In this document: positions 1 through 64,000 of the stretch, piece by piece
How positions within the stretch are numbered: position 1 is the first letter of the stretch
Layout of the letters: each line of letters starts with the position of its first letter
DNA from: an uncultured Candidatus Saccharibacteria bacterium
GTDB lineage: Bacteria; Patescibacteriota; Minisyncoccia; Phycocordibacterales; UBA9973
Direction: 5' to 3'
Assembly (NCBI GenBank): GCA_964474435.1
Contig: CAYYSI010000002.1
Coordinates: 92,260-156,259, forward strand
DNA: 64,000 nucleotides
Translations under genes and position numbers: made by a program
Notes under the pieces: model-generated
The model's input: the letters and a program-made list of their open reading frames with translations, nothing else
Databases searched by the model: none
What the model was told of the DNA's origin: nothing

Positions 1-127
1 AGTCGTTATAAGTAAGATGTCTTTATAGGATAGCACCAGTCGGAACCAAAGCGTCCTGCGCCGAGATCTAGAACCGTAGCTGACTGCTTAGAGATTAGAG
101 CCTTCTTGATATACAATAGGTTTGTGA

Positions 128-1159
128 ATGTCTGATGACAGCATAGCATATATAAATATTATGTCAACCCCTACACCCAACCCTCTCGAACGCGCACCTG
201 ACGAACAATTTTCGGATACTGTGTTGCGTCCGGGATCGTTTGATGATTACATTGGCCAGTCTCATATTAAAAAAAACCTGTCGATACTCATCGGTGCCGC
301 AAAAGAGCGCGGACATTCCCCTGAACACATTCTTTTTTATGGTCCACCAGGGCTTGGCAAGACCACACTCGCACATGTTATTGCAAAAGAAGTTGGCGCA
401 AACATTCGTGTAACATCTGGACCTGCGATTGAGCGCGTTGGCGACCTTGCAGCGATCCTTACCAACCTCCAACCAGGCGACATGCTCTTCATCGACGAGA
501 TCCATCGCCTCAACAAGGCGATCGAGGAAGTCCTCTACCCCGTCATGGAGACCGGCAAGATGGACATCATGATCGGCAAGGGCCCGAGTGCGCGCACGGT
601 ACAACTCGACCTTCCACCATTTACACTCGTCGGCGCAACAACACGATTTGGCATGCTCTCAGCTCCGCTTCGCTCTCGATTCTCTGGGGGCGCATTTCGA
701 CTGGAGTTCTACTCTGATGATGAAATCAGTACGATCCTTGGTCGCTCTGCAAACATCCTCGATATCAACATGCCAAAGGAAATGCTTGGTTCTATTGCGT
801 CACGTTCTCGCCAGACTCCCCGCATTGCCAACTACCTCCTGCGCCGTGTCCGCGACTATGCGCAAATGCAAAAGAAAGATATTAGCGATGACTCAATCAA
901 AGAAGCATTTAAACTCCTCGGCCTTGATGAAAACGGACTCTCTGCAAACGACATCCTTATATTGAAAACACTCAAAGAAAAATTTAACGGTGGTCCAACG
1001 GGTGTGAAAAACCTCGCAGCAGCAACTGGCGAAGATGAAGGCACCATCGAAGACGTCGTTGAGCCGTATCTGATACAGCTTGGATTGATTGAGAGAACAT
1101 CGAGAGGGCGTGTGTTGAGTGAAAAAGGTAAGCAATATTTAGAAAATGCAGGAAAATAA
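128..1159 (+). CDS. ruvB: Holliday junction branch migration helicase RuvB
   Basis: Walker A GPPGLGKTTLAHVIA, Walker B DEIHRL and RuvB C-terminal winged-helix region; ATG verified at 128. Confidence 0.9.
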   Translation: MSDDSIAYINIMSTPTPNPLERAPDEQFSDTVLRPGSFDDYIGQSHIKKNLSILIGAAKERGHSPEHILFYGPPGLGKTTLAHVIAKEVGANIRVTSGPAIERVGDLAAILTNLQPGDMLFIDEIHRLNKAIEEVLYPVMETGKMDIMIGKGPSARTVQLDLPPFTLVGATTRFGMLSAPLRSRFSGGAFRLEFYSDDEISTILGRSANILDINMPKEMLGSIASRSRQTPRIANYLLRRVRDYAQMQKKDISDDSIKEAFKLLGLDENGLSANDILILKTLKEKFNGGPTGVKNLAAATGEDEGTIEDVVEPYLIQLGLIERTSRGRVLSEKGKQYLENAGK

Positions 1160-1640
1160 TCTCATTCTCGCCATAGATCCTGGATACGACCGCGTCGGCG
1201 TTGCCATTGTGGAGCCAGGGCGACCGTCGAAACTTGTGGACTCACTCTGTATTGAAACCAGTAAAAAAGATCTCCAAGAAGTGCGCCTGTTTCAGATCTA
1301 TACACAAGTCACCAAGCTTATAGAAAAATACAGTCCCACCCATATCGCACTCGAAACACTCTTTTTCTCTGTGAATAAAAAGAGTGCGATGAAGGTTGCG
1401 GAGAGTCGTGGAGTGATCGTACTCATTGCAGGACAACATCATCTCCCTCTCATTGAACTCTCGCCACAAGAAGTGAAACTTGCGATGGCAGGAGTGGGCA
1501 ATGCCGACAAAAAGCAGGTCCAAAAGATGGTAGAACTCACACTGAAAATTGATATTTCCAAAAGAATCGATGATGAAATCGATGCGATTGCGCTTGGATT
1601 TGCAGCCGCAGAAGCAATACGTGTTAAAAGCTTTCAATAA
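1146..1640 (+). CDS. ruvC: Crossover junction endodeoxyribonuclease RuvC
   Basis: N-terminal LAIDPGYDRVGVAIVE catalytic Asp motif, about 160 aa; overlaps ruvB stop by 14 nt, consistent with translational coupling. Confidence 0.85.
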   Translation: MQENNLILAIDPGYDRVGVAIVEPGRPSKLVDSLCIETSKKDLQEVRLFQIYTQVTKLIEKYSPTHIALETLFFSVNKKSAMKVAESRGVIVLIAGQHHLPLIELSPQEVKLAMAGVGNADKKQVQKMVELTLKIDISKRIDDEIDAIALGFAAAEAIRVKSFQ

Positions 1641-1718
1641 ATACAAAAGTTCACTTGCAAAGAAAACAGTAGTTTGCTACAACATAGTGTATAAAAATTA
1701 ATTTCAATTATTTCACCA

Positions 1719-1973
1719 ATGACTACAGACGACGATTTTAAAGAATTAACAGGACCTGATGCACTCGATGTGAGTGCAGGCGATGCCGATGGTATTGTCG
1801 AAATCGATGAAGAAGAAGTTCCTGCAGTCGTCGAAGACGATGCTTTAGAAACTGATGGGTTTGGGCTCAACGGTCGTCCAAAAGAAGATGGTGAAGAAGC
1901 AGAAGACCCTGATGATGACTACTCTGCAATGGAAGCATTGCTCATGGAAGCAAACGGCTGGGAAGAACGATAA
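1719..1973 (+). CDS. small acidic hypothetical protein (D/E-rich)
   Basis: 84-aa ORF with ATG start, followed by a hairpin terminator; no recognisable domain. Confidence 0.35.
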   Translation: MTTDDDFKELTGPDALDVSAGDADGIVEIDEEEVPAVVEDDALETDGFGLNGRPKEDGEEAEDPDDDYSAMEALLMEANGWEER

Positions 1974-1974
1974 A

Positions 1975-2003
1975 TAAAATCTCCTCATATCGAGGAGTTT
2001 TTA
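1975..2003. terminator. bidirectional rho-independent terminator
   Basis: aaaat-CTCCTC-atatc-GAGGAG-tttttatttattt hairpin flanked by A and T tracts, lying between convergent genes. Confidence 0.6.
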
Positions 2004-2004
2004 T

Positions 2005-2436
2005 TTATTTCTTTTCTGCTCGTTTCTCGACACACTTGGGACAGAGACATCCTTTTGGTTTGATGTATTCGTTCCAGTATTCTTTGCCGTAGTCATAGCA
2101 GAGCTCTTCACCAGGAGCAATGTTCTTGATCGCAGAAATATACACACGACCTGCTGCAGTATCAGGCTCACAATTGGCGCGACATGAGTGGTTGATATAG
2201 CGTGCGATATTTTTGCGTGTGGTGCCATCGATGTGGCGATTGGATGATGTCTCAAAGAGATATCGTCCGCCACGTCGGTTTGCTTCGGCGGCAGTGATCA
2301 CTTCTCCGAAGTATTCGATGACACAGTCGCCCTTTTTGATCGGTACCTTTGCAAAGAGACCGAGGCCATTGATGCCGCGTTTGACGACGAGGTCGTGTGG
2401 GGTTTTGTATTTGGGGACATATTTTGGGGATGACAT
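2005..2436 (-). CDS. SET-domain protein (putative protein-lysine methyltransferase)
   Basis: Motifs GxG...YINHSCxPN-like (RYINHSCRANCE), ELCYDYG and a C-terminal Cys cluster (post-SET). The ATG at 2436 was chosen because the longer track ORF overlaps the upstream gene and has a low-complexity N-terminus. Confidence 0.7.
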   Translation of the reverse strand: MSSPKYVPKYKTPHDLVVKRGINGLGLFAKVPIKKGDCVIEYFGEVITAAEANRRGGRYLFETSSNRHIDGTTRKNIARYINHSCRANCEPDTAAGRVYISAIKNIAPGEELCYDYGKEYWNEYIKPKGCLCPKCVEKRAEKK

Positions 2437-2452
2437 GAGTGAAAAGTATACC

Positions 2453-3310
2453 TTATGCTCGCCATTTGGCGTAGATACCTGTCGAGAGGACGCGATCGCT
2501 CTCTGATTGAATAATACCAATATCACCATATGAAATAGTTCCTGTCGGCAATACTTCATGGAGAAGCTCTCCAAATGTTCGTGCGGAGTATCCTGATGCA
2601 TAGCCGTTGAGGATGACGAGTTTTGCATTTGGTGAGAGGAGTTGTGGGATGAGGGTGAGGAATTCTTTGAGGGATTCTTCGATTTTCCATACTTCCCCTT
2701 TGGGGCCGCGACCAAATGCCGGTGGGTCCATGACGATGACTTCGAATGTTTCCTCGCGCTGTATCAAACGCTTTGCGTATTTAAATGCGTCTTCACAGAT
2801 CACTCGAACTGAGTCTTTTGAAAGTCCTGACTGCAAAATATTTTCTTTGACTGTCTCAATTGTACTTTTGGATGCATCGACATGGGTTACTTGCATACCA
2901 GCGATCGCTCCGGCAACGCTCGCAGCTCCTGTGTATCCAAAGAGGTTGAGCATGCGCAACCCTGTGTGCTTCTTGCCAAGTGCGAGCAATTCTTCCCATT
3001 GATGTGAGTGCTCGGGAAATATACCGATATGTTTGAATCCTTTCAGTGAAAGCGCGAGTGTCATATCTTTCCAATCGATGTTCCATGATTCTCCAACACC
3101 ATTTCCAAGCTTCCATCGCTCCCCTTTATCTGCCCAGACAAACTGTGCTTGTGCATCTACCCATGCGCTTGGATGTGAAGTATTCCAGAGTACTTGTGGA
3201 TCAGGACGATCGAGGAGTACTCCACCGATGCGCTCAAGCTTCCTGCCATCTCCCGAGTCGATAAGCTCGTATTGATCCCACCCTTTTGTTGTCACATCTT
3301 CTCGTTTCAT
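2453..3310 (-). CDS. class I SAM-dependent rRNA methyltransferase (RlmI/RlmK-like)
   Basis: GYTGAASVAGAIAG SAM-binding motif, an upstream PUA-like region and the DPPAFG motif typical of RlmI-family 23S rRNA m5C methyltransferases. Confidence 0.7.
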   Translation of the reverse strand: MKREDVTTKGWDQYELIDSGDGRKLERIGGVLLDRPDPQVLWNTSHPSAWVDAQAQFVWADKGERWKLGNGVGESWNIDWKDMTLALSLKGFKHIGIFPEHSHQWEELLALGKKHTGLRMLNLFGYTGAASVAGAIAGMQVTHVDASKSTIETVKENILQSGLSKDSVRVICEDAFKYAKRLIQREETFEVIVMDPPAFGRGPKGEVWKIEESLKEFLTLIPQLLSPNAKLVILNGYASGYSARTFGELLHEVLPTGTISYGDIGIIQSESDRVLSTGIYAKWRA

Positions 3311-4209
3311 TATTTTTTAACTGCAGCTGCAAGTGCCTCGGGAAGTGTTGGATGTGTGAACACAAAGCCTTTGTCGATCAATAGTTGTGAGCTCACGCGC
3401 TGACTTCGTGTCAGTTCGCTCATAAAGTCGCCAAACAGTGCCTTCGCGATGAACTTTGGAATAGTACCGAGTACTCGTCGATGTATTGCTTGCCCAAGCA
3501 TTTGCATAAACGTTGTGTGCATGACTTGCTGTGGTGCTGCAGCATTGACGAAGCCTTGGAGTGTCGACGTCTGAAGCGCAAAGAGGTAGGTGTTGACGAT
3601 GTCGTCCTCGTGAATCCATGGCTGCCAAAAATCTTTTTTGGAAAGCTTTAAAAGAAATCCAAATCGTGCACTTCGACGCAACTGGGCGATCATGCCGCCG
3701 TGCCCCACGACTGGCGCAGTGCGTATACAGACAACACGTGTCCCAAAGCTCTCTGCCTTGTGTGCTTCTGCTTCCCATGCAGCCACAACATCGGCGAGAA
3801 ATCCGCTGCCTTGCGGTGAGCGCTCTGTGAGTTCTTCACCTCCTCGCTCTCCATAAAACCCAACTGCAGATGCATTGATGAGGATGCTCGGTCGGCTCGT
3901 TGCCCCCTGCATGCTCTCGACGATATGGCGCGTGCTTATGATACGACTGTCGCGAATTGCCTTCATCTTTTCAAGGGTCCATTTTTTATTGATTGGCTCG
4001 CCGACAAGGTTGATGACTGCATCGGTGTGCTCAAGTACGTTGAACGGGAGCTGCTGCGTCGTGATGTCGCATTGGATGAAGAAGAGTTGGGCATGGGTAA
4101 AGACTGGCGGGAAGCGATCAACGACGATCACGGTGTCCCCAAGGGCGAGAAGTTTCTTTGCGAGTTGGGTTCCGATGAAGCCAGAACCTCCTGTAAGGAC
4201 AATAGTCAT
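3310..4209 (-). CDS. TIGR01777-family NAD-dependent epimerase/dehydratase (YfcH-like)
   Basis: N-terminal Rossmann motif TGGSGFIGTQL; length and C-terminal DUF1731-like region. Confidence 0.7.
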   Translation of the reverse strand: MTIVLTGGSGFIGTQLAKKLLALGDTVIVVDRFPPVFTHAQLFFIQCDITTQQLPFNVLEHTDAVINLVGEPINKKWTLEKMKAIRDSRIISTRHIVESMQGATSRPSILINASAVGFYGERGGEELTERSPQGSGFLADVVAAWEAEAHKAESFGTRVVCIRTAPVVGHGGMIAQLRRSARFGFLLKLSKKDFWQPWIHEDDIVNTYLFALQTSTLQGFVNAAAPQQVMHTTFMQMLGQAIHRRVLGTIPKFIAKALFGDFMSELTRSQRVSSQLLIDKGFVFTHPTLPEALAAAVKK

Positions 4210-4380
4210 AATAGTCTAATGGTATCACGCGCCTCCATAGCCGTATGTGGTACACAACAAAATAGCCCTGGCGTCATCTTTTCCCGGAAGTAGATCTTGG
4301 TATAACACTTTGTGCATGTTGCAGAACAACAATCCCAAGGCTCACTTCCGGGTTTTGCAAAACCTATGATCTAGGCTAGT

Positions 4381-4548
4381 ATGCGGCGTATGGATACCTT
4401 CCTCGATATCGCCGAAACCGTGCTTTTGGCAATACTCAACTTTGCATACTTTGTGATACTCTCACTGATCTTTTTGCCTGCGTTTTTCATCGTCACCTAT
4501 CTCCAAAAAACATGGGAGGAATCGATGAAAAAGACACTCGGGCTCTAG
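4381..4548 (+). CDS. candidate small membrane protein (55 aa)
   Basis: ATG...TAG ORF below the track cutoff, with one hydrophobic helix (VLLAILNFAYFVILSLIFLPAFFIV); speculative. Confidence 0.2.
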   Translation: MRRMDTFLDIAETVLLAILNFAYFVILSLIFLPAFFIVTYLQKTWEESMKKTLGL

Positions 4549-5738
4549 ACTATTTTGATAAATCGATTTTTACCAACCTTGTAGGTACCCGTGAGTACAA
4601 CCGTCGTGTCGGTTATTTTTTCTTTTGATTCAAAATCTGAAATAGCTCCTGCTTCAACAAGTCTGCGGAGCGCGCTTTTGGATTCAACGATTCCTTCATC
4701 AATGAGCAGGGTTTCGAGTGTGCGACCCTTGCCGACAAATTCGGTAATCGCATCACTTACTTCTCTCTGTTGAAATGTCGCCACAAATGCAGCTTCGGCT
4801 TTGACGGCATCAGCATCACTTGTACAAGTTTTCACAATTTCAAATGCCAAGCGCATTTTGATGTCGCGTGGATTGATACCCTTTTGCAATTCGTCTGCAA
4901 TATTTTTTACTTGTGTGAGCGTGTAGTCAGTGCAGAGCTCAAACCCTGAAAGAATCATACCATCGGTCCATGACATTACTTTTCCATAAATGTCTGCAGG
5001 TGTATCGGTAAATGCAATCATATTTCCTTCACTTTTTCCCATCTTTTTGCCGTTTGCATCTGCGAGAAGCTTCATTGTGATGACAAACTTTTCTTTATTC
5101 TTTAGCTGTTTGAGGAGTGTGCGTCCTGCAAGCATATTGAAGAGTTGATCGTTGCCACCAACTTCTCCATCAACATCCATTGCGACCGAATCGTAGCCTT
5201 GCATGAGTGGGTACATGAACTCGTGTATGTAAATTGGTTTCTCTTCCTCCATGCGTTTCTGGAACATGTCGCGCTTGAGCATTTGGTCCACTGTCATGTT
5301 GGATGCGAGTGATAGTACATCTGCAAACTTCATCTTGCCGAGCCATTTATTGTTGAACTTCACCGTTGCAGCATTTGCACCAGAGAAACGAATAAATTTA
5401 GAAGCCTGTTTTTTGTATAGCTTGAGATTGGTTTTGATTTCTTTCTCAGTCAGTTGTGCTCGTGCAGCACCTTTGTCAGTTGGATCACCAATGCGAGCAG
5501 TGAAGTCTCCGATCAGAAAGATGATCTTGTGTCCAAGGTCCTGGAAATGGCGAAGCTTGCGAAGCGTAATCGCATGCCCAATATGGAGCGTTGCTGCGGT
5601 CGCATCATACCCACAATATATCGTGAGTTTCTTGCCACTCTTGAGTGCTGTCTCCACAAACCCCTTACTTGGTAATATCTCCGCAACTCCCTTCTCAAGC
5701 AATGTCTGAATTTTCTCCTCCTTGTCCATGTGTTCCAT
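4545..5738 (-). CDS. tyrS: tyrosine--tRNA ligase
   Basis: Class I HIGH (TLHIGHAITL) and KMSKS (KMGKSEGN) motifs with a C-terminal S4-like domain. Confidence 0.9.
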   Translation of the reverse strand: MEHMDKEEKIQTLLEKGVAEILPSKGFVETALKSGKKLTIYCGYDATAATLHIGHAITLRKLRHFQDLGHKIIFLIGDFTARIGDPTDKGAARAQLTEKEIKTNLKLYKKQASKFIRFSGANAATVKFNNKWLGKMKFADVLSLASNMTVDQMLKRDMFQKRMEEEKPIYIHEFMYPLMQGYDSVAMDVDGEVGGNDQLFNMLAGRTLLKQLKNKEKFVITMKLLADANGKKMGKSEGNMIAFTDTPADIYGKVMSWTDGMILSGFELCTDYTLTQVKNIADELQKGINPRDIKMRLAFEIVKTCTSDADAVKAEAAFVATFQQREVSDAITEFVGKGRTLETLLIDEGIVESKSALRRLVEAGAISDFESKEKITDTTVVLTGTYKVGKNRFIKIV

Positions 5739-5793
5739 ATATGGAGAGATTGTAGCATTTTCTATTATAGGTGGATATTTGTATACTATCGGT

Positions 5794-6222
5794 ATGAAAC
5801 GTATCTTTACTCGGCTCCATATATACCTCAGTCACCACTCATTCCTCTATGCCCTCATTGTTGGCATTGCCATCGTCCTCTTTTGGCGCGGCGTGTGGCA
5901 CACAGTAGACCTCCTCCATCTCTATATCAGTCACTATCATGCAACTGCGAGCATCGACTTCTCTGAGCATCCATGGTGGGACGGTCCTCTCTCATTCGTC
6001 GTGGGCTGTATCGTCTTGTACATCTCTCGCGCATTTGTCTCAAGCTTCATCGGTAACGAACTCATCCTCTCGGGCCTCCGCACAGAAAAAAAGATCACTC
6101 GCCAGACTGACTCAGACCTTAAGACAGAAGTCACAGCCATCTCCGAGATCAAAGAAGAAATCGAAACCATCACCCGCAAACTCGGCGACCTCGAATCCCA
6201 AATCAAAGATCATCATACATAA
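5794..6222 (+). CDS. hypothetical membrane protein with C-terminal coiled coil
   Basis: Internal ATG at 5794 chosen (the track ORF overlaps the tyrS start); 2-3 predicted TM helices. Confidence 0.45.
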   Translation: MKRIFTRLHIYLSHHSFLYALIVGIAIVLFWRGVWHTVDLLHLYISHYHATASIDFSEHPWWDGPLSFVVGCIVLYISRAFVSSFIGNELILSGLRTEKKITRQTDSDLKTEVTAISEIKEEIETITRKLGDLESQIKDHHT

Positions 6223-6280
6223 AACCAGATTGTAAGGAAGTGATGAACCGCTTCGTCTTCTATAAATAGCTTTATTTGCT

Positions 6281-8806
6281 ATGATAGCTAGTATGCCAAA
6301 GAAAAAACACTCACTTAAAGAATGGTTCAAAAACCTGCACTGGAAGAAGATCTGGTTCATCTGCCTTACAGCATTTTTCGTCCTTGTAGGATTCGGGTTG
6401 ATATGGGCTGCGACGATCAGGCTCCCTGATGTCTCGACATTTGAGGCTCGCAAGATTGCAAATTCGTCCAAGATCACCGACAAGACCGGCGAAGTCGTCC
6501 TCTATGACATCAACCAAGGTGTGCGACGTACCGAGATCCCTTTTGATCAAATGGGTGACAATATCAAGCACGCAGTTGTCTCGATCGAAGACGCGCACTT
6601 TTATACCCACAAAGGTATACGTCCAACATCGATCATCAGAGCGATCTTTGTAAACATTTTCTCAGGAAGCTTCTCACAAGGAGGTTCAACTCTCACACAA
6701 CAGATCATCAAAAATACCCTCCTCAACACTGATAAGACTGTCGTGCGCAAGTTTAAGGAATGGGTACTCGCAATCAAACTCGAGCGACACTTCACCAAGG
6801 ACCAGATCCTCACAATCTACCTCAACGATGCACCATTTGGAAGCACGATCTATGGTGTTCAAGAAGCATCCAAGGCATTTTTCCTCAAGGATGCCAAAGA
6901 CCTCACTGTTGCAGAGAGTGCGTACCTCGCCGCAATGATGCCTGCACCGAGCTACTACTCCCCATTTGGGAAACATAAGGACAAGCTCGATGAACGCAAA
7001 AATCTCGTGTTGTCCAAAATGAAAGAATATGGACACATCACCGACGAGCAGTACCTCGCCGCAAAGACTGAGACAGTGACATTCAACATTAGTGCATCCA
7101 ACAGTATCAAGGCTCCACACTTTACGTTTTGGATCCTCGACTACCTTGAACAAAAGTATGGGAAAGACGTGATGGAGAGTGGAGGCTTTACGATCAAGAC
7201 AACGCTTGATTTCGAGATGCAGCAAAAGGCAGAAGAAGCAATCGCACAATACGCCGAGTCAAACCTCAAGAAATACAATGCATCAAACGAAGCACTTGTT
7301 GCAATCGATCCTACCACTGGGCAAATACTCGCAATGGTTGGTTCAAAGGACTACTTCAGCAAGGACATTGATGGAGCGTACAATATCGCGACTGCAAACC
7401 GACAACCGGGTTCATCATTCAAGCCATTTGCATATCTCACTGCATTTGCTGAAGGGTATACCCCAGAAACCGTACTCTTTGATGTACCAACAGAGTTTTC
7501 AACAAGTTGTGATGCGAGTTCAAACCCAATCAATGGAAACACTGCAAAGGATTGTTATCACCCACAAAACTTTGATGGGAAATTCAAAGGTCCTATTTCA
7601 CTCCGAAGCGCAATTGCAGAGTCACGCAACGTACCATCTGTGAAACTCCTCTACCTCGCAGGAGTCGATGATGTCGTGAAAAATGCGCACGCACTTGGTA
7701 TTACAACACTTCAAAATCCAAAAGAAATCGGTCTCTCGCTCGTACTCGGAGGTGGCGAAGTTACCCTTCTCGATATGACGAGCGCATACAGTACGTTTGC
7801 AAACAGTGGCCTGCGCAATCCAGCAACTGGCATCCTCTCAGTCACTGATCACTCTGGCAAAGTACTCGAGGAGTTTGAACCTGACACCCAACAAGTGATT
7901 GATAAAAATGCAGTGCTAACACTCAATGATGTCCTCTCTGATGCAACTGCCCGTGTTCCAACCTTTGGGTCATCAATCACGATCCCAGGTGTTGCTGTGA
8001 AAACTGGTACCACCAACGACGATCGCGATGCGTGGATTATGGGCTATACTCCTACACTTGCAGTGGGTGTATGGTCTGGAAATAATGATAATAAATCGAT
8101 GCACTCTGGTGGTGGTGCAGTCTCTGGACCAATCTGGAAAACATTTATGGAAGGATATCTCAAAGAACATCCCTCACCTGCATTTGAAAAACCAATACCT
8201 GATCCAGAGTACGACTCCCTTAAACCAATCCTTCGTGGCCAATGGATGGGAAACCACGCAGTTGAGATAGATAGTGTGACCGGACTTCGTGCAACTGATG
8301 CCACACCTGCAGCCTCTCGTATTGAAAAGATTATTACTGATGTCCAAGACATCTTGTACTGGGTAGATAAAAAAGATCCACGTGGTCCTGCACCAAGCAA
8401 CCCGAACTCTGACCCACAATTTCACCTTTGGAATCCTCCAGTACAGACATGGTGGGCAAACAACTACAGTAACTATCCTGGAACAACATTTGCTGATATC
8501 CCGACTGGATATGACACTGTCCACACCAACGATACTGCGTCAACGATCACGATCAGTGGAGTCTCAGGTGAAATGAGTGCACAGACTCCGACTGTTATTT
8601 CTGTGGGAACAACAGGACAATACCCACTCACGTCAGTTGATCTCTTTATTAACAACAAATACCTCACCACTCTCTCGTCTCCATATCGTCTCATCTTTAC
8701 TCCATCTGAGTATGGCTATAGTAGTGGCACCTACACACTCAAAGCAACAGGGACTAATAGTATTTTCTCAAAACAAAGTACTGAAAAAACATTTACCGTT
8801 ATCTAA
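6281..8806 (+). CDS. penicillin-binding protein 1A (bifunctional glycosyltransferase/transpeptidase) with C-terminal extension
   Basis: GT51 motifs (EDxxFxxHxG, GGSTLTQQ), transpeptidase SxxK (SSFKP), SRN and KTGT; N-terminal TM anchor. Confidence 0.85.
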   Translation: MIASMPKKKHSLKEWFKNLHWKKIWFICLTAFFVLVGFGLIWAATIRLPDVSTFEARKIANSSKITDKTGEVVLYDINQGVRRTEIPFDQMGDNIKHAVVSIEDAHFYTHKGIRPTSIIRAIFVNIFSGSFSQGGSTLTQQIIKNTLLNTDKTVVRKFKEWVLAIKLERHFTKDQILTIYLNDAPFGSTIYGVQEASKAFFLKDAKDLTVAESAYLAAMMPAPSYYSPFGKHKDKLDERKNLVLSKMKEYGHITDEQYLAAKTETVTFNISASNSIKAPHFTFWILDYLEQKYGKDVMESGGFTIKTTLDFEMQQKAEEAIAQYAESNLKKYNASNEALVAIDPTTGQILAMVGSKDYFSKDIDGAYNIATANRQPGSSFKPFAYLTAFAEGYTPETVLFDVPTEFSTSCDASSNPINGNTAKDCYHPQNFDGKFKGPISLRSAIAESRNVPSVKLLYLAGVDDVVKNAHALGITTLQNPKEIGLSLVLGGGEVTLLDMTSAYSTFANSGLRNPATGILSVTDHSGKVLEEFEPDTQQVIDKNAVLTLNDVLSDATARVPTFGSSITIPGVAVKTGTTNDDRDAWIMGYTPTLAVGVWSGNNDNKSMHSGGGAVSGPIWKTFMEGYLKEHPSPAFEKPIPDPEYDSLKPILRGQWMGNHAVEIDSVTGLRATDATPAASRIEKIITDVQDILYWVDKKDPRGPAPSNPNSDPQFHLWNPPVQTWWANNYSNYPGTTFADIPTGYDTVHTNDTASTITISGVSGEMSAQTPTVISVGTTGQYPLTSVDLFINNKYLTTLSSPYRLIFTPSEYGYSSGTYTLKATGTNSIFSKQSTEKTFTVI

Positions 8807-9050
8807 TCGACGAAACCTTAATCTGTTTTTCACGAAGCGCTTCGATAAGCGCTTCTTTTTTTAACAAGATTGCCATCTTTACTGGAGGTGCGGCGTTGAT
8901 GTAGAGCACACCACTTTTTAGTGTTATACCATCTTTGGAAAGAGAGATATGGAGTATTGAAGCAACACACTCAATCACGACATCTTTGTACGCGTGTTCG
9001 GCATCGATTTTCTTTTTAAGGTTATGAAGGATACTGTCAAAAAGTGACAT
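8799..9050 (-). CDS. DUF721/DciA-like small protein downstream of dnaN
   Basis: 83 aa, position immediately 3' of dnaN, and a hydrophobic pattern typical of DUF721 (LYINAAPPVKMAILLKKEALIEALREK). Confidence 0.45.
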   Translation of the reverse strand: MSLFDSILHNLKKKIDAEHAYKDVVIECVASILHISLSKDGITLKSGVLYINAAPPVKMAILLKKEALIEALREKQIKVSSIR

Positions 9051-9055
9051 AGATG

Positions 9056-10147
9056 TTAACGATTGGTTGGCATCAAGAGATAGAGGAAACTTGTGTCATT
9101 TACACTACGCACGACGATCGGTTTATTGGGAGTAGTAAATGAGAGTGAGACACTATCACCTGGAAGCGCTTGAAACACATCGAGGAAATACTTAAGATTA
9201 CAAACAACTTCGATCGGATCACCCTGGACAACTGAGTCAATAATAGAAAGTGATGAGCCGACGTCACTATTTTTAGAACTAATGCTGATCTGTTTTGATT
9301 CGGGATTGATCATAAATATGACTTGGAAAAATTTATCCGCGAATATAGTGGAGAGTTTGAGAGTGTTGAGGAGGTCTTGCTTCATCACGACGACCTTTGT
9401 ATTTTCTTCTTTTGGGATAATAAGCTGATATGGGGGAAATCCTCCATCAATGAGCCTAGATGTGAAATAGACACCATTTCCGCTCACTGAGAGCTGATTG
9501 CGAGTATATGAGATACGAGCAGTGTCTCCACAGACTTCGAGTGCACGAAGGAGATCGGCAATATTTTTATATGGAATTAAAATCTTGGAAATATCAGGGA
9601 AGTTTTTAATGACAACCTTTTTCTCTGCGAGGCGGAATGAGTCAGTTGCAACGAGATAGAGTGTGCCTCCTTCGGCATAAATATAAATACTTGAGATTTC
9701 GGGTTTGATCTCACTCACTGCTGCTGCAAAGTACACTGACTTGATCGCGTCTTGGAGGACTGTTGTCTTTATTTCTACAACATCTCCTTCAACTACTGGA
9801 AGCGCTGGGAAATCTTCTGGAAGAAGGGACTTGATGACCGTGGTCGTCTTTTGGGAAGTGATGGTGAGATTATCGTTTTCGAGTGTGAGTGTTACATCGC
9901 CCGTGAGGTTACTGCAGACATTGGCGAGGATATCCCCTTTGATCACGACAACACCATCTGTTTCGACTGCTGCTGCGATCTCTACTTCAATACCGACAGT
10001 GAGGTTAGTTGATCGGATCTTGATAGATTTACCTGTGGCCTGCAAAAGAATGGAATGAAGAATAGGAAGCGTGAGATGTTTACCCGTCATGCGATCAGCG
10101 AGTGTTACGGCATTTTTGAGTTTTTCTACTGAACAAGTAACTTTCAT
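9056..10147 (-). CDS. dnaN: DNA polymerase III beta sliding clamp
   Basis: Three-domain, 363-aa beta-clamp architecture; located immediately downstream of dnaA. Confidence 0.9.
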   Translation of the reverse strand: MKVTCSVEKLKNAVTLADRMTGKHLTLPILHSILLQATGKSIKIRSTNLTVGIEVEIAAAVETDGVVVIKGDILANVCSNLTGDVTLTLENDNLTITSQKTTTVIKSLLPEDFPALPVVEGDVVEIKTTVLQDAIKSVYFAAAVSEIKPEISSIYIYAEGGTLYLVATDSFRLAEKKVVIKNFPDISKILIPYKNIADLLRALEVCGDTARISYTRNQLSVSGNGVYFTSRLIDGGFPPYQLIIPKEENTKVVVMKQDLLNTLKLSTIFADKFFQVIFMINPESKQISISSKNSDVGSSLSIIDSVVQGDPIEVVCNLKYFLDVFQALPGDSVSLSFTTPNKPIVVRSVNDTSFLYLLMPTNR

Positions 10148-10339
10148 AATAATTCAACTAAGCTTCTAATATAGAGTGTGGATTGTGGATATCTCTTCAA
10201 ATACCGTTATATTTCAATAGTATTTTCAGAGACATGACTGTGAGTAAGTATTGAGTATCTTTGATAACTATTTTCAGAGACACTTACTATACACAGTTCT
10301 TCCAATACATTCTCACTTCATTTCCTCGACATATCCACA
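10148..10339. promoter_or_regulatory. dnaA-dnaN intergenic origin-associated region with DnaA boxes
   Basis: TGTGGATAT at 10184-10192 and its inverse ATATCCACA at 10331-10339 (8/9 to consensus) flank an AT-rich segment that contains two copies of TATTTTCAGAGACA (10221-10234, 10269-10282). Confidence 0.55.
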
Positions 10340-11683
10340 TCATTTAAACATGATACGGATATCTTCGAGTTCTTTCATGAGATGTGGGTCGCGATCAAGT
10401 TCATTTTTAATTTTTTCATAGGAGTGAATGACAGTGGTGTGATCTTTTCCACCAAGTTTTGCACCGATTGATGGATAGGACTCATTGAAGTCTTCTCGAA
10501 GGATAAACATGATCACTTGGCGAGCTTTCACAATCTCTTTACGGCGTGTCTTTTCATAGATCACTCGCTCATCAAGGTTGTAATACTCAGAGATCGACTT
10601 CACAACTGTGTCGACCGATACAACTCGTCGTGGTTTAACGCTATTTTTAATCAATACCTTCACCTCAGTCAAGCTTATCGGCTTTTGTTTGACCTCAGTG
10701 TGCACTGAAATGACATTGAGTACACCTTCAAGCTCTCGAATACTACTTGTCACAACTGAGGCAATATAGAGGAGGACGTCTTCGTCGAGTGGGTGCGGGA
10801 GTTGGGCACTCTTTTCGCGCACAATCGCAAGTCTACTCTCGAGATCAGGCTCTTGGATGTCGATAGTCATACCGGCATTGAAGCGAGTCTTGAGACGGTC
10901 TTCGAGGCCAATAATATGGTTTGGGTGTTTATCAGAAGAGAAAATAATATTTTTCCCCTGCTCATAGAGCGCATTGAAGAGATGGAAGAGTTCTGTCTGG
11001 GTCCCCTCCTTTCCTGAGACAAATTGAATATCATCAATAATAAGAACATCAACCTTGCGGTATTTTTCACGGAAGGTATTGGTACGATTAGTTTGAACAG
11101 AACTCGTATAATCATTCATAAATTTCTCCGCAGTAGTATAGAGGACGCGCTTATCAGGAAAGAGTCGCTTCATCTCGTTCCCTACTGCTTGAGTGAGGTG
11201 GGTTTTACCAAGACCGCTCGCACTATAGAAAAAGAGTGGGTTATACGCGTGTTGTGGGTTTTTCACGACTGCTTGGGCTGCGGCATACGCAAGTTCATTA
11301 AATGGTCCAACAACAAAGCGATCAAAGGTGTATCGAGGGTTAAGGTTGTCGTCGCGGTTAATATAGACTTGTTGGAGTGGAAGCTCAGGCTTTTCTTCAA
11401 TACTTTTTGGTTGTACTGGTTGTGGAGCAGAGATTTGGCCGATAATGAACTCAATCCCTCGGATATGGTCCAAGTGGTCTACAATCGTCTTTAAGATGAG
11501 TTTGTGGTACTTGGTGATCATCCACTCACGGACGAATTCATTGGGGACAGTGATGTAAATGATCCCCTCTTCCTCTTTATTGATTGCAGTATTTTTAAAC
11601 CAAGTAGTGAAGTTTGCCTTGGTGACCTGAGGTTCGATTTCTTGTAGGCAAGTCTCCCAGAGTTGTAATACTGATGTATCCAT
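10340..11683 (-). CDS. dnaA: chromosomal replication initiator DnaA
   Basis: AAA+ Walker A GLGKTHL, Walker B LIIDDIQF, and a C-terminal DnaA-box binding domain. Confidence 0.95.
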   Translation of the reverse strand: MDTSVLQLWETCLQEIEPQVTKANFTTWFKNTAINKEEEGIIYITVPNEFVREWMITKYHKLILKTIVDHLDHIRGIEFIIGQISAPQPVQPKSIEEKPELPLQQVYINRDDNLNPRYTFDRFVVGPFNELAYAAAQAVVKNPQHAYNPLFFYSASGLGKTHLTQAVGNEMKRLFPDKRVLYTTAEKFMNDYTSSVQTNRTNTFREKYRKVDVLIIDDIQFVSGKEGTQTELFHLFNALYEQGKNIIFSSDKHPNHIIGLEDRLKTRFNAGMTIDIQEPDLESRLAIVREKSAQLPHPLDEDVLLYIASVVTSSIRELEGVLNVISVHTEVKQKPISLTEVKVLIKNSVKPRRVVSVDTVVKSISEYYNLDERVIYEKTRRKEIVKARQVIMFILREDFNESYPSIGAKLGGKDHTTVIHSYEKIKNELDRDPHLMKELEDIRIMFK

Positions 11684-11827
11684 AATTTCGTATCCCTATC
11701 ATACCGCACATCAACACTATTGTTGAAAGTGGGGAAAACATGTGAATAGTGTTGATTATAGCAGAATTACCACAGGACTAGAGAGACTTGATTACTTCCC
11801 TACTATTGTGTATAGTGTTGCTACTTT
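11684..11827. promoter_or_regulatory. rpmH-dnaA intergenic region with DnaA-box-like repeats (candidate oriC part / dnaA promoter)
   Basis: Three copies of ATAGTGTTG, two of them within TGTGAATAG / TGTGTATAG (8/9 to TGTGNATAA) and one inverted at about 11714. Confidence 0.45.
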
Positions 11828-11962
11828 ATGTCACAAACCTACCAGCCAAATAAGCGAAAACGAGCAACAACACACGGATTTTTGGTCCGCTCTGCCTCTG
11901 TAGGTGGCCGCAAAGTCCTCAAAGCACGTCGCCAAAAAGGCCGCGCCAAGCTCGCTGTCTAA
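11828..11962 (+). CDS. rpmH: 50S ribosomal protein L34
   Basis: Manual translation gives [44 protein letters not shown]; below the track cutoff. Confidence 0.85.
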
Positions 11963-11972
11963 CCCCTCTCCT

Positions 11973-12296
11973 ATGCTTCCTAAAACAGAACGGCTCTCTC
12001 GTGCTCAGTTCTCAGAAATCCTTACAAATAAAGGCTTTTTGACCATTTATAACCGTCTTGGGACGCTCAAATATGTGCCTTCTAGTACTAAACAAGCACT
12101 TTCTGTAGTCACCAGTAGTAAGCATGAGAAAAAGGCCGTAATCCGCAATAAGCTCCGCCGCCGCCTGTATTCCCTATTTGGGAAGGAAAAACGCGCTATA
12201 ACGGGCATTTTCTATACTGCAAAGGGGTCATATGCGTTCAGTTATCCTGAAATACAAACACTTTTTAATGAATTACTCAAAAAGACTACTAAATAA
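11973..12296 (+). CDS. rnpA: ribonuclease P protein component
   Basis: Follows rpmH; basic protein with KLRRRLY; internal ATG at 11973 chosen because the track ORF overlaps rpmH. Confidence 0.75.
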   Translation: MLPKTERLSRAQFSEILTNKGFLTIYNRLGTLKYVPSSTKQALSVVTSSKHEKKAVIRNKLRRRLYSLFGKEKRAITGIFYTAKGSYAFSYPEIQTLFNELLKKTTK

Positions 12297-12525
12297 GGCC
12301 GCAATCGGTCTGATCCATGTCTACCGAGCTATTTTGTCGCCCTCAGTGGGAATCCTACGCATCTCACCTTTCTATCCTCGCCCAAGCTGCATCTTTTATC
12401 CGACATGCTCGGAGTACGGGATTGAATGCTTCAAAAAGTACCCATTCCTGACTGCGGTACGAAAAACAGCGAACCGTGTCGGGCGCTGTCACCCGGGGAA
12501 CGAACCGAAGGTGGACCTACCCTAA
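12268..12525 (+). CDS. yidD: membrane protein insertion efficiency factor YidD
   Basis: Conserved YidD motifs (FYPTCSEYGIE, RCHPG) and position between rnpA and yidC. Confidence 0.7.
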   Translation: MNYSKRLLNKAAIGLIHVYRAILSPSVGILRISPFYPRPSCIFYPTCSEYGIECFKKYPFLTAVRKTANRVGRCHPGNEPKVDLP

Positions 12526-12563
12526 TCCATTGCCATTTCGAGGTCTACGGGTACAATAGACGG

Positions 12564-13274
12564 ATGCATACCCTTTGGAATACCTTTATCTACAACCCGA
12601 TTTACAACGCACTCATATTCATCGCCCAGCACGTCACACTCCAAGACGTCGGGCTTGCGGTGATCCTCGTCACCATCCTTATCCGTTTCATCCTCCTCCC
12701 TCTTTCCAAGAAAAGTATTGTTGGGCAGTACAAAATGCGCGCACTTGAACCAAAGATTAATGCAATCAAGGCACAGGGTCTCTCAAAAGAAGAAGAATCA
12801 AAGGCAACCTTTGCACTCTACAAGACTGAAAAGGTCAATCCATTTTCTGGATGTCTCTATCTCCTCATCCAGCTCCCCATCCTTTTTGCGCTCTATTTTG
12901 TTTTCCGAAATGGTGTTGATCAGCCGACACATCTCTACTTGTTTTTGAGTACAGAAGGACTCAAGAATACACTTCTCGGGCTCGTCGATATCACCAAACC
13001 ATTCATCCCCTTTGCAATCCTTGCGGGTCTCACCCAAGGTATCCAAGCGTTCCTCACACCAAAGCCGCCTGTCAGTACTGATAATGGGTTCCAAGGTCAA
13101 TTTGCAAAGAGTATGGCAGTCCAGACCAAATACATCTTGCCACTCATTATTATATTTATTGCAACCAAGCTTGCTGCAGCAGTTGCACTCTATTGGTCTA
13201 TCACCAACATCTTTTCCATCGTTCAAGAGTTGTATTTCCGCAAGCAAATTGCTCGCAAAGCTACTATCAGTTAA
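12564..13274 (+). CDS. yidC: membrane protein insertase YidC (short form)
   Basis: Multi-TM Oxa1/YidC core; ATG at 12564 chosen just after the yidD stop. Confidence 0.8.
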   Translation: MHTLWNTFIYNPIYNALIFIAQHVTLQDVGLAVILVTILIRFILLPLSKKSIVGQYKMRALEPKINAIKAQGLSKEEESKATFALYKTEKVNPFSGCLYLLIQLPILFALYFVFRNGVDQPTHLYLFLSTEGLKNTLLGLVDITKPFIPFAILAGLTQGIQAFLTPKPPVSTDNGFQGQFAKSMAVQTKYILPLIIIFIATKLAAAVALYWSITNIFSIVQELYFRKQIARKATIS

Positions 13275-14530
13275 TAGCTATATTGCCAAAGGATACCTGT
13301 TTGTTTGTCGATGAAATACGCGACTCCAAGTGTTTCATCTACAGATAGGTTCGTCATGTCATATGAAGTGCCACTATTGTCGTACAGTGTGTCGTAGAGC
13401 GCAGCACTCGTGTAGATGCGATAGAGTTGGTCTGAGAATGTCACTGTGCCTTGGTACCACGCATCAGGATATGCTGCCTCTGGGACACTTGTGTTCCCTG
13501 CACAGATGAGGTCTTCGCTTTTGAGCCATGTGCATTTCTCGGGCAGTATTGTGAGACTGAGATTGCGAGTCGTATTCGTTTTAGTATTCAAAAGTTTGGT
13601 GACAAAGCTGTTGCCAGAGTTTTGTGAATAGATGATGTAGGTACCACTTGGACTGACTGACGCAGTGAGGCCGTTGATGTTGCCGAGCACACGACGAAGT
13701 TTCTTCTCAGTGGTATCAACTCGATACAGGAATCCTGGCACTTGTGCACTTGCCTTGGTTTGCAAGTATATACTTTTTGCTGTTGGCCACGAGAGTATCC
13801 ATTCGCGAAACGGGGTGCGGAGAATATCAATCTTTTTAGTATTGACTGTGTTTGTCACTGATAGGAGTGCACCATTTGTCTCATTGGTGATACGTGCGAC
13901 CTGTGCGCCATCAGGAGATGGAGCAAGGGCCGAGATGTTGTCCGAGAAGTACAATCCTTCTTTTTGAGTACGGGTGTTATCTGGGTTTGGCGGAGGAACT
14001 GGGACACTATAGGTCGCAATCGTGCGCTGGTCTGCGCGCAAGAATCGAAGGAGTGCTGTTGCAAACTTGTCTCCAAATGAGGCTTCGTAAATGTTTGGAA
14101 TATACACGTTTGAAATCTGGAGCGGCATAGAGCTATCCTCGATCTCGTACACGTAGCCGTTGCTGCGTGCAACATAGCGCAGGAGGTGTTTCGTCGTGAT
14201 CTGTGTCGTTGGTTTAGATTTGGGAATGCTCGGATCGGCAGGAATAGTGGTTGTGACCGTTGCAGTGTATGCACTAAAACCTGCGACTGCATCAGGACTC
14301 AGCTGTTTGAATGGAGATGCGATAGGGGTGGTATTTTCGGCAACAGTCTCAGCTCCTGTTGGGAGAGTGCCGGGAATGTTGGGGGTTGTATTTGCGCCTA
14401 TTGGGAAAAAGGCACCAAAGTCAGTAACTGCTGGTATACCATCCTCTGTCTGATGACGCTTGGCATAGATGTACCACCCAACACTCGCAACAACGAGGAG
14501 TCCGAGAATAATAAAAAAGATTTTCCGCAT
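13271..14530 (-). CDS. membrane-anchored hypothetical protein with beta-propeller-like (SPDG/SPSG) repeats
   Basis: N-terminal TM anchor; repeated SPDGAQV / SPSGTYIIY motifs reminiscent of TolB/PD40; the most distal gene of the T4SS-like array. Confidence 0.45.
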   Translation of the reverse strand: MRKIFFIILGLLVVASVGWYIYAKRHQTEDGIPAVTDFGAFFPIGANTTPNIPGTLPTGAETVAENTTPIASPFKQLSPDAVAGFSAYTATVTTTIPADPSIPKSKPTTQITTKHLLRYVARSNGYVYEIEDSSMPLQISNVYIPNIYEASFGDKFATALLRFLRADQRTIATYSVPVPPPNPDNTRTQKEGLYFSDNISALAPSPDGAQVARITNETNGALLSVTNTVNTKKIDILRTPFREWILSWPTAKSIYLQTKASAQVPGFLYRVDTTEKKLRRVLGNINGLTASVSPSGTYIIYSQNSGNSFVTKLLNTKTNTTRNLSLTILPEKCTWLKSEDLICAGNTSVPEAAYPDAWYQGTVTFSDQLYRIYTSAALYDTLYDNSGTSYDMTNLSVDETLGVAYFIDKQTGILWQYSY

Positions 14531-14550
14531 GAGAGTATTGTACTACAATA

Positions 14551-16269
14551 TTAGTTTCCAATAACCACTTGTGTTCCGGTTTTTATATATGGAAGCAGTG
14601 CTTCTATATCAGCGTTTTTCATTCGAATACACCCATTTGTTCCACTAAGGGTTCCGTTTTTATTACCGTGCATACCAATCCCTCTCTCACCATTTTGCAT
14701 AGGACTTAGGTGAAAGAAAGCAGCTCCCATGTTTGAACCTTGGGCATTAAATACTGGTTGCCCAGGTTTTTTTGGTGTTCTTATGTCTATAATTTTCCAA
14801 GTACCGATTGGTGTTTTTTTATCTCCTGTTTGTGCTTGTCCAGGGTTTGCAAAGCCATTGATTCCATGTCCAACATCAATAATATTATTTGTATCTACCG
14901 CCGAGCCTTTTTTAAGTCCAATAACCATCCTGTTATTTGTATATATTTTGAAATATGAAATTTCCCACCCTTCATTTTTAATTTTATTAACAACATTTGT
15001 TACCGCAGGAGAAATAGATGCATCTTTTGAATAAGTAACTTTTCCTGATTTGAAATCAGCTTCTTTGGAATCGTCACCAGCATCAGGATAATCAACAATT
15101 TCTACCCCAACCTCCACACTCGCAACATTGATACTATTCGAAACCAATTTTGGATTAATAGTATTGAGTATGAGGTATGCAGAGAGTGCTAAAAGCAATC
15201 CCATAAGTGCAGTAAAGAAACCACTTTTGGCACTTGCCTTGAGGAATGGCACATCAGTGACGAGGTATTGATAGCCTTCGTACATAAGTCGGAGTACAAG
15301 TACAACTGCCGTGAGGCCAATCAATGTTTTGAACGCAAAATTGAGGAAACCATTGATGTCACAGATTGCGTCTTGGGGAACTTTTTTATCAAGCTTTTGT
15401 TGTGCACAAAGATCAGGATCCATAAGCACTGATAGTCCTGGCCATGGCGCAAGCAGGTGGTAGCTTTTTGCATCGAACTCAGTCTGCTCTTTGACACTTC
15501 CCGCAGGGGTGTATCCAGTAGAACTATTGAACCTATCATCCTTTGTTGCGAGGACAGTGTTCCCTGTTTTGATGGTCTGGCGCATATAGTAGAGCGTATT
15601 TGGAGTAAGTCCGCCAAGATTCCAGTAGTATGAACCATCATCGTTTACACCTTCTGTCGACCCATTTGTTGTTGTGTGTGCGATAGCGAGTGCTGCCCCA
15701 GTGAAACCTCCTGATTGTGATGTGTAGAGTAGTTCAACTTTTAGGCCATTAATATAAGGATATTTTGTTATATCGATTTTTCCAGAAATAACCGCTTTCT
15801 GTCCATCACTACTTGGAGTTACTTCTTTTGGCCATGTATAAAAATTTGCTGTCCCCCCGGTTCCTGTGATCGCAACAGCAGTATCAGATGCATTTACTGG
15901 AGCCCCAATATTTGTAGATATTGTTCCGATAGTCGGAGCCTGTGGCAGCTTCATCGCATGCAAATAGTATGTGTAGTTATTTTTGTATGCACCGCCACTT
16001 ATCTGCCACACTACTTTGCCACCAACTGCTTTCTTGCGCATGTCAGTTGCGAATGTTGGAGAAGCGCTGTTAGGTGCAGGAACAGGTGCTGCATTGTCGT
16101 AGAGCTCAAACTCACTGACAGTGTCGGTCACACCCGTCATTGTCACAGTGATCTCTGTCGCAGACACGACTGCAGTGAGAGGATAGAGCGAAGCAACCAC
16201 AGATTTTGTTGGGATCAAAAAAAGAATGAGCGCGATGGGAATGAAGAGTGATTTAAAAAATGAATTCAT
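14551..16269 (-). CDS. secreted protein with central two-TM pilin-like hairpin and C-terminal L,D-transpeptidase (YkuD) domain
   Basis: Signal peptide MNSFFKSLFIPIALILFLIPTKSVVA (ATG at 16269). A hydrophobic hairpin (LIGLTAVVLVLRLMY...FFTALMGLLLALSAYLILNTI) resembles VirB2/TrbC pilins. The C-terminus has the YkuD motif GIGMHG...GCIRM. Confidence 0.55.
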   Translation of the reverse strand: MNSFFKSLFIPIALILFLIPTKSVVASLYPLTAVVSATEITVTMTGVTDTVSEFELYDNAAPVPAPNSASPTFATDMRKKAVGGKVVWQISGGAYKNNYTYYLHAMKLPQAPTIGTISTNIGAPVNASDTAVAITGTGGTANFYTWPKEVTPSSDGQKAVISGKIDITKYPYINGLKVELLYTSQSGGFTGAALAIAHTTTNGSTEGVNDDGSYYWNLGGLTPNTLYYMRQTIKTGNTVLATKDDRFNSSTGYTPAGSVKEQTEFDAKSYHLLAPWPGLSVLMDPDLCAQQKLDKKVPQDAICDINGFLNFAFKTLIGLTAVVLVLRLMYEGYQYLVTDVPFLKASAKSGFFTALMGLLLALSAYLILNTINPKLVSNSINVASVEVGVEIVDYPDAGDDSKEADFKSGKVTYSKDASISPAVTNVVNKIKNEGWEISYFKIYTNNRMVIGLKKGSAVDTNNIIDVGHGINGFANPGQAQTGDKKTPIGTWKIIDIRTPKKPGQPVFNAQGSNMGAAFFHLSPMQNGERGIGMHGNKNGTLSGTNGCIRMKNADIEALLPYIKTGTQVVIGN

Positions 16270-16270
16270 A

Positions 16271-17218
16271 TTAGTTAAATAGAAGCGTAAACTGTTTCTC
16301 AATATGCTGCAAGCTGTACGCGACAGTCGTGATCGCAAGATTGATGGTGCTTTGTACGGCAGTATTTGGACGAGAGAGACCTATTTCGTTTGCACGACTT
16401 GGGGTTACGGTTTGTCCATCGATGGTCATTGCAAATGAGAGATTGTTGAGAATGCCCTGTGGTGCGCTAAAGTAGTATGGTTCGAAATGAAGCACAATAC
16501 CCGTTTGCGTAAATGGGATAGTTTTGTTGTAGCCATGGGCATAGTCAACAAAACCTTCCCTGTTTTGATACGCAACAAGCGATGGAGACTGGAGTGCGGT
16601 CACTCGAGTAAGTCCTGTACCTGCAAAGACGCCGCCAGAGAGCGACACCTCAGTAGTTTCTTGGGGAGTGAATTCGTTTTGTGTAACAAGAAGGCTTGAT
16701 TTGTTGTATCCAGATTGTTCGGGTACGGCAGAGCCGTTGCGTGACCAGGTATAGGTGACTCCGCTTGGAGCACTTGCCGAAGGAATCGCCGTAAATCGCA
16801 GGAGTCCATTGACGGGCAAGAGCGCCTTCCCTTTATAAAATGGCGGCGTATACGCATCTGCTGCTTCCCAGAGTACGTCCACACTTGCTGGGCGAAGTAC
16901 GACACTCGTGCTCGCATTTTCGATACCTGAACCACTTGCATTCATAGAGACCACACCTGTTGCACCACTTGCAGGAGCAATGACACTAACCGTCGTTCTC
17001 CCTACACCTCGTGCAATGACGACGTTGTTGTACGTCCATGTGATAGAGGCTTGGCTGAGGTCTGCACTATAGCTTGATGCAGTGAGTGTTACAGTACTCC
17101 CTGGTTCGGGGTTGTTGGGTATGACATCAATAGAGATATCTGTACTAATTTGTGCTCGTGCGACATGAGGAATGAGCAGTGCTCCAACAATGAGCATGAT
17201 CGACCATATATATTTCAT
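16271..17218 (-). CDS. secreted hypothetical protein (signal peptide, Ig-like repeat composition)
   Basis: Cleavable signal peptide ending HVARAQ and a S/T-rich beta-rich sequence; tightly packed within the T4SS-like array. Confidence 0.45.
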   Translation of the reverse strand: MKYIWSIMLIVGALLIPHVARAQISTDISIDVIPNNPEPGSTVTLTASSYSADLSQASITWTYNNVVIARGVGRTTVSVIAPASGATGVVSMNASGSGIENASTSVVLRPASVDVLWEAADAYTPPFYKGKALLPVNGLLRFTAIPSASAPSGVTYTWSRNGSAVPEQSGYNKSSLLVTQNEFTPQETTEVSLSGGVFAGTGLTRVTALQSPSLVAYQNREGFVDYAHGYNKTIPFTQTGIVLHFEPYYFSAPQGILNNLSFAMTIDGQTVTPSRANEIGLSRPNTAVQSTINLAITTVAYSLQHIEKQFTLLFN

Positions 17219-17260
17219 GCATCTAGTATATCATCGAGTACCGTATCCGAATATGTATCG

Positions 17261-19069
17261 CTATCGGTTCTGTTCGCTAAATTCTTTCTTTGCGGCACGT
17301 ATGGAGATGACTTGGGATGGGTCAGATGTGATGATCTGGTCTTCGGTATATGATGCAATGATTTTGATCGCGACATGTTTGAGTCCGGCAAAGAAGATGC
17401 CCTCTCCGACACCACTCTCGAGCAAGAGAAACTTCTCTTCATCAGTGAGGTTGAATGTTTTCTGGAGTACATCCATAGTTGAGGGAGATTGTTTGAGCAA
17501 AAGTTGGATCGATGAGTTGGTGACGATTGGTACGCCATACGGGCTCTTCATGAAGTCCCCCACGTCTTGGGTGATAGTACAAAGTCCGAGATAGTATTTA
17601 CGGCCTCGCTTTGCGATTGAGTACAGGAACGATGCAGTGTCGTCTGACTTCATCATCCACCACGCCTCATCCACCACAAGTAGACGCTTCTTGAGTTCTT
17701 TGCGCACTGCATTCCAAATGAAGTGCGTGACGATGTACATCGCCGCTGGCTTGAGATCGTCTTCCATGTCGCGCACAGAGAACACGACGAACTTTTTGTT
17801 GATGTCGACGTTTGTTGGTTGGTTGATAAATGTTGCCCATGAGCCGTGTGTGTATTTGGTGAGACGCTGAAGTATGGACTCAGTCCCCTCCATACCAGAG
17901 AGCACCATTTCAAAGTCAGAAAGGAGTGGCGGTTCGATTGTTGCGAAGTCGCTTTCGGGTGTGATGTCTTTCAATGAATACGTTTCGGTAATCGCACGGT
18001 CGATGATCGAGTCTTCTTCAGGACTTAGTCCCCCAAGCATGATACGAAAGAGTCCGACAAGGTTGATGATGTTGGAGCGAAGTACATCTGCTGGGGACTC
18101 GTCCACACGAGGTATTGGCAGGTCAAATGGATTGATGTGGTTGTCAGACGAAAGTGAGATATTGAAATATCGTCCCCCGATTGCTTCTGCGAGGTATTCG
18201 TATTCGCGCTCTGGGTCAATGACGATCACGTCGGTATCAAACATCAGCGTTCGGATAATTTCAAGTTTAGTCGCATAACTTTTTCCGGCACCAGACTTCG
18301 CAAAGATGATGGAGTTGTAGTTCTCAAGTGAAAAGCGATCAAAGATCACAAGGGATGAGTTGTGACGGTTCACACCATAGAGAATGCCAGTGTCCCCTGT
18401 CAGGTCAAATGATACGAAGGGAAACATACTCGATATTGGTTCAGAGTTGAGCTTCTGAGTGATACCAAGCTTGTCAGTCCCAAGTGGTACGACGGTTTTG
18501 AACCCATCTTCTTCTTGAAAGAGCGCCGGTTTGATGTAGATCATCTTGGATTCGAGCATGCTCTTGATCTCGCTCTCGGTGCGGAAGAGATCATTTTCAT
18601 TGTCGGCATAGATCGAAATATAAAAGCCGATGTTAAACATCTTTTCTTGGGCTTGAGTGAGATTGTCACGGAGTTCTTCGAGGTCTTGGTACGCAGTATC
18701 GAGCATTGGGTCGCGCACAAGTCCCTTTTGCTGGCGGACGATGATCTGACTTTCTACCTCTGCAATTTTCTTTTGGAAATGTTTGAGGAGCTCAGAGGTC
18801 TCGATCGGGTTGACGTAGATTGCCACATCAAAGATCTTGTCGAGGTTGATGATTGGCGTGAACCAGTTGTCGGTGAGGTATCGTGGGTATGCGATCACAA
18901 AGAATGTGCGCACGGTCTTGTCACCAATGCGCATGGACTTGGGCGTGATCTCGATTGCAGACGGCGCGATCTTGTCTGCGAGCTCCATGGTCGCCCATTC
19001 ATACACTTCTTCGGGAAGAATAGGGAGTTTTTTATTTACTTTTTTGTCGTTCGATCCAAAGAGTGCCAT
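17261..19069 (-). CDS. VirB4/TraC/TrbE-family type IV secretion ATPase
   Basis: Walker A FAKSGAGKSY; Walker B LLVVDEAWWMM (the DEAW signature of VirB4/TraC AAA_10); 602 aa. Confidence 0.7.
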   Translation of the reverse strand: MALFGSNDKKVNKKLPILPEEVYEWATMELADKIAPSAIEITPKSMRIGDKTVRTFFVIAYPRYLTDNWFTPIINLDKIFDVAIYVNPIETSELLKHFQKKIAEVESQIIVRQQKGLVRDPMLDTAYQDLEELRDNLTQAQEKMFNIGFYISIYADNENDLFRTESEIKSMLESKMIYIKPALFQEEDGFKTVVPLGTDKLGITQKLNSEPISSMFPFVSFDLTGDTGILYGVNRHNSSLVIFDRFSLENYNSIIFAKSGAGKSYATKLEIIRTLMFDTDVIVIDPEREYEYLAEAIGGRYFNISLSSDNHINPFDLPIPRVDESPADVLRSNIINLVGLFRIMLGGLSPEEDSIIDRAITETYSLKDITPESDFATIEPPLLSDFEMVLSGMEGTESILQRLTKYTHGSWATFINQPTNVDINKKFVVFSVRDMEDDLKPAAMYIVTHFIWNAVRKELKKRLLVVDEAWWMMKSDDTASFLYSIAKRGRKYYLGLCTITQDVGDFMKSPYGVPIVTNSSIQLLLKQSPSTMDVLQKTFNLTDEEKFLLLESGVGEGIFFAGLKHVAIKIIASYTEDQIITSDPSQVISIRAAKKEFSEQNR

Positions 19070-19089
19070 TACTCCTCAAGTATACAATA

Positions 19090-19725
19090 CTATTGTCCTT
19101 TTGCTTGTGTTGTGTTCTCTCCAGGGTTGAATGTTTTGTACAAAAGCTCAATCACTTCTTCGGTGCCTAGTTGTGCAACACGCAGCCCCACACGCGACAG
19201 TCCTTGTTCAACGACACTCACGCGCTCTTCGAGCTGACTTCGCTGTTCTTCGAAATCACTCACGGTCTGTGTTGCTGTGCTTGTCTTATTAAAAAATGAA
19301 AACACTTTTGCAATACCCTTTTGCTGACTGAGGATTGGTGGGATATATGGGATCACGACGAAAAAGGACTTGCGCATGATGTTGACCTGATCGGTGAAAC
19401 TCTGAATGAACTGAATGTATTCGCGTGTTTGCACTTGAAGCAATGGCTCTGTCTGCTCCTTGAGGCGGTTTTGCAGCGTCAAAATGTAGGGCCTGATGTC
19501 ATAGCGGCGACTCTGAATGACAATTTCTATAGGGAAATCGAGGGTGTTGAGGAAGTTTTGGAACTGCATGAGAGTTGCACGCTGTTCATCATAGGATTTG
19601 AGTGAGAGGTTGATGGATGATACAAGGACGACCATGCAGAGTGAGCCATCTTTTTGTACGACGATACCATCGCGTACTTCTTTGACCGGGACGAATTGTT
19701 GGGCTGGTGTGCCAATGGTAGCCAT
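19090..19725 (-). CDS. hypothetical protein immediately upstream of VirB4-like ATPase (possible detached VirB4 N-terminal domain)
   Basis: 211 aa, soluble; 20-nt gap to the ATPase gene in a different frame, and its own start context precedes the ATPase ATG. Confidence 0.4.
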   Translation of the reverse strand: MATIGTPAQQFVPVKEVRDGIVVQKDGSLCMVVLVSSINLSLKSYDEQRATLMQFQNFLNTLDFPIEIVIQSRRYDIRPYILTLQNRLKEQTEPLLQVQTREYIQFIQSFTDQVNIMRKSFFVVIPYIPPILSQQKGIAKVFSFFNKTSTATQTVSDFEEQRSQLEERVSVVEQGLSRVGLRVAQLGTEEVIELLYKTFNPGENTTQAKGQ

Positions 19726-19727
19726 AG

Positions 19728-20135
19728 TTATTTTTGAGTATTGTTCGGATCAATAACGTCGAGACTCCATGACAAAGTCTTGAGTTTGCTCTCGGTTAGT
19801 GTAGCACGATCGTTGCTTGCCTGAGCTTCAGGAACATCACGCTTCCCTGGTACAGGTGCTTGTTTGCGCCAGAGATACAGGCGTGATTTGGAATAAAACC
19901 TGATGAATGACTGGAGCACATTGATAAACGGCTTGTCATTGTATTTGAAAAACGTAAGTGCGAGCGCAAGCGCGGCAAACGCAGGTGCGACAATGAGCGC
20001 GACGTAGATTGGGAGTATTTTGAATGAGAGATACACAAAGCCTGCTCCCCCGGCAAGGTATGCAAACTCTCGGAACGTAAATGGTCCGAATACTTTGTCC
20101 TCGATGTCGATAAATTGGGGAACCTTGAACTGCAT
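19728..20135 (-). CDS. VirB3/PrgI-like small two-TM protein
   Basis: 135 aa; two TM helices (LAGGAGFVYLSFKILPIYVALIVAPAFAALALALTFF); positioned directly upstream of the VirB4-like genes, as in Gram-positive T4SS loci. Confidence 0.4.
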   Translation of the reverse strand: MQFKVPQFIDIEDKVFGPFTFREFAYLAGGAGFVYLSFKILPIYVALIVAPAFAALALALTFFKYNDKPFINVLQSFIRFYSKSRLYLWRKQAPVPGKRDVPEAQASNDRATLTESKLKTLSWSLDVIDPNNTQK

Positions 20136-20169
20136 AGCTCTATTGTACCCTACTTCGCTTTATTTCTGA

Positions 20170-20703
20170 TTATTTTTCGGGGATTTCGCGATACGGATCG
20201 ATCGATTTGATGCCACTTGGTGCAGTTGATGGAGCCGATGTTGTATTGAGTGAAGTATTTTCACCATACGAACGCTTGGTTGGAGCAAGAGTCGATGGAG
20301 CGGTCATAGTTTGGTTGAGACGAGTAAATGAGTTATTTCCAGAAGCCTCTGCTTCAGACAACTCAACCTCTTCGTTTTGTGCATATCCATCTATAACTAA
20401 ATCAAAGATTTTATCAGTCACATTGTTTTTAACCCAATTTATAATTATCTGATTCATCTCCGGTGAAGTACTAATGGATCGGATACGATTAACCAGAGTT
20501 TCTTCTGTTTCTACTTGTGCTATATAACCATATAGAGTTCCTCGAAATAGTGATATCGTCTCTGATGTTAGTCGTTGTTCTTGGCAGAATTCAGTAAACG
20601 CTTTTATAAAAGAATCACTATAAATGTAATCCTTCACTTCCTCAGGAATTTTATTGAAAGACTCTTCTATTTTTTGCAAATTTTCATCCATATTATTTTC
20701 CAC
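20170..20703 (-). CDS. acidic hypothetical protein
   Basis: Track start is GTG at 20703 (alternative ATG at 20691); overlaps the upstream gene stop by 11 nt. Confidence 0.4.
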   Translation of the reverse strand: MENNMDENLQKIEESFNKIPEEVKDYIYSDSFIKAFTEFCQEQRLTSETISLFRGTLYGYIAQVETEETLVNRIRSISTSPEMNQIIINWVKNNVTDKIFDLVIDGYAQNEEVELSEAEASGNNSFTRLNQTMTAPSTLAPTKRSYGENTSLNTTSAPSTAPSGIKSIDPYREIPEK

Positions 20704-23700
20704 TCTCCTTCTCTTTATTTTCGCGCTTTTCCTTTATTTTTTCCAACTCATTTTCTTTCTTTGCAAGCTCACTCTCAAGACGACTCTTTGTTTCATCGTT
20801 AAGTTTGTTAAGGTCTTCTCTATGTTTTTCTTTCTGCATATAAAGATCATTTCTATCTGCCTCGAGATCTTCGGCTTCTTTTATTTTTCCTGCGCGTCTT
20901 GCTATACCTGCTCTATTATCTAAGTCGCGAATATTATTTTCCATGACATCAGTTTTTGCTCTGAGACCTCTCTTGTACATCTCCATAGTTTCTTCCTTGT
21001 CTTTTTCGCTGTCATATGAACCTTTTGTTTTGCCTTTGTATTTCTCAAAGGCTTTTTCGCCAGCGTTTGCTCGATCAATCATTTGATCAAAGAATGCACT
21101 AAAGCCACTTGTTACTGTGTTAAGTTGTTTGTTTAGCTCTTCAAGTTTTTTGTCGATTATTTTCTTTTCGTTTTCAATTCGATCCTCTTTTGATCCAAAC
21201 TTACCTTTCTCTCTTTGATCTTTAGCATCATCAACAAATTTCTTTGCAACGGAAACATCACTCTTATTCTTTCTACTCTGATCATAGAGAAATGCCCCTA
21301 AAGCGCCAGTAGTAACTCCCGCAGCGGCAAAGCCACCAGCCCCAAGTGCTGTCCCTACGCCACCCGCTGTACCAACCGCTGCAAGAGGTTTTCCAGCTTG
21401 TTGACCAAATGTTTGCCCTGCAGCAATAGTCTTTGCAAACTCAACGCGCAATGCTTGAGTGAGCTGTTTGTTGGTTTCGACTGTACCGTGTTCTGTCTTG
21501 AGCGCTTGAACTTTTTTAGCAACATTATCTTCATATGTTGCATCTTTAAATTTATTGGTTTTCTTCATCTCAGCGATTTCTGCTGCAGTCTTTCCTTCTG
21601 CCTTGAGTTCTTCAAGTCGTTTTGACTCCGCTTCTTTGTGTGCAATATCACTGAGTTTCTTGTTCCAGAAATCCTTCGCATCAGTATCTTTGAGATCTGT
21701 TTTGAGAGATTCAATCTTCTTTTTAGCATCATCCTTCTCTTTCTTTTCAACAGCTTTCATACCTCCTTTTGTTGCATCTTGTCCAAGGTTGAATAATCCA
21801 CTCACTTTGTCGTTGAGCTTAACTCCCATTTGTTTGCTTGCAGTATCGCTTATTTTACTGAATGCAGATGTCTTTCTAAAATCGAAACTACCAGTCTGTG
21901 CCTTGTCATTGAATCCAAGACGAAGGCTTGCGATTCTGCCACTAATACCTCCCTCTGCCTTTTGTTGCATCAAGTCAGCGCGTTTGTTTTCACTAAGTTT
22001 AAGTGCGCCGGCAAGGCGTGTACCAGCAAATGCTGCACCACCAGTTGCAACGCCAAGCGCTGCCCCACCAATAAATCCCGTAGCTTTTTCTGCATAACCC
22101 TGGATAAGTTTTCCTGCTTCACCTGCATAGTCTTCAGCAATTTTCACACCTTTCTTAATCATCATGTAGACAATAAGCATTGGAATAGCGATATAAATAA
22201 CAGTTTCCAAGAAATTTGATCCCGAGTTTACGTTGGTAAACCCAGTAATGAAATCCGAATCAATAAATGAATAAATGATGTATAAGAAAAAGACAAATAT
22301 AGGAGCAAGCAAGGCATACATCGTAGTATCGCTGAGCCACTTGTCCCATGAAAATTCTTTTATCTTACTTACAATCGGCATATTACCTTTGCTGAGAAAG
22401 GCAAAGGGTGAAAATATCATTGCAATGTAGAGGCCGATGACGCGACCAAGAAAGAAAAATGCGGTCTTCCAAAACATCATAGCGACAGCAAAGAGGATTG
22501 TCGCAGCAATCAAGCTCACAATAATATAATATGTCGCGTAGTCGTTTCTATTGAGAGGATTAGTTTTTTCACTATCACTCGAAGTATCATCAAATGTTAC
22601 TGTTCCGTTTACCCCCTTGGTACTTCCTGTTGCATTTTCTACATTCAAAACTTGTGTCGAGAATATTTTTTGTGGATTGAAAGAGGATACTATTTTTTCA
22701 GAGAGTGGTTTGTAGTTGCCAACACCTACCTTGAGATTGGTGATAGATCCATCTGCTGCTTTTACACACTTACCCTCACAGACTTCGACTGAGTTATAAA
22801 AGACTCGAGCGGTGACATTGGAGATATCGATGATTACACGTGTCGCAAAGAGACTAAAGTTGATCAATAGTGCATTGAGGATCAGGTTTGGAAGCACCTG
22901 CTTCATGTTCGACTTGTTACTAAAGACCGTCATGAGCCCTGTGTACACCAGAATTATAATGAAGAAAATATTGGAAATATCTCGCACAAGCTGCCATCCA
23001 CGAACTGCAAAGTCGGCACGGTATGATGCGTCGTTAAGCGAATACCCTAAAAAGAAATCAAAGAGCATACCAAAGAGCCCTGCAAACCAACTGATCGGAA
23101 CATAAATAGCGTAATATACGAGCCATGCAATACAGCCGACAAAGGATCCTTCCCCAGGGCCGGCACCGTTGAGGATGTGGCAGTTTGGAAGTGTCGATGA
23201 CGGTGAATCAACTAAGTTGACTGGAGTAACAGGAGTATCTGTTTGGGAAAGTGCGGCCGCATCAGTTGCTGGCATTTGAAACTGCTCTGATTGAGCAATC
23301 TTGAAGTAGGGTTTTCCGTCACCACAGAGATTGTTGAAACTATGAATACTTGATGTCGTAGTATTTGAATCAAGTGTCTGGCCGTTAGTGTTATCTCCGC
23401 AATACCACAGATCTGCTTGGTATTTTGTTGGATCACCAATCTTAAACTTATTTGCCTTTGTGATATTTGTTCCAAGTGTTCCAGTGCTTGATAATGGTGC
23501 AAGGTCTGAGATTTTAAATTGAACATTAAATTTTGAGTACTGATCATCAAGCGCACTTAAAATACCATTAACTCCTTGTGCTCGATAATGATAGATCTTT
23601 GTTGTTGGTTCAGTTTCTGTGGGGGCCGTACAAACACCATTGCTACAGTACGGAGTACCGTCTGCTTTTTGATCGATATTAGTAGGGGCAGTGCTATATG

Positions 23701-24187
23701 GTACAACAGAAAAAAGACAAGCATTTTCGTCTACTGCACCAGTTGAAGCGCTCACATCACACAAGCGTAGAATAAAAACTTTTGATGTAGCGGTAGGGGC
23801 AAAATCTTTAATATGATCCCAATGCCATTTTTTATTTTGATCGTTGGTAATCTTAAAGCTTCCTTGGAAATTGAATTTGAAATAACTAAGTGCCTGTGCA
23901 GGCGTTGTTGATTGAGGAGTTGTTGTAGGGGTACCTGGTGTTTGAGTAAGTACAGAGCCGGAGGGTGCATTCACAGTAACCGCTTGTTGCATTGTCAATT
24001 TTAATGCAGGGTCGGTTCCGTCAAACAGATTCACATACTCATTAAATACACCTACTTGCGCAAACGCCGGCATCACATTCCCTACCACCACAAACAAAAA
24101 GACAAGCGTTAAGAGCGCTGTCTTTGAGATGCGTTTGCATGATCGCAGTATTGCAATACTAATCCTTCGAACGGAGCGTGCTTTCAC
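20693..24187 (-). CDS. giant VirB6/TrbL-like polytopic membrane protein with N-terminal surface domain and C-terminal charged coiled-coil tail
   Basis: GTG start with signal/TM segment. About 330 aa extracellular region, then 8 or more TM helices with TrbL/VirB6-like spacing. A roughly 450-aa K/E/A-rich low-complexity tail follows. Confidence 0.5.
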   Translation of the reverse strand: MKARSVRRISIAILRSCKRISKTALLTLVFLFVVVGNVMPAFAQVGVFNEYVNLFDGTDPALKLTMQQAVTVNAPSGSVLTQTPGTPTTTPQSTTPAQALSYFKFNFQGSFKITNDQNKKWHWDHIKDFAPTATSKVFILRLCDVSASTGAVDENACLFSVVPYSTAPTNIDQKADGTPYCSNGVCTAPTETEPTTKIYHYRAQGVNGILSALDDQYSKFNVQFKISDLAPLSSTGTLGTNITKANKFKIGDPTKYQADLWYCGDNTNGQTLDSNTTTSSIHSFNNLCGDGKPYFKIAQSEQFQMPATDAAALSQTDTPVTPVNLVDSPSSTLPNCHILNGAGPGEGSFVGCIAWLVYYAIYVPISWFAGLFGMLFDFFLGYSLNDASYRADFAVRGWQLVRDISNIFFIIILVYTGLMTVFSNKSNMKQVLPNLILNALLINFSLFATRVIIDISNVTARVFYNSVEVCEGKCVKAADGSITNLKVGVGNYKPLSEKIVSSFNPQKIFSTQVLNVENATGSTKGVNGTVTFDDTSSDSEKTNPLNRNDYATYYIIVSLIAATILFAVAMMFWKTAFFFLGRVIGLYIAMIFSPFAFLSKGNMPIVSKIKEFSWDKWLSDTTMYALLAPIFVFFLYIIYSFIDSDFITGFTNVNSGSNFLETVIYIAIPMLIVYMMIKKGVKIAEDYAGEAGKLIQGYAEKATGFIGGAALGVATGGAAFAGTRLAGALKLSENKRADLMQQKAEGGISGRIASLRLGFNDKAQTGSFDFRKTSAFSKISDTASKQMGVKLNDKVSGLFNLGQDATKGGMKAVEKKEKDDAKKKIESLKTDLKDTDAKDFWNKKLSDIAHKEAESKRLEELKAEGKTAAEIAEMKKTNKFKDATYEDNVAKKVQALKTEHGTVETNKQLTQALRVEFAKTIAAGQTFGQQAGKPLAAVGTAGGVGTALGAGGFAAAGVTTGALGAFLYDQSRKNKSDVSVAKKFVDDAKDQREKGKFGSKEDRIENEKKIIDKKLEELNKQLNTVTSGFSAFFDQMIDRANAGEKAFEKYKGKTKGSYDSEKDKEETMEMYKRGLRAKTDVMENNIRDLDNRAGIARRAGKIKEAEDLEADRNDLYMQKEKHREDLNKLNDETKSRLESELAKKENELEKIKEKRENKEKESGK

Positions 24188-24217
24188 GCATATAGTGTAT
24201 CACGCAGAGCGATGTTT

Positions 24218-25162
24218 CTACCACAAATTGAGTCGAAGTGAGCGTTCAAGTGTACGCAATCCGATCGCAGTATTGTTTGGAGTGAGGAAGCTACCACTTG
24301 CATTTGGTCCATCGATACCAATGAAGCCATCATACGGGTTGCCGCCACCGATCGCGGCACAGACTGGGTTGAGGTAGCTACACGCACCGTTGTTTGCGAC
24401 GACTCCCCCGATAAATCCTTGAGCATCTTGGGCAAGGACGTGCCAAAACGGTGTTGGGACGCGAAGTTTGTATTGAGAGTTGGCTGGGATCTGAGCAGTG
24501 CGAGCAACACATCGGTTATACAGACCCGTAATAGTGTCTACTTTTGCCTTGAAGTTGTCGTGGTTGCCTGTTTCTGTGGCAACATCGGCATCAGTGCGGA
24601 GTGTCTGGGATAGTGCATAAAATCTATTTTGGAGTGCTTGGAGCTGAATAAGCTGCTCTGGTGTGAATTCGATATTGAGATCTGCACTGCTGCACTCGGG
24701 CCCTGCGACTGTAGGAGGTACTGATGCGGGGGTTTGGGTTGTAGGGTCAACGGTCGTTGTGGATCCTGGCGCCGTTGTCTCTCCTGGGACACCAGATCCA
24801 GGTGTGCTTCCTGATGATGAGCCATTGGTTCCCGTACCAGAAGTTCCTGTGCCAGAACCTGTGGATGTCGTTGGGGTATAGGCACCACTGCTAAACTGCG
24901 CAACTTGGGTGCCGATTGTTGGGGTGACACTCGTGCCCGGTGTTGCAGAGCTGAGATTGTCATCCACAAAGACTGATGAGAGGCTGCCATCGTTTGGGGT
25001 GAGTCCGGTGCCAGTGTTTGTGTCTCCGCTCAAAAACTGTCTGAATGTTGGTTTTGCAGTACCATTTTTCTCTGCGGTGCGGCGTGAAAAGAGCCATGCT
25101 CCCCCGAGAATGATCGCGAGCACGATGAGAATGATGACAAGGATAGTGATGAATCGTTTCAT
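24218..25162 (-). CDS. N-terminally membrane-anchored protein with S/T/G-rich linker and globular C-terminal domain (VirB8-like candidate)
   Basis: TM anchor ILVIILIVLAIILGG, then a TGTGS-rich linker, then a roughly 170-aa domain. Confidence 0.4.
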   Translation of the reverse strand: MKRFITILVIILIVLAIILGGAWLFSRRTAEKNGTAKPTFRQFLSGDTNTGTGLTPNDGSLSSVFVDDNLSSATPGTSVTPTIGTQVAQFSSGAYTPTTSTGSGTGTSGTGTNGSSSGSTPGSGVPGETTAPGSTTTVDPTTQTPASVPPTVAGPECSSADLNIEFTPEQLIQLQALQNRFYALSQTLRTDADVATETGNHDNFKAKVDTITGLYNRCVARTAQIPANSQYKLRVPTPFWHVLAQDAQGFIGGVVANNGACSYLNPVCAAIGGGNPYDGFIGIDGPNASGSFLTPNNTAIGLRTLERSLRLNLW

Positions 25163-25170
25163 AATGAGTA

Positions 25171-27483
25171 TTATAGATGACTATAGAAATACACGCTCGA
25201 ATCCTCCGATGTTTTAATAAATGGATCCGGAGTTGCAGTGATGTCTTCGAGATGTGACAACCCTGCAGGGATAGGACCTATCTGGTATGCATTGTCGATA
25301 CATGAGAGCTTCACTGGAGTTCCAGCAGCTGCTTGTGCATCGATATAGTCTGCTTTTGCTCGCGCAACAATACGCTCTACTTCTTGGTCAATGGCTATGA
25401 GTTCGGTGAGCGCATCTTGTGTTGTCTGAATGTTGGTATTGTACTGTTCGTTGTATGCAGCGACACCTTGCGCATAGCCGACGAGGTTTCCTGTTTCTTT
25501 GATCGAGTCCTTGATGTCGCCAGTGATGAGTGCTGCATCAGCCGGAGAGGTCGCCGTTGCAAGGAAGGCATTAGTGATTGCTGTTTCGCTATAGAGATCG
25601 TTGTACTTTGATTTCAAAAGCGTCAAGATATCATTGAAATAATATCCCATGAAGTCTGAACCCGTGATGCCGTTGGTTGCATATCGTCGGTCACTGATTT
25701 TCTTGAGACCGAAGTCAACTTTGTCAAAGAGTGACCATCGCACGAGCGCGTATCCTGCAAGTTCTTCGAAGTCACTGGTGTCATTGCCACCGAGTGTTTG
25801 TCCTGGGTCGAGGATATGGTGAATGTAGTCGATCTGGCCATCAACGGTCTTGGTCACTGGCTGCAAACCTTCGAGGAATGTTTGGGTATTTTCATTGAGG
25901 TTATTGTTCCAGGTTGGATTTGGTCCAGGGATACAATAATCGAGCGCGCCGAGTCGAGGAACGAGCGACTTCATGACGTGCTGCGCATCTTGGCTACGAG
26001 TGAGGAAGTTCTTTTGAGTGAGGATCACTGCGCGAAGCTGTTGGGGGCGACTGATATCGAACTCCTGGTTAAATCCACCTGTTGTTGCGTCATATCCAAG
26101 CGGTGTCTGACAGGCAGTTGCGCTTGCAAGTGTCTGGCCATTGGTACCGAGGACGACATTGCTGCCGATCCCCCCGGGTACGGTCGATGCTGCTCTGCCG
26201 CGTCCTGAGCCAGTGATGCCGTCAGTGAGCAAACGATTCATGAGTTGATCAAAGAATGTACCGAGCACTTGGTTGATCTTGTTAGTATTTTCAAGTTGGC
26301 GCACTGTTGAGTTAGTGATACTTGAAACCTGAGCTGAAATAAGAGAGCCAGGAGTTACTGTTTCGTAGCGCAGACACTTTGGAGCTTTTGTTGGAGATGC
26401 TGCTTGAGTCCCTGTTTGGTATCCACCTGTATATGCAGCACACTGTGCTTGATTTGTTGCAGCACCTCCAACGCTGGTGCAGCATGATGCGTAGTTAGTG
26501 GAAATGATCACACTGCAAGATCCTCCTGCAGTTGGGACGCCGTATGTTGTCGATGCTGTAGCTGTTGAAGTAACAGCTGTCTCGTACTCAGCACATTTTT
26601 TCATACTCAAGAATCCCCCGCCTTGCTGAAGTTCATCTTTTACATTTTGTTGTGCAGTGTCGATGATGCTATTGAGTTCGTCTGTTGCATTAAAATATGC
26701 GCCCACAGGATTGTTTTGAGGATTGAGGAATGCATTCCAGCCACCTTTGGTGAAGTCGCTTTGGAAGTCTTGGTATGCTTTGCCTTCAGGTGTATTCATC
26801 GCCTTGTTGAGGAGGCCATCAGAGTATCCGGTTGCCTGCTGTTTGAGTACAGATTTGAGAGCATTGCCAAATATTGGATTACTATTGCCGACATAGGTAT
26901 TGAGATAGCTATCAAGTTTTTCATTTTTAATAGTCTTGAGGTATGAGTCAATATTGCGTACATAAAAGGGGTTGCCACCAAATCCAGTCTTGACCCAGTT
27001 GAGTGTTTTGTCCGAGAGCTTGGAAAGAGCGGTCTTGGCAACGGCATCTGCTGCACCATTGAGACACTGTTCACGTTTTGTTGTTTTTTCAAGCTCTGCC
27101 TGAGATTTCTCCGTTGCGGTCTGTGTAGGCTTGTCCCCCGTTGGCACTGTTTGTGAGGTATTGGTGTTGCTACTCGTACTAGTTTTCTTATTAGTACTGC
27201 TAAAAAGACTCTTTGCCGCATCTGAAATAGCACCGCCGACATTGAGACAGCTCGCAAGAGCACCTCCGATACCGTTGAATGTGATACCACTATATGTATT
27301 ACCACTAAGACCAGAGCCTGTACCTGGAGTGAAGTTGCTTCCACCGATAGATGCAGCACTTGCACAGTTACAGATGTTGCCGCCTGGTGCGACCGATCCA
27401 TCTGAACACAGCGGATCAGCGTGCGCAACCATTGGAGTTGCCAACAGTGCGAGAAGTATGAAACTAAAGAAGGCAGTGCGCAT
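25171..27483 (-). CDS. large secreted Cys-containing hypothetical protein
   Basis: Signal peptide ending VAHA; 770 aa with no recognisable catalytic motif. Confidence 0.45.
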   Translation of the reverse strand: MRTAFFSFILLALLATPMVAHADPLCSDGSVAPGGNICNCASAASIGGSNFTPGTGSGLSGNTYSGITFNGIGGALASCLNVGGAISDAAKSLFSSTNKKTSTSSNTNTSQTVPTGDKPTQTATEKSQAELEKTTKREQCLNGAADAVAKTALSKLSDKTLNWVKTGFGGNPFYVRNIDSYLKTIKNEKLDSYLNTYVGNSNPIFGNALKSVLKQQATGYSDGLLNKAMNTPEGKAYQDFQSDFTKGGWNAFLNPQNNPVGAYFNATDELNSIIDTAQQNVKDELQQGGGFLSMKKCAEYETAVTSTATASTTYGVPTAGGSCSVIISTNYASCCTSVGGAATNQAQCAAYTGGYQTGTQAASPTKAPKCLRYETVTPGSLISAQVSSITNSTVRQLENTNKINQVLGTFFDQLMNRLLTDGITGSGRGRAASTVPGGIGSNVVLGTNGQTLASATACQTPLGYDATTGGFNQEFDISRPQQLRAVILTQKNFLTRSQDAQHVMKSLVPRLGALDYCIPGPNPTWNNNLNENTQTFLEGLQPVTKTVDGQIDYIHHILDPGQTLGGNDTSDFEELAGYALVRWSLFDKVDFGLKKISDRRYATNGITGSDFMGYYFNDILTLLKSKYNDLYSETAITNAFLATATSPADAALITGDIKDSIKETGNLVGYAQGVAAYNEQYNTNIQTTQDALTELIAIDQEVERIVARAKADYIDAQAAAGTPVKLSCIDNAYQIGPIPAGLSHLEDITATPDPFIKTSEDSSVYFYSHL

Positions 27484-27492
27484 GGTTGATGG

Positions 27493-28389
27493 CTATAGTA
27501 TACCGTATGTTGCCAAATAATTGTTCATGTTTACAAGCGACGTGTTGAGTTTGAGGCTATATTTCTTGTATACCGCAACTCCGACGAGGGCTGCAATACT
27601 GTTGTCATTGATTTCAGTCATATAGGTGAGCGATGTTGCGATCCCAGAGAAGCTGTTGACGATGCCAAGGTGGTCTTGGGCAAGTCCGACCGGGACTTTG
27701 ACTCTTGCGAGCTCTTTGGCAAGCTTTTGGTATGTGGTTGCGCTTGCTTTGAGTTGTGGCAGTCCGGTTTGGTCTTCGTTTTGGAGCGCGGTTGCGAGCA
27801 CTTCGATATCGGGGGTGTTTGCATCGTATTTACCAATAATATTGCGCATCGATGTGCGATAGCTGGTGAGGGTGGGGATACTGGTTTGCACGGTCTGGAT
27901 ATCTTTTAGAGTATACGTATTGCTGACCTGTTTGATATCGACTGATGCGGCAAGTTTTGCAGAGATGGCCTGGAGTGTCTGGTCGTCGACTTCGTCAGAT
28001 TGGCCAAGGGCCGCCGTGAGTGTAAAGAGCTCCCGTGCGAGACGGTCGGTGTCGTCTGTTGGTTCAGTGCTCATGCTGTCAGTGATGCCGAGCGCTTTCT
28101 TTTTTGCAGCTATGATTTCTGCATTTGAGGTGCCGTTAGTATAGAGCACAGTCGGATCCAGTCCCCAGAGCTTTTCTTCCCAGTCAGGAATCTTGTTGCC
28201 ATTAGAGTCTTTGCCCACAATGTCCCCCACTGTTTCAGACACAACGACTGCAGACTTTTCTCGTTTAAAGACAAGTCGCTGAAACCATGCCGTTTGTACG
28301 ATGAGCACAACTGCAACAATGCCGATCGCGATTGCGCCACGCTTGATGAACTGCTTACTGGGACGGGAAGATTGTTGTGATAGCTCCAT
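27493..28389 (-). CDS. membrane-anchored hypothetical protein
   Basis: Single N-terminal TM (AIAIGIVAVVLIVQTAWF); 298 aa. Confidence 0.45.
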   Translation of the reverse strand: MELSQQSSRPSKQFIKRGAIAIGIVAVVLIVQTAWFQRLVFKREKSAVVVSETVGDIVGKDSNGNKIPDWEEKLWGLDPTVLYTNGTSNAEIIAAKKKALGITDSMSTEPTDDTDRLARELFTLTAALGQSDEVDDQTLQAISAKLAASVDIKQVSNTYTLKDIQTVQTSIPTLTSYRTSMRNIIGKYDANTPDIEVLATALQNEDQTGLPQLKASATTYQKLAKELARVKVPVGLAQDHLGIVNSFSGIATSLTYMTEINDNSIAALVGVAVYKKYSLKLNTSLVNMNNYLATYGIL

Positions 28390-28407
28390 TATGTCTACAA
28401 TTGTACA

Positions 28408-29217
28408 CTATTTTATTTTTTCAATTGCCTGCGCAAGGGCTTTCCATTGATCGAGCGCTATGGTTTCAGGTCGCGTTTTGGGATCGATGCTGACCGATGC
28501 AAGTATATGTTGCGCCAGATCTTTGGTATCCAGATAGTCGGCAAGGCTCCCACCGATTTGTTTTCGCTTCTTGCCAAAGACTGCCTTCATGACTGAGAAA
28601 AATATCTTTTCATCGCAATCAATAAAAAATGTTCTATTTATATCTTGTATAAGAAGTATTGCTGACTCCACAGTTGGTGGCGGTACAAATGCACCAGGTG
28701 GTACACGTCCCACGATACTTGCATTGCCATATGCCGCAACTGCGACAGACAAAATGCTTTGTTTACCATCTTTGGACACAATACGCTCGGCGACTTCTCG
28801 TTGCATGAGGAGTACCATGCGTTCTGGTTGATGCGCAGTGTTCAAGAACTGTTCAATGATCGCACCGGTGATGTAGTACGGAATATTTGCGATGAGTTTG
28901 TAGGGTTTTTGTGGAAGCGTGAGTGGATCAAATTTTAAAATGTCTTGGTGGATGAGTGTTAATTTTCCTGAAGCCATACTCTCTGCAAAGTTCTCCTGTA
29001 GAAGTGGAATGAGATCACGATCTTTTTCAATGGCGATGATCGTTGCGCCTTTTTCAAGGATTCGCTCAGTAAGCACGCCCTTGCCTGGCCCAATCTCAAG
29101 CACGAGGTCACCTGCACCAATATCCCCCGCATCAATGATCTGCGAGAGTGCCTTGGTCGAAGTGAGGAAGTGTTGCCCCAATGATTTCTTTGCGTACATG
29201 CCACTACTATAGCGCAT
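28408..29217 (-). CDS. rsmA: 16S rRNA (adenine1518/1519-N6)-dimethyltransferase
   Basis: KsgA motifs KSLGQHFL and EIGPGKGVLT; alternative ATG at 29199. Confidence 0.85.
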   Translation of the reverse strand: MRYSSGMYAKKSLGQHFLTSTKALSQIIDAGDIGAGDLVLEIGPGKGVLTERILEKGATIIAIEKDRDLIPLLQENFAESMASGKLTLIHQDILKFDPLTLPQKPYKLIANIPYYITGAIIEQFLNTAHQPERMVLLMQREVAERIVSKDGKQSILSVAVAAYGNASIVGRVPPGAFVPPPTVESAILLIQDINRTFFIDCDEKIFFSVMKAVFGKKRKQIGGSLADYLDTKDLAQHILASVSIDPKTRPETIALDQWKALAQAIEKIK

Positions 29218-29294
29218 TTCGGAAAAATGGTTTGATTTTAAATTAGGGAAAATAAAAAGGTTGTTTTAAAAACAACCTTTTGAAAGCAAGGTAT

Positions 29295-29576
29295 CTATAC
29301 CAATGCGTTTAGTTTTAATACTAATTCTTTAGCATAGTTAATAACGATCGGATTGGTTTCTAATCTTTTCGCATATTCATCTAAAGATGCAATACCCCAT
29401 CTTTTTAACTTCTTGGAAAAACTACGATTTCTACTAGTACGAATAAGCATACGTTGTATTATCAATGTTTTGGCTTCTTCTTCAGATACTATAGTTTTTT
29501 TACCTGTCGCAGTTGATGTAAAAATAAGTCGCCCTTCGTTATTAACAAAATACGATGCACTTGTGTTGTTTTTCAT
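29295..29576 (-). CDS. small basic hypothetical protein
   Basis: 93-aa ORF with ATG start, upstream of rsmA on the same strand. Confidence 0.3.
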   Translation of the reverse strand: MKNNTSASYFVNNEGRLIFTSTATGKKTIVSEEEAKTLIIQRMLIRTSRNRSFSKKLKRWGIASLDEYAKRLETNPIVINYAKELVLKLNALV

Positions 29577-29646
29577 TTTCTTAAATTTCCCCTACTCTAT
29601 TCTTTTTCCTTACAAAGTCAAATACTCGAAATGCTATACTCCCCTT

Positions 29647-30432
29647 GTGAACAAAAACATCTTTTTCATAGCCATCGTACTTTTTTTCATTCCTTTATAT
29701 GCGCATGCGGAGATATTGCGCACGTTGAAACTTGGCGACCGAGGGACTGATGTCAAAGAGCTCCAGGTATTTCTGAACTCCGATCCTGGCACCCGCATTG
29801 CGACTAGTGGTGTTGGGTCACCAGGGTATGAGAGTACATACTTTGGAGGACTCACTGCTGCGGCAGTGAAACGACTCCAGATCAAATATGCGTATGAAAC
29901 CCTCACGCCAGCTGGACTGAGTTCCCCAACCGGAGTTGTCGGTCTCTACACACGCAACCTTATTTATAAAATCATCCACACAACGACGCCGACTCCTGCA
30001 ACGCCCGTTACACCTCCTTCTATACCCACCGGTATTCCGCCAAAGATCACATCAGTCAGCCCAATGATTGTGACGACGAGTCCACAAACTCTCACCATCA
30101 CAGGTACAGGCTTCACCACCACTGACAACACACTTATCATTGCAAGTGATGGTGATCAGGGTGTTGGATCATACGGATCAACCAATGGCACAACACTTTC
30201 ATTTCCATTTGTCTTTGTAACGGGTGAAAAGATGAAATCGCAACTTGTCCCATATAAAGGAAGCGCACGGTACCCCCAGATACTTGCCGAATTTGTCAAA
30301 AATCTCGGTGGTGAAACAGTCACTCGCCAAAATGGCACCACCTACATACGTGCTATACTCAAAATCAAGAATGCAAATGGCGAAAGTAATGCCGTCACGG
30401 TCCAGGTTGATATCAAGGAGCTTCTCAAATAA
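29647..30432 (+). CDS. secreted peptidoglycan-binding-domain protein
   Basis: GTG start gives the signal peptide (M)NKNIFFIAIVLFFIPLYAHA. PG_binding_1-like region (LKLGDRGTDVKELQ...GGLTAAAVKRLQ) followed by T/P-rich and Ig-like segments. The track ORF extends further upstream only because there is no in-frame stop. Confidence 0.5.
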   Translation: MNKNIFFIAIVLFFIPLYAHAEILRTLKLGDRGTDVKELQVFLNSDPGTRIATSGVGSPGYESTYFGGLTAAAVKRLQIKYAYETLTPAGLSSPTGVVGLYTRNLIYKIIHTTTPTPATPVTPPSIPTGIPPKITSVSPMIVTTSPQTLTITGTGFTTTDNTLIIASDGDQGVGSYGSTNGTTLSFPFVFVTGEKMKSQLVPYKGSARYPQILAEFVKNLGGETVTRQNGTTYIRAILKIKNANGESNAVTVQVDIKELLK

Positions 30433-30438
30433 TCTTTT

Positions 30439-30822
30439 ATGAAAAAATTTCATTTCACCAAACAAACTATCGCCGCAGCAGTCTTGCTCACCAGTATGGT
30501 TGGTGCGTTTGCGCTCGCACTTCGCCCGGATCATACAGAGGCAGTTGGTGGCAGATACTTTGGAGGTATGAGAACATCGACCTTTAGTTGTAGTTGCAGC
30601 GGCAGTACGCTCATTTATATTAATGACTACGCAAGTGGTGGAGTGCTCGCACTTGTCTATAATGGTAGTGGAAGAACGTTTTCAAACAATAATATTTATG
30701 GGACATATCTCCTTGGTTCATACACAAGCGGAAGTCAGTGTCTCTACATTGTCGGCGAAGACTGTGTCGAAATGAGCTCTGATGGATACTTCGATGCAAA
30801 CCCTGGAACAGGAACATCATAA
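30439..30822 (+). CDS. small secreted hypothetical protein (Cys-containing)
   Basis: Signal peptide; 127 aa; followed by a strong terminator. Confidence 0.4.
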   Translation: MKKFHFTKQTIAAAVLLTSMVGAFALALRPDHTEAVGGRYFGGMRTSTFSCSCSGSTLIYINDYASGGVLALVYNGSGRTFSNNNIYGTYLLGSYTSGSQCLYIVGEDCVEMSSDGYFDANPGTGTS

Positions 30823-30824
30823 AG

Positions 30825-30858
30825 AAAAAATCTCTCCAGTATTTGGAGAGATTTTTTC
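30825..30858. terminator. bidirectional rho-independent terminator
   Basis: aaaaaa-TCTCTCC-agtattt-GGAGAGA-tttttt between convergent genes. Confidence 0.7.
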
Positions 30859-30870
30859 TTAACTATTTTT

Positions 30871-32775
30871 TTATAGAAACACTGTTGTAAATCCCGCTTC
30901 CCCACTTCGCGTTTCCCGTAATACAAGTTCTTCGGGTATATCGAGCACAAACTCGCTTGGCATGCGCACATCTCGCATACCATATATGGTGCGCATGCTT
31001 GCGTAGGTCAGATACAGTTTCTGGCGAGCACGTGTGAGTGCGACATACATGAGGCGGCGCTCTTCTTCGGCATCTGCGCCTGTTGCACCGCGATCTCTGT
31101 CGTGTGGAAAGAGTCCTTGTTCAAGTCCGACGACAAACACGACTGCAAACTCAAGTCCTTTTGCAGCATGGATCGTCATGAGCTTCACGCCGTTGGCGGC
31201 CTCCAGATTGTCTTGGTCACTCATCAGTGTTGCTTCTTCGATCAGTTTTTCAATGCCGTCTTCTGCACCAAGGTGATCATATCGTGTACCGAGCGTGACG
31301 AGCTCTGCCAAGTTTTCCAAACGCTCCTGACCATCCGGTTCATCTTTGTACGATGCATCCATACCACTTTCGATAATGATGTACTTGATACTTTCTGACA
31401 CCGAATGCGTTTGCATATAGATGCGAATGCGTGCAAGCAGATCAAAAAACTTTTCTACCGAGAGCTGTGCTTTGCCGCTGAGTTCTTCCTTTGCAAATAC
31501 TTTTGCAATCGTTACTTTTCCAATACCACGCGCGGGTACATTGATGATGCGTTTGATATCGACGAGACTTTCGGGATTGAGCGCTGCGCGCATATAACAG
31601 AGCACGTCTTTGACTTCCTTTCGTTCAAAGAACCGCACGCCGAGCACTTGATACGGGATACTGTATGAGAGAAATGATTCTTCGAGCACGCGCGATTGAA
31701 AGTTGGTACGAAAGAGCACTGCAATATCAGATGGTGCAACGCCTGCATCAATGTGTTCAACACATCGCTCGACAATAAAATTTCCTTCGTCAACTTCATC
31801 ATACGCCGTATAGATAGAGATCTGTTCCCCGTCAGTGTTGTTCGTAAATAATTTCTTGGGTGTGCGATAGTTATTTTTCTCAATGATTTCGTTTGCAGCT
31901 GCAAGCACTGTTTTGGTCGAGCGATAGTTTTCTTCGAGGACGACAACGGTTGCTTCTGGATAGTCTCGTTCAAATTCCAAAATGTTTTTGATATTTGCTC
32001 CACGCCATGAATAAATACTTTGATCAGAGTCGCCAACGACACACAAGTTTTTGGTGTGTGACGCAAGTGCCTTTGCGATGCGATACTGTACTTCGTTCGT
32101 GTCTTGGTATTCATCAATGTGGATGTGTGACCAGGTTTCGTGGCACCACTTCTTTGCCTCAATGTTTTTTTCAAGAAGGTGCACAGTATGTGTGAGCAAG
32201 TCATCAAAGTCGAGCGCCTTCTGTTCATGCTTCAATGCCTTGTACTTTTTCCAGATGCGGCCTGCGAGGCGATAGCTCGGATTTGCTTCCCCTTCGAGTT
32301 GCTCCGGTGTCTGGAATGCATTTGCGGCACGACTGATCGTATTTTTGATACCGCGCGGATCATTTTCTTTGGGATCGAGACCAAATGAATTGAGCGCTTC
32401 TTTGATGAGGGACGTCGTATCAGAGTCATCAAGGATCGTGAATCGCTTCACACCGTCATACACACCAAACTTCCGCAGCAAAAAAACTCCGAGACTGTGG
32501 AATGTGCTCACAAATGGCACGTCTCGTCCGCGTTCTATAAACGGAATCTTCTCAACCAAATGTCCCACTCGCTCGCGCATCTCCTTGGCCGCCTTGTTGG
32601 TAAATGTCACTGCGAGAATAGATGATGGAAGCACACCACTTGTGATGAGGTGTCCGATACGATGTACGATCGTCTTGGTCTTGCCTGCACCTGCACCTGC
32701 CACAATGAGAAGTGGCCCATCAGTTGCGAGCACTGCCTGCTTTTGCGCATCGTTAAGTCCAGAGGTGAAATCCAT
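30871..32775 (-). CDS. pcrA: ATP-dependent DNA helicase UvrD/PcrA
   Basis: UvrD motif I AGAGAGKTKT, motif II DEYQDTN, and a C-terminal VALTRA region. Confidence 0.9.
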   Translation of the reverse strand: MDFTSGLNDAQKQAVLATDGPLLIVAGAGAGKTKTIVHRIGHLITSGVLPSSILAVTFTNKAAKEMRERVGHLVEKIPFIERGRDVPFVSTFHSLGVFLLRKFGVYDGVKRFTILDDSDTTSLIKEALNSFGLDPKENDPRGIKNTISRAANAFQTPEQLEGEANPSYRLAGRIWKKYKALKHEQKALDFDDLLTHTVHLLEKNIEAKKWCHETWSHIHIDEYQDTNEVQYRIAKALASHTKNLCVVGDSDQSIYSWRGANIKNILEFERDYPEATVVVLEENYRSTKTVLAAANEIIEKNNYRTPKKLFTNNTDGEQISIYTAYDEVDEGNFIVERCVEHIDAGVAPSDIAVLFRTNFQSRVLEESFLSYSIPYQVLGVRFFERKEVKDVLCYMRAALNPESLVDIKRIINVPARGIGKVTIAKVFAKEELSGKAQLSVEKFFDLLARIRIYMQTHSVSESIKYIIIESGMDASYKDEPDGQERLENLAELVTLGTRYDHLGAEDGIEKLIEEATLMSDQDNLEAANGVKLMTIHAAKGLEFAVVFVVGLEQGLFPHDRDRGATGADAEEERRLMYVALTRARQKLYLTYASMRTIYGMRDVRMPSEFVLDIPEELVLRETRSGEAGFTTVFL

Positions 32776-32984
32776 GACTCACAGTGTAGCTGATTTATTC
32801 ACAAAGCGAAAATATCCTTATTTTGTAATGCTCTAGAGGAAGGATTGCATTAGGATAATACTCCAAAAGAGTGTCAATATAGCTAAAACAAGGCTAAAAT
32901 CAGCATTCCTTATTGACTAACCATGAATATAATTGTCCTATCACAACATGCTCGCATTCCTTGGTAAAATGATTGTCTATCTTT

Positions 32985-34106
32985 ATGACATCAACAGATT
33001 CAAATGGGTCGTCGTCAGACGTTCCCAAACGTTCCAAAAAACACCATATCGGCAAGAAACAGATACTCTACATTGTTCTTCCCCTTCTTCTTATTAATGC
33101 AGGCATTGCACATACGATCATTGGTCAGATCAAGATAAAGGCAAATGCGAGCGTGACAGAGGTCAAGGATGACACTACGGTTCTTGCGAATGAGGGCGAA
33201 GTTGCCGATGACACTGCAGCCCAAGACGAGATCGTTGCGGACGATCAGCCAGTCATTACTATTTATAAGGTAAAAAGTGGTGATACCCTCTCCGGCATTG
33301 CAGACAAGTTCAATATCTCTATCAACACGATCCGCTGGGCAAACGACCTTACAGAAAAAACCTCAAAGATTGCGATCGGAGACGAGCTCGTTATCCTTCC
33401 TGTTACAGGAGTTGAATATAAGGTAAAGAAAGGTGATACCCTTTCCGGTATTGCACTAAAGTTTGATGCAAGCCAAGACGACATTTTGAAATACAACGAT
33501 ATCGAAGCGGGGGCGATCAAGATCGGTACAGAGCTCATTATTCCAAACGCAGAGCCAATCACTGCTCCTGCCAAGGCTCCAGCAAAAGTAGTTGCCAAAA
33601 CTCCTATAAAACCAACAGCAACGAAAAGTACAACTACTACAACAACAAAGACGTCTTCTGAAACTGCAAACGTAGCAACAACTGATACAAAGGAAAAAGA
33701 AGATGACAAAAAGTCAGAGGACGAAGAAAAGCCTGCTCCAACAAAGACAACATACGTAAACCCTATTCCTGCCGGAGTACTCACACAGCGCATTCATGAT
33801 GGTAATGCAGTCGACTTTGGCGCCGCAATCGGAACACCAGTGAAGGCATCAGCTGCTGGTACGGTGATCATTGCAAAGGCAGGAAATAATGGTGGGTATG
33901 GAACGTATATTGTTATCACACACGCAGATGGATCTCAAACTCTGTATGGCCACCTTTCAAAACTCTCAGTTGCAGCTGGAGACAAAGTAGATCAAGGTGA
34001 AACAATTGGTCTCTCGGGAAATACAGGCAAATCAACTGGTCCTCACCTTCATTTCAAAATCATCAACGGCCCTCGCAATCCCTTCGCCTCTCTCGCGCTT
34101 CACTAA
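32985..34106 (+). CDS. LysM-domain M23-family peptidoglycan endopeptidase
   Basis: Two LysM repeats (YKVKSGDTLSGIA; YKVKKGDTLSGIA) and an M23 HxxxD / HLHFxI motif (TGPHLHFKI). The track start is TTG at 32973; the first ATG is at 32985. Confidence 0.8.
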   Translation: MTSTDSNGSSSDVPKRSKKHHIGKKQILYIVLPLLLINAGIAHTIIGQIKIKANASVTEVKDDTTVLANEGEVADDTAAQDEIVADDQPVITIYKVKSGDTLSGIADKFNISINTIRWANDLTEKTSKIAIGDELVILPVTGVEYKVKKGDTLSGIALKFDASQDDILKYNDIEAGAIKIGTELIIPNAEPITAPAKAPAKVVAKTPIKPTATKSTTTTTTKTSSETANVATTDTKEKEDDKKSEDEEKPAPTKTTYVNPIPAGVLTQRIHDGNAVDFGAAIGTPVKASAAGTVIIAKAGNNGGYGTYIVITHADGSQTLYGHLSKLSVAAGDKVDQGETIGLSGNTGKSTGPHLHFKIINGPRNPFASLALH

Positions 34107-34140
34107 TAAAAAAATCCTGCAACGAGCAGGATTTTTTTTA
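34107..34140. terminator. bidirectional rho-independent terminator
   Basis: aaaaaaa-ATCCTGC-aacga-GCAGGAT-ttttttt. Confidence 0.7.
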
Positions 34141-35643
34141 TTCAAACTTCGGCCTGTACTGCAATGCTTCCAATATGTGTGGGATCTCGATTGTCTCACT
34201 CTTTTCCAGATCAGCAATTGTGCGGGCGACTTTGATAGTGCGCATATAGACGCGGGGTGAGAGTTTGAGTTTCTCGGCATAGACTTGGAGCTGTTTACGG
34301 GCGTCATCCGAGAGTCTGCTTTCGCGTTGGACTTCGGTTGATGACAGATCGCTGTTGAGTTTCCCAAATCTTTTTTCTTGGGTTGTGCGCACTGACTCTA
34401 TTTTTTCTCGGACACTCCTACTTTCTTTTTCAGTTGCGTCATCATGGAGTGTTGCATATTCGACATGCTGGACTGGTACCCACAGATCGATACGATCAAT
34501 GATCGGACCGGAGAGTTTTTTGTTGTAGCGTGCAATTTCTGCACCACTACAACTACAGTGTTTGATGCCGCTGCCTCGATAGCCGCACGGACATGGATTC
34601 ATTGCGGCAAGGAGTATGAAACGCGCAGGATATCTGACACTTCCCTTTGCGCGTGCAACTGTGATCGCACCGTCCTCGATGGGTTCGCGCAGTGCTTCGA
34701 TCACACGCCGATCAAACTCCGGGAATTCATCCAGATACAATATCCCGCGATGTGCGAGTGTGATGTCGCCTGGACGTAATTGTTGTCCGCCACCAATGAT
34801 CGCAACATGTGATGCAGAATGATGTGGAGAGCGCAGCGGTACCTTGCCGTGTAACGCATCATTGATCAGTCCGATCGATGAGTAGATCGTTGCGACTTCG
34901 AGGAAGTGGCTACTTGTGAGCGCTGGCATGATGCCATGAAATGCCTTTGCGAGCATTGTCTTGCCAGTGCCCGGTGGTCCATAGAGGACGATGTTATGTC
35001 CACCAGCTGCAGCGATCGTGAGCGCGCGTTTGGCCTGTAGTTGTCCACGCACGTCTCCAAAATCAATCCCGCTTGAGGTTTCGATAATTGCTGGTGGTTG
35101 ATAGGTCGTCGTTTGCAACTGTTCTCCGTCATTGAGGTGTGCAACCAGTGCCTCAAGTGTGGGCACGAGATAAAATGTCACACCATCGACGAGGCACGCT
35201 TCGATGGCATTGCCTTCGGGTACAAATACTTCACTCATACCGTTGTCTCGTGCCCATTGCGCAATCGAGAGCAGTCCTCTCACTGGGCGCACGTCACCAT
35301 TGAGTGCGAGCTCTCCCACAAAGAGTTTGTTGCTCGTATCAAATACAAGCTCACCTGTTGCGGTCAGATACCCAAGTGCGATAGCAATATCAAAATACGC
35401 CCCCTCTTTGCGGAGCTCTGCGGGCGAGAGGCTGACGATGACTTTGTGGTTTTCTGCCTTTGGATTTTTATCAATGCTGTTGCGCAGTGCCGAGATCACA
35501 CGCTCACGAGACTCTTCGACTGACTTGTCCGGCAGTCCCACAATCTGGAACATATAGAGCCCTCGATTGATATCGGTCTCGACGACGACTCCTACTGCTC
35601 CCAGTCCTGACAACTGCGCACTCTGAATGCGAGAAAATGACAT
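34138..35643 (-). CDS. comM: Mg-chelatase-like AAA+ protein YifB/ComM
   Basis: Lon-like N-terminal domain and an AAA+ Walker A GPPGTGKT; ATG at 35643 chosen. Confidence 0.85.
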   Translation of the reverse strand: MSFSRIQSAQLSGLGAVGVVVETDINRGLYMFQIVGLPDKSVEESRERVISALRNSIDKNPKAENHKVIVSLSPAELRKEGAYFDIAIALGYLTATGELVFDTSNKLFVGELALNGDVRPVRGLLSIAQWARDNGMSEVFVPEGNAIEACLVDGVTFYLVPTLEALVAHLNDGEQLQTTTYQPPAIIETSSGIDFGDVRGQLQAKRALTIAAAGGHNIVLYGPPGTGKTMLAKAFHGIMPALTSSHFLEVATIYSSIGLINDALHGKVPLRSPHHSASHVAIIGGGQQLRPGDITLAHRGILYLDEFPEFDRRVIEALREPIEDGAITVARAKGSVRYPARFILLAAMNPCPCGYRGSGIKHCSCSGAEIARYNKKLSGPIIDRIDLWVPVQHVEYATLHDDATEKESRSVREKIESVRTTQEKRFGKLNSDLSSTEVQRESRLSDDARKQLQVYAEKLKLSPRVYMRTIKVARTIADLEKSETIEIPHILEALQYRPKFE

Positions 35644-35774
35644 CACGTACGAAACAGAATACTCTGTTGTATGGTATGGAAATAAGATCGACCTGTTTTG
35701 TACGTGAACATGAAACAAGTATAGTAATTCGTTCTAAACTATTTCTAAACTGTGTGAAACGAGATATGCACTAG

Positions 35775-36092
35775 CTACTTAAAGACAAAGAGTATGTCAT
35801 AGAAATGTTTAATCATTCCCTTTTTATCAACTTCGATACCTTCTGTTTTGTACAGCTTCATGCGCTTTGTGCGATATTCGTCATTGATCCAGACACGGCC
35901 GCCAGCGTAGACAATGCGGTGAAACGGAATCTTTTTCTCGCCGCGATCATATGCCTTGCCGAGTATTGCGGTCACACTGCGTGCGGCTTGCCCACCACCT
36001 CCTGCCGCTTTTGCAATGTCTCCATACGTCGTCACCTTCCCCTTCGGGACCATAAGTGCGAGCTCGACGACTCGTTGTGAGAATGTTTTCAT
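35775..36092 (-). CDS. alkyltransferase-like (ATL) protein, MGMT DNA-binding domain lacking the acceptor cysteine
   Basis: 105 aa, equal to the MGMT C-terminal HTH domain alone. The active-site motif reads IPFHRIV where MGMT has IPCHRVV. Confidence 0.6.
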   Translation of the reverse strand: MKTFSQRVVELALMVPKGKVTTYGDIAKAAGGGGQAARSVTAILGKAYDRGEKKIPFHRIVYAGGRVWINDEYRTKRMKLYKTEGIEVDKKGMIKHFYDILFVFK

Positions 36093-36137
36093 ATTTTTTA
36101 TAGTAACAAAAAATCCGCCGGAGCGGATAGTTTTATC

Positions 36138-36494
36138 TTAATCATTCATGTGCGCCTTGCACGTCTTTGCGCTTGGGTTTGCTTCGAGGCGTTCTGGCTC
36201 GATCTTTTCGCCGCCGATTTCACAGATACCGTACGTGCCCTCTTCGATTTTCTTGAGTGCCTTTTCGACATCAGAGAGGCGCGCTTGGAGTGTAGTGACC
36301 ATGCCAGAGCGTCCTTCGAAGTCTTCGAATCGGTCAGCTGCATCGTTGTCATCGATCTCGCCCATCATGTCTTGGTCAGGCGTTGCTTCCCAAACATTGG
36401 TCTCAGTATTAAAGATGGCAATAGACCCGAGCTCTTCTTCGAGGTTCGCCTTTTCGGTCAATAGCTTTTCGTTGTAGTGATTTGTGTTCTTCAT
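36138..36494 (-). CDS. DksA/TraR-family transcription factor
   Basis: Coiled-coil N-terminus and a C-terminal TraR/DksA signature YGICEIGGEKIEPERLEANPSAKTCKAH. Confidence 0.65.
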   Translation of the reverse strand: MKNTNHYNEKLLTEKANLEEELGSIAIFNTETNVWEATPDQDMMGEIDDNDAADRFEDFEGRSGMVTTLQARLSDVEKALKKIEEGTYGICEIGGEKIEPERLEANPSAKTCKAHMND

Positions 36495-36555
36495 TACCGG
36501 CTATAGTAGCATGCCGGCAGGAATGCACAAGTCCGTTTTCCCCTCTGGATACTTC

Positions 36556-37446
36556 TTAGTGTTGTCTGATGATGGTGTCGTAAACGGCCTTGAGAACGCT
36601 TGGGTTTGTGGCAACGACGATCGTGTTGTCGGTGGCATAGCCGTAATAAAAGAGAAGCGTTTCTTCTTGGATATCGATGTCGTATGACTTGAGGGTGCGC
36701 ACGGGCAAGTTGTACATGTAGCTGCTCGTGAATCCTTTGCCAATCTCATTTTGGTGCATCGAGAGATCGATGTTGAGTGCAGGGGCAACCATCGACAGAA
36801 GTGTCGGTTCTGCGATCAAGAATTCTTTGGTTGCGATCTCTGGATTCGGTACTGAAAAGAGGATGAATGGCACGACTTGGGATCCAGTGTTGATGACGCC
36901 AAGTCTGACAAGTGAAGTTGCAGCAATAAATGGCTCACTTGCATCGGCGCGTATAAATTCGAGAATGCCTTCGTTTGAAAGTTGGGTAAGTGTTGTCGTG
37001 TCAGACACAATAGGTACAAGGAATGGCTTGCCTTCGGGCAAATCATCATGCGTGATGAGTGTGTCGATACTTGCGTCGATCGTGGTGTCTGCTGCAATGA
37101 TTGGAGTTGTCGATTGAAAGACTCCGACTGAGACATTGGGTGCGACGTGCACGGTGAGGTGCTCATAATAGTACACGCCATACCCAAGCGAACCGAGCGC
37201 AAGCAACAAGAGTATGAGTCCCCCGAGTGTGTACCATCCTTTTTGGTGACGAACTGTTTCCTTTTCTGCTTCAAATGTTTCTCGTTCTCGAGCTGTTTGG
37301 AGAAGTTCTTGGACAACAGTCGCATCAGTTGTGTCCATCGCAAGCGACATGTCGCGTTCATACGTTTGTACGACAGGACGACCTGACGGATCAGGAGCGT
37401 CAGGTCTCTTTGGTACAGGAGATGATTGTGGTGTTGTCGGCGGCAT
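36556..37446 (-). CDS. membrane-anchored hypothetical protein
   Basis: ATG at 37446 chosen; TM helix GGLILLLLALGSLGYGVYYY. Confidence 0.4.
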   Translation of the reverse strand: MPPTTPQSSPVPKRPDAPDPSGRPVVQTYERDMSLAMDTTDATVVQELLQTARERETFEAEKETVRHQKGWYTLGGLILLLLALGSLGYGVYYYEHLTVHVAPNVSVGVFQSTTPIIAADTTIDASIDTLITHDDLPEGKPFLVPIVSDTTTLTQLSNEGILEFIRADASEPFIAATSLVRLGVINTGSQVVPFILFSVPNPEIATKEFLIAEPTLLSMVAPALNIDLSMHQNEIGKGFTSSYMYNLPVRTLKSYDIDIQEETLLFYYGYATDNTIVVATNPSVLKAVYDTIIRQH

Positions 37447-37456
37447 TATAAATTGC

Positions 37457-37966
37457 TTAATACCCGATGAGGTACTTCTTGGCATTGACCGAGAGGTCGA
37501 GGAAGTCATCGGCCACTTCTTTCAGTGATGCTGACGCGCTCTTGCCGAATGTCACGACTTCGACCTGTACGCCATGATGGTATTTGAGGTAGTTGCACAG
37601 TGGGACGAAGTCGCCATCGCCAGAGACGATCACGATTGCATCGAGTTTGGGCGCCATAGAGACACAGTCGATCGCAAGTCCGATATCCCAGTCAGCCTTT
37701 TTGCTGCCATCATAAAAGATCTGGAGATCCTTGGATTTGGTTTCAATACCGTTTTTCGTGAGTGCGTCAAAAAATGCTCCTTCGTCATTGCTCTCAGTCG
37801 TGATGACATATGCGATTGCGCGGATGAGTTTGCGGCCGGCGAGCGAGTCTTTGACGACGTTTGCAAAGTGTACTTTTCGTTTATATAAATTTTTTGCGGT
37901 GTGATAGAGATTTTGGGCGTCAATAAAAATGCCGACGCGCTGATCTTTTTGTTTGATGATTGCCAT
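37457..37966 (-). CDS. NYN-domain (LabA-like) putative ribonuclease
   Basis: NYN/PIN-like acidic motifs IFIDAQN and IVSGDGDF; the track start is TTG, and the ATG at 37966 was used. Confidence 0.6.
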   Translation of the reverse strand: MAIIKQKDQRVGIFIDAQNLYHTAKNLYKRKVHFANVVKDSLAGRKLIRAIAYVITTESNDEGAFFDALTKNGIETKSKDLQIFYDGSKKADWDIGLAIDCVSMAPKLDAIVIVSGDGDFVPLCNYLKYHHGVQVEVVTFGKSASASLKEVADDFLDLSVNAKKYLIGY

Positions 37967-38016
37967 AGTTGTAGTATATAGCAAAACCCCCGTTTATTAA
38001 TCGGGAGTTTTGTGTA

Positions 38017-38277
38017 TTAGTCCTTGATAATTTTGAGTGCTTCTTTGTGTTGTGTCGGATTTGTTTTCTCGAGCACCTTGATGTGACCACGTCGGTCTGC
38101 CACCATCTTGATCAATCCTCGGCGTGAGTGATTGTCTTTCTTGTGTTTCTTGAGGTGGGTTGCGAGCATGTCGATCTTTTCGGTGAGCATTGCTACTTGC
38201 ACCTTCTTAGAACCAGTGTCCGTTGCGTGAACCTGGTGCTTTTTGATGACTGCTGACTTTTTCTTCGTTGATAACAT
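38017..38277 (-). CDS. rpsO: 30S ribosomal protein S15
   Basis: S15 signature HLKKHKKDNHSRRGLIKMV; internal ATG at 38277. Confidence 0.85.
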   Translation of the reverse strand: MLSTKKKSAVIKKHQVHATDTGSKKVQVAMLTEKIDMLATHLKKHKKDNHSRRGLIKMVADRRGHIKVLEKTNPTQHKEALKIIKD

Positions 38278-38453
38278 AGTAGAGACATCATAACACACCC
38301 ACTCAAAAAAAGCAAGTGGGGCCTGCGAGGTGAGGAAGAGATGTATTTTTGGAGCACTGTTGAGGCCAGAGGCCGAGTTTGCGGAAAAAATATGTCTCTT
38401 TCGACCCGAAGCAGCATCTATGTCGCACAATATTTTGTTATACTTCTCTGTAT

Positions 38454-39359
38454 ATGGACTTCCCTACTGCAAAACGACAATTCCTCGAGTATATCGAGAT
38501 CGAAAAGGGCCGCTCGCTCAAAACTGTCGAAAATTACGATCACTACCTCTCTCGCTTTGCCACTGACATGAAGGTATCCAAGGTGAAGGATATCACCGAA
38601 GACACACTTCGCGAGTTTCGCCTGCGCCTCAACCGTGCTCCAGGCGTCAAAGTCCGTGGGCAATCTGCTGCAACGATGAAGAAAAACACGCAGAACTACT
38701 ATATGATCGCGCTACGCTCATTCCTCAAATACTGCCGCAAGCGAAACATCGATGCTGTGACGCCGGATGCCATCGAGCTTGCAAAGGTCGGCGCTCGCCA
38801 CCTCGACCTTATATCAACTGACGAACTCAATCGTCTCTTGAAATCCCCTGACACAACGACGCTCAAAGGTTTGCGGGACAAAGCACTTCTTGAGCTCTTT
38901 TTCTCGACAGGCCTTCGTCTTGCCGAGCTTTGCTCGCTCAACAACGACCTCGACCTCTCTCGTGATGAGTTTTCTATACGCGGAAAAGGTGAAAAGGTCC
39001 GTGTGGTGTTCATCTCAGACGATGCACGAGCTGCAATCAAGGCATATCTCAAGGCTCGCAAGGACATGGACGACGCAATGTTCGTCAATATTGCCAAAAA
39101 CAAGATATCTGGCCGCCTCACCCCCCGTTCGATCGAGCGCATCGTGCGTGAATACTCTATAAAGGCTGGAATCTCCAAGAAAGTCACGCCCCACGTCCTT
39201 CGTCACTCGTTTGCGACCAATCTCCTCTCCAATGGCGCCGATATTCGCAGTGTCCAAATGATGCTCGGCCATGCCAACATCGCTACAACCCAGGTCTATA
39301 CACACATTACCGACAAACAACTTCGTGAGGTGCACAAGAAGTTTCATTCGAAAAAGTAA
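38454..39359 (+). CDS. xerD: tyrosine recombinase XerC/XerD family
   Basis: C-terminal catalytic motif HVLRHSFAT...LGHANIATTQVYTH with the catalytic Tyr. Confidence 0.8.
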   Translation: MDFPTAKRQFLEYIEIEKGRSLKTVENYDHYLSRFATDMKVSKVKDITEDTLREFRLRLNRAPGVKVRGQSAATMKKNTQNYYMIALRSFLKYCRKRNIDAVTPDAIELAKVGARHLDLISTDELNRLLKSPDTTTLKGLRDKALLELFFSTGLRLAELCSLNNDLDLSRDEFSIRGKGEKVRVVFISDDARAAIKAYLKARKDMDDAMFVNIAKNKISGRLTPRSIERIVREYSIKAGISKKVTPHVLRHSFATNLLSNGADIRSVQMMLGHANIATTQVYTHITDKQLREVHKKFHSKK

Positions 39360-39628
39360 GGGGCCTGCCCCGTTAGAAGCAGGATGCGGAAGCACACACT
39401 GCTTTCTAATGGGGTTATACACAGTTGTGCGTTGTGAATGCTGTTGCTACAATGAACACAGAACGCTGTTATTCAAAAATCCAATACTTCCTACGTAACG
39501 ACCATCATGTCGTTTAACAACATTAATTGTTTCCGTATACATTTACGATTAATAATTCAAACAAACAAAACCAGTAGTTCTTTTTCAATTTGCCACTCCT
39601 TTATGAAGTAAATAAACTTCTCAACATA

Positions 39629-39662
39629 TAAAACCCCTATTTTCTCAGGGGTTTTCTTTTTG
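39629..39662 (+). terminator. rho-independent terminator
   Basis: aaaaCCCCT-attttctc-AGGGGtttt-ctttt. Confidence 0.65.
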
Positions 39663-39672
39663 CTTGGGTATA

Positions 39673-39701
39673 TTGACAAATAGTATAATATATGCTATTA
39701 T
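39673..39701 (+). promoter_or_regulatory. candidate sigma70-type promoter
   Basis: TTGACA, a 17-nt spacer, then TATTAT, about 70 nt upstream of the 39773 gene. Confidence 0.4.
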
Positions 39702-39772
39702 ATACTCAGATAAGGTTAATCCTCACCTTCTAAAAAGAGCCGATCTTTTAAAACAAAAAAACAACTAAAAAG

Positions 39773-40384
39773 ATGAAAAAAATCTTATGTATTTTCGCAG
39801 CAATACTTATTGTTACTTTTACTGCTTCTGCAGAACCAAAAGATTCATTATGTAAATGTCCTACACCGGTAGGTACGATTGGTAAAAGTAAAAATAAAGC
39901 ATCAGGTGCACCACGCCAAAGTGTAATACCAACGTATTCATCATCGATATCGAACAGTTTCAATACGACGACGAATAATTATTATTACCCCGCACCATAC
40001 TATCCACCTGTTGAAGTTGTACAAAAAACCCAACCCCTTCAACCTGTTTCGACGCCACTCTCTGATCTTGTGGATGGGTTCCTATGGGGTGTACTTTTTC
40101 TAATTCTTGTCACAGCGCTGATATTGTTAGGAATCCTTTTCTGGAAATTCATCCAAAAGATGAAGGCTACTCCTCTTACTTCGAAAGATGAAAAAAAGGA
40201 AGTTACAAGCCATCATAGTGTGGTTGAAACAAAATCCGATCCAAGCGATCTTAAAAAAGATGCAATTGAAAAAGCATCGGCAGGTGGTGGAAGTTTTAGT
40301 TCAAGAGCTGACGGAAGTTGGAAAGTTGATTTTCCAAAACCTGAAGTAAAAACAGACGAAAACAAGCAACAGGTGCCACAGTAA
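39773..40384 (+). CDS. secreted/membrane hypothetical protein (signal peptide, Y/P-rich, one TM)
   Basis: Signal peptide MKKILCIFAAILIVTFTASA and an internal TM LWGVLFLILVTALILLGILFW. Confidence 0.4.
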   Translation: MKKILCIFAAILIVTFTASAEPKDSLCKCPTPVGTIGKSKNKASGAPRQSVIPTYSSSISNSFNTTTNNYYYPAPYYPPVEVVQKTQPLQPVSTPLSDLVDGFLWGVLFLILVTALILLGILFWKFIQKMKATPLTSKDEKKEVTSHHSVVETKSDPSDLKKDAIEKASAGGGSFSSRADGSWKVDFPKPEVKTDENKQQVPQ

Positions 40385-40404
40385 TTTTTTCATCTTCTGA
40401 AACC

Positions 40405-40437
40405 GAACCCTTCCAATTTTTTGGAAGGGTTTTTTAT
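40405..40437 (+). terminator. rho-independent terminator
   Basis: CCCTTCCAA-tttt-TTGGAAGGG-ttttttat. Confidence 0.65.
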
Positions 40438-40459
40438 TTCCTGAAAAATATGATAAGGT

Positions 40460-40759
40460 ATGGCAAAACAAAAAATAGTTATTTTTATGAAACAAGAGAA
40501 TGGAAAGAAAGCGATACTTATCGCTGTCGCACTATTAGCAGTCTCAGGCATATTTGCTTGGGAAAATCGTGATCAGTACACCACTATTTGGACAAAGACT
40601 GAGCCAGGAAAACCTGATTCAACACTCAAGATCACCCTTACTGGTGATACATCCTTGATAAAGGATACAATGAAATTATTGAAACGTCCTGACAAGGACA
40701 CCCTCGTTTCTATTTCAGATTCGAGTTTCACATCCCCGATCGTATTGATCAAACAATAA
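40460..40759 (+). CDS. small membrane-anchored hypothetical protein
   Basis: 99 aa with an N-terminal TM. Confidence 0.35.
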   Translation: MAKQKIVIFMKQENGKKAILIAVALLAVSGIFAWENRDQYTTIWTKTEPGKPDSTLKITLTGDTSLIKDTMKLLKRPDKDTLVSISDSSFTSPIVLIKQ

Positions 40760-40823
40760 AACCATTTTTTTCACACAAAAGCGCTCAGTAAATGGGCGCT
40801 TCTTTATTTGCTATACTCATCCT

Positions 40824-41594
40824 ATGAAACTCATCTCTTGGAACACCAATGGCCTGCGCGCTACTGCAAAGCAGGGCTACTTTGATCCCCTGTTTCGAGA
40901 CTTTGATCCGGATATTTTGTGCCTCCAAGAAACCAAGGCAACACCTGATCAACTTCCCGAAGAAGTGCGCAATGTATTTGGATACGAATCATTTTTTGCA
41001 TTCCCTACTATCAAGAAAGGCTACAGTGGCGTCGGTGTGTATACCAAAGAGTCTCCGCTCAAGGTTGTGTATGGCATCGGAGACGAAGCACTCGATGCAG
41101 AAGGCCGCACGATCACGTGTGAGTACAAAGACTTTTATTTCATCAACTGCTACTTCCCTAACGGTGGCGGTGCGCCCGAACGACTCGAGTACAAGCTCGC
41201 CTTTTATGAACAATTTCTCAAACACATCGAGAAGCTTGAGAAAAAGAAGCCGGTGATATTTTGTGGCGATGTGAATGTCGCGCATACAGAAATAGATCTC
41301 GCTCGCCCAAAAGAAAATGCGACACATGTCGGCTTTCTCCCTATCGAGCGTGCATGGATGGACAAGGTAGTAAAAAAAGGATGGATCGATGTATTCCGAC
41401 ATCTGCACCCTGATGCACGTGATGTCTATACCTACTGGGACCAATACTCACATGCCCGCGAACGCAATGTCGGGTGGCGTATCGACTACTTCTTTGTCTC
41501 GCCGAAACTTTTGCCAAAGGTGAAAGAATTCAAAACCCTCACTGACTACTACGGCTCCGACCACTGCCCCATCCTCCTCGACATCGACCTCTAG
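40824..41594 (+). CDS. xth: exodeoxyribonuclease III (AP endonuclease)
   Basis: ExoIII/APE motifs SWNTNG, LCLQETK and the C-terminal SDHCP. Confidence 0.85.
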   Translation: MKLISWNTNGLRATAKQGYFDPLFRDFDPDILCLQETKATPDQLPEEVRNVFGYESFFAFPTIKKGYSGVGVYTKESPLKVVYGIGDEALDAEGRTITCEYKDFYFINCYFPNGGGAPERLEYKLAFYEQFLKHIEKLEKKKPVIFCGDVNVAHTEIDLARPKENATHVGFLPIERAWMDKVVKKGWIDVFRHLHPDARDVYTYWDQYSHARERNVGWRIDYFFVSPKLLPKVKEFKTLTDYYGSDHCPILLDIDL

Positions 41595-41647
41595 CCATTT
41601 CCTTTACAAAAGTGTGTTTTGTGGTAATGTAGTACAAAACCTCCTTT

Positions 41648-41989
41648 ATGATACCCGTTAACAAAATATCTAAAACTACTGGTTACTACGCAGTAGCCGC
41701 ACTCTTTATTTCTATTGTCGTAGTAGTACTCAAAGATGATAGTAACTCAATGGCGATCGCTGGAATATTGTCAGCAATAGTAGGTATTCTCGTAGTCTGT
41801 ATTATGTGTTTTCCGAAATTATGGAAGATTAAGATAATAGATGAAGAATCACCAGATGAAACAACTGAGCATAACCATGCTGGCGAAGATGAGTTTATGA
41901 AACCATTTTTTACAGAAGAAGAGATGGTTGCTATTGATCCCGGAGCTACCGAATTCACTTTTGACAATCCTGCGGTTTCACAAAATTAA
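41648..41989 (+). CDS. hypothetical membrane protein
   Basis: Two TM helices; followed by a terminator at 42001-42040. Confidence 0.3.
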   Translation: MIPVNKISKTTGYYAVAALFISIVVVVLKDDSNSMAIAGILSAIVGILVVCIMCFPKLWKIKIIDEESPDETTEHNHAGEDEFMKPFFTEEEMVAIDPGATEFTFDNPAVSQN

Positions 41990-42000
41990 ATAACCCCGTA

Positions 42001-42040
42001 AAAAAAGTATCCCCGTACAGCTAAGTACGGGGATTTTGTA
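42001..42040 (+). terminator. rho-independent terminator
   Basis: ATCCCCGTAC-agctaa-GTACGGGGAT-tttgtat. Confidence 0.65.
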
Positions 42041-42280
42041 TGAAAAATATTTTTAGTTGGTTACGCAGCTCTTCGATAGGACTGGCTTTTGTTGTTCGGT
42101 CGTCGATACGACACTTTCTGTTTACGGGTAGCAATTTCGGTAACTAGTGCGTCGGTATGTTTCATCGACGTCTTTTTCTTGTTTGGAACATTTTTCATAT
42201 AAAATATATGTTTTTCTTAGTTATACCAACTAACCCTTGTGCTGTAAAGGAAAAGGAGTAGACTGAAGAAAACGATCGTT

Positions 42281-42766
42281 ATGAAAGATACTCATTCTGA
42301 ACTTGAAAAATTATGGGCAGAGCTTTCAGATAACAAGCCATACCCAGTTGAAGATTTGTATACCCATGTGATTGCTGAAGGTAAAAGAAACCGAGAGGAC
42401 TATTGGTCTATATACGACAAATTAGTTCACCATGAACTCGATCCTAGTATAGTTTATTTTGACAATGCTAGTCCGATTGATATTCTCGAAATGATTGAAG
42501 ATTTTTGTAAAAAACTTACACTTACCTTGAATCAGATATGGAAAGTCTCTTGGCATACTACAAGCACAATGAAAAGTACAAGGAGGTTTTCTAATTTGAT
42601 AACTGGAGTTAGTGGTGATCTGGAATATATTCAAGACAAGATAGAAATGGTAAATAATGATATAGATTTATTCCATTTCCATTTTCCTTGGAAATACACT
42701 GATACTTCATTTCGTCAGCACCCTCCCTCGTATGATTCAGAGTATTACAAATATCAAAAAAATTAA
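42281..42766 (+). CDS. hypothetical protein (AT-rich island)
   Basis: 161-aa ORF in a low-GC segment; terminator at 42766-42799. Confidence 0.35.
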   Translation: MKDTHSELEKLWAELSDNKPYPVEDLYTHVIAEGKRNREDYWSIYDKLVHHELDPSIVYFDNASPIDILEMIEDFCKKLTLTLNQIWKVSWHTTSTMKSTRRFSNLITGVSGDLEYIQDKIEMVNNDIDLFHFHFPWKYTDTSFRQHPPSYDSEYYKYQKN

Positions 42767-42975
42767 AAACCGGCTCATATTTATGAACCGGTTTTTTTAT
42801 TTCAGAATAAGAAAGTATTAGCCTGCAAAAGTGGGAAGATGTTTCTTTCGATACATGCTTTTCTTTTTCATTTTTTTAATAACTTTCTTCTGTTTCTTGG
42901 TAGTATTTTTCTTTTTTGGCATATAATGAGCGTTTTGATCCGATTGAGTAAATCAGATTTTGGGACCTTTGCCAA

Positions 42976-43803
42976 CTAGTGAGCAACAAAGAAATGTTGT
43001 CCAAGCATCTTCTTGAGTTTTTGTGCTTTGCGAGCATTTCGAGAAATCGTGAGCTTGGTCTTGCCATAGGCTACAAGTGCTTGGAGGGTTGGTATCACCG
43101 AGTCATCAAAGGCTTCGGTCCATGTATAGAAATCATCCACGGCCTGTGCAATATCCGGATCAATAGATGCTTCGATAATATAGTCACCAAATATGTTGAG
43201 ATAGTAATTTCGTTTCTCAAATACTGGCTTTTCAACTATGTGGTATTGGAGGTACGTGCCGTCAAAGAACTGCTTGGTATATATATCGAGCGGATCGTTA
43301 CTCCCGACAGTGAGCCAGATCTGTCGTTTCATATCTTTTAATTTATTGAATAAGTGCACCTCGCTCTCCTGTCGTGCGAGCATGAACCATTCATGTGGGT
43401 TGTAGATATAGATCGGCTCCTTTGTCGTATCAGCAAGCACATCAAATGCATGCCCCCAAAACTTATCCGCTTCATGAGGACTCTTGAATGCATAGCTGAT
43501 CTTGTCCCCGTCATCCAGAGAGAGGAAATCTACTCCTTCTCGTCGTGCACCATACCGCTCCTGTGCTCTGGCAAAGAAATCTGCCATCTTGCCCAGCCAC
43601 ACGTTCGAGAGCGAAAACTGTGTCCCATGCTTCACGACGACTTCCTCTGCGATCAAGCGACGCAGCACGACATAGAGGGCTTGTTTGGTGAGGGTTTTCT
43701 TGATTCCCCGAGCTGCTTGGAGCAATTGCGCGCCTGTTGCCGCATTTCCTGCCAATTTGCCGATTATCGACTCTTCTATAGTTGTCGGATGCTTGAAATC
43801 CAT
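42976..43803 (-). CDS. hypothetical protein with N-terminal winged-helix-like segment
   Basis: The track start is TTG; the ATG at 43803 (MDFKHP) was used. Confidence 0.4.
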   Translation of the reverse strand: MDFKHPTTIEESIIGKLAGNAATGAQLLQAARGIKKTLTKQALYVVLRRLIAEEVVVKHGTQFSLSNVWLGKMADFFARAQERYGARREGVDFLSLDDGDKISYAFKSPHEADKFWGHAFDVLADTTKEPIYIYNPHEWFMLARQESEVHLFNKLKDMKRQIWLTVGSNDPLDIYTKQFFDGTYLQYHIVEKPVFEKRNYYLNIFGDYIIEASIDPDIAQAVDDFYTWTEAFDDSVIPTLQALVAYGKTKLTISRNARKAQKLKKMLGQHFFVAH

Positions 43804-43987
43804 GCCTAAGGATAGCAAAATCTCCTATAAAAGTAAAATAATATTTTACAAATATATCCAAAAACCCTTATATTTTGACAAATCTTATAAATATATGCAT
43901 AATATGTGCAGGATAGAGTACTTTGAGATTGGTTCTAGGTTCGTAGTGTGATTCGGCCGAACACATTACTTATCTAAAACAAACTAT

Positions 43988-44785
43988 ATGAAACTTATTA
44001 TTATCGGAGGTGTTACTGGGTCTATAGGTCAGGAAATCCTGCGGAAATATCTCCTGGAGAAAGAAACCTTGATCTATGGTATCTCAAGGAAGGGTGTTTC
44101 TGTTTCCAGTTTCTCTAGCCTACCCAATCACAATATGATTGTTGGAGTAGATCTTCGAAACACTGCTTCTATAAGCGAATTTGTTTCCAAGATTCCCGTA
44201 CAGCACTACGACAGCATCTCTTACTTCCACTTAGTTGGTGAATTCAAGACTGAAATAACCGAGGGGTTTGAAGTGTTGGTTCAAAACGATCTGGATGAAG
44301 ATGGGATCGATGACGCGGTGCATGGACTGGTAGCAAAAGCATATCAAGATATGGTCTCCGGACTTATCGAGATTGCAGCTACTACCAATGCCGCGCTCAA
44401 AGTAGCCTCGCTCGGTTCTCTTGCTGATGTACATGATATTCCCTGTTTTCAATCGTTCAGGAAATCTCGTGAAATTGTGAAAACTTTTTCCCAAGAGATC
44501 TCCCAGAACAATTCGATCGCAAGTTTTTATCTGTTTAACACCAGCACGATCCTCTCTGCGGATGAAATGTTGGAGCGGCCATTTATATTTTCAACAAACG
44601 TTGATCCGACCTATTGGATCACTCCATCAGAACTTGTTGAGAAGGCACTTAGCTTCATGGGTTCCAGTAATGGAATCATCGAACGAGATATCTATCTTGC
44701 AAATCCGCAGTTTTCCGACGATTACTTCGATCCAACTGTCACCCTCAGGAGAAGAGTGCAGGAGCTGTACAACAAAATTATTTAA
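43988..44785 (+). CDS. NAD(P)-binding Rossmann-fold protein (SDR-like)
   Basis: N-terminal IIIGGVTGSIGQEI glycine-rich dinucleotide-binding motif. Confidence 0.45.
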   Translation: MKLIIIGGVTGSIGQEILRKYLLEKETLIYGISRKGVSVSSFSSLPNHNMIVGVDLRNTASISEFVSKIPVQHYDSISYFHLVGEFKTEITEGFEVLVQNDLDEDGIDDAVHGLVAKAYQDMVSGLIEIAATTNAALKVASLGSLADVHDIPCFQSFRKSREIVKTFSQEISQNNSIASFYLFNTSTILSADEMLERPFIFSTNVDPTYWITPSELVEKALSFMGSSNGIIERDIYLANPQFSDDYFDPTVTLRRRVQELYNKII

Positions 44786-44894
44786 CCCTCTAAAAGAAGT
44801 TGAGCGAAATAATACCGTTTCGCTCTCATTATTCAGCTCATCAAATACTTGGTGGTCTGATTGTGAAACAAATTGTTCATTTAAAAAATATAAT

Positions 44895-45212
44895 ATGAAA
44901 TATCAAAATATCACTCTTACACTTATCAAAGGTGAGCACGATACAAACATGATTATCCCTTTTGAAGCATCTTTCCTAAATACTGTTAAGATTATTCCGT
45001 ATTTTGAATCTGCGGCGTGTCTCCCTATGGATTTTCCTAACGAATGGTTTTTCAAAAAAATTCTATTAAAAATTAAAGGGAAATTAAAAGTTGTAACATT
45101 CACTTATCATGTCGTGGGTTGGGACGGTAGTTTTCCGATCATAGATCGTATTTATGATTACGAGCCCGGTAAAGAAAATTTAGAAAATCTCCACATTTTT
45201 ATCGAGTCCTAA
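44895..45212 (+). CDS. small hypothetical protein
   Basis: ATG at 44895; the longer track ORF overlaps the preceding gene. Confidence 0.25.
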   Translation: MKYQNITLTLIKGEHDTNMIIPFEASFLNTVKIIPYFESAACLPMDFPNEWFFKKILLKIKGKLKVVTFTYHVVGWDGSFPIIDRIYDYEPGKENLENLHIFIES

Positions 45213-45218
45213 CAATTC

Positions 45219-45249
45219 AAAAACCGACCATCACTGGCCGGTTTTTTTA
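45219..45249. terminator. bidirectional rho-independent terminator
   Basis: aaaaa-CCGACCA-tcac-TGGCCGG-ttttttt between convergent genes. Confidence 0.55.
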
Positions 45250-46785
45250 TTTCTTCTTCACTCCATGTTTCACGTGCAACTTCCCTACTTCTTCGTCGTT
45301 TGCTTCATCTTTGGAATGTTTCCCCTTCTCTCCTAATACTTTGAGGTCTTTATCCTCCAATTCATCCAGATCTTTGACCCGTTCAGAGAGGATTTCGACG
45401 GTATTAAGCGTTGGATCTTCGAGGACTTCCTCGAGTAATGCATGCAGGATCCAGCCCATACGAGGACCTGGTTTCATGTGTAATACCTCCATGAGGTATT
45501 TCCCATCAACCTTTAGCTGTGAAACCGAGATCGGGTCGCGGAGTGCTTCGTCGATCATGGCGTGGTATTTGCGCAGTCTATAGGGCGCTTCGGCCTTTTT
45601 CATACCGACGCGGTCGCATTCGCGGACTTCCATGAGCTCCCAGATATGCTCAGGTTTCACCTTTTGGATGATGCGGCGCACCGCAGAGAGCGTGATTTGC
45701 TCAGTATCAGAGAAAAACATGTGATTGCGCACCAGTGTAACTACCAAATCAGTCGTTTCACGTGAAAACCTGAGACGCTCCATGATCTTCTTGGTCATCC
45801 TCGCACCTACGACCTCGTGCCCAAAGAATGTGTATTTGTCCTTGGTCCGGTCATAGCGACGGGTTGCGGGCTTGCCAATATCATGAAACAGAGCTGTGAG
45901 GCGTATTTCACGTGAAAAGTTCTTGTCGGCAGCATGCTGGAGGGCATGTAGGAGGTGCTGGTACACATCATAGATATGAGCACCCTTTTGCTCACACCCA
46001 ATCCCCTCATATAGTTCTGGAATGATGTGTTTGAGGAGTCCAGACTTCTCGAGCATAACAATGCCTGCGGCAGGGCTGTCGGAATCAATGATTTTGACCA
46101 GTTCATCCCGGATACGCTCCCCTGAGATGTGTTTGAGGAGGTCGGCATTTGTAGTAATAGACTCAAATGTTTCATGTGTAACAGCAAAACCTAGGGTTGT
46201 GGAAAACCTGACTGCTCGGAGCATGCGGAGCGCGTCTTCGTTGAAGCGTACGTCTGGATAAAGGACACATCTGATAGATTTGTCCTTTATGTCCTTTATA
46301 CCTCCAAATACGTCTATAACACTGTCCTTTATGGGATCCCAAGCTATGGCGTTCATCGTGAAGTCACGACGTTCGAGGTCTTTGCGGATATCTGTTTCAT
46401 ATGAAACGGTGTCCGGATGGCGGGTGTCACTATAGGATCCCTCAGATCGATAAGTCGTAACTTGGGCAATGTTGTCTAAATCAGGTGTTTCCTCCCCCTT
46501 CGCATCTCCCTCCGGTCGTGCTACGGAGGACAGTCGCGTGCTCCTCTCCGGGGATATGTTGATCACTGTCACTGTCCCGAAGTCATTTTCGTTCACAGTC
46601 TTGAGTTCTGGGAATGTAGTGATCACCTGCTCAGGTCGAGCATTGGTTGCAATGTCCCAGTCCTTGGGCACGACTCCCCTGATCATATCTCGCACACAGC
46701 CGCCCACCAGGTACGCCTCAAAACCCGCTTCTTGCAGGGTCCGAGTTACACGTGTAACAAATGGTGGGATTTTTGAGGTATCCAT
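45247..46785 (-). CDS. cca: CCA-adding tRNA nucleotidyltransferase with HD domain
   Basis: PolyA-polymerase head motif LVGGCVRD...WDIAT and an HD motif LFHDIGK. Confidence 0.8.
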   Translation of the reverse strand: MDTSKIPPFVTRVTRTLQEAGFEAYLVGGCVRDMIRGVVPKDWDIATNARPEQVITTFPELKTVNENDFGTVTVINISPERSTRLSSVARPEGDAKGEETPDLDNIAQVTTYRSEGSYSDTRHPDTVSYETDIRKDLERRDFTMNAIAWDPIKDSVIDVFGGIKDIKDKSIRCVLYPDVRFNEDALRMLRAVRFSTTLGFAVTHETFESITTNADLLKHISGERIRDELVKIIDSDSPAAGIVMLEKSGLLKHIIPELYEGIGCEQKGAHIYDVYQHLLHALQHAADKNFSREIRLTALFHDIGKPATRRYDRTKDKYTFFGHEVVGARMTKKIMERLRFSRETTDLVVTLVRNHMFFSDTEQITLSAVRRIIQKVKPEHIWELMEVRECDRVGMKKAEAPYRLRKYHAMIDEALRDPISVSQLKVDGKYLMEVLHMKPGPRMGWILHALLEEVLEDPTLNTVEILSERVKDLDELEDKDLKVLGEKGKHSKDEANDEEVGKLHVKHGVKKK

Positions 46786-46802
46786 AGGGATATTCTATAT
46801 AG

Positions 46803-46874
46803 TGCACCCATCAGGACTCGAACCTGAAACGACGCTTCCGAAGAGCGCTGTGATATCCATTTCACCATGGGTGC
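46803..46874 (-). tRNA. tRNA-Arg (anticodon TCG)
   Basis: Manual fold: acceptor GCACCCA/TGGGTGC, anticodon stem GCGCT/AGCGT with loop CTTCGGA, T-arm CAGG-TTCGAGT-CCTG. Confidence 0.7.
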
Positions 46875-46940
46875 GTATTGCAACTATAGCATTATTAAGG
46901 TTTTTTGCAATTGTAAACCAATGTAGTAGTATATAATACG

Positions 46941-47591
46941 ATGAGAAAGGACAAAGATTTTATATTCACATTGCGCAAAGGAGGGGACTCATATAGGCAA
47001 ATCCAGGCAAAAACAGGGGTTTCACGTGCAACACTTACTAAGTGGTTTGGCAATACTGAGTGGTCAAAGGAGCTAAAAGTGGTCCATACTGACATTGAAA
47101 CCAGAAGCTCAAAGGAGCGAATGATCCGCCTCAATATGGTACGAAAGTTAAAGCTACAGTATGCATACGCACTTATTGAGTCTGAAGCTGTAAAGGAATA
47201 CGAGCTTTACAAGAAAGAACCGCTTTTTTGGGCAGGACTTATGCTCTATGCAGGCGAAGGGGAGAAGACCTCAAAAGGCTTGATTCGTATAAGCAGCAGT
47301 GAGACCTATATCCATAGGATCTTTGGGGATTTTGCCCAAAAGTACCTAGCAGTAGGGGAGAAATCATTGAAATATGGTCTCTTGGTGCACGAAGGGCAGG
47401 ATGAAGGTGTCTGTAAGAGTAAATGGGCACAAGAGCTCTCTCTAGATGATGGTGACTTCTATAAAACCCAGACCCTAAGGGGGCGAGAAACCAGATTGCA
47501 ATATGGTGTCTGTATGAGTATAATCTCGAATACTGGTCTGAAGAGAAAGGTACTAAAGTGGCTTTCTTTGGCACAGAATGAGAAATTTTGA
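46941..47591 (+). CDS. hypothetical protein with N-terminal HTH
   Basis: N-terminal resolvase-type HTH (DSYRQIQAKTGVSRATLTKW) and a weak LAGLIDADG-like segment (WAGLMLYAGEGEK); lies between two tRNA genes. Confidence 0.4.
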   Translation: MRKDKDFIFTLRKGGDSYRQIQAKTGVSRATLTKWFGNTEWSKELKVVHTDIETRSSKERMIRLNMVRKLKLQYAYALIESEAVKEYELYKKEPLFWAGLMLYAGEGEKTSKGLIRISSSETYIHRIFGDFAQKYLAVGEKSLKYGLLVHEGQDEGVCKSKWAQELSLDDGDFYKTQTLRGRETRLQYGVCMSIISNTGLKRKVLKWLSLAQNEKF

Positions 47592-47594
47592 TAT

Positions 47595-47665
47595 GCGGTC
47601 ATAGTTTAGTGGTAGAACGACTCGTTGCCAACGAGTAGGTTGGGTTTCGATTACCCATGATCGCA
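47595..47665 (+). tRNA. tRNA-Gly (anticodon GCC)
   Basis: Manual fold: acceptor GCGGTCA/TGATCGC, D-arm AGTTTAGTGGTAGAACG, anticodon loop TTGCCAA, T-arm GGTTTCGATTACC. Confidence 0.75.
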
Positions 47666-47840
47666 CAGAGTATATAAAGAACAAAAAGACCTTATTATGT
47701 AGGGTCTTTTTGTTTGTGTTGATATGTCTCATAGACAAAACCTGTCGAATATGGGGACAAAACCTTTAATAATCAACGAAACTGTGGATAACTAGGTGTA
47801 TATGTGGGATAACGGACGACTTTTACGCTACACTGTCCCT

Positions 47841-48203
47841 ATGATTCGTGTCTTTACGTCCAAAACCCAGGAATTGGGAGAAAAAGGGGAGCATGAGGCG
47901 GTCGTATACCTAGAAAATGACGGATTTACAGTTATTGAGCGAAATGCGAACGGCAAATACGGCGAAATCGATATTGTGGCCAAAAAGCAGGGGATTGTGC
48001 ACTTCTTTGAGGTAAAGGCAGGGTATGCAGGAGGGTGGATCAATCCGGCAGAAAACCTCACTCAGGCAAAACTTCGGAAATTCCTCATTTCTGCAGAACA
48101 CTATGCGCTGACCCATGGGATCAAAGACTATCGAGTCGAGGGGATCGTCGTGCTCTTTGACCGAAATGGGGGAGTAGGGGTCGAAAGGATAGGACTTTTT
48201 TAA
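47841..48203 (+). CDS. yraN: YraN/UPF0102-family endonuclease
   Basis: Conserved GEIDIVA...FFEVK motif; ATG at 47841 chosen (the track start is GTG at 47796). Confidence 0.65.
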   Translation: MIRVFTSKTQELGEKGEHEAVVYLENDGFTVIERNANGKYGEIDIVAKKQGIVHFFEVKAGYAGGWINPAENLTQAKLRKFLISAEHYALTHGIKDYRVEGIVVLFDRNGGVGVERIGLF

Positions 48204-48221
48204 GGTCTTTTTTGTGCGGGA

Positions 48222-48292
48222 TAGGGGAATCGGACTCCTGCTCTCAGTTTGGAAAACTGATGTTCTACCATTAAACTAATCCCGCAATATTT
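48222..48292 (-). tRNA. tRNA-Gly (anticodon TCC)
   Basis: Manual fold: acceptor GCGGGAT/ATCCCGC, anticodon stem TCAGT/ACTGA with loop TTTCCAA. Confidence 0.7.
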
Positions 48293-48340
48293 CTATTTTA
48301 TATTCTTTGGTCTCCTTCGCCAAGGCTTCGGCGACCGTTG

Positions 48341-48411
48341 TCGGGGTGCAGGGAATCGAACCCTGCCCTCTTGTTCCCAAAACAAGTATACTACCGATAT
48401 ACTACACCCCG
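48341..48411 (-). tRNA. tRNA-Pro (anticodon TGG)
   Basis: Manual fold: acceptor CGGGGTG/CACCCCG, anticodon stem CTTGT/ACAAG with loop TTTGGGA, T-arm CAGGG-TTCGATT-CCCTG. Confidence 0.65.
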
Positions 48412-48535
48412 TAGCACAAGCCATGGTAGCAGAAAACTACTAAAGATGCTATCCCTTACACTTCATTTTTTCTACAAGGAAATTTCTAAAATTTCGTAGG
48501 AGTAAAGCACTTTTTATTGCTATACTTGTATTGTA

Positions 48536-50809
48536 ATGACGCACTCACGCGGTCACCTTTTTAGTACTCATAGACGCACACTCGCTGCGCTCTTGTTCGG
48601 CCTCTCGTTTTCGATCATTGTTGCGTACGCAACACCGCCGGGTAGTGCATATACGCCAGGTGAGACGCTTGACCCAACATGTGCACCAGGAGATACATTT
48701 TGTACCGTTGCGATTGCGGGAGGGTTAACATTTTCTACTGGACTTACCAATACGGCAAATACGATTACGAACAATCTCTCGACTGGTGTATCTGGGGGGC
48801 AGAGTGTCGTGGGCGGTACGGCCGCATCAAACAACCTCACGCTTTCATCAACGACTAATGCAACCAAAGGGAAAATTATTTTTGGGACAAGTGTGTATGA
48901 TGAGGCAAACAATAGGCTTGGTATAGGGACAACATCACCCGATCAGCGATTTGTTGTGCAAGGACAGACAGTGGGAGGAACACCAACATATCTCAGATTT
49001 GATTCAGGTATTCTTTCATTGGAAGGAGATTTGTCGGCACAAAATGGGGTACCACTGATCGATTTCAAAGATACTGCAACCAATCAAGTCTTTTCACGTG
49101 TGGGATATATTCTCAATACTGGTATTTCGATTAGTAACTCATGGATTGGTTTAAATAAATCAGCGGTCTTTATTGAACATACCGCTGATGAAAATTCATT
49201 TGTGATTTCCAGAGGGACGGCGGCATATGGAGTACCAACCCGTATTGGTATCGGTACGGCCACACCCTCAAGTAGGTTTGATGTGACAACGGATGCTTTG
49301 AGTGAAACACAAACTGCAGTCTCCGGTATTGCACTCGTAAACCACTCTCCGGCAGTAAATGGAGTACAACAGATTTCGCCCGCAATCCGATGGTCAGGTC
49401 ATGGATGGAAAACAGCTAGTACTGCGGCAAGTCAGGCCGTTGATTTCAGAGCGTATGTTACTCCTGTGCAAGGAACGACAAATCCTACGGGGTATCTCGG
49501 GTTTGGATCATCGATCAACGGGGGAGCGTACACCGATAATCAGCTTGTATTAACGAGTCAGGGATACGTAGGAATTGGGACGACGACACCGTCTAATGTG
49601 CTCGAAGTAACCGGAGGAGCGAGTATATTTAATGGAGACATCCGTATACGATCAGGTAATACCTTTGTTGTATTAAATGCAGATAATTCTCTCAATGGTT
49701 CGATGTCGCTCATACATGAACCAAATAATCCTGCTATATCTATAGTCGCATCGCAGTATAATGGCAGTACTATACAGGGATATAACGGAGAAGGTTCATA
49801 CTATTATGCGACTGTTTCGGGCAATCGTATTGTTTCCATAGATAGGAATGTACTGTCGGGCGGAACGACGGGTGGAAACGGATTTACTATCGGGGACTAT
49901 GCTGAGTATGCACCAACGACAGGGACCAATACGTACAACACAATAAACCTCAATCCTATTATTAACGCTACAGGTGGCACGAACACTGTTCGGGGGATCT
50001 ACTATAATCCAAATCTTACAGCAGTGGTCGGCACAACCAATATTGCCTTTGAAAATACAACAGGAAACGTGCTGTTGGGTACGACGAGTGGGCGAGTGGG
50101 TATCGCAAATACGAATCCGGGATATTTGCTCCATGTTGGTTCGTCCGCGGTCACGACCGGTACAACAGTTGCACGTTTTGAAAATCAGGGCGGTACGTGT
50201 GATGTTGTTCCGTCAACTATCGGAGGTATAACCTGTACATCCGATGAGCGGCTCAAGAAAAATATCACGACACTTGATGATTCTATATTGGACAAAATAC
50301 TTTCGCTTCGATTGGTAACATACAACCTGAGAGCCGAAGAAAATACTGATCCTTTGCATACAGGTGTCATTGCGCAAGAACTCGTGAACGTGTTTCCTGA
50401 GCTTGTTGCCACTGATAGCTCCGGCTGGGAGTCAGTCTCGTATACTGGACTGATCCCGTACACGATCAAGGCAATTCAAGAAATGAATCTGCGTGTTACC
50501 GAGCTCAATGACATGCAAAAAGCAAATCCACTCCGCGACAACCTCACTGCATGGTTTGCAAATGCTGCAAACCATATCACGCGCATCTTTACGGGTGAAA
50601 TCTGCCTTACGGATACTGACGGCACATCGGAATGTCTAAACAAAGCAGAGCTCGGACAATTGAAACAACTCCTCAATACACAGACACGCACACCTGATCC
50701 TGTTGTACCATCAACCCCTGATCCACTACCATCGCAAGATCCGAGTATTCCTGAATTAGTGCCAGAGAGTACACCCGCTGAGATTCCCACAGATACGTCA
50801 CAATCATAA
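48536..50809 (+). CDS. secreted tail-fibre-like protein with C-terminal Peptidase_S74 intramolecular chaperone (autoproteolytic) domain
   Basis: Signal peptide/TM LAALLFGLSFSIIVAYA. The C-terminus CTSDERLKKNITTLDD...GVIAQEL...P matches the S74 IMC consensus S-D-x-R-x-K-x-N-I, followed by a coiled-coil tail. The central region is Gly/Thr/Asn-rich and beta-helix-like. Confidence 0.65.
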   Translation: MTHSRGHLFSTHRRTLAALLFGLSFSIIVAYATPPGSAYTPGETLDPTCAPGDTFCTVAIAGGLTFSTGLTNTANTITNNLSTGVSGGQSVVGGTAASNNLTLSSTTNATKGKIIFGTSVYDEANNRLGIGTTSPDQRFVVQGQTVGGTPTYLRFDSGILSLEGDLSAQNGVPLIDFKDTATNQVFSRVGYILNTGISISNSWIGLNKSAVFIEHTADENSFVISRGTAAYGVPTRIGIGTATPSSRFDVTTDALSETQTAVSGIALVNHSPAVNGVQQISPAIRWSGHGWKTASTAASQAVDFRAYVTPVQGTTNPTGYLGFGSSINGGAYTDNQLVLTSQGYVGIGTTTPSNVLEVTGGASIFNGDIRIRSGNTFVVLNADNSLNGSMSLIHEPNNPAISIVASQYNGSTIQGYNGEGSYYYATVSGNRIVSIDRNVLSGGTTGGNGFTIGDYAEYAPTTGTNTYNTINLNPIINATGGTNTVRGIYYNPNLTAVVGTTNIAFENTTGNVLLGTTSGRVGIANTNPGYLLHVGSSAVTTGTTVARFENQGGTCDVVPSTIGGITCTSDERLKKNITTLDDSILDKILSLRLVTYNLRAEENTDPLHTGVIAQELVNVFPELVATDSSGWESVSYTGLIPYTIKAIQEMNLRVTELNDMQKANPLRDNLTAWFANAANHITRIFTGEICLTDTDGTSECLNKAELGQLKQLLNTQTRTPDPVVPSTPDPLPSQDPSIPELVPESTPAEIPTDTSQS

Positions 50810-50833
50810 TTTCTTGCTATACTTACTACTGTA

Positions 50834-52474
50834 ATGACGCATTCACGCGCTCAACTTTTCAGTACTCATAGACGCACACTTGCTGCACTCATGTTTGGGC
50901 TCGCATTTTCTGCGGTTGTTGCGTACGCGACACCACCAGGGAGTGCATATACGCCCGCCGAAACACTCGATCCCATCTGTGTCCCAGGAAGTGCATTTTG
51001 TACAGTAGATATTAGTGCGGGGTCTCTCATTGGTTCAACATCTACTAATGGTACAGAGACGTGGCTTGGGACGAGTGTGGCTGGGCTTGGGGCGGCATCA
51101 ACTGATCACACTGTTTTTATTGGGATTGATGCAGGGATAAGTGCAAATGATAGTGAGTATTCTAATTTCATGGGATATCAGGCAGGCGCAGGGTCGACAA
51201 CGACACACTCGTCCACATTTATTGGTACAAATGCTGGATACCAAGTGAGTAATGCTTCAAATGCGGTATTTATCGGTTCCGAAAGTGGATCAACGGTGAC
51301 AAATGCAGGGGGTTCAAACTTCATCGGCTATCAGGCGGGCCTCAATGCAATAAATGCTACCACATCCAACCTCATCGGCTATCAGGCAGGACTGAATAGT
51401 TTTTCAGTGGCTGTTGCCAACGTCATCGGTAATGGTGCGGGGTCTGGTGCTACTGCTGCACCCTTCGTTAATTTCATTGGAAACAATGCAGGGTTTAATT
51501 CGTCGGATACGAGTAGTTCAACCTTTATAGGGTATAACACAGGTGGAAACGCAACCCATGCACAGCACTCAGTCTTTATTGGAACACAGACAGGAGCTAA
51601 TTCTACAGGAGCAACGAATGGAATATTTCTAGGAAGAGAGGCTGGCCTAAATGATACCGTTGATAATACTACCGACCAAGATGACTACTCAATACTTATT
51701 GGTCTTCGTGCAGGAACAGGAGGATTTGAAAACAGTATTGCAATCGGCGCATACGCAACAAACACTGCGCTAAACCAATTTATGATTGGTTCTGCAACGC
51801 GTCCGATAAATGAAATGGTCATCACCGGAACTGGGGGGCAGTCATGTACGATTCGCCCGGATACTGCAGGTATCAACTGTTCATCTGATCAAACACTCAA
51901 AACAAATATTACTGATTTAGAAAATGTACTCGACACACTCAGTGATGTGCGCACGGTCATGTACAATTGGAAAAATACTCCAAACACCAATGCGCAAATC
52001 GGATTTCTTGCACAAGATCTCAAGGAGTATTTCCCAACACTTGTGTCTCGTGCATCAAATGGGTATCTCCAGGTCAACTATGCAGGCATGACACCGATCC
52101 TCACAAAGGCGATCCAAGAACTCAATCTAAAAGTAGAAGGTGCGTTTGATATTCAGAAAAACAATACCTTTGCCGGAAATATGCGTGCATGGTTTGCAAA
52201 CACTTCAAATGGCATCGCAAAGATGTTTGCGGGTGAAGTAGAGACAAAGAACTTGTGTGTCTCTGACGATACAGGCGAGCGAACATGTATTACGAAGTCA
52301 GACCTCGACGCACTTCTTGAAAATGCACACCTCACTCCATCGTCTCCAGAACCAGTACCGACACCTGAAATACCTGTAGTCCAAGATGAGCCGGTTGACC
52401 CAGTACCAACTGAGGATGCGACTGAACCTATGGTTGATAGTACAATTGATACACCACCAACACACAATGAATAA
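50834..52474 (+). CDS. secreted tail-fibre-like paralogue with Hep_Hag-like FIGYQAG repeats and C-terminal Peptidase_S74 IMC domain
   Basis: The first ~60 aa and the 5' region are near-identical to the upstream paralogue. There are about 10 degenerate 14-16-aa repeats (NFIGYQAGLN...). The C-terminus reads CSSDQTLKTNITDLEN...GFLAQDL. Confidence 0.65.
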   Translation: MTHSRAQLFSTHRRTLAALMFGLAFSAVVAYATPPGSAYTPAETLDPICVPGSAFCTVDISAGSLIGSTSTNGTETWLGTSVAGLGAASTDHTVFIGIDAGISANDSEYSNFMGYQAGAGSTTTHSSTFIGTNAGYQVSNASNAVFIGSESGSTVTNAGGSNFIGYQAGLNAINATTSNLIGYQAGLNSFSVAVANVIGNGAGSGATAAPFVNFIGNNAGFNSSDTSSSTFIGYNTGGNATHAQHSVFIGTQTGANSTGATNGIFLGREAGLNDTVDNTTDQDDYSILIGLRAGTGGFENSIAIGAYATNTALNQFMIGSATRPINEMVITGTGGQSCTIRPDTAGINCSSDQTLKTNITDLENVLDTLSDVRTVMYNWKNTPNTNAQIGFLAQDLKEYFPTLVSRASNGYLQVNYAGMTPILTKAIQELNLKVEGAFDIQKNNTFAGNMRAWFANTSNGIAKMFAGEVETKNLCVSDDTGERTCITKSDLDALLENAHLTPSSPEPVPTPEIPVVQDEPVDPVPTEDATEPMVDSTIDTPPTHNE

Positions 52475-54608
52475 ACTATTTAGAAACATACTAGTACTCG
52501 CACTGTGCACGATAGGATTCGTGAGTGTTGCACACGCGGCAATGGGGACGATCGACCCAGGCAATGATGGCTCATACAAGGCGCTTATACAAAATACTGA
52601 CCTGGGGGCCGCAACCGCAATTAACTTTGGGAAGTTCACGACACAGTCTGCAAAAAATATCACCGTCTCTGACACAGAGCTGCGTGGGTTTGCTTGGGGC
52701 GAAGGGGTAGGGTGGATCGTCACCAACTGTGCTGATACGACGAGTGGCTGCAGTGTCACCAACAGCAATTTCAAAATCGCCAATGATGGCAGTGGCAACC
52801 TCTCGGGCTACGCCTGGGGTGAAAACACGGGCTGGATCAATTTTGGGCCATTTACCAACCCTCTGATTTCAACAGTCAAAATTTCTGGAGGACAATTTGG
52901 AGGTACTCTTGGAAGCGCGGGCTACGCATGGTCACAAAACTTTGGCTTCATCAAGTTTGATTGCAGTAGTCCTACAAGCTGTGTAAAAACTGACTGGGCA
53001 CCAGGTGGAGCATTTCAGTGTAACGATACAGTAGATAATGATGGAGATGGATTGATCGACTATCCTGCTGATCCTGGATGTAGTAATGCGACAGATAATG
53101 ATGAATCAAATGGTGGAACAACTGGGGGACCGGGAACTCCCGCATGTCGGGACGGGCGTGATAACGACGGCGACAACCTTGTCGACTATCCATCTGACCC
53201 AGGCTGCGATAACGCAGACGATACAAATGAATTTAATGCGCCGATAGATTTCTGTACCGCAAATCCATCTGATCCGTCGTGTTCATTTTGTGCATTGAAC
53301 CCAACCAACCCAGCTTGTCAGCAACCACCATTCTGTACGACGAACCCGGGTGATCCATCATGTTCATTCTGTAATCAAAATCCAGGAGATCCGTCATGTC
53401 AGATACCATTCTGTACAACCAATCCAACAGCGCCAATATGTCAGCAGCCATTCTGCACTCTGTATCCGAATGATCCATCATGCCAAGCACAACCATTTTG
53501 TACAACAAACCCAAATGATCCTTCGTGTGCATTTTGTGTTCTGAATCCTACTGATCCATCCTGCAAGACAACACCATCATATTGTCAGGTACACCCCGAA
53601 GAATGTTACCCTCCAAAAATACCAACAAAAATCGAAGGTGCAACCAAATCTTTTGTTACTGGCACAATCGGCAAAATACTCAAACTCACAGGGCTTGTTG
53701 CAGTCGGCGTTGGTGCACTCGCACTTTCATTCGTCGGAACACAGTTCTCACTCTACAGCCTTCTCCTTCTCTTGATGCGACTCTGGTCACTCTTGCTCAT
53801 CGCCCTCGGTATCAAGAAAAAGAGTAATCCATGGGGGACTGTGTATGACTCTGTCACCAAACAGCCAATCGATCCGGCGTACGTCGTGCTCATGGATATG
53901 CAGGGCAATGAAGTTGCAACCTCGATCACTGACATCGAAGGACGATACGGATTTGCAGTACCTCCTGGCACCTATACGATCATAGCGAACAAGACTAACT
54001 ACGAATTCCCATCCAAGAAACTTGCAGGCAAGACATCTGATGAACTCTACGATGACCTCTACTTTGGTGGACCAATCGTGATCACAGAACAAGATGGTCT
54101 GATCACAAAAAATATCCCACTCGATCAGCAGAACTTTGACTGGAACGAATATGCAAAAAATGAACAGCATCGACTCCGTCACTACAAGCGTCAAGATCTC
54201 TTTATTGCACGCCTTTCAAATATATTCTTCATTCTCGGCTTCATCGTCACCGCGATCTCGGTCCTCGTCGTTGCGTCCCTCTTTAATATCGTGCTCATGG
54301 GACTCTATATTGTCACTGCACTTGGGCGACTCTTTAAGGTTCGCATTCAACCAAAGGGAAGTGTCGCAGACACTGCAACTGATATGCCATTGCCGTTTAG
54401 TGTGGTGCGCGTGGTCTCGACTGCAACTAACAAAGAGATCATGCACAAGGTCGCAGGACCCACCGGCAAGTACTACGCGCTCGTAGCAAATGGTGACTAT
54501 CGCGTCGTCGTCGATCGCAAGAACGCCGATCAAAGCTATACGCCGGTCTCTATCCCAGATCCTGTCGCAGTGAAAAAAGGTTATATGAAAAAAGACTTCA
54601 AAGTATAA
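52467..54608 (+). CDS. multi-pass membrane protein with thrombospondin-type-3-like Ca-binding repeats, about ten CxxNPxDPSC cysteine repeats and CarboxypepD_reg-like domains
   Basis: ATG at 52467 overlaps the upstream stop (ATGAATAA). Signal peptide; DNDGDGLIDYPADPGC repeated twice; the repeat array FCTTNPGDPSCSFC...; a TM bundle; the motif GTVYDSVTKQPIDPAYVVLMD...GRYGF..PPGTYTI. Confidence 0.55.
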   Translation: MNKLFRNILVLALCTIGFVSVAHAAMGTIDPGNDGSYKALIQNTDLGAATAINFGKFTTQSAKNITVSDTELRGFAWGEGVGWIVTNCADTTSGCSVTNSNFKIANDGSGNLSGYAWGENTGWINFGPFTNPLISTVKISGGQFGGTLGSAGYAWSQNFGFIKFDCSSPTSCVKTDWAPGGAFQCNDTVDNDGDGLIDYPADPGCSNATDNDESNGGTTGGPGTPACRDGRDNDGDNLVDYPSDPGCDNADDTNEFNAPIDFCTANPSDPSCSFCALNPTNPACQQPPFCTTNPGDPSCSFCNQNPGDPSCQIPFCTTNPTAPICQQPFCTLYPNDPSCQAQPFCTTNPNDPSCAFCVLNPTDPSCKTTPSYCQVHPEECYPPKIPTKIEGATKSFVTGTIGKILKLTGLVAVGVGALALSFVGTQFSLYSLLLLLMRLWSLLLIALGIKKKSNPWGTVYDSVTKQPIDPAYVVLMDMQGNEVATSITDIEGRYGFAVPPGTYTIIANKTNYEFPSKKLAGKTSDELYDDLYFGGPIVITEQDGLITKNIPLDQQNFDWNEYAKNEQHRLRHYKRQDLFIARLSNIFFILGFIVTAISVLVVASLFNIVLMGLYIVTALGRLFKVRIQPKGSVADTATDMPLPFSVVRVVSTATNKEIMHKVAGPTGKYYALVANGDYRVVVDRKNADQSYTPVSIPDPVAVKKGYMKKDFKV
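53230..53580 (+). repeat. in-frame tandem coding repeats (~33-36 nt units) encoding the CxxNPxDPSC array
   Basis: Repeated ...tgtac(a/g)acaaacccaaatgatcc(a/t)tc(a/g)tg... units visible at the nucleotide level. Confidence 0.6.
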
Positions 54609-54610
54609 AA

Positions 54611-54645
54611 GAAAAAATCTCCATCAATTGATGGAGATTTTTTCT
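54611..54645. terminator. bidirectional rho-independent terminator
   Basis: aaaaa-ATCTCCATC-aatt-GATGGAGAT-tttttc. Confidence 0.7.
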
Positions 54646-54653
54646 TTAAGTAC

Positions 54654-55019
54654 TTATTTGGTGATAGTTTGGATCTTTTCGATGACGTCGCTGAGTGTGA
54701 AGTTTGATTTCACCATGTATTCTGCGGCACCTGCATCGAGGACGCGCTTCATTTCGAGATCGTCAGAAAGGTTTGAAAAGACAATAACAGGGACTGCTTT
54801 TATTTTCTCATCAGCCTTGAATTTCTGAAGGAGTTCGTAGCCGTTGATGTCTGGGAGCATGAGGTCAAGGAGTATGACGTCAGGAGTGCCGAGCGCGAGT
54901 GCGTTGTCGACTTCGGCTTGTGTGGTTGCAGCAATCACCGCAAAGCCTTCGTGGGTGAACTTTGAACTCTCGAGGTTCTTTAAAAATGAGTCGTCTTCGA
55001 TAATCAGGATTTTTTTCAT
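54654..55019 (-). CDS. stand-alone response regulator receiver domain (CheY-like)
   Basis: Acidic pocket DD...D (ILLDLMLPD) and the conserved K; 121 aa with no output domain. Confidence 0.8.
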   Translation of the reverse strand: MKKILIIEDDSFLKNLESSKFTHEGFAVIAATTQAEVDNALALGTPDVILLDLMLPDINGYELLQKFKADEKIKAVPVIVFSNLSDDLEMKRVLDAGAAEYMVKSNFTLSDVIEKIQTITK

Positions 55020-55065
55020 ATACAGAGAGTATACCCCAGATTGGAAAATCCGCTATTCTGCTCAA

Positions 55066-55764
55066 TTATCCCAAAGGCAGCGCGAGAGTGAATATGGTGC
55101 CTTCGAGTGGGGTACTGGTAAACGTGAGCGTGCCACCCTGGCGCTCGACGATATGTTTGGTTGCATAGAGGCCGAGTCCGACGCCGACGTATTTTTCTCG
55201 GGTATTGGATGCCCGGAAAAACTTCTCAAAGATCCGTGCATGTTCCTCGTGCGGGATAACGACACCTTTGTCTCCCACAGTGAGCACGGCCTTGCCGCCC
55301 ATGCCAGCGAGTGTCAGCGTGATGTCTGTATTTGCAGCGCCATATTTGATCGCATTTTCCAGCAGGTTGTGGATCGCAATACGCAGCTTTTCTTTGTCAC
55401 CAATGACGACGATGGGGCTTGGGGGTGCGGTATAGCGTATGTGCATGCCTTTTGCAGCAGCTTCACTCGTGAAATCTTTGATAGAGACATCGATGAGTGT
55501 ATTGAGCGGGATCGGATCTGTCGCATAAGGGACACTGCCGCCTTGGGTACGGATGATCGTCATCGTGTCATTGATGAGTGTGATCATGCGCTCGTTGGAG
55601 TCGGTGGCCTGAGCGAGCATTGCCACTTGGGTTTTGTTCAGTGAGCCAAAGTCGCCATCAATGAGCATCTTGAACAGCCACTTCATCGCAGTGAGAGATG
55701 TGCGCAGCTCGTGTGCAGATACGAGGAAGAAATCAATCTTTTCTTGAGAGTCATTTTTTTCCAT
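55066..55764 (-). CDS. soluble sensor histidine kinase (HisKA + HATPase_c, no TM or sensor domain)
   Basis: H-box SAHELRTSLTAM, an N-box LLENAIKY, and G-boxes GVGLGL. Confidence 0.8.
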   Translation of the reverse strand: MEKNDSQEKIDFFLVSAHELRTSLTAMKWLFKMLIDGDFGSLNKTQVAMLAQATDSNERMITLINDTMTIIRTQGGSVPYATDPIPLNTLIDVSIKDFTSEAAAKGMHIRYTAPPSPIVVIGDKEKLRIAIHNLLENAIKYGAANTDITLTLAGMGGKAVLTVGDKGVVIPHEEHARIFEKFFRASNTREKYVGVGLGLYATKHIVERQGGTLTFTSTPLEGTIFTLALPLG

Positions 55765-55794
55765 TACAACGATTGTACCATTTATGGAGTATGA

Positions 55795-55825
55795 AAATAA
55801 AAAACCCTTCCGGAATGGAAGGGTT
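55795..55825 (-). terminator. rho-independent terminator (minus strand)
   Basis: On the minus strand: CCCTTCC-attcc-GGAAGGG-ttttttatttt. Confidence 0.55.
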
Positions 55826-55851
55826 ATGTTTAGGTGTTTTTTGTAAGAATG

Positions 55852-56151
55852 TTAGGCAGCTAATGTTGCTAACACTTTGTCGTGTCCCGGTATTGCTTCT
55901 ACACCCACCAATATTTCTTTGGTATGGATGTGAATGAATTTCGGGGAGTTGCCGTTCATTTTTCTTTTAACCGCAGTTATGATAGCGATAATGTCAGATG
56001 CTGCCACGTTTTCTTCAAAAATGATTGCAGCATGTTTTTTCTTTTTAGCGGCTTCAGCAATCTCAAAAGGTTTGGCTCCTTTGTGAGAAAAAGAAAGTGC
56101 CGGCTTCGGATCATTTTTAAGATAAATTTCCTTTAAAGAATTTTCAGTCAT
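55852..56151 (-). CDS. small hypothetical protein
   Basis: ATG at 56151 (MTENSLKEIY); 99 aa; no confident family assignment. Confidence 0.3.
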   Translation of the reverse strand: MTENSLKEIYLKNDPKPALSFSHKGAKPFEIAEAAKKKKHAAIIFEENVAASDIIAIITAVKRKMNGNSPKFIHIHTKEILVGVEAIPGHDKVLATLAA

Positions 56152-56261
56152 GGTAGTTCTTTCGCGGTCACAGTTGGTGACAAAGAGCAGTTTTTTACAT
56201 ATAGTAAATTGTTGTTTTGTTTCCAAACATAATACTCTATTTCCAAAATAAGTCAACAAAA

Positions 56262-56290
56262 ACGACAAAATCCCCGCGAGGGGATTTTGG
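56262..56290 (-). terminator. rho-independent terminator
   Basis: aaaATCCCC-gcga-GGGGATttt hairpin downstream of the 56301 gene. Confidence 0.55.
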
Positions 56291-56300
56291 GAGGGGAGAT

Positions 56301-57224
56301 TTATTTAGCTTTTACAAAATCAGTATAGTTTGCAGTGGTACTTTCCGCTTTCTTCTTTTTTACCAAGAATCCATATTCAGAATATTTTATACCTGTTTTA
56401 AGGATCGCATCTTTTTCATAGCGGTTTATTTGTCCTGATGGATTTACTGTCGCAAAGTTTTCGAGGCCACCCGCACTAACCTTGTCGTTAACGTTGTTAT
56501 CCATTGTGTCATCAGATTCAGAATGAGTTGTATCAATAACCATACCGTATCCAATTTTATTAATAAGCTCCTGACCATTTTTAGCAACCGCTGTACGCAA
56601 ATCTTGAGTATTCGCAAGTTCAAACCCGAGTTCTTTTGCTGCCTTCTTTACATGTTCAATTTTTTCAGCATCGTTGTGACTATCATCTCCATCAAATCCA
56701 ACAAAAGCATATTCATAATTTGCGTCATTCATGGGAACATTCAACGACCCTTTGAATGTGATACCTGCTACTTCTTGGTTCGCTTCAGTGAAAACAATTT
56801 TTTCTTGGCCAATAGATTGAGTTTTTTCTTGAGTAGTATCACTCGGAAGTTTTTTAAGGTCCTCTGCGTTTGCGGCTGTAACGGCCGTAACCCCAAAACC
56901 AAGCAGTGTAAGGAATTTTCTAAAACCACCAACTTTTGATGTTTGTGGTATGTAATTTTTTGATGATGTCCAAGGCTCTGCTGGCGCATTTCCGCGCTGG
57001 TATGCAATAGAGCCCACCTTGTCTTTCATAGGGGTTTCCTTCGGTGTTTTGTAGGCATTATCAAGATCTCCCATGGTCTCTGCAACTTGTGCTTCGCGAT
57101 CTTCAGAGCTTTCCATTTCAACAATGACTCGCTCGCCAGGTCGTGCATGGATTACCACATCTTCTTTATTGATATTTTCTGCAACGTTTTCGTTTACTTC
57201 AAGATTTTCTTTTGATGATTCCAT
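56301..57224 (-). CDS. hypothetical protein with acidic N-terminus and one TM segment
   Basis: ATG at 57224 (MESSKENLEV); TM FRKFLTLLGFGVTAVTAANA. Confidence 0.4.
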   Translation of the reverse strand: MESSKENLEVNENVAENINKEDVVIHARPGERVIVEMESSEDREAQVAETMGDLDNAYKTPKETPMKDKVGSIAYQRGNAPAEPWTSSKNYIPQTSKVGGFRKFLTLLGFGVTAVTAANAEDLKKLPSDTTQEKTQSIGQEKIVFTEANQEVAGITFKGSLNVPMNDANYEYAFVGFDGDDSHNDAEKIEHVKKAAKELGFELANTQDLRTAVAKNGQELINKIGYGMVIDTTHSESDDTMDNNVNDKVSAGGLENFATVNPSGQINRYEKDAILKTGIKYSEYGFLVKKKKAESTTANYTDFVKAK

Positions 57225-57243
57225 GCCATCACTATACCACACG

Positions 57244-59949
57244 CTACTGATACCTCGCCATGATTTCAGCTTCCACTTCCTCTCTCGGGCGGCCGTATTT
57301 GAGGTAGGAGAGCTCCTTGAGTTTCTCGGCAACAACAGGGTTACCCTTGGGTGGGAATGGGGTCTTGGAGTTAAATGGCTTGGCAGGGACGCCGTTTACG
57401 AGCATTTTGATATAGCAGTTGAGGTTTTCTTGTTTGATGATGTCGGCCGGAGTGAATGTTGGGGCAAGTTGTTGTTCAAAGATATTGGCATTTTCAGGAG
57501 AGACACGGTGGACGACCATGGTACCGACGTTTCCAAATATCGCATTCTTGATGCCTTCCTCAAGCTGCTCGATGTACTGGTGCGCAACCGTAAGCGAGAG
57601 GCGATATTTGCGGGCCTCGGAAAGGATCGTCGAGATCGAGTCAGTCGTGACGTTTTGGAACTCGTCGATGTAGAGATAGAAGTCGTTCACTGGACCCTTG
57701 CCGATGATGTCGACACGAGAGAGTGCTGCCATGGTGATCTTGCCGACCAAAAGGAGACCGATGAGGTTGGAGTTGATGTCACCGAGACGGCCTTTGGAAA
57801 GGTTCACAAGCAAGATCTTTTTGTTATCCATGATGTCGCGGAAGTTGAGCACGGATTCTTGTTGAGCGACGACGGGGCGCATGATGTCGTTAGAAATAAA
57901 CACGTCAAATTTGTTGGTGATATAGGGGACGAAGTTCGCAAGTGCACTCTCACCAGTTGTCTTTTCAGCATTTTGCCAAAAGGCTTTGATGATCGGATTT
58001 TTGCAGCGGGCGAGTTTCATGTCGCGGAACGTCTTGTCGGTGAGGACACGACCGATTTCGAGAAGTGTAGAACCAGATGCTGGGTCCTCCATCACAAGGC
58101 CTGCAGAGTTGCGGAAGTATTGTTCAAACATTGGGCCACCCGCAGTCTTCATATCAAAGAGTTTGTTGAAAATAGAGAGGAGCTCGTTGATGACAAATAT
58201 TTTTTGTTCAGGGAAGTTTGCATCGTACTCAAGCATGTTGAGACCCATCGGACGCGCCGTGTGAGCCGGATCAAAATAGATGACGTCGTCGATGCGCTCT
58301 GGGGGGATGTTGGCAAGGATGTCCTCGATGTCGTTGCCGTGCGGATCGATGAAGCACACTCCGTCGCCGTTTTTGATATCCTGAATGATCATGTTTTTCA
58401 AAAACACGGTTTTACCAGTACCAGTCTGTCCGATCACATAGCAGTGGCGCACGCGATCTTCTTTTGCAAAATGAATCTCAGTCGTCTGTCCGCGATACGT
58501 GTTGGTACCGATCGTGATGCCGTTCGTGTTTGGCATTGTCGGTGCAGGCGCAGATGCAGCACTACTTTCCTTGAGCTCGGGCGCAGCCGTAAATCCAACA
58601 GGGAAGTGAAAGAGTGTTGCGAGCTCGTCGATGTTGAGCGGTATTTGTTCGCTCTGATTGCGTGTACGGAATGTAAAGTCGTGCACAAATGCAGGGATTG
58701 CAGATGCACGCGTGTCATACCAAATGAGTGAGTTTGAGTTGGGCAATGTGAACTGCGCAAACGATGCTTTGATCGTATTGAGAATACTTGTTGCGCGTTC
58801 GACCGTGGTACCTGTTGCGATAATGCGAATACCTGCAGTCATGGTCTGACTTTTTGCCTTTGCGGTTGCAAACTCGATGCCGCGCGTGTCGACTGGTTTT
58901 GGTTTGTCGTCCTCTGGTTTGTCTTTTTCAAAAAAGGCCATGAGTCCTTTGCCGAGCTCGCGACCGATAGAGGCCGTTGCATCTTTGTACAAGTCTTTGA
59001 CCGTTGTGCCACCCTTTTGTGCAGAGTCGATGATCGATGTGTAGAGCGTGTTGGTGTTCGTCGTGTCATTTGAAATGATGAGCTGGATTGCAGCGCCTTC
59101 ACCATTTGCTTCAAGTTGTGAGAGTGACCCGATCAAAGCTGAGAGAGGATCGTGCTCAAATGCGCTGTCAGTGTTCAATGGAAAAATTGCAGGCTCTTTG
59201 AGCGATGCAACACTTGCGGCAATACCAGAGCCTTGAGCCGTGAATATGTTGTAGTCATCGACGACTTCATCAATGATGGCGGTGGGGTAGTATGCGTGCA
59301 CGAGCTTTTCAAATGTAGATTCGTTGACACTTGGGATCGATGCATAGAGTCCAATGTCGCGACCGTTGTTTTGCACGGCGAGTTCGAGGACATAATAGTC
59401 GACACCGTTGCTGATGGTTGACCACATGCCCATGTAGAACTGCTTCATCGCCTGAATGAAATTTTTGAAATCACTGCCTTCAGTATTTGCAGCTGCAGGA
59501 AGGGTCACCGCAAAGAGGGTGTGGCGAAGTTCTTGTTGGAGGGCACTTCGTTCTTTGAGTCCCGGGATTGCGCCGATCGTATGGAGGTACTGCACGAGGA
59601 ATCGGTGGAAGTCGTCCTCGAGGTGTGCGTCGTGCATGCCCGCAACGATGTCGAGCGCATTTTTGATACCCTTGGAGAGCATGATCGCAAAGAGCTCCTC
59701 TATCTTTTGGTCATGGGTTTCAGGTTTGAGACGCAGCACGATACGTTCTGTTTCGTGTGTCGGCAGCATGCTTGATTCATGAAGGAACTCTTGAGCTTCA
59801 GTTTGCGCATACTGCTCGATCGTGTGCTTTGCGGCAGCTTCGAGATTTGCATGTGGCTTACTCTGCAGCAGATATTCTTTTTGCGCTTCAGTACCAAGCC
59901 ATGCGATTTCTTGGGCAGGTGTTGTCAGCGTTTCTTTGGGAGCGAACAT
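57244..59949 (-). CDS. VirD4/TraG-family type IV coupling-protein-like ATPase with ~480-aa N-terminal extension and no TM anchor
   Basis: Walker A VIGQTGTGKTVFL, a D-rich Walker B region YLYIDEFQN, and a TraG-D_C-like signature KYRLSLTVAHQYIEQL. Confidence 0.55.
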   Translation of the reverse strand: MFAPKETLTTPAQEIAWLGTEAQKEYLLQSKPHANLEAAAKHTIEQYAQTEAQEFLHESSMLPTHETERIVLRLKPETHDQKIEELFAIMLSKGIKNALDIVAGMHDAHLEDDFHRFLVQYLHTIGAIPGLKERSALQQELRHTLFAVTLPAAANTEGSDFKNFIQAMKQFYMGMWSTISNGVDYYVLELAVQNNGRDIGLYASIPSVNESTFEKLVHAYYPTAIIDEVVDDYNIFTAQGSGIAASVASLKEPAIFPLNTDSAFEHDPLSALIGSLSQLEANGEGAAIQLIISNDTTNTNTLYTSIIDSAQKGGTTVKDLYKDATASIGRELGKGLMAFFEKDKPEDDKPKPVDTRGIEFATAKAKSQTMTAGIRIIATGTTVERATSILNTIKASFAQFTLPNSNSLIWYDTRASAIPAFVHDFTFRTRNQSEQIPLNIDELATLFHFPVGFTAAPELKESSAASAPAPTMPNTNGITIGTNTYRGQTTEIHFAKEDRVRHCYVIGQTGTGKTVFLKNMIIQDIKNGDGVCFIDPHGNDIEDILANIPPERIDDVIYFDPAHTARPMGLNMLEYDANFPEQKIFVINELLSIFNKLFDMKTAGGPMFEQYFRNSAGLVMEDPASGSTLLEIGRVLTDKTFRDMKLARCKNPIIKAFWQNAEKTTGESALANFVPYITNKFDVFISNDIMRPVVAQQESVLNFRDIMDNKKILLVNLSKGRLGDINSNLIGLLLVGKITMAALSRVDIIGKGPVNDFYLYIDEFQNVTTDSISTILSEARKYRLSLTVAHQYIEQLEEGIKNAIFGNVGTMVVHRVSPENANIFEQQLAPTFTPADIIKQENLNCYIKMLVNGVPAKPFNSKTPFPPKGNPVVAEKLKELSYLKYGRPREEVEAEIMARYQ

Positions 59950-60043
59950 GACAGTAGTATACCTTGTTGCACAGTGTATTTCTATATAAAAACAAAAATA
60001 CCCCGAGTTAATCGGAGTATGTTTGCAAGTGGGAAGAGTGAAT

Positions 60044-60316
60044 TTATTTCACTGCATCCTTCAACGCCTTTGCGGCGCGGAATTTTGGAACGCGAGTTGC
60101 TGCAACCTTGACCTGTTCACCAGTCTTGGGGTTGCGAGCCATGCGAGCTGCGCGAGTTTTCACTGAGAAAATGCCCAAGCCAGCGATCGATACTTCGTCG
60201 CCCTTTTTGAGGGTATGGGTTATTTCTGAAATGAGTTTCTCGATTACTTCTTCGGCCTGTACCTTGGTACCGCCGATATGTCCGTGCACGAGCTCAACAA
60301 GTGCTGCTTTATTCAT
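60044..60316 (-). CDS. hup: DNA-binding protein HU
   Basis: HU/IHF fold signature GFGxF (GLGIFSV), RNPKTGEQV and the beta-arm. Confidence 0.85.
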   Translation of the reverse strand: MNKAALVELVHGHIGGTKVQAEEVIEKLISEITHTLKKGDEVSIAGLGIFSVKTRAARMARNPKTGEQVKVAATRVPKFRAAKALKDAVK

Positions 60317-60735
60317 AGTATTGATAGGGGAGACCCCTGGAATGACTACTCTAATAATTGTCAGTGCGCTTAAGCGAGGGTGCTTGAGCTTTGACCATTA
60401 TATACCAAGGGTTTTTGGGTGCAATAGACGGAAAATGTTGACTTTTGGTGTATAAGGTGCTATTATAAAAGCAGATTTCTGAACTCATTTGCACCAAATC
60501 CTCAATATAATATGAAAACGTTCATTGAAGAACATGCAGTTATGATCATGAGAGTATCAACAGTAGTTATTGTGACCCTCATTCCACTCGGAGTTTATCT
60601 TTATCTCAAAGGTAACAAGCTGAAAAAAGAATTTGAGTACAAAAAAGCCCCCTTATAACAGGGGGTATTTTTTATGTGTAGTCATTATATTGCAATACCT
60701 TGTTAGGTGCTTGTTTGTTTGGCATACTGGGGGAT

Positions 60736-61353
60736 ATGAAAGAATCAATACACGAAGACGGGATTAATGAGGAGTGGAGTACTGCATACGACGCACAGGA
60801 TCCCGAAAGCCCGACCTTTAGGGAGACAACTCGTGTATCAACTCAGCAAAATATTGAGGTGATTGAGGCGTATCTTTTGCAACACCCAGACCTTGATTCA
60901 AAAGAAAAAGCCTTTCTCGAAGCCTCTATTGCTCTGAAGCGCCAGAATCAGGAAAACAAAGCCAGAGACACAGTTGCCGCAGAGGGTATTCGAGAAGATA
61001 TCGCGAATGAGAATACAGTAGAAAAAGAAGTACTCGAAGTACCAAGCAATCCAGAAAAACTACGGAGGGATATTGCGGGACTACAGGAAGGTATGAAGCT
61101 ATTTGATATTGATCCGGAGACCCGGGTCCGCATAGATCATGCGAACTCAGATATGTGGAAGACAAAATACGCAACTACAGATAAAAGAACTGCAAAAGTC
61201 ACCATGCTGGGAATGTTCGGTCTTGGGAAAAATATACCGAGAATTGAGTTTTATCAAACACTTGGCTCAATTGCATCAGAAAATAAGATAGATCTTGGAG
61301 AAGGCAAATCTGTTGCCGAAGTCATTTCATTACTTGAACAAAAAGCAGCCTAG
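60736..61353 (+). CDS. hypothetical acidic protein
   Basis: ATG at 60736; the track start at 60700 is TTG. Confidence 0.35.
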   Translation: MKESIHEDGINEEWSTAYDAQDPESPTFRETTRVSTQQNIEVIEAYLLQHPDLDSKEKAFLEASIALKRQNQENKARDTVAAEGIREDIANENTVEKEVLEVPSNPEKLRRDIAGLQEGMKLFDIDPETRVRIDHANSDMWKTKYATTDKRTAKVTMLGMFGLGKNIPRIEFYQTLGSIASENKIDLGEGKSVAEVISLLEQKAA

Positions 61354-61385
61354 CAAAAAACCCTCCAATTAAGGAGGGTTTTGTT
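61354..61385 (+). terminator. rho-independent terminator
   Basis: aaaaaaCCCTCC-aattaa-GGAGGGttttg. Confidence 0.65.
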
Positions 61386-61396
61386 ATACTTATATC

Positions 61397-62491
61397 ATGT
61401 CCAAATCCATAGAAGCGCTAGAGCAAAAAGAATCAATACTAAGCCCCGAAGGTGTAGTCGTAGATACAAAACCTTTGGAAAAAGCAGTTGTGTTAGAAGA
61501 CAAAGAAGTAGTTCGGGAACATATACATAACCTTGAAGATGAAATAGAAGAAATCCAAAATGCAGATGCAAAAATTGAGTATGCAAAGCGGTATGATATT
61601 CCCCCAGGCGCAATTGGGGGCGATGTTTCTATGGCAGGAGCTTCGATTGAAGAGCGGAAACAGCAAATACAGGAACTGAAACAGCAACTTCACTCTACGA
61701 AAAAACATTGGTGGCAGAAAGCTCCTATTGTGGTGGGAATGTTATTAACAGGATTGTTTGCTGCAAAAGATGCGAGTGGGCAAAATCAAGATAGGGTAGG
61801 TACTACAACTGAAACAGTACATGGTATTTCTAAAGAAAAAACAAATCACTATGATCCAAAGTATTACACTCCCGAATCACCCGACTATAATCCTCTAAAA
61901 GTTTTCCAAGATTTAAGCTTAGAATTTCACCCAGAGAGAGTAGATTCATTACATACGGGAATAGGCGGAGGCGACATGCATCCGCTATTGGTTGAAATGG
62001 AAAAGATTTTGGAGAGTACTATACCTGAGACTAGTTTATTTCCTCAGGATTACAAAGACTTTGAGTCATTTCGGGATAGTTTTATAAAGACGAGAAAGGA
62101 ACAATTTTCTAATCCAAAATTTATGGAGCGTTCATATCTTCATGATGCCTATCATGAAGGAAAGGCCATTTTCTATCGAAAACTATTGGCCCAGTATGAG
62201 AATGATTTTGCTGCGTTTAAGCGAGATAGGCCAAAAGAAGCTGGATATCGCTTCAGTGATTTTGATGCCGGCTTAGCGTACAATCGAACCGAGAATATTG
62301 AGTATGAAAGCGAAGAGGGTTTCAAGGAAGCTATAAATGCCTGGAGAGAATCCGCCCAGAGCGTCATGGATGAGTTATGGGAGCTTGAATATCAAAAAGA
62401 TCATCTAGAAGAAGAAGCACGGGCTCGTTGGGAGACATACGAAAAAGAAAGAAAACTCTCTCCAGAAGAAGAAAAAATGATGAGGATTTAA
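61397..62491 (+). CDS. hypothetical coiled-coil protein with one TM helix
   Basis: TM WWQKAPIVVGMLLTGLFAA; charged coiled-coil segments at the N- and C-termini. Confidence 0.4.
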   Translation: MSKSIEALEQKESILSPEGVVVDTKPLEKAVVLEDKEVVREHIHNLEDEIEEIQNADAKIEYAKRYDIPPGAIGGDVSMAGASIEERKQQIQELKQQLHSTKKHWWQKAPIVVGMLLTGLFAAKDASGQNQDRVGTTTETVHGISKEKTNHYDPKYYTPESPDYNPLKVFQDLSLEFHPERVDSLHTGIGGGDMHPLLVEMEKILESTIPETSLFPQDYKDFESFRDSFIKTRKEQFSNPKFMERSYLHDAYHEGKAIFYRKLLAQYENDFAAFKRDRPKEAGYRFSDFDAGLAYNRTENIEYESEEGFKEAINAWRESAQSVMDELWELEYQKDHLEEEARARWETYEKERKLSPEEEKMMRI

Positions 62492-63958
62492 CTATCTCGC
62501 GTAATCCGTAATTCTCGTCTCGCGGATGATTGTCACTTTGATTTGTCCTGGGTAGCGGAGCTCGGTTTCGATCGAGAGTGCGATGGTGCGAGCCATATTT
62601 TTTGCTTCGAAGTCAGAGACGTTTTCTGGATGGACAAAGATACGGATCTCGCGTCCTGCTTGGAGTGCGTATGCCTTCTCGACGCCTTTGTATCGTGATG
62701 CGAGTCCCTCGAGGTCGTGCAAACGTTTGAGATATAGCTCTGCAGTATCGCGACGTGCTCCAGGGCGAGCACCACTGATCATGTCGGCAGTTTGAACGAT
62801 GACTGCTTCGATACTTTCGTGTGGACAGTCATCATGGTGGCTTTTCATAGCATCAATGATGCGTTGGTCGGTACCAAATCGCTGCATGACTTTGATGCCG
62901 ATCTCGACGTGCGTGCCTTCGAATTCATGATCCAAGGCCTTTCCAATGTCGTGCACAAGTGCGCCCGCTTTTGCGATGTACGTATCAGCCCCAATTTCAG
63001 ATGCGAGCATTTCGGCAATGTGTGCCATTTCGATCGAGTGCTGCAAGACATTTTGGCCATAGCTTGTGCGAAAATGAAGTCGACCAAGGATGGCAAGCAC
63101 CCTGGGGTCAAGGTTGTAGATGCCACACTCGTACGCAGCTTCGGCACCTTTTGCTTTGATGATCTCGTGAATTGCCGCACGAGATTTCTCGACTTCTTCT
63201 TCGATCTTTGCAGGTTGGATGCGACCGTCTTTGACGAGTGCCTCGAGTGCATGGACTGCAATCGCGCGACGCACTGGATCGAAGCATGACACGACGATTG
63301 CACCAGGTGTTTCATCGACGAGCACTTCTACCCCTGAGTACCGTTCGAATGCTCTGATGTTGCGACCTTCCTTTCCAATGATCTTTCCTTTTATTTCTTC
63401 GCTTTCGATTGGAATAGTCGATGTTGAGAGTTCGTTGGTTGTGGGCACTGCGAGTCGTTGGATCGTCGTCATCAGTATGTCTTTGGCACGGTCCTCGAGT
63501 GTTTCATGCATCTGTCGTTCGAGTTTGTGCATGCGCACGGTGAGGTCCTCTGCATACTGACGCTCACTTTCCTTTAGGAGTGCCTCACGCGCGTCTTCGA
63601 TACTAAAGCCTGCAATATCCTCAAGGAGTGCGTGTTGGTGCGCGCGCAATGCCTCTGATTCTTTTTGTTGTTCAAAAACGATCTCAGCTTTTTGTTCGAT
63701 GATGTTGGCACGACTGTCGAGCTCGAGCTGGCGTGCATCAAGGAGTGCTTCTTTTTTGACCAAGCGGCTTTCTACAGCTGAAGCTTTTTCATTTGCTTCA
63801 TCAATAATCTTTTGTGCGCTTTCCTTTGCATGCATCAACCGCTCCGAGATAGAAAACTCGAGGTTGTTTTTGCGAACAATAAATATGACTGCACGGATGC
63901 TATAGCCCAACAGTGCTCCACCCAGGAGCATCCCGCCGGCAAGCAATAGCTCATTCAT
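62492..63958 (-). CDS. rny: ribonuclease Y
   Basis: N-terminal TM, a coiled coil, a KH domain (IIGKEGRNIRAFE) and an HD domain (HSIEMAHIAEML...VHDIGK). Confidence 0.85.
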   Translation of the reverse strand: MNELLLAGGMLLGGALLGYSIRAVIFIVRKNNLEFSISERLMHAKESAQKIIDEANEKASAVESRLVKKEALLDARQLELDSRANIIEQKAEIVFEQQKESEALRAHQHALLEDIAGFSIEDAREALLKESERQYAEDLTVRMHKLERQMHETLEDRAKDILMTTIQRLAVPTTNELSTSTIPIESEEIKGKIIGKEGRNIRAFERYSGVEVLVDETPGAIVVSCFDPVRRAIAVHALEALVKDGRIQPAKIEEEVEKSRAAIHEIIKAKGAEAAYECGIYNLDPRVLAILGRLHFRTSYGQNVLQHSIEMAHIAEMLASEIGADTYIAKAGALVHDIGKALDHEFEGTHVEIGIKVMQRFGTDQRIIDAMKSHHDDCPHESIEAVIVQTADMISGARPGARRDTAELYLKRLHDLEGLASRYKGVEKAYALQAGREIRIFVHPENVSDFEAKNMARTIALSIETELRYPGQIKVTIIRETRITDYAR

Positions 63959-64000
63959 GTTACTTTGTCGTTACTGGTTTGGTAATAACTGCGTCAATGA

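Follow-up and report, generated by a model that had tools for sequence, protein, structure and literature searches.

We found that two tandem genes in the window (the whole 64-kb stretch of DNA analysed), here called A and B, are diverged paralogues and ordinary members of their family, a large, uncharacterised, multi-copy group that appears, on the sequences compared, to be confined to Patescibacteria. Our preferred reading, which we hold to be rather probable, is that members of this family are Sec-exported homotrimeric surface fibres, likely involved in adhesion or recognition.

Gene A (positions 48536..50809, plus strand) encodes a predicted fibre precursor of 757 aa and gene B (50834..52474, plus strand) one of 546 aa; the spacer between them is 24 nt, and a terminator scan found no terminator-like site between the two genes. 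An earlier note on this DNA had described a nearly common 5' start, followed by proteins with like N-termini, divergent middles and reconverging C-termini, and both descriptions were borne out. A 5' block of 197 nt is common to the pair at 79.7% identity, extending from -23 to +173 relative to the ATG and ending at about codon 58 (blastn), and a direct-repeat search recovered it as a 187 nt direct repeat at 79% identity. The pattern TTGCTATACTT..TGTAATGACGCAYTCACGCG, which occurs in the block of both genes, had zero matches in shuffled sequence. The N-terminal 63 aa of the two proteins are 78% identical, the middles gave no alignment to each other in a protein comparison, and the C-terminal ~214 aa align at 38% identity (E = 1e-39).

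As the note had proposed, both proteins contain an S74 intramolecular chaperone (IMC) domain: the Pfam profile PF13884 (Peptidase_S74), which has a gathering cutoff of 22 bits, matched residues 569-624 of A (E = 1.5e-17, 64 bits) and residues 351-404 of B (E = 7e-15, 55.4 bits). The conserved Ser/Lys dyad, on which the note had staked this assignment, is present in the S-D-x-x-x-K motif of both proteins (S569/K574 in A, S351/K356 in B), and the S, D and K of the motif are invariant in an alignment of 60 homologues. The predicted autocleavage nucleophiles are Ser569 of A (codon at 50240..50242, plus strand), with Lys574 as the base, and Ser351 of B (codon at 51884..51886, plus strand), with Lys356 as the base. 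The cleavage mechanism is taken from endoNF, whose dyad (S911/K916) has the same spacing (PMC3828593). The C-terminal parts of both structure models have the predicted chaperone fold of S74 proteins, and the best structural match of both models is 7dc3, the ICA domain of MYRF/MrfA. In neither protein does the domain lie at the extreme C-terminus; about 100 more residues follow the chaperone.

Each protein begins with a putative signal peptide (aa 1-32, by inspection) made up of a basic n-region, a hydrophobic core of 15-18 aa (Kyte-Doolittle 2.3-2.5) that is the single hydrophobic segment of the protein, and a predicted cleavage site between AYA and T. It is followed by what we call the N-module (aa 33-58, with C49/C56); in both models, residues 33-75 come out as coil of low confidence. 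The mosaic body of A, in which the stretches aa 64-145 and 236-350 are recurring modules, leads to C555/C567, the S74 domain from S569, an extension (aa ~660-715, with C690/C700) and an acidic Pro/Thr-rich tail. The body of B is a beta-roll of 17-residue repeats (aa ~90-330), modelled as a YadA-like head, and the C-terminal part has C338/C349, the S74 domain (~335-440), the extension (441-500, with C475/C485) and an acidic Pro-rich tail. Each protein has exactly six cysteines, in three pairs, and among the 60 aligned sequences every one of these positions is either invariant or conserved at 90% or more. The B body is predicted, from its model, to be a YadA-like adhesin head, though B falls below threshold with the Pfam Hep_Hag model. 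The beta-helix-like body that the earlier note had suggested for A did not emerge: the model is poor (pLDDT 64, with residues 360-500 below 50), and no clear beta-helix was seen in it.

The pair occupies a variable slot in the chromosome. Its upstream edge is formed by the genes for tRNA-Gly(tcc) and tRNA-Pro(tgg) (48214..48411, minus strand; ARAGORN), and on the other side lies a conserved membrane-protein gene, C (52467..54608, plus strand; 713 aa), whose ATG overlaps the stop of B by 8 nt. Across related genomes the number of fibre genes beside this tRNA pair is 0, 1 or 2, the slot being empty of them in one relative that shares the chromosomal backbone. The neighbours in the window are housekeeping genes (for a CCA-adding enzyme, YraN, tRNAs, a two-component system, UvrD and RNase Y); no neighbouring ORF had a phage-family match, and ten unknown window ORFs had no PHROG match. 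The proposal that A and B are cell-encoded rather than part of a prophage is upheld, with no phage structural genes nearby, and their signal-peptide-like N-termini together with the lack of phage genes indicate that they are cell-encoded and probably exported.

The N-module (with the signal peptide before its Cys loop) matched the representatives of 514 protein clusters defined at 50% identity. It lies at or near the N-terminus in all of the matches listed (150 of the 514), and wherever the source is named it is Patescibacteria alone; the best 79 genome loci of the family are likewise all from Patescibacteria. The 5' cassette, described in the earlier note as duplicated in A and B, is not confined to the pair; it is a family-wide module heading these 514 clusters. 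Among 95 long representatives, 78 also carry the chaperone. Conservation stops near residue 60, both across the family and between A and B, and the two modules of the A body are met again in many proteins, with 60-80% identity and in other places along the chain. Fibre genes stand two or three in tandem at 10 of the 79 loci, and several of the assemblies each account for 3-5 fibre loci. Relatives are flanked by addA and gyrB or embedded in ribosomal-protein operons, and the contigs that carry them are 324-633 kb long.

Judged by sequence, the cellular family is sharply distinct from viral S74 proteins in its three Cys pairs and its extension. The post-chaperone extension of ~100 aa is present in 89 of 91 Patescibacteria ORFs and in none of 97 viral ORFs, and the median number of residues after the chaperone is 127 in the former versus 8 in 96 viral ORFs. 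A Cys pair shortly before the catalytic Ser is found in 78/91 cellular homologues versus 0/96 viral ones, the N-module is absent from the 97 viral IMC-bearing ORFs, and similarity to cultured phages is limited to the chaperone region. These differences bear on whether A and B might be true tail-fibre genes, the remnant of a prophage, tailocin or contractile-injection element. PHROG tail-fibre profiles do match the C-terminal ~100-170 aa of both proteins, with phrog_1980 and phrog_8215 reaching over the repeat body of B (residues ~103-435), and NCBI names some relatives 'tail fiber domain-containing protein'. We nonetheless consider a remnant extremely unlikely, given neighbouring ORFs free of phage-family matches, signal peptides and conserved Cys pairs that the 96 viral homologues examined lack, an extension and N-module missing from the 97 viral ORFs, a chromosomal slot kept across genomes, and the restriction of cultured-phage similarity to the chaperone.

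Cell-encoded, exported S74 fibres have a published precedent in the MAT (mosaic adhesive trimer) superfamily of Bdellovibrio bacteriovorus (Caulton et al., 2024; PMC10769870). Its fibres are displayed on the surface of the predator and undergo autocleavage; they carry a signal peptide and combine a conserved N-terminal end with an S74 terminus. With this work published and the NCBI name already in use, the novelty claimed for the pair was overstated; the MAT paper makes no mention of Patescibacteria (PMC10769870). Like the MAT S74 group, the family is a multi-copy mosaic repertoire with swapped modules. It differs in its N-terminal element (a ~27-aa Cys loop, compared by description rather than by sequence with the ~130-aa beta-rich domain of MAT), in its three conserved disulfide pairs and in the ~100-aa extension and acidic tail after the chaperone. 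It also often lies beside gene C, and its host lineage is Patescibacteria, whereas that of MAT is a diderm predator. Patescibacteria are taken to be monoderm-like.

Phage IMC tailspikes and fibres (K1F endosialidase, phi29 gp12, T5 pb1) share with A and B the Pfam domain, the Ser/Lys dyad and the predicted fold; the scheme is also alike, with a conserved end for attachment, a variable part for binding and a chaperone that is removed by cleavage. The viral proteins, however, end ~8 residues past the chaperone, are encoded among virion genes, lack the Cys pairs, N-module and signal peptide, and are assembled in the cytoplasm. Trimeric autotransporter adhesins (YadA, UspA1, BpaC and CbpF, with Hep_Hag heads) differ in having a C-terminal beta-barrel anchor. 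No such translocator or anchor was found in A or B by Pfam, their C-terminal ends consisting of S74, extension and a disordered acidic tail, and their trimerisation would depend instead on a cleavable S74 chaperone. No outer membrane that could hold such a barrel is known in Patescibacteria. The eukaryotic membrane-bound transcription factors MYRF/MrfA, with their ICA domain, are another non-viral use of S74, but there it releases a transcription factor, precedes a transmembrane helix and faces the cytoplasm.

Neither A nor B has an LPXTG motif, a lipobox or a transmembrane helix at the C-terminus, and no recognised anchor is left after cleavage, which makes retention on the cell a conjecture. 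Since nothing would tether the fibre once the signal peptide is removed and S74 has cut, the proteins might be secreted and released, as soluble binders or as tailspike-like enzymes modifying host surface polymers. We regard release as unlikely, if worth weighing: the best matches of the predicted structures are adhesin heads and not enzymes, Pfam and NCBIfam found no catalytic domain other than S74 in either protein, and a strictly conserved N-module stands on hundreds of otherwise variable proteins, where it is most simply read as a shared docking end, the argument also made for MAT fibres. Export, disulfide stabilisation, a predicted trimer and wide spread in the lineage would also suit an envelope structure lacking any specific ligand, for instance spacer fibres or an S-layer-like coat. 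To this we give still less credence, because the strongly diverged paralogues within a genome, the shuffled middle modules and the 0-2 copies at one slot, which stands empty in the relative noted above, fit diversifying binding proteins better than a structural lattice.

The starts of both genes looked unusual. An extended -10-like box, TGCTATACT, ends 9 nt before the ATG of A (48518..48526, plus strand) and 10 nt before that of B (50815..50823, plus strand, within the spacer), and a motif scan found no SD-like motif in the 20 nt upstream of either ATG. The earlier note had pointed out both features, and they are there, but they are not peculiar to the pair. A -10 box lies 4-13 nt before the start of 17 of 53 window ORFs, compared with 3.2% of all ATG triplets, and SD-like motifs among the window ORF starts occur at background frequency only. 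The odd-looking 5' region of A and B therefore reflects the gene-start style of the whole window. Among family genes from other genomes, 37 of 49 have a similar box at that distance. The box upstream of A is, from its sequence and position, a probable promoter that would yield a leaderless or near-leaderless mRNA.

The shared 5' block had also suggested recombinational shuffling of the bodies, and here the evidence is divided. In the window pair, third-position identity is 56%, so synonymous sites are well diverged and no recent conversion has occurred. In three other genomes the 5' blocks of tandem paralogues are 98.3%, 98.8% and 90.4% identical, with far more divergence in the remainder, and the paralogues at locus L133 are 97.8% identical over codons 1-30, each being only ~77% identical to its own window orthologue. 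These homogenised blocks, together with the module mosaicism, support exchange in the family, and they are what speaks for a programmed antigenic or phase variation system in which the 5' cassette is a recombination or expression site supplied with bodies from silent copies. Mycoplasma vsp/vlp genes, which encode multigene surface proteins with a conserved 5' end (promoter and signal peptide), offer a parallel in their tandem paralogues with a homogenised 5' block and differing bodies. In the window, however, we saw no site-specific invertase, promoterless copy or repeat-tract switch of the vsp/vlp kind, and a search for silent cassettes gave none: the 64 kb hold just two 5' blocks and no third copy, each heading an intact ORF with its own promoter-like box. 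We found neither inverted repeats around the A and B promoters nor invertible elements, and the nearest recombinase is an XerC/D-type gene ~9 kb away. With the window pair diverged at synonymous sites as well, we think a programmed system highly unlikely; the variation seen in these sequences fits occasional gene conversion, not a switching device.

Under the preferred reading of A and B as exported surface fibres, each gene would be transcribed from its own extended -10 promoter into a leaderless or near-leaderless mRNA, and the precursor would leave through Sec, losing its signal peptide after AYA. Outside the cell the three conserved disulfide loops would form, and the S74 chaperone would trimerise and template folding of the fibre body from the C- towards the N-terminus. 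The Ser/Lys dyad would then cut on the N-terminal side of Ser569 (A) or Ser351 (B), freeing a ~190-aa fragment of chaperone, family-specific extension and acidic tail and leaving a mature fibre of ~536 aa (A) or 318 aa (B). The N-terminal Cys-loop module would be the 'presentation' end, held at the cell surface, and binding would fall to the variable body, which in B would be a YadA-like head and in A a set of shuffled modules. The fibres would most likely serve to adhere to a host cell or another surface, or to recognise it, as MAT fibres and phage receptor-binding proteins do.

Gene C is, as a hypothesis, a candidate partner or anchor for the fibres. It encodes a signal peptide, Trp-rich repeats, acidic disulfide repeats and seven Cys/Pro repeats, followed by transmembrane helices and CarboxypepD_reg domains, and a homologue lies directly downstream of the fibre gene at 19 of the 79 genome loci. 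A perfect 20+20 nt palindrome at its end (54608..54647) is terminator-like on the minus strand only in our scan; given its symmetry it may serve both directions, ending the A-B-C unit as well as the convergent response-regulator gene. A bolder version, to which we allow a small chance, is that the fibres and C form one surface organelle in which the N-module docks on the extracellular Cys-rich stalk of C, and that the homogenised 5' block and the 3' chaperone block, itself conserved, act as homology arms swapping bodies within and between genomes, re-targeting the episymbiont to new hosts. If so, a single anchor would display interchangeable receptor-binding fibres, and body swapping would be to cells what host-range evolution is to phages.

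On their own, A and B are a more modest result than the family. For host attachment by Patescibacteria, the literature we found implicates type IV pili and a small number of adhesins built from other domains, and how these ultrasmall cells find and hold their hosts is largely unknown. A family that is large (514 clusters), multi-copy, mosaic and apparently confined to Patescibacteria, and that resembles phage receptor-binding proteins and MAT fibres, has the features one would look for in a recognition system and therefore provides concrete candidate determinants of host specificity, with variable bodies that can be compared against host range. It also suggests that the cleavable S74 chaperone, a folding device of phages, may have become adapted for folding outside the cell, an adaptation that would consist of the disulfide pairs and the added C-terminal extension.

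Genes A (48536-50809, 757 aa) and B (50834-52474, 546 aa), neighbouring ORFs on the same strand for probably exported phage-tail-fibre-like proteins, share a 5' block that begins 23 nt before the ATG, reaches about codon 58 and is 79% identical over 187 nt without gaps (79.7% over 197 nt by blastn). The first 63 residues of the two proteins are 78% identical and the last ~214 residues 38%, while the middles do not align. Both proteins match Pfam Peptidase_S74, the chaperone domain, well over threshold, and a phmmer comparison of the C-terminal part of the gene A product with PDB sequences found phage tail-fibre chaperone domains, with SDERLK aligned to the catalytic motif. The Ser/Lys dyad consists of S569 and K574 in A, and of S351 and K356 in B. 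The ORFs, the blastn alignment, the Pfam matches and the dyad together confirm the arrangement described in the earlier note, of two genes with a common 5' block, diverged middles and C-terminal S74 domains. Searches of NCBIfam with genes A and B, and of Pfam for Hep_Hag in gene B, gave no match.

The shared 5' region had been read as a duplicated cassette; as judged by homology search, it is not private to this pair but a family-wide N-module, consisting of a predicted signal peptide and a Cys loop. Most homologues begin with a signal-peptide-like stretch that closes with AxA and leads into PPGSxYxPGETLDPxCxPGxxxCxV, and when the first 65 residues were used as query in an exhaustive phmmer search (E <= 1e-3), 514 cluster representatives were found. 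The match lay at or near the N-terminus in 150 of 150 listed representatives, in proteins of about 500-2000 aa. Among new representatives 450 aa or longer, 78 of 95 also had the chaperone, and most of the others appear truncated. Homologues number in the hundreds and are usually called 'tail fiber domain-containing protein'; the named ones belong to Pacebacteria, Nomurabacteria, Paceibacterota and similar groups, and the nearest relatives are Paceibacteria/Nomurabacteria-type MAGs. A and B are ordinary members of this family. The N-module occurs in subtypes (...AYATPPGSxY, ...FAIGxPY and ...GYGxFVFAAxPxGGY), and in the sampled genome loci the fibres directly upstream of homologues of gene C, the membrane-protein gene following gene B, have the first two subtypes only.

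Between the conserved ends, the predicted structure of the gene B product (pLDDT 77) has strands spaced 17 residues apart between about residues 90 and 330, at pLDDT >90. The chaperone comes next, and after it two helices with a Cys hairpin between them, and a disordered tail. Foldseek relates the C-terminal part to the ICA domain of MyRF and to the endosialidase chaperone. The beta-helix suggested for gene A is not evident in its model (pLDDT 64). Judged by the recurrence of its parts, the gene A sequence is a mosaic: its modules at aa 64-145 and 236-350 are found again, 60-80% identical and differently placed, in many family proteins, and also in proteins that lack S74. The first of these modules occurs once in a single-sequence scan of viral contigs, at 67% identity over 64 aa, in a putative viral ORF (2350-3978) of a 51-kb IMG/VR contig, L169. 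This ORF has Hep_Hag-like repeats and lacks both the N-module and the S74 domain; the contig could derive from a Patescibacteria phage sharing fibre modules, or could be misclassified.

To compare cellular with viral S74 proteins, we derived HMMs for the chaperone core and the post-chaperone region from a single alignment (A2) and applied them to the ORFs of 80 IMG/VR viral loci and 79 Patescibacteria genome loci, both picked by similarity to gene B. The chaperone was found in 97 viral and 91 Patescibacteria ORFs; in these counts, whose loci are not phylogenetically independent, the extension after the chaperone accompanied it in 89 Patescibacteria ORFs and no viral ORF, and the N-module (a regex match preceded by an ATG start) in 49 and none, respectively. 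The chaperone is followed by a median of 127 residues in Patescibacteria versus 8 in viral ORFs, and a Cys pair stands just before the catalytic Ser in 78/91 versus 0/96. A and B each contain exactly six cysteines, arranged as three pairs, and in a 60-sequence alignment each of these positions is either invariant or conserved to at least 90%. These conserved disulfide pairs, together with the predicted signal peptide, argue for folding of the A and B proteins outside the cytoplasm. The extension is followed by an acidic tail (median 63 aa) in which Pro, Thr, Ser and Glu are abundant; among 238 tails examined for a C-terminal anchor, none had a hydrophobic run and, in practice, none had LPXTG.

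The neighbours of A and B are tRNA genes and genes for YraN, a CCA-adding enzyme, a two-component system, a VirD4-like ATPase, RNase Y, UvrD, ComM and XerC/D. A search of the window for adjacent phage structural genes found none, which upholds the proposal that the fibre genes are cell-encoded. We rejected a prophage context, as the neighbours include no phage genes and ten unannotated window ORFs had no PHROG match. Similarity to cultured phages is confined to the chaperone region. Relatives occupy clearly chromosomal sites; one, on a 633-kb contig, lies between an AddA-like helicase gene and gyrB. We conclude that the A and B genes are cellular and that their family is distinct from viral S74 proteins. 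S74 fibre genes of other Patescibacteria were also seen within a ribosomal-protein operon, between L2 and S19 (locus L004, 5132-12472), and in a ribosomal-protein cluster just after rpsL-rpsG (L141 and L142, about 2000-7400).

The earlier note had suggested recombinational shuffling of the variable middle between the shared ends. The window pair offers no sign of recent exchange: third-position identity is 56%, identical residues are encoded by identical codons at 29 of 48 positions in the N-terminal block versus 32 of 69 in the C-terminal region, and A is 78.3% identical to B versus 76.7% to the orthologues at genome locus L133. Recent gene conversion was therefore rejected for this pair, its synonymous sites being diverged and A being no nearer to B than to the L133 orthologues. 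Tandem paralogues elsewhere have 5' blocks that are 98.3% identical over 240 nt (L153, where otherwise only the 3' chaperone region, at 68%, and a few short segments align), 98.8% over 332 nt (L090, 3' region 78%), 90.4% over 208 nt (L133, 3' region 71%) and 80.6% over 139 nt (L164, partial alignments of 70-73%). At L133, the first gene is orthologous to A (70% identity) and the second to B (51%), and codons 1-30 of the two are 97.8% identical. Informative sites in the first 180 nt group by genome in 15 cases and by orthology in 4, a pattern for which conversion confined to the L133 lineage could suffice. On the strength of the high-identity blocks in other genomes, occasional homogenisation of the 5' block is a real property of the family. 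Together with the module mosaicism, it lends the shuffling proposal support from relatives; recent conversion in the window pair and silent cassettes within the 64 kb were not found. An invertible promoter was rejected, as no flanking inverted repeats were found at the promoters. Both genes have their own promoter-like box, and no further copy of the 5' block occurs in the 64-kb window at up to 3 mismatches, so that a dedicated switching system is not indicated.

At the gene starts, TGCTATACT ends 9 nt before the ATG of A and 10 nt before that of B, and a scan of the 20 nt upstream of each found no SD-like motif. This start type, previously remarked on for A and B, is thus present, but is not peculiar to them. 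A TAYRHT box lies 4-13 nt before the first start codon of 17/53 long window ORFs, versus 3.2% of all ATG triplets, and SD-like motifs are at background (5/53 ORFs versus 8.4%), on which grounds we rejected the SD-less start as a gene-specific feature. Gene 40824 has the same TTGCTATACT as A and B, and in other genomes a box of this kind precedes the ATG by 5-13 nt in 37/49 family genes, as upstream of P0011. Leaderless-type starts are therefore shared by many genes of the window and by family genes elsewhere, and the window counts suggest that many of its genes are expressed as leaderless mRNAs. Examples of ATGs with a -10-like TAYRHT box 6-11 nt upstream and no SD are at 128, 5738(-), 14530(-), 17218(-), 25162(-), 40824, 59949(-) and 61397. 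Two ORFs of 1164 and 770 aa with no Pfam or PHROG match (20693-24187 and 25171-27483, both on the - strand) are each preceded by a -10-like box.

Gene C (52467-54608, + strand) encodes a 713-aa membrane protein, and its start shares 8 nt with the end of gene B. The protein has a signal peptide, three GYAWGENTGWINF-type (Trp-rich) repeats, two acidic double-disulfide repeats, seven FCTTNPxDPSC repeats, transmembrane helices and CarboxypepD_reg domains; a perfect 40-nt palindrome lies directly 3' of the gene. Its homologues exceed 1000, the named ones coming from Patescibacteria only. A homologue directly follows the last fibre gene (same strand, gap 2-155 nt) in 19/79 genome loci and occurs anywhere in the fibre locus in 26/79. 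Looking up four gene C homologues in reverse, we found one abutting an upstream fibre gene (L165), one convergent and adjacent in a different context (L168), and two with no adjacent fibre gene (L166, L167), which weakens the case for gene C as an obligatory fibre partner. Adjacency kept in differing arrangements nonetheless hints at a functional link, one that is not obligatory and for which shared ancestry inflates the counts. L167 has the backbone of the window (CCA enzyme, HTH protein, YraN, tRNAs, gene C, response regulator, kinase, VirD4-like ATPase) with no fibre gene; a single fibre gene is present in L087 and in L165, and two in L133 and in the window, which defines a variable slot between tRNA-Pro/Gly and gene C. 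The four-tRNA cluster (46802-48411) comprises Arg-tcg, Gly-gcc, Gly-tcc and Pro-tgg; the last two are on the - strand in the window and L133 and on the + strand in L167 and L087, a local inversion beside the slot. On the other side, 54654-59949 (- strand) contains a response regulator, a histidine kinase, one or two unknown ORFs and a 901-aa VirD4/TrwB-like coupling ATPase. This block is conserved with gene C in the relatives L165-L167 and may be part of a patescibacterial type IV secretion system. At L168, thioredoxin/AhpC-like and DsbD-like genes (10796-12690, - strand) adjoin the gene C/fibre pair, which fits a need for extracytoplasmic disulfide handling.

Our literature search for S74 or tail-fibre proteins in CPR/Patescibacteria found nothing, and work on Saccharibacteria describes type IV pili and adhesins with other domains. 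The closest described system is the MAT superfamily of Bdellovibrio, mosaic trimeric fibres with a signal peptide, variable tips and an invariant N-terminal domain, the presumed site of attachment to the predator surface; 13/21 members have S74 with SDxxxK at their end, experiments have shown autocleavage and a surface location, and Patescibacteria are not mentioned (PMC10769870). The Patescibacteria family shares this fibre logic, but lacks the ~130-aa N-domain, one of the features that define MAT, and has as features of its own the Cys pairs, the extension and its location near gene C.

We propose that transcription from the extended -10 box yields an mRNA with little or no leader, whose precursor product would be exported by Sec, cut after AYA and closed into three disulfide loops. 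The S74 domain would then trimerise and template the fibre, and the dyad, present in both proteins, would cleave before the Ser, freeing the chaperone, extension and tail as a piece of 189 aa (A) or 196 aa (B). The extension might stabilise the extracellular chaperone trimer, or delay folding until export is complete. In the mature fibre, the conserved N-terminal end would present a variable binding body.

Follow-up and report, generated by a model that had tools for sequence, protein, structure and literature searches.

A membrane protein family of Paceibacteria that probably docks or senses secreted phage-like fibres at the cell surface

The gene at positions 52467-54608 of the window (the whole stretch of 64,000 nucleotides that was analysed), labelled FAM here, belongs, by its sequence, to a large family of membrane proteins that is still undescribed, and its product probably docks or senses secreted phage-like fibres at the cell surface. 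The architecture of the protein, the family to which it belongs, its gene linkage and its co-variation with the fibres are established. A preliminary description of this DNA treated the combination of domains in FAM as unrecognised; in fact, FAM has more than 1,100 relatives in a family that is uncharacterised rather than unique. The features of the locus are as follows:

48214..48411, minus strand: tRNA-Gly(tcc) and tRNA-Pro(tgg) (ARAGORN), which bound the fibre-fibre-anchor block upstream
48536..50809, plus strand: fibre gene 1, 757 aa, with signal peptide, N-terminal motif, shaft and Peptidase_S74 self-cleaving chaperone
48632..48709, plus strand: N-terminal motif of fibre 1, TPPGSAYTPGETLDPTCAPGDTFCTV, right after the predicted cleavage site between AYA and T
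50834..52474, plus strand: fibre gene 2, 546 aa, a paralogue of fibre 1 with the same N-terminus and S74
52467..54608, plus strand: FAM, 713 aa (ORF, start, more than 1,174 homologues)
52467..52538, plus strand: predicted signal peptide of FAM, aa 1-24, cleavage between AHA and A (hydropathy peak 2.23, aa 8-26)
52539..53000, plus strand: conserved beta-barrel domain, aa 25-178 (two conserved Cys pairs; three hairpins of the form G[YF]AW....G[WF]I)
53019..53207, plus strand: two acidic DxDxDG disulfide units, aa 185-205 and 227-247, in the variable stalk (regex, NF033662)
53253..53606, plus strand: eight C..[NY]P..P.C loops and one degenerate loop, aa 263-380, in the variable stalk (regex)
53664..53807, plus strand: hydrophobic helices H1 and H2, aa 400-447, with a conserved N-P turn between them (hydropathy, AF2)
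53829..54161, plus strand: CarboxypepD_reg domain 1 (CPDreg1) with an insertion, aa 455-565 (Pfam)
54180..54335, plus strand: basic juxtamembrane helix and hydrophobic helices H3 and H4, aa 572-623 (hydropathy, AF2)
54354..54605, plus strand: CarboxypepD_reg domain 2 (CPDreg2), aa 630-713 (second Pfam stretch; AF2 beta-sandwich, pLDDT about 96)
54608..54647, no strand: bidirectional terminator hairpin, 18-bp stem, T-runs on both strands, closing the operon
54654..55764, minus strand: CheY-like single-domain response regulator (121 aa) and histidine kinase (232 aa) (Pfam)

The reading frame of FAM is intact and unsplit: an NCBI contig and two independently made SRA assemblies all yield the identical 713-aa protein. 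The N-termini of homologues and independent gene calls support ATG 52467 as the start, in preference to ATG 52386. With this ATG, which lies within ATGAATAA, FAM begins just before the upstream S74 gene ends at its TAA (52472-52474), the overlap that had been described. The predicted signal peptide, recognised by eye and by hydropathy, shows an n-region, a 14-aa h-region and the AHA end, and a similar hydrophobic leader is present in the FAM homologues read. Most of the anatomy proposed in the preliminary description (signal peptide, acidic units, Cys loops, helices and CarboxypepD_reg domains) was borne out, while the TSP3 profile and repeat slippage were not; in addition, the conserved N-terminal domain (aa ~27-178) had been overlooked. 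Searches against Pfam and NCBIfam found no HisKA/HATPase or other known signalling domain in FAM, and sortase-type sorting signals (LP.TG, NP.TG, LA.TG) are absent from FAM and from both fibres.

Homologues of FAM occur in at least 561 species genomes, all of them from Paceibacteria-type Patescibacteria (ultra-small CPR bacteria). Two parts of the protein are constant: the N-terminal barrel (~155-180 aa including the signal peptide) and a 314-aa C-terminal membrane module. Among the 120 homologues listed, many align over 96-100% of the query, and all possess a C module of 289-368 aa (310-319 in most). The family alignment contains 20 invariant columns. The barrel, of about 155 aa, is 66% conserved across the family and has no Pfam or NCBIfam model; its nearest likenesses are the small soluble 8-stranded beta-barrels of surface proteins such as hemophilin, HpuA, NHBA and TbpB/fHbp. 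About 3,800 protein clusters, of many different architectures, contain the domain or its repeat. The repeat is also widespread in other surface proteins, which carry PKD, TSP3 and Ig domains. Literature searches returned nothing on the FAM family or its partnership with fibres and, in the collection searched, no work joining Peptidase_S74 with the Candidate Phyla Radiation; likewise, no such protein is the subject of any paper listed there under Patescibacteria with 'tail fiber' or 'carboxypeptidase regulatory'.

The Cys loops and Ca-type repeats, formerly regarded as the defining features of FAM, turn out to make up its non-conserved stalk. Across the family the stalk is hypervariable (94-665 aa), and relatives substitute Pro/Thr-rich linkers or VWA or DUF4114 inserts for the repeats. 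Both acidic units match C.D..DNDGD.L.DYP.DPGC, and contain putative calcium loops of DxDxDG type (DNDGDGLID, aa 190-198; DNDGDNLVD, aa 232-240). Their likeness to TSP3 holds at the level of the DxDxDG motif only; a Pfam-A search of FAM gave no TSP_3 or TSP3_bac match at E<=1. The TSP3_bac profile does match two other proteins of the study, P0079 and P0172. NCBIfam NF033662, 'acidic double-disulfide repeat', matches both units, the only two copies in FAM, at 25.9 bits (cut-off 41; E 6e-6). The units of FAM resemble this repeat and TSP3 in having a DxDxDG-type loop predicted to be closed by a disulfide, but differ in remaining below the NF033662 cut-off and in lacking a TSP3 profile match. They are optional, their copy number ranging from 0 to 6 among relatives.

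The Cys loops had been counted as about ten near-perfect repeats of 33-36 nt, prone to expansion or contraction. There are eight canonical loops (aa 263-366) and one degenerate (aa 373-380), a number far beyond chance, since even a single match appeared in just 9 of 20,000 shuffles. The loops are spaced 36-45 nt apart and the units are only 50-80% identical in DNA (mean 64%), with the same codon for the same residue in just 49% of cases. DNA periodicity is strongest for a double unit of 81 nt (60-73% identity), and TRF detected no tandem repeat in the array. Because the DNA repeats have diverged to this extent, slippage is unlikely, and the supposed tendency to expand or contract finds no support in the DNA. 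AF2 confidence is low in this region (pLDDT 36-72).

In the C module, the membrane helices and the two CarboxypepD_reg domains proposed earlier were both recovered, the helices as four hydrophobic segments (about aa 400-424, 429-446, 586-603 and 605-622) and the domains by Pfam PF13620 (53.6 bits, cut-off 32.3, two stretches). AF2 models a transthyretin-like beta-sandwich at aa 457-554 and 631-712 with pLDDT about 95. Foldseek matches for these soluble domains (5aq0, 10ps, 8bdw, 9c7u_B; target-normalised TM-score 0.74 for 5aq0_A) are all extracytoplasmic domains. The same CarboxypepD_reg/transthyretin-like or CnaB-type fold is found in SdrD B repeats, in pilins and in NOMO of the ER BOS complex, and NOMO likewise pairs such domains with a membrane anchor; Gram-positive adhesins of MSCRAMM/SdrD type, in contrast, carry an LPXTG/sortase signal that FAM lacks. 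In FAM, the domains are interleaved with two hydrophobic helix pairs, an arrangement that none of the PDB matches returned shows. Conservation within the protein peaks in CPDreg1 (73% mean identity), where most of the invariant columns lie.

The topology of this module admits more than one reading. The AF2 model shows two helical hairpins, and in most members each of the four segments is hydrophobic. H2, however, bears a conserved stripe of acidic and basic residues and reaches the hydropathy threshold (19-aa window) in just 61% of members. The number of K+R per sequence is 3.7, 4.5 and 2.0 in the flanks on the CPDreg side, compared with 0.03 and 0.18 in the helix-helix turns. In 117 of 120 members the ectodomain contains an even number of cysteines, which is what a disulfide-bonded surface part should show, whereas CPDreg2 contains exactly one cysteine in 66 of 120. 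The distribution of charges and the unpaired cysteine suggest that the CPDreg domains may be cytoplasmic.

Both fibres match Pfam PF13884 (fibre 1, E 1.5e-17, aa 569-624; fibre 2, E 7.3e-15, aa 351-404) and retain the S-x4-K pattern of the S74 catalytic dyad, as TSDERLK and SSDQTLK, respectively. Tail-fibre matches of fibre 1 in PHROG fall mainly in its C-terminal third, that is, the S74 region and the shaft before it. The N-terminal motif recurs in fibre genes of many unrelated loci, with T, L, P, C, P, C and V invariant in 20 sequences. Complete fibres have a short signal peptide, mostly with an A-x-A-type end, and an intact S74 Ser-Lys dyad, and they lack LPXTG.

S74 and its Ser-Lys dyad are shared with phage fibres and tailspikes (K1F/endoNF endosialidase, T5 pb1), which also resemble the FAM-linked fibres in combining a conserved N-terminal attachment end with a variable distal part. 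As with virion adaptors, a conserved partner is encoded beside the fibre. Unlike phage fibres, however, FAM-linked fibres carry Sec-type signal peptides and sit among housekeeping genes, and FAM, unlike phage adaptors, is a cellular membrane protein. Neighbours in these loci include tRNAs, the CCA enzyme, YraN, RR/HK, rpsL and M50. Neither FAM nor the fibre motif was found in IMG/VR (2.9 million contigs), PHROGs or BFVD. A prophage tail-fibre module was considered and rejected: no phage genes lie nearby, relatives are absent from IMG/VR, and the fibres have signal peptides. The FAM-fibre system is cellular, not viral, and an S74 'tail-fibre' annotation in these genomes need not indicate a prophage.

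The association of FAM with fibre genes, first noted in this locus, is supported by comparative data. Here, fibre 1 and fibre 2 are separated by 24 nt, and fibre 2 overlaps FAM by 8 nt; the three genes follow tRNA genes and are closed off by a single strong terminator, in keeping with an operon. Translational coupling by overlap, as proposed earlier, is peculiar to this genome; elsewhere, the genes either overlap or stand at most a few tens of nt apart (2-30 nt in the majority). Among 80 family genes from 79 loci in genomes of other species, 32 have a directly adjacent fibre gene on the same strand with a gap of <=200 nt (24 upstream, 9 downstream), and a fibre within +-10 kb is nearly always the immediate neighbour. 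No adjacent fibre is found for 31 of 63 decidable FAM genes; in one relative without fibre genes (L006), only about 400 nt lie between the YraN gene and the FAM homologue. Locus L018 presents a tandem FAM-fibre-FAM-fibre array. Linkage is kept across different contexts (CCA/YraN...RR-HK and Peptidase_M50...rpsL).

For the reverse test, the fibre motif GETLDPxCxP served as the sole seed for collecting metagenome loci. A barrel-domain gene was present within 1 kb in 21 of 27 decidable loci, the other six being fully evaluable negatives. Eleven of the 21 partners are built differently: their signal peptide and barrel, the latter shared with FAM, are followed by a linker and a single C-terminal TM, and the shortest is 260 aa long. 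Several of these barrel-only partners have a CarboxypepD_reg-like domain before the TM (the Pfam scan covered L113). By sequence, the N-terminal barrel is thus the common denominator of fibre partners.

Divergence of the fibre motif also tracks that of the barrel in the neighbouring FAM. Over 34 pairs the Mantel test gave r 0.29 (p 0.0002), over the 27 of these with an S74 match r 0.42 (p 0.0002), and as a partial test with the C module controlled r 0.29 (p 0.0004), with the proviso that significance is inflated when such tests are applied to related sequences and that exchange of gene cassettes could give the same correlation. No tracking was detected against either CPDreg domain or the C module as a whole (p 0.07-0.58), and between the S74 domain of the fibre and the barrel the correlation is weaker (r 0.18). 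The link between motif and barrel persists though 15 of the 34 fibres are downstream, beside the coding end of the C module.

From these observations we infer that the fibres are exported and docked and that the complex may signal to the neighbouring kinase and regulator. Our preferred interpretation, tentative and at a little under even confidence, is that FAM is a membrane-embedded pedestal: in Paceibacteria, it would be the conserved partner, on the side of the cell, of trimeric fibres that derive from phages and are exported by Sec. After removal of the signal peptide, the C module, with four helices and two transthyretin-like domains, would hold FAM in the membrane, and a stalk of variable length and composition (in this genome, the two acidic disulfide units of Ca type together with the eight to nine disulfide loops) would carry the barrel outwards. 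The barrel would be a socket, and the fibre N-terminus, PGETLDPxCxPGxxNCxV, its plug. Fibres would lose first their signal peptide and then, upon trimerisation, the S74 chaperone; because they have a signal peptide and an intact S74 dyad but no LPXTG, and hence no anchor of their own, they would need a holder. In the exosporium, trimeric fibres of BclA type are attached by a conserved motif at their N-terminus to a protein of the basal layer. The concept of a short targeting sequence with a dedicated anchor would be the same, although the two systems are unrelated in proteins, fold, organism and envelope. Against a pedestal stand the FAM genes without an adjacent fibre (about half), the six fibre loci without an adjacent barrel gene, and the many other architectures with a barrel, which need not be fibre-specific. 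Nor would pure anchoring explain why CPDreg1, and not the barrel, is the most conserved region.

The latter observation fits better with FAM being a transmembrane receptor or signal transducer that regulates the neighbouring kinase and CheY-like regulator, a reading that we consider rather unlikely and that is compatible with fibre docking. Only one of H1 and H2 would then span the membrane, leaving both CarboxypepD_reg domains in the cytoplasm, and the trigger would be the extracellular barrel, alone or with the fibre, engaging a ligand or a host. The flanking charges, the single CPDreg2 cysteine and the atypical H2 argue for this topology; the extracytoplasmic nature of all structural matches, the hairpins of the AF2 model and the CPDreg-like domain that clearly lies outside in the barrel-only architecture argue against it. 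The kinase, which consists of HisKA and HATPase only, with neither sensor nor TM, is a possible signalling partner: orthologues of the pair adjoin fibre genes or FAM in four or more different gene arrangements, beside full FAM genes or fibres alone and never with the 11 barrel-only partners. Nonetheless, the pair is missing within +-10 kb in about two thirds of loci, and here it is convergent with FAM, not co-transcribed. That FAM might be a surface adhesin or envelope protein in its own right, sharing location and regulation with the fibres but making no physical contact with them, seems less likely still. It would account for the FAM genes that lack an adjacent fibre, for the behaviour of FAM as a core gene in housekeeping synteny (M50-FAM-rpsL), and for the abundance of the barrel repeat in PKD/TSP3/Ig surface proteins, and similar small barrels bind ligands in other bacteria. 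However, adjacency is reciprocal and survives rearrangements, co-variation is specific to the fibre motif and the barrel, and a ligand-binding tip should vary, while it is the stalk that does. Finally, phage fibres often require dedicated assembly factors encoded adjacently, a parallel that, together with the tight operonic linkage, might suggest a transient chaperone or platform for fibre assembly or export, absent from the final structure. This we regard as very improbable: the fibres already have an intramolecular S74 chaperone with an intact dyad, the hypervariable stalk is better suited to a spacer, and a 260-aa barrel-only partner leaves little space for catalytic or chaperone roles.

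A bolder and doubtful extension of the pedestal interpretation is that Paceibacteria possess a chromosomal surface organelle in which Sec-exported fibres descended from phage tail fibres would be held by a dedicated membrane receptor through a co-evolving plug and socket (fibre motif and barrel), and cytoplasmic transthyretin-like domains of this receptor would relay engagement of the fibres to the sensorless kinase and the CheY-like regulator. If so, it would be a contact-sensing host-attachment apparatus of a previously undescribed kind. Irrespective of function, the barrel and its repeat are a newly defined domain that spans thousands of protein clusters. Paceibacteria are the largest CPR class, almost uncultured and abundant in groundwater and wastewater. 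How they attach to hosts and sense them is largely uncharted; the locus described here provides a concrete, widely conserved candidate, and the docking hypothesis concerns a defined 25-residue motif and a defined 155-residue domain.

The gene studied here and its family are both referred to as FAM. FAM and the two Peptidase_S74 genes directly upstream of it, fibre 1 and fibre 2, are found in the following setting (window positions):

13271-28389 (-): Gram-positive-type type IV secretion-like cluster, including a TraG P-loop/VirB4-like ATPase (17261-19069), a PrgI-family protein (19728-20135), a YkuD L,D-transpeptidase-domain protein (14551-16338) and large secreted proteins of 1,164 and 770 aa without a Pfam match
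46802-48411: four tRNA genes (Arg-tcg, Gly-gcc, Gly-tcc, Pro-tgg) flanking the YraN gene, two of them immediately preceding fibre 1
46941-47591 (+): 216-aa protein with a weak HTH_23 match, whose gene is kept between those of the CCA enzyme and YraN in close relatives only
48536-50809: fibre 1
50834-52474: fibre 2
52467-54608 (+): FAM, 713 aa, within a frame open from 52386 to 54608 (ORF list and sequence)
54608-54647: strong bidirectional terminator at the end of the operon
54654-55764 (-): 232-aa histidine kinase made of HisKA and HATPase only, with no TM segment and no sensor, and 121-aa CheY-like regulator
57244-59949 (-): 901-aa VirD4/TraG-like coupling ATPase (T4SS-DNA_transf, TrwB_AAD_bind, TraG-D_C); two unannotated genes (138 and 344 aa) separate it from the kinase, and its location downstream of the kinase, in synteny with HU, is kept in close relatives

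As the preliminary description had noted, the ATG of FAM (52467, within ATGAATAA) overlaps the stop of the upstream gene (TAA, 52472-52474), and the N-terminus is signal-peptide-like. The start of the 713-aa product (MNKLFRN) is agreed by the N-termini of homologues and by independent gene calls in two other assemblies. A lipoprotein signal peptide was discarded by eye: Cys14 is found in LALC, with no G, A or S at -1, and is not kept in relatives. An identical protein, with the same number of repeats, is encoded in a 246-kb NCBI contig and in two SRA assemblies; hence the ORF is neither an assembly artefact nor split by a sequencing error.

The repeats of the middle region fared less uniformly. 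Two acidic units, CxDxxDNDGDxLxDYPxDPGC, are indeed present at aa 185-205 and 227-247. The proposal that they are TSP3-like was rejected because neither the TSP_3 nor the TSP3_bac profile matches them; they resemble an NCBIfam acidic double-disulfide repeat, with a score below its cut-off. The announced array of about ten Cys repeats exists, but it consists of eight C..[NY]P..P.C loops (aa 263-366) and a ninth, degenerate loop (373-380). Of 20,000 shuffled versions of the protein, only 9 had at least one match to this loop pattern. At the DNA level the array is far from near-perfect: its units are 50-80% identical, the same residue is encoded by the same codon in only 49% of cases, and the best periodicity is an 81-nt double unit with 60-73% identity. 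Since Tandem Repeats Finder detected no tandem repeat in 50000-56000, the view that the array is slippage-prone, and thereby liable to expansion or contraction, was dropped. Judged from its sequence, the Cys array is old and diverged.

A protein search yielded at least 1,174 significant relatives of FAM among 8,000 candidates scored, and every named one belongs to Paceibacterota, Nomurabacteria or the Patescibacteria group. At least 561 relatives were detected when each species was represented by a single genome. Two constant parts were recognized in an alignment of 120 members: an N-terminal region of ~155-195 aa with signal peptide (in most full-length members) and a C-terminal module of ~314 aa. 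Mean identity to the query is 73% in the first CarboxypepD_reg domain (CPDreg1), 66% in the N-domain, 49% in the second CarboxypepD_reg domain (CPDreg2), and ~35% both in the helices and in what can be aligned of the middle region. The middle region spans 94-665 aa and differs in content from member to member, with several Cys-loop types, 0-6 acidic repeats, Cys-free Pro/Thr/Gly/Ser-rich linkers, and VWA or DUF4114 inserts. Because only the ends are constant, the features noted initially belong to a variable stalk, and conservation lies at the two ends of the protein. In several genomes FAM is present as two paralogues at distinct loci (L028/L058, L037/L041, L038/L081, L032/L082).

The conserved N-terminal domain (52539-53000), overlooked in the preliminary description, contains three G[YF]AW....G[WF]I hairpins and will be called the barrel. 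In an AlphaFold2 model built with the family alignment, pLDDT was ~95 for the barrel and both CPDreg domains, and confidence was low for the stalk. The two CarboxypepD_reg domains proposed earlier were retrieved by domain search (53.6 bits vs. a cut-off of 32.3), and the TM helices are likewise present as four hydrophobic helices (H1-H4), modelled as two helix-turn-helix pairs (400-424/429-446 and 572-601/605-622); helices and CPDreg domains together form the C module. A conserved Asn-Pro is found in the H1-H2 turn. Foldseek comparison of the full-length model with the PDB matched only transthyretin-like, CnaB, SdrD-B, pilin and NOMO domains. The barrel has no Pfam, NCBIfam or PHROG model, and an exhaustive profile-free search detected it, or its repeat G[YF]AW....GWI, in 3,810 protein clusters (E ≤ 1e-3), ranging from short proteins of 240-450 aa to multi-repeat proteins of up to 3,269 aa. 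Some of the proteins contain the repeat in 4-11 copies, and TSP3_bac, PKD and Ig domains are among its partners.

Both fibres possess a Peptidase_S74 domain with an intact Ser-Lys dyad, and in both a short N-terminal signal peptide precedes TPPGSAYTPGETLDPxCxPGxxFCTV (fibre peptide, TPPGSAYTPGETLDPTCAPGDTFCTV). Fibre genes from numerous unrelated loci share this N-terminus; the remainder varies in length from ~550 to 2,180 aa. No LPXTG was found in the fibres. Phage tail-fibre PHROGs match fibres 1 and 2 mostly over the C-terminal, S74-containing part. A prophage or phage-module reading was rejected: FAM has no match in PHROGs, the barrel has no structural match among predicted viral structures (BFVD), and two scans of IMG/VR retrieved no relative of FAM or of the fibre motif. 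No phage genes were found nearby. The fibres beside FAM are cellular and, presumably, exported.

In L163 (8964-14192), L164 and L167, the str operon is interrupted between rpsL-rpsG and fusA by a 639-aa motif-bearing S74 fibre gene, which no barrel gene adjoins. In L049 (2378-9916), a 329-aa ORF with the fibre motif directly precedes a 2,178-aa S74 ORF that lacks it, and the pair may be either a split gene or a two-part fibre. A 1,028-aa motif-bearing ORF downstream of FAM in L086 (10730-14304) has no detectable S74 domain.

Gene order in close relatives is CCA enzyme, YraN, 0-2 fibres, FAM, convergent regulator and kinase, two unknown genes, VirD4-like ATPase and HU. The neighbours differ in distant relatives, where FAM is flanked by a Peptidase_M50 gene (29 loci) and rpsL (34 loci). 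Either setting has fibre genes inserted right before or right after FAM. An adjoining same-strand fibre gene accompanies 32 of 80 FAM genes, none is found in 31 with adequate flanks, and 17 cannot be judged. One locus (L018:5638-14568) shows a tandem FAM-fibre-FAM-fibre arrangement. A reverse test, in which metagenomes were scanned with the fibre motif alone (8 fibre N-termini), gave 70 unique loci; a FAM N-domain gene was found within 1 kb in 21, was absent in 6 fully evaluable loci, and the remaining loci were too short to judge. Among the 21 partners are eleven non-FAM proteins, made of signal peptide, barrel, linker and a single C-terminal TM segment with a basic tail; several have a CPDreg-like domain before the TM segment, and the shortest has 260 aa. 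What accompanies fibre genes is thus a membrane-tethered barrel.

The M50 gene (~210 aa, site-2 protease family; e.g., L018:5081-5695, among distant relatives L017-L087) immediately precedes FAM in the same orientation, and rpsL immediately follows it. No M50 gene was found among the ORFs of the 64-kb window. For this reason the M50-FAM arrangement was treated as synteny, although M50 may be a functional partner that acts by regulated intramembrane proteolysis.

Divergence of the fibre N-motif was found to correlate with that of the FAM barrel in 34 adjacent pairs (Mantel r 0.29, p 0.0002). No such correlation was found for CPDreg1, CPDreg2 or the C module as a whole (p 0.18-0.58). That with the barrel persisted when the C module was controlled for (partial Mantel r 0.29, p 0.0004). 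In the 27 pairs with detectable S74, r was 0.42 for motif and barrel, 0.18 for S74 and barrel, and 0.16 for motif and C module. Simple physical contiguity does not explain the pattern, as in 15 of the 34 pairs the fibre gene follows FAM, so that its 5' end adjoins the part of FAM that encodes the C module. Because Mantel tests are liberal for related sequences, this sequence co-variation is treated as suggestive.

The simplest model that covers linkage, architecture and co-variation is one of docking, all of whose functional steps we infer. After export, the fibres would form trimers and lose their chaperone, and binding of their conserved N-terminal plug to the FAM barrel would keep them at the cell surface. 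A stalk of lineage-specific length would project the barrel from the membrane module and, in this genome, disulfide loops and possibly calcium would stiffen it. Operon structure agrees with this model: spacings are 24 nt (fibre 1-fibre 2) and -8 nt (fibre 2-FAM), tRNA genes lie upstream, and there is a single terminator. Since fibre-less relatives lack this insertion, tRNA genes may mark the place where the fibre genes came in.

If all four helices span the membrane, the CPDreg domains are outside, a location favoured by fold precedent and in agreement with the barrel-only architecture. The main rival of the docking model, or perhaps its extension, is that FAM is a receptor in which only one of H1/H2 spans the membrane and the two CPDreg domains lie in the cytoplasm. 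Of the four helices, H2 has the lowest hydrophobicity, and it bears a conserved acidic/basic stripe; K+R residues average 3.7, 4.5 and 2.0 per sequence on the CPDreg-side flanks, with almost none in the two helix turns; and 66 of 120 members have just one Cys in CPDreg2, while the ectodomain Cys count is even in 117. The neighbourhood also speaks for a receptor: orthologues of the kinase and regulator adjoin FAM or fibres in no fewer than four layouts (convergent; divergent; following a fibre in the same direction; with the regulator placed between FAM and a fibre) in L025, L092, L105, L111, L135, L147 and 20 clade-A loci, and were never found with barrel-only partners in the reverse-test loci.

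At the domain level, FAM is a CarboxypepD_reg member; it is not a TSP3 protein, a sortase substrate or a phage protein. Its closest functional likeness is a phage fibre adaptor, as if transplanted into the cell membrane. Literature searches retrieved no description of the family, of the barrel domain, or of cellular S74 fibres in Patescibacteria, and the adhesion domains mentioned in PMC10936435 are other ones only. There is a modest chance that the FAM/fibre system, read here as a surface fibre with a dedicated anchor, represents a new kind of contact-sensing organelle.

Follow-up and report, generated by a model that had tools for sequence, protein, structure and literature searches.

Patescibacteria carry type IV secretion (T4SS) genes without which the only organism of this group tested genetically cannot grow epibiotically, and since the cluster encodes no recognisable coupling protein or relaxase, the transported cargo and its selection are a standing question (PMC10633639, PMC12102498, PMC12857230). 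In a survey from 2025, 2,918 of 3,035 Patescibacteria genomes had coupling-protein homologues, 5,713 in total and just 148 located close to virB4, whereas VirB4 itself was rarer and occurred in only 2,417 of the genomes (PMC12102498). Coupling-protein matches are also listed for some Paceibacteria assemblies without VirB4, and the authors of the survey allow for an exaptation of the homologues (PMC12102498). The stretch of 64,000 nucleotides analysed here (the window) contains a T4SS cluster beside dnaA and, far from it, a complete ORF of 901 aa with an ATG start (57244..59949, minus strand), which encodes the long (soluble) form of a DUF8128-type coupling-protein-like ATPase. Its family is likely among the published coupling-protein matches (PMC12102498, Table S3). 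Does this ATPase still serve a secretion system, and if so, how would it reach it? As the best explanation, which we hold with moderate confidence, it may be a Paceibacteria DUF8128-type coupling protein that left the secretion cluster, became fused to a helical partner and docks at the PrgI/VirB4/VirB6-like machine.

The dnaA-proximal cluster encodes a VirB4-like ATPase (17261..19069, minus strand; P-loop_TraG, 6.3e-25) that matches plasmid genes for a 'VirB4-like conjugal transfer ATPase, CD1110 family' in tblastn (3e-101), and the VirB3-like PrgI (19728..20135, minus strand; PrgI, 6.1e-10, above the cut-off). A 211-aa ORF (19090-19725) lies between the PrgI gene and virB4, and a 177-aa ORF (20170-20703) separates the PrgI gene from an upstream 1164-aa ORF (20693-24187) with nine hydrophobic segments by hydropathy. 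PrgI and VirB4 follow each other as in Actinobacteria, and an Ig-like protein and an L,D-transpeptidase are encoded at the coupling-protein/relaxase position. No relaxase family matched any window ORF of at least 150 aa (shorter ORFs fell mostly outside the scan), in agreement with the preliminary description, which had noted no relaxase nearby. Hence, the substrate would not be classical relaxase-piloted conjugative DNA. The distance of 30 kb between the ATPase and the VirB4 cluster given there also holds, since the nearest cluster edge (28389) is about 29 kb off; the virB4 gene itself is 38 kb away. A 770-aa protein of the secretion cluster was considered as a relative of the ATPase and rejected as unrelated.

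The ATPase gene is clearly real, as judged by hundreds of homologues that match over the full length at 60-88% identity, and an identical protein (P0001) is found in public assemblies. The protein type is already catalogued, and the window gene is one of hundreds of near-identical orthologues. Its Walker A motif GQTGTGKT (58408..58431, minus strand; aa 507-514) is followed by a Walker B motif YLYIDE (57661..57678, minus strand; aa 758-763) and by the segment KYRLSLTVAHQYIEQL (57562..57609, minus strand; aa 781-796) within the TraG-D_C match. Across an alignment of 111 homologues that are 46-88% identical to the window ATPase, the Walker A residues G506, Q507, T508, G509, G511 and K512 are invariant and T510 and T513 conserved at 90% or more; D761 and E762 of Walker B as well as A788, H789 and Q790 of the AHQ motif are likewise invariant. 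These invariant residues are counted as support for purifying selection on the ATPase.

Three Pfam coupling-protein families exceed their curated cut-offs in partial-length matches, i. e. T4SS-DNA_transf (26.9, cut-off 20.1), TrwB_AAD_bind (26.2, cut-off 20.5) and TraG-D_C (25.3, cut-off 22). The preliminary description had called the C-terminal half coupling-protein-like from its Walker A motif and KYRLSLTVAHQYIEQL and had named the first and the last of these families as a check, and its assignment stands. TrwB_AAD_bind and TraG-D_C each match 21 of 26 diverse family members, and among PDB sequences the family profile matches TrwB (7.7e-5) and DotL (2.9e-4) best. The NCBIfam equivalog models for TraD and CD1115 stay far under their cut-offs, which marks the protein as a divergent member. 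On this sequence evidence, the C-terminal half is placed in the VirD4/TraD/TrwB coupling-protein group of the FtsK/HerA-superfamily P-loop ATPases. A transmembrane helix was not detected, as had also been claimed: in 19-residue windows the Kyte-Doolittle maximum is 1.53, under the threshold of 1.6, and this maximum falls within the ATPase core.

Ahead of this half, a soluble N-terminal region of roughly 480 aa had been described. Its length is right (~475 aa precede the ATPase fold in the structure models), but instead of an unexplained extension it comprises DUF8128 and a fused helical partner. The first 130 residues (59560..59949, minus strand) are predicted to form an all-helical module with a conserved PExHD...HLxDDFHRFLVQY pattern, followed by the DUF8128 (PF26449) core at aa 131-450 (58600..59559, minus strand), an alpha/beta domain with ferredoxin-like beta-alpha-beta units. 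A TrwB/VirB4-like nucleotide-binding domain with a C-terminal helical tail extends over aa 476-901 (57247..58524, minus strand). Into it an all-alpha domain is inserted at ~aa 581-708, and this combination of nucleotide-binding and all-alpha domain is that of the TrwB-like fold. Of the two underlying structure models, the first was built from 42 close homologues and has a poor ATPase domain (pLDDT about 50-60), while the second, from 111 more diverse sequences, reached a pLDDT of 81, with mostly 75-95 in the DUF8128 core and helices across aa 1-130. PF26449 is a precomputed match on P0001, marked 'weak', and is also found on most homologues; a local Pfam copy, which may not contain the model, did not return it at E up to 1. 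The assignment is independently backed by an hhalign match to an Embleya coupling protein over the same domain (see below). A literature search for 'DUF8128' gave no matches.

The origin of the helical module becomes apparent from shorter relatives. Among 74 short forms, 67 have an N-terminal membrane helix, and a gene of ~138 aa occurs at 35 loci, directly upstream of the short form in 32 of them and mostly with a gap of -4 to +36 bp. By hhalign, aa 4-119 of the long form align with the ~138-aa protein at a probability of 95.5% (E 1.5e-8), and an HMM of the 35 small proteins matches aa 22-123 of the window ATPase (E 1.2e-9) as well as all 111 long forms. At four actinobacterial loci, no homologue of the module was found. 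Since the membrane-anchored relatives encode the module as a gene of its own upstream, the window ATPase is, by these profile matches, a fusion in which the small helical partner takes the place of the membrane helix. This partner is the sole conserved one of the ATPase.

A link to secretion is provided by Actinobacteria. The family profile aligns with Embleya WP_331738717.1 over 715 columns that cover DUF8128 and the ATPase (hhalign probability 100%, E 1.8e-56). On a plasmid of Embleya sp. NBC_00896, the gene of this protein overlaps the VirB4 stop and is followed by Replic_Relax and NlpC/P60+SLT genes. The same gene order is seen on the Streptomyces chromosome CP108206.1, where PF26449 lies on a 796-aa protein and a T4SS_pilin gene is present in addition, and on an Amycolatopsis contig with an 847-aa DUF87/TrwB_AAD_bind protein for which no PF26449 match is recorded. 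The actinobacterial order thus reads pilin, VirB6-like, PrgI, VirB4, DUF8128 ATPase, Replic_Relax relaxase and cell-wall hydrolase, and from this place the DUF8128 ATPase appears as the resident coupling ATPase of that secretion lineage. The Embleya and Streptomyces proteins, built of DUF8128 and TrwB-like ATPase, are orthologues of the window ATPase that are linked to virB4 and relaxase, and the Amycolatopsis protein is similarly placed.

In Paceibacteria, the setting is a different one. The ATPase gene had been called an orphan, which is apt insofar as it is unlinked to virB4 and relaxase, but not in the sense of a stray copy or mobile-element cargo: it is a core, syntenic and vertically inherited gene that occurs in 393 species genomes or more. 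De novo clustering of neighbour proteins revealed that, among loci with sufficient flank, Map precedes the ATPase on the same strand in 37 of 64 (gaps from -4 to 288 bp, roughly one in three below 50 bp) and Ndk follows it on the same strand in 30 of 61 (median gap near 70 bp). Often the gene follows the spc ribosomal operon, flanked by map and ndk, with SecY-Adk-Map upstream, and it may be co-transcribed with these genes in some genomes. In the window's own clade, the order NusA-Ppa-Tig-ClpP-RNaseY-...-ATPase-HU is kept. As tBLASTn of the window proteins against 82 species loci recovered few neighbours in common, this RNase Y/HU synteny is clade-specific. The window VirB4 had no match within 10 kb on either side of the 82 loci, which carry long forms (tBLASTn, E≤1e-5), or within 8 kb on either side of 80 loci of mostly short forms (BLASTp with called ORFs, E≤1e-3); the screen for PrgI was confined to the latter set. 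From these two flank screens, ATPase-virB4 linkage appears to be absent in Patescibacteria, with single-sequence queries that could miss divergent VirB4s.

Within the window, a promoter-like site (59956..59984, minus strand) lies just 5' of the ATPase start codon, and terminator-like hairpins are found for hupB (59998-60020) and 3' of the ORF that follows the ATPase (56266-56289). All three are consensus matches only, and since the scan returned no more sites than expected from shuffled sequence, they are consensus-level hints. The following ORF (56301..57224, minus strand; 307 aa), with an acidic N-terminus and one weakly hydrophobic segment, begins 19 bp beyond the ATPase stop and is also called as a gene in L001. 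It was rejected as a conserved partner of the ATPase, with a tblastn match in 1 of 82 loci and no Pfam family.

Taken together, the fused build and the housekeeping location of the ATPase suggest repurposing, and the domesticated coupling ATPase probably still serves the relaxase-less secretion system. In Patescibacteria, the DUF8128 ATPase gene would have moved out of the secretion cluster to become a core chromosomal gene. The C-terminal domain may form a ring that binds and hydrolyses ATP and then hands or drives the substrate to the membrane translocon. Having no membrane anchor of its own, the ATPase would have to be recruited by protein contacts, most plausibly via the helical module and DUF8128. 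The likeliest docking site would be the dnaA-proximal PrgI/VirB4/VirB6-like machine of the window. A receptor for protein instead of DNA cargo, as suggested by the preliminary description, is conjectural.

This reading has a serious rival in a role independent of secretion. The coupling-protein descendant could by now be a housekeeping translocase or remodeller, acting for example on DNA, although we regard this as less likely than the reading above. Such an exaptation would account for a core gene by the spc ribosomal operon and for the missing anchor. It is in line with the core-genome synteny with Map and Ndk, with the gene order kept in the window's clade and with the lack of virB4 linkage in either flank screen (82 and 80 loci), and the housekeeping neighbours are no less consistent with a general cellular role. 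The greater frequency of coupling-protein homologues compared with VirB4 in the survey points the same way (PMC12102498). So does Southlakia epibionticum, where a distant coupling-protein homologue is non-essential and the secretion-system genes are essential (PMC12102498), a comparison that is limited by its belonging to a different class from Paceibacteria and by a homologue that may not be of the DUF8128 type. For the secretion system of this organism, Wang et al. described no recognisable coupling protein. On the other hand, nothing positive speaks for an alternative function or partner of the ATPase, whose one conserved partner is the helical module, and neighbourhoods in such tiny genomes are mostly housekeeping anyway. 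Furthermore, the nearest relatives beyond the radiation all lie within secretion clusters, and the window genome keeps a secretion cluster of the cognate type that lacks a coupling protein of its own. Equally tentative is the proposal that a coupling ATPase of conjugation was domesticated, i. e. freed from virB4 and relaxase, without the helix and with a dedicated helical adaptor, into a core cellular motor of Paceibacteria that acts either in a secretion-independent process or as a regulated gate, loading non-conjugative cargo into the secretion system that these epibionts rely on.

It is improbable that the window ATPase is instead of VirB4 type, that is, a second assembly or energising ATPase. 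This idea arises from Foldseek, which in two runs placed full-length TrwK/VirB4 on top (E 1.4e-9 for the first model and 6.3e-15 for the second, over some 880-900 aligned columns), and from the layout of VirB4, in which the ATPase is likewise preceded by a soluble N-terminal domain (300-450 aa). With the first model and its poorly predicted ATPase domain, TrwK was still the top match and TrwB was absent among the matches listed, which suggests that the N-terminal domain adds to the match; the DUF8128 region additionally gave weak double-ferredoxin matches. However, none of the VirB4 families CagE_TrbE_VirB, AAA_10, P-loop_TraG, TraC_F_IV and TIGR00929 was found in any of 26 family members at E ≤0.001, the window ATPase reaching just 12.2 bits for AAA_10 and 19.6 bits for TIGR00929. 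The family profile had no TrwK match among PDB sequences, aligned with the window VirB4 (31% probability) only around Walker A and the junction of the domains, and with a 30-sequence VirB4 alignment only in the C-terminal domain (48% probability). As the sequence tests yielded C-terminal or junction alignments only, Foldseek is the one source for a VirB4-like N-terminal domain. In Actinobacteria, moreover, the orthologue directly follows a bona fide VirB4 and takes the coupling-protein position by the relaxase. If the structural likeness holds, DUF8128-type coupling proteins would have kept a VirB4-like N-terminal domain and would be intermediate in architecture between VirB4 and VirD4.

Finally, a HerA/FtsK/DptH-like helicase or defence-associated ATPase with no tie to secretion is highly improbable: DUF87, the HerA central domain, does match 21 of 26 family members and homologues appear in some sources as 'DNA helicase HerA-like ATPase', but DUF87 (22.5, cut-off 23.2) and FtsK_SpoIIIE (17.4, cut-off 24) stay under their cut-offs in the window ATPase whereas the three coupling-protein families pass and score best, so that the preliminary description's own grounds for refutation, best matches to FtsK or HerA, do not apply, no HAS-barrel-like N-terminal domain is present, the neighbours belong to housekeeping or unassigned families with no NurA, Sir2 or Dnd recognised among the clusters examined, and the orthologue is found in secretion clusters.

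The widespread 'orphan' coupling-protein homologue of Paceibacteria is the orthologue of an actinobacterial ATPase encoded between virB4 and relaxase, which sharpens the question of the cargo. It is a core gene, not mobile-element cargo, with a conserved small helical partner that is fused to it in the window lineage, and this module and DUF8128 are concrete candidates for the recruitment interface. The pattern of presence and absence relative to the secretion system can tell whether the motor still serves secretion.

Compared with known systems, the window ATPase shares with its actinobacterial orthologues the automated annotations 'type IV secretory system conjugative DNA transfer family protein' and 'TraM recognition domain-containing protein'. 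The actinobacterial DUF8128 proteins have one N-terminal membrane helix and no 130-aa helical module, whereas the window ATPase is soluble with the module fused, and their genes are situated between virB4 and relaxase, in contrast to the distance of 38 kb from virB4 and the lack of a detected relaxase in the window. The classical coupling proteins TrwB (R388), VirD4, TraD, DotL and Cag-beta consist of an N-terminal transmembrane domain followed by the ATPase, without DUF8128; they are usually encoded together with relaxase or secretion genes and share only about 17% identity with the window ATPase. VirB4/TrwK shows no sequence-level family match to it, and a true VirB4 is encoded separately in the window and directly upstream of the orthologue in Actinobacteria. 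A precedent for an externally anchored coupling protein is TraJ of pIP501 from the monoderm MPF-FATA class, described as anchored by the membrane protein TraI (PMC13037476), and the missing membrane helix is hence compatible with a coupling function. TraJ is plasmid-borne in a tra operon with a relaxase and TraI is a membrane anchor, whereas the window ATPase is a chromosomal core gene product with a soluble, helical fused partner, and no TraI-like anchor was identified for it. Cag-beta works with the small all-helical regulator CagZ (PDB 8DOL, by entry title). Purely by analogy, the DUF8128 ATPases resemble this pair in their small helical partner, which is encoded upstream or fused.

The gene at 57244-59949 (- strand) encodes a 901-aa protein with a Walker A motif GQTGTGKT (aa 507-514), a Walker B motif YLYIDE (aa 758-763) and the signature KYRLSLTVAHQYIEQL (aa 781-796). 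The preliminary description of an anchor-less VirD4/TraG-like ATPase was correct as to the open reading frame, the Walker A motif and the signature, and the missing membrane anchor is borne out as well, since the 19-residue Kyte-Doolittle mean peaks at 1.53, within the ATPase core, and no 19-residue stretch of the whole protein reaches 1.6. The observation is thus confirmed, while its interpretation is partly supported. In line with the proposed kinship of the C-terminal half to TraG, TraD and VirD4, T4SS-DNA_transf (26.9 bits, cut-off 20.1), TrwB_AAD_bind (26.2 bits, cut-off 20.5) and TraG-D_C (25.3 bits, cut-off 22) all exceed their Pfam cut-offs. FtsK or HerA as the best-matching family, the alternative raised at the outset, can be dismissed, as DUF87 falls just under and FtsK_SpoIIIE well under its cut-off in the window protein. 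The top-ranked NCBIfam models are TraD, CD1115 (VirD4-like) and TrbC, all far under their equivalog thresholds. Among 26 diverse family members, Pfam detects TrwB_AAD_bind, TraG-D_C and DUF87 in 21 each, T4SS-DNA_transf in ten and any VirB4 family in none.

Structural comparison of the ATPase domain gave 28.5 for the VirB4 C-terminal domain (4AG5), 27.0 for that of DptH, 25.6 for TrwB, 24.7 for HerA, 23.0 for DotL, 20.5 for Cag-beta and 17.3 for FtsK; in the Foldseek superposition of TrwB and the window-protein model, the TM-score is 0.65 when normalised to TrwB. Family and structure comparisons hence place the domain in the VirB4/VirD4/HerA branch. Judged by its sequence, it groups with the coupling proteins; in the models, structure alone gives no separation between VirB4 and coupling protein. 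The top PDB match in both Foldseek runs was full-length TrwK/VirB4 of R388, over about 880-900 aligned columns (E 1.4e-9 with the first model, 6.3e-15 with the second). In the first run the ATPase domain was poorly modelled and TrwB was missing among the matches listed, which suggests that the N-terminal DUF8128 region contributes to the VirB4 match.

The N-terminal region of about 480 aa had been regarded simply as soluble. It indeed lacks a membrane helix, but consists of two recognisable parts with relatives elsewhere. Residues 131-450 correspond to Pfam PF26449 (DUF8128), according to precomputed matches on an identical public protein and on most homologues, and the structure model shows them with good confidence as an alpha/beta domain in which beta-alpha-beta units repeat. 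The other part is the preceding helical module (aa 1-130). The 749 clusters retrieved with aa 1-467 in an exhaustive HMMER search are of two builds: long forms (about 900-930 aa), free of membrane helices, and short forms (about 800-860 aa), which open with a membrane helix and are missing aa 1-130. A short-form profile collected 80 metagenome loci, four of which turned out to be long forms; 67 of the 74 full-length proteins carry the N-terminal helix. A small same-strand gene of about 138 aa (~115-175 aa) occurs in 35 of these loci, directly upstream of the ATPase gene in 32, mostly with gaps of -4 to +36 bp and frequently with a 4-bp overlap (for example L116:247-642 and L116:639-3031, from the metagenome loci L088-L167). 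Its product aligns with the long-form N-terminus (hhalign probability 95.5%, E 1.5e-8, query aa 4-119), and an HMM of the 35 small proteins matches the first 150 residues in all 111 long forms, including aa 22-123 of the window protein (E 1.2e-9). On this homology, the window protein is a fusion in which a dedicated small helical partner is joined to the DUF8128 ATPase where short forms have their membrane helix. A second upstream gene type of ~169 aa, present in 11 loci (cluster 5), gave no match with the HMM of the first and is apparently unrelated to it.

The ATPase gene is a vertically inherited core gene and not mobile-element cargo. Homologues at 60-88% identity are abundant, the named ones all from Paceibacterota, Nomurabacteria or Patescibacteria assemblies, and relatives were confirmed in at least 393 stretches of species-representative genomes; the 80 loci kept from that scan all belong to Paceibacteria-type assemblies. 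Loci of the window's own clade repeatedly show the order NusA-Ppa-Tig-ClpP-RNase Y-...-ATPase-HU-histidine kinase-response regulator. Species further removed have the gene at the tail of the spc ribosomal operon (L6-L18-S5-L15-SecY-Adk-Map-[ATPase]-Ndk). Same-strand Map precedes it in 37 of the 64 loci whose flank is long enough, at gaps of -4 to 288 bp, roughly one third of them <50 bp, and same-strand Ndk follows it in 30 of 61 (median gap near 70 bp). Other contexts examined are mostly housekeeping genes. The window's VirB4 had no match in the 10-kb flanks of the ATPase gene in 82 loci, nor in the 8-kb flanks of 80 mostly short-form loci, a set screened for PrgI as well. A 307-aa open reading frame (56301-57224, - strand) starts 19 bp past the ATPase stop and has an acidic N-terminus, one weakly hydrophobic segment and no family match; conserved in only one of 82 related loci, it was rejected as a conserved neighbour and is likely lineage-specific. 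Many assemblies of the MAG TPA_asm series titled 'uncultured Candidatus Saccharibacteria bacterium' (L004, L005, L021, L023 and others among the comparison loci) have a Paceibacteria-type ATPase gene with at most 78% identity to the window protein, and the organism labels in this series look unreliable.

The window itself covers the origin region of a Paceibacteria-type chromosome. Genes for RuvB, RuvC, TyrS and a class A penicillin-binding protein precede dnaN (9056-10147) and dnaA (10340-11683), yidC follows, and the cumulative GC skew has its minimum at about 6-14 kb. A SET-domain open reading frame (PF00856, E 1.9e-23; 2005-2715, - strand), representing a protein lysine methyltransferase fold uncommon in bacteria, overlaps the end of a SAM-dependent methyltransferase frame (2453-3310). 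Three consecutive large proteins (48536-54608, + strand), just downstream of a tRNA cluster (Arg, Gly, Gly, Pro; 46802-48411), are possibly surface fibres or adhesins: two (757 and 546 aa) carry the Peptidase_S74 intramolecular-chaperone domain known from phage tail spikes and fibres, the third (740 aa) CarboxypepD_reg repeats. Two further genes show no linkage to the coupling-like ATPase gene: a ComM-like Mg-chelatase-family ATPase (34138-35718, - strand), a type that elsewhere in bacteria is associated with competence, and a XerC/D-type tyrosine recombinase (38379-39359, + strand).

The secretion cluster (13271-28389, - strand) directly adjoins dnaN, dnaA and yidC (9056-28389). All on the - strand, it comprises a 1164-aa multi-pass protein with nine hydrophobic segments (20693-24187), a PrgI/VirB3-like gene (19728-20135; PrgI E 6e-10), a 211-aa open reading frame (19090-19725), a VirB4-like ATPase (17261-19069; P-loop_TraG 6e-25, CD1110-family VirB4 genes on plasmids 3e-101) and, downstream of virB4, an L,D-transpeptidase (YkuD; 14551-16338). 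The separation of 30 kb between this cluster and the coupling-like ATPase proved about right, with ~29 kb from the cluster edge and 38 kb from the VirB4 gene. Likewise, no relaxase family matched any window frame of 150 aa or more, as had been proposed for the vicinity, which argues only against classical relaxase-piloted conjugation.

These features can be set beside the survey of 3,035 Patescibacteria genomes by Quinonero-Coronel et al. 2025 (PMC12102498), where the secretion cluster is frequently near dnaA, in agreement with its placement here. VirB4 was present in 2,417 genomes and relaxases in only 103; the 5,713 VirD4-type coupling-protein homologues came from 2,918 genomes, and only 148 were close to virB4. 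Exaptation, in the authors' words, 'cannot be ruled out'. Their Table S3 contains one recurrent high-coverage t4cp1 match that, in Nomurabacteria genomes, lies well away from virB4 and also occurs in some assemblies negative for VirB4; it is likely the present DUF8128 ATPase family. In Southlakia epibionticum the coupling-protein homologue is far from virB4 and non-essential (PMC12102498); the secretion system is essential, with no recognisable coupling protein or relaxase seen there (Wang et al. 2023). The protein class is already catalogued and partly published. We found no mention of DUF8128 in the literature searched, nor a description of the fused, anchor-less, core-genome form and its small helical partner.

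DUF8128 is not peculiar to this gene. The best plasmid relatives (tBLASTn) lie on Streptomyces and Embleya replicons, immediately beside those genes that the window's VirB4 matches best. The Embleya plasmid encodes TrbL-like (753 aa), PrgI, XF1762-family, VirB4 (643 aa), an 812-aa ATPase, Replic_Relax and NlpC/P60+SLT proteins; the 812-aa protein is annotated 'type IV secretory system conjugative DNA transfer family protein' and aligns with the family profile over 715 columns (query aa 131 to 892, probability 100%, E 1.8e-56). A Streptomyces chromosome has T4SS_pilin, TrbL_3, PrgI, VirB4, a 796-aa ATPase with PF26449, Replic_Relax and a hydrolase. The order recurs on an Amycolatopsis contig, with an 847-aa DUF87/TrwB_AAD_bind protein for which no PF26449 match is recorded. 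The helical module has no homologue in four actinobacterial loci. Gene orders and profile alignment together mark DUF8128 plus ATPase as the coupling-type ATPase native to a monoderm secretion lineage.

The window protein is well supported as a divergent, soluble DUF8128-type coupling protein to which the helical partner is fused. Its function is less certain. The main rival, a housekeeping role independent of secretion, is less likely but a serious contender; it is favoured by the finding that coupling-protein homologues are more widely distributed than VirB4, by the non-essential Southlakia homologue and by the ribosomal-operon context. We lean, with some reserve, towards the protein still serving the PrgI/VirB4 machine near dnaA as a coupling or loading ATPase, because its closest relatives outside the radiation hold exactly the coupling position in their clusters, the window's secretion cluster has no coupling protein of its own, and the catalytic motifs are invariant. 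The PrgI, VirB4 and VirB6-like parts of the monoderm lineage are also present in that cluster, whereas actinobacterial clusters have a coupling protein, a relaxase and an NlpC/P60 hydrolase where the window has an Ig-domain protein and the L,D-transpeptidase after virB4. Unlike the actinobacterial DUF8128 ATPases with their single N-terminal membrane helix, the window protein has none, and would instead be recruited to the secretion machine via the helical module and DUF8128. Reliance of a coupling protein on a separate anchor has a precedent in TraJ/TraI of pIP501 (PMC13037476).
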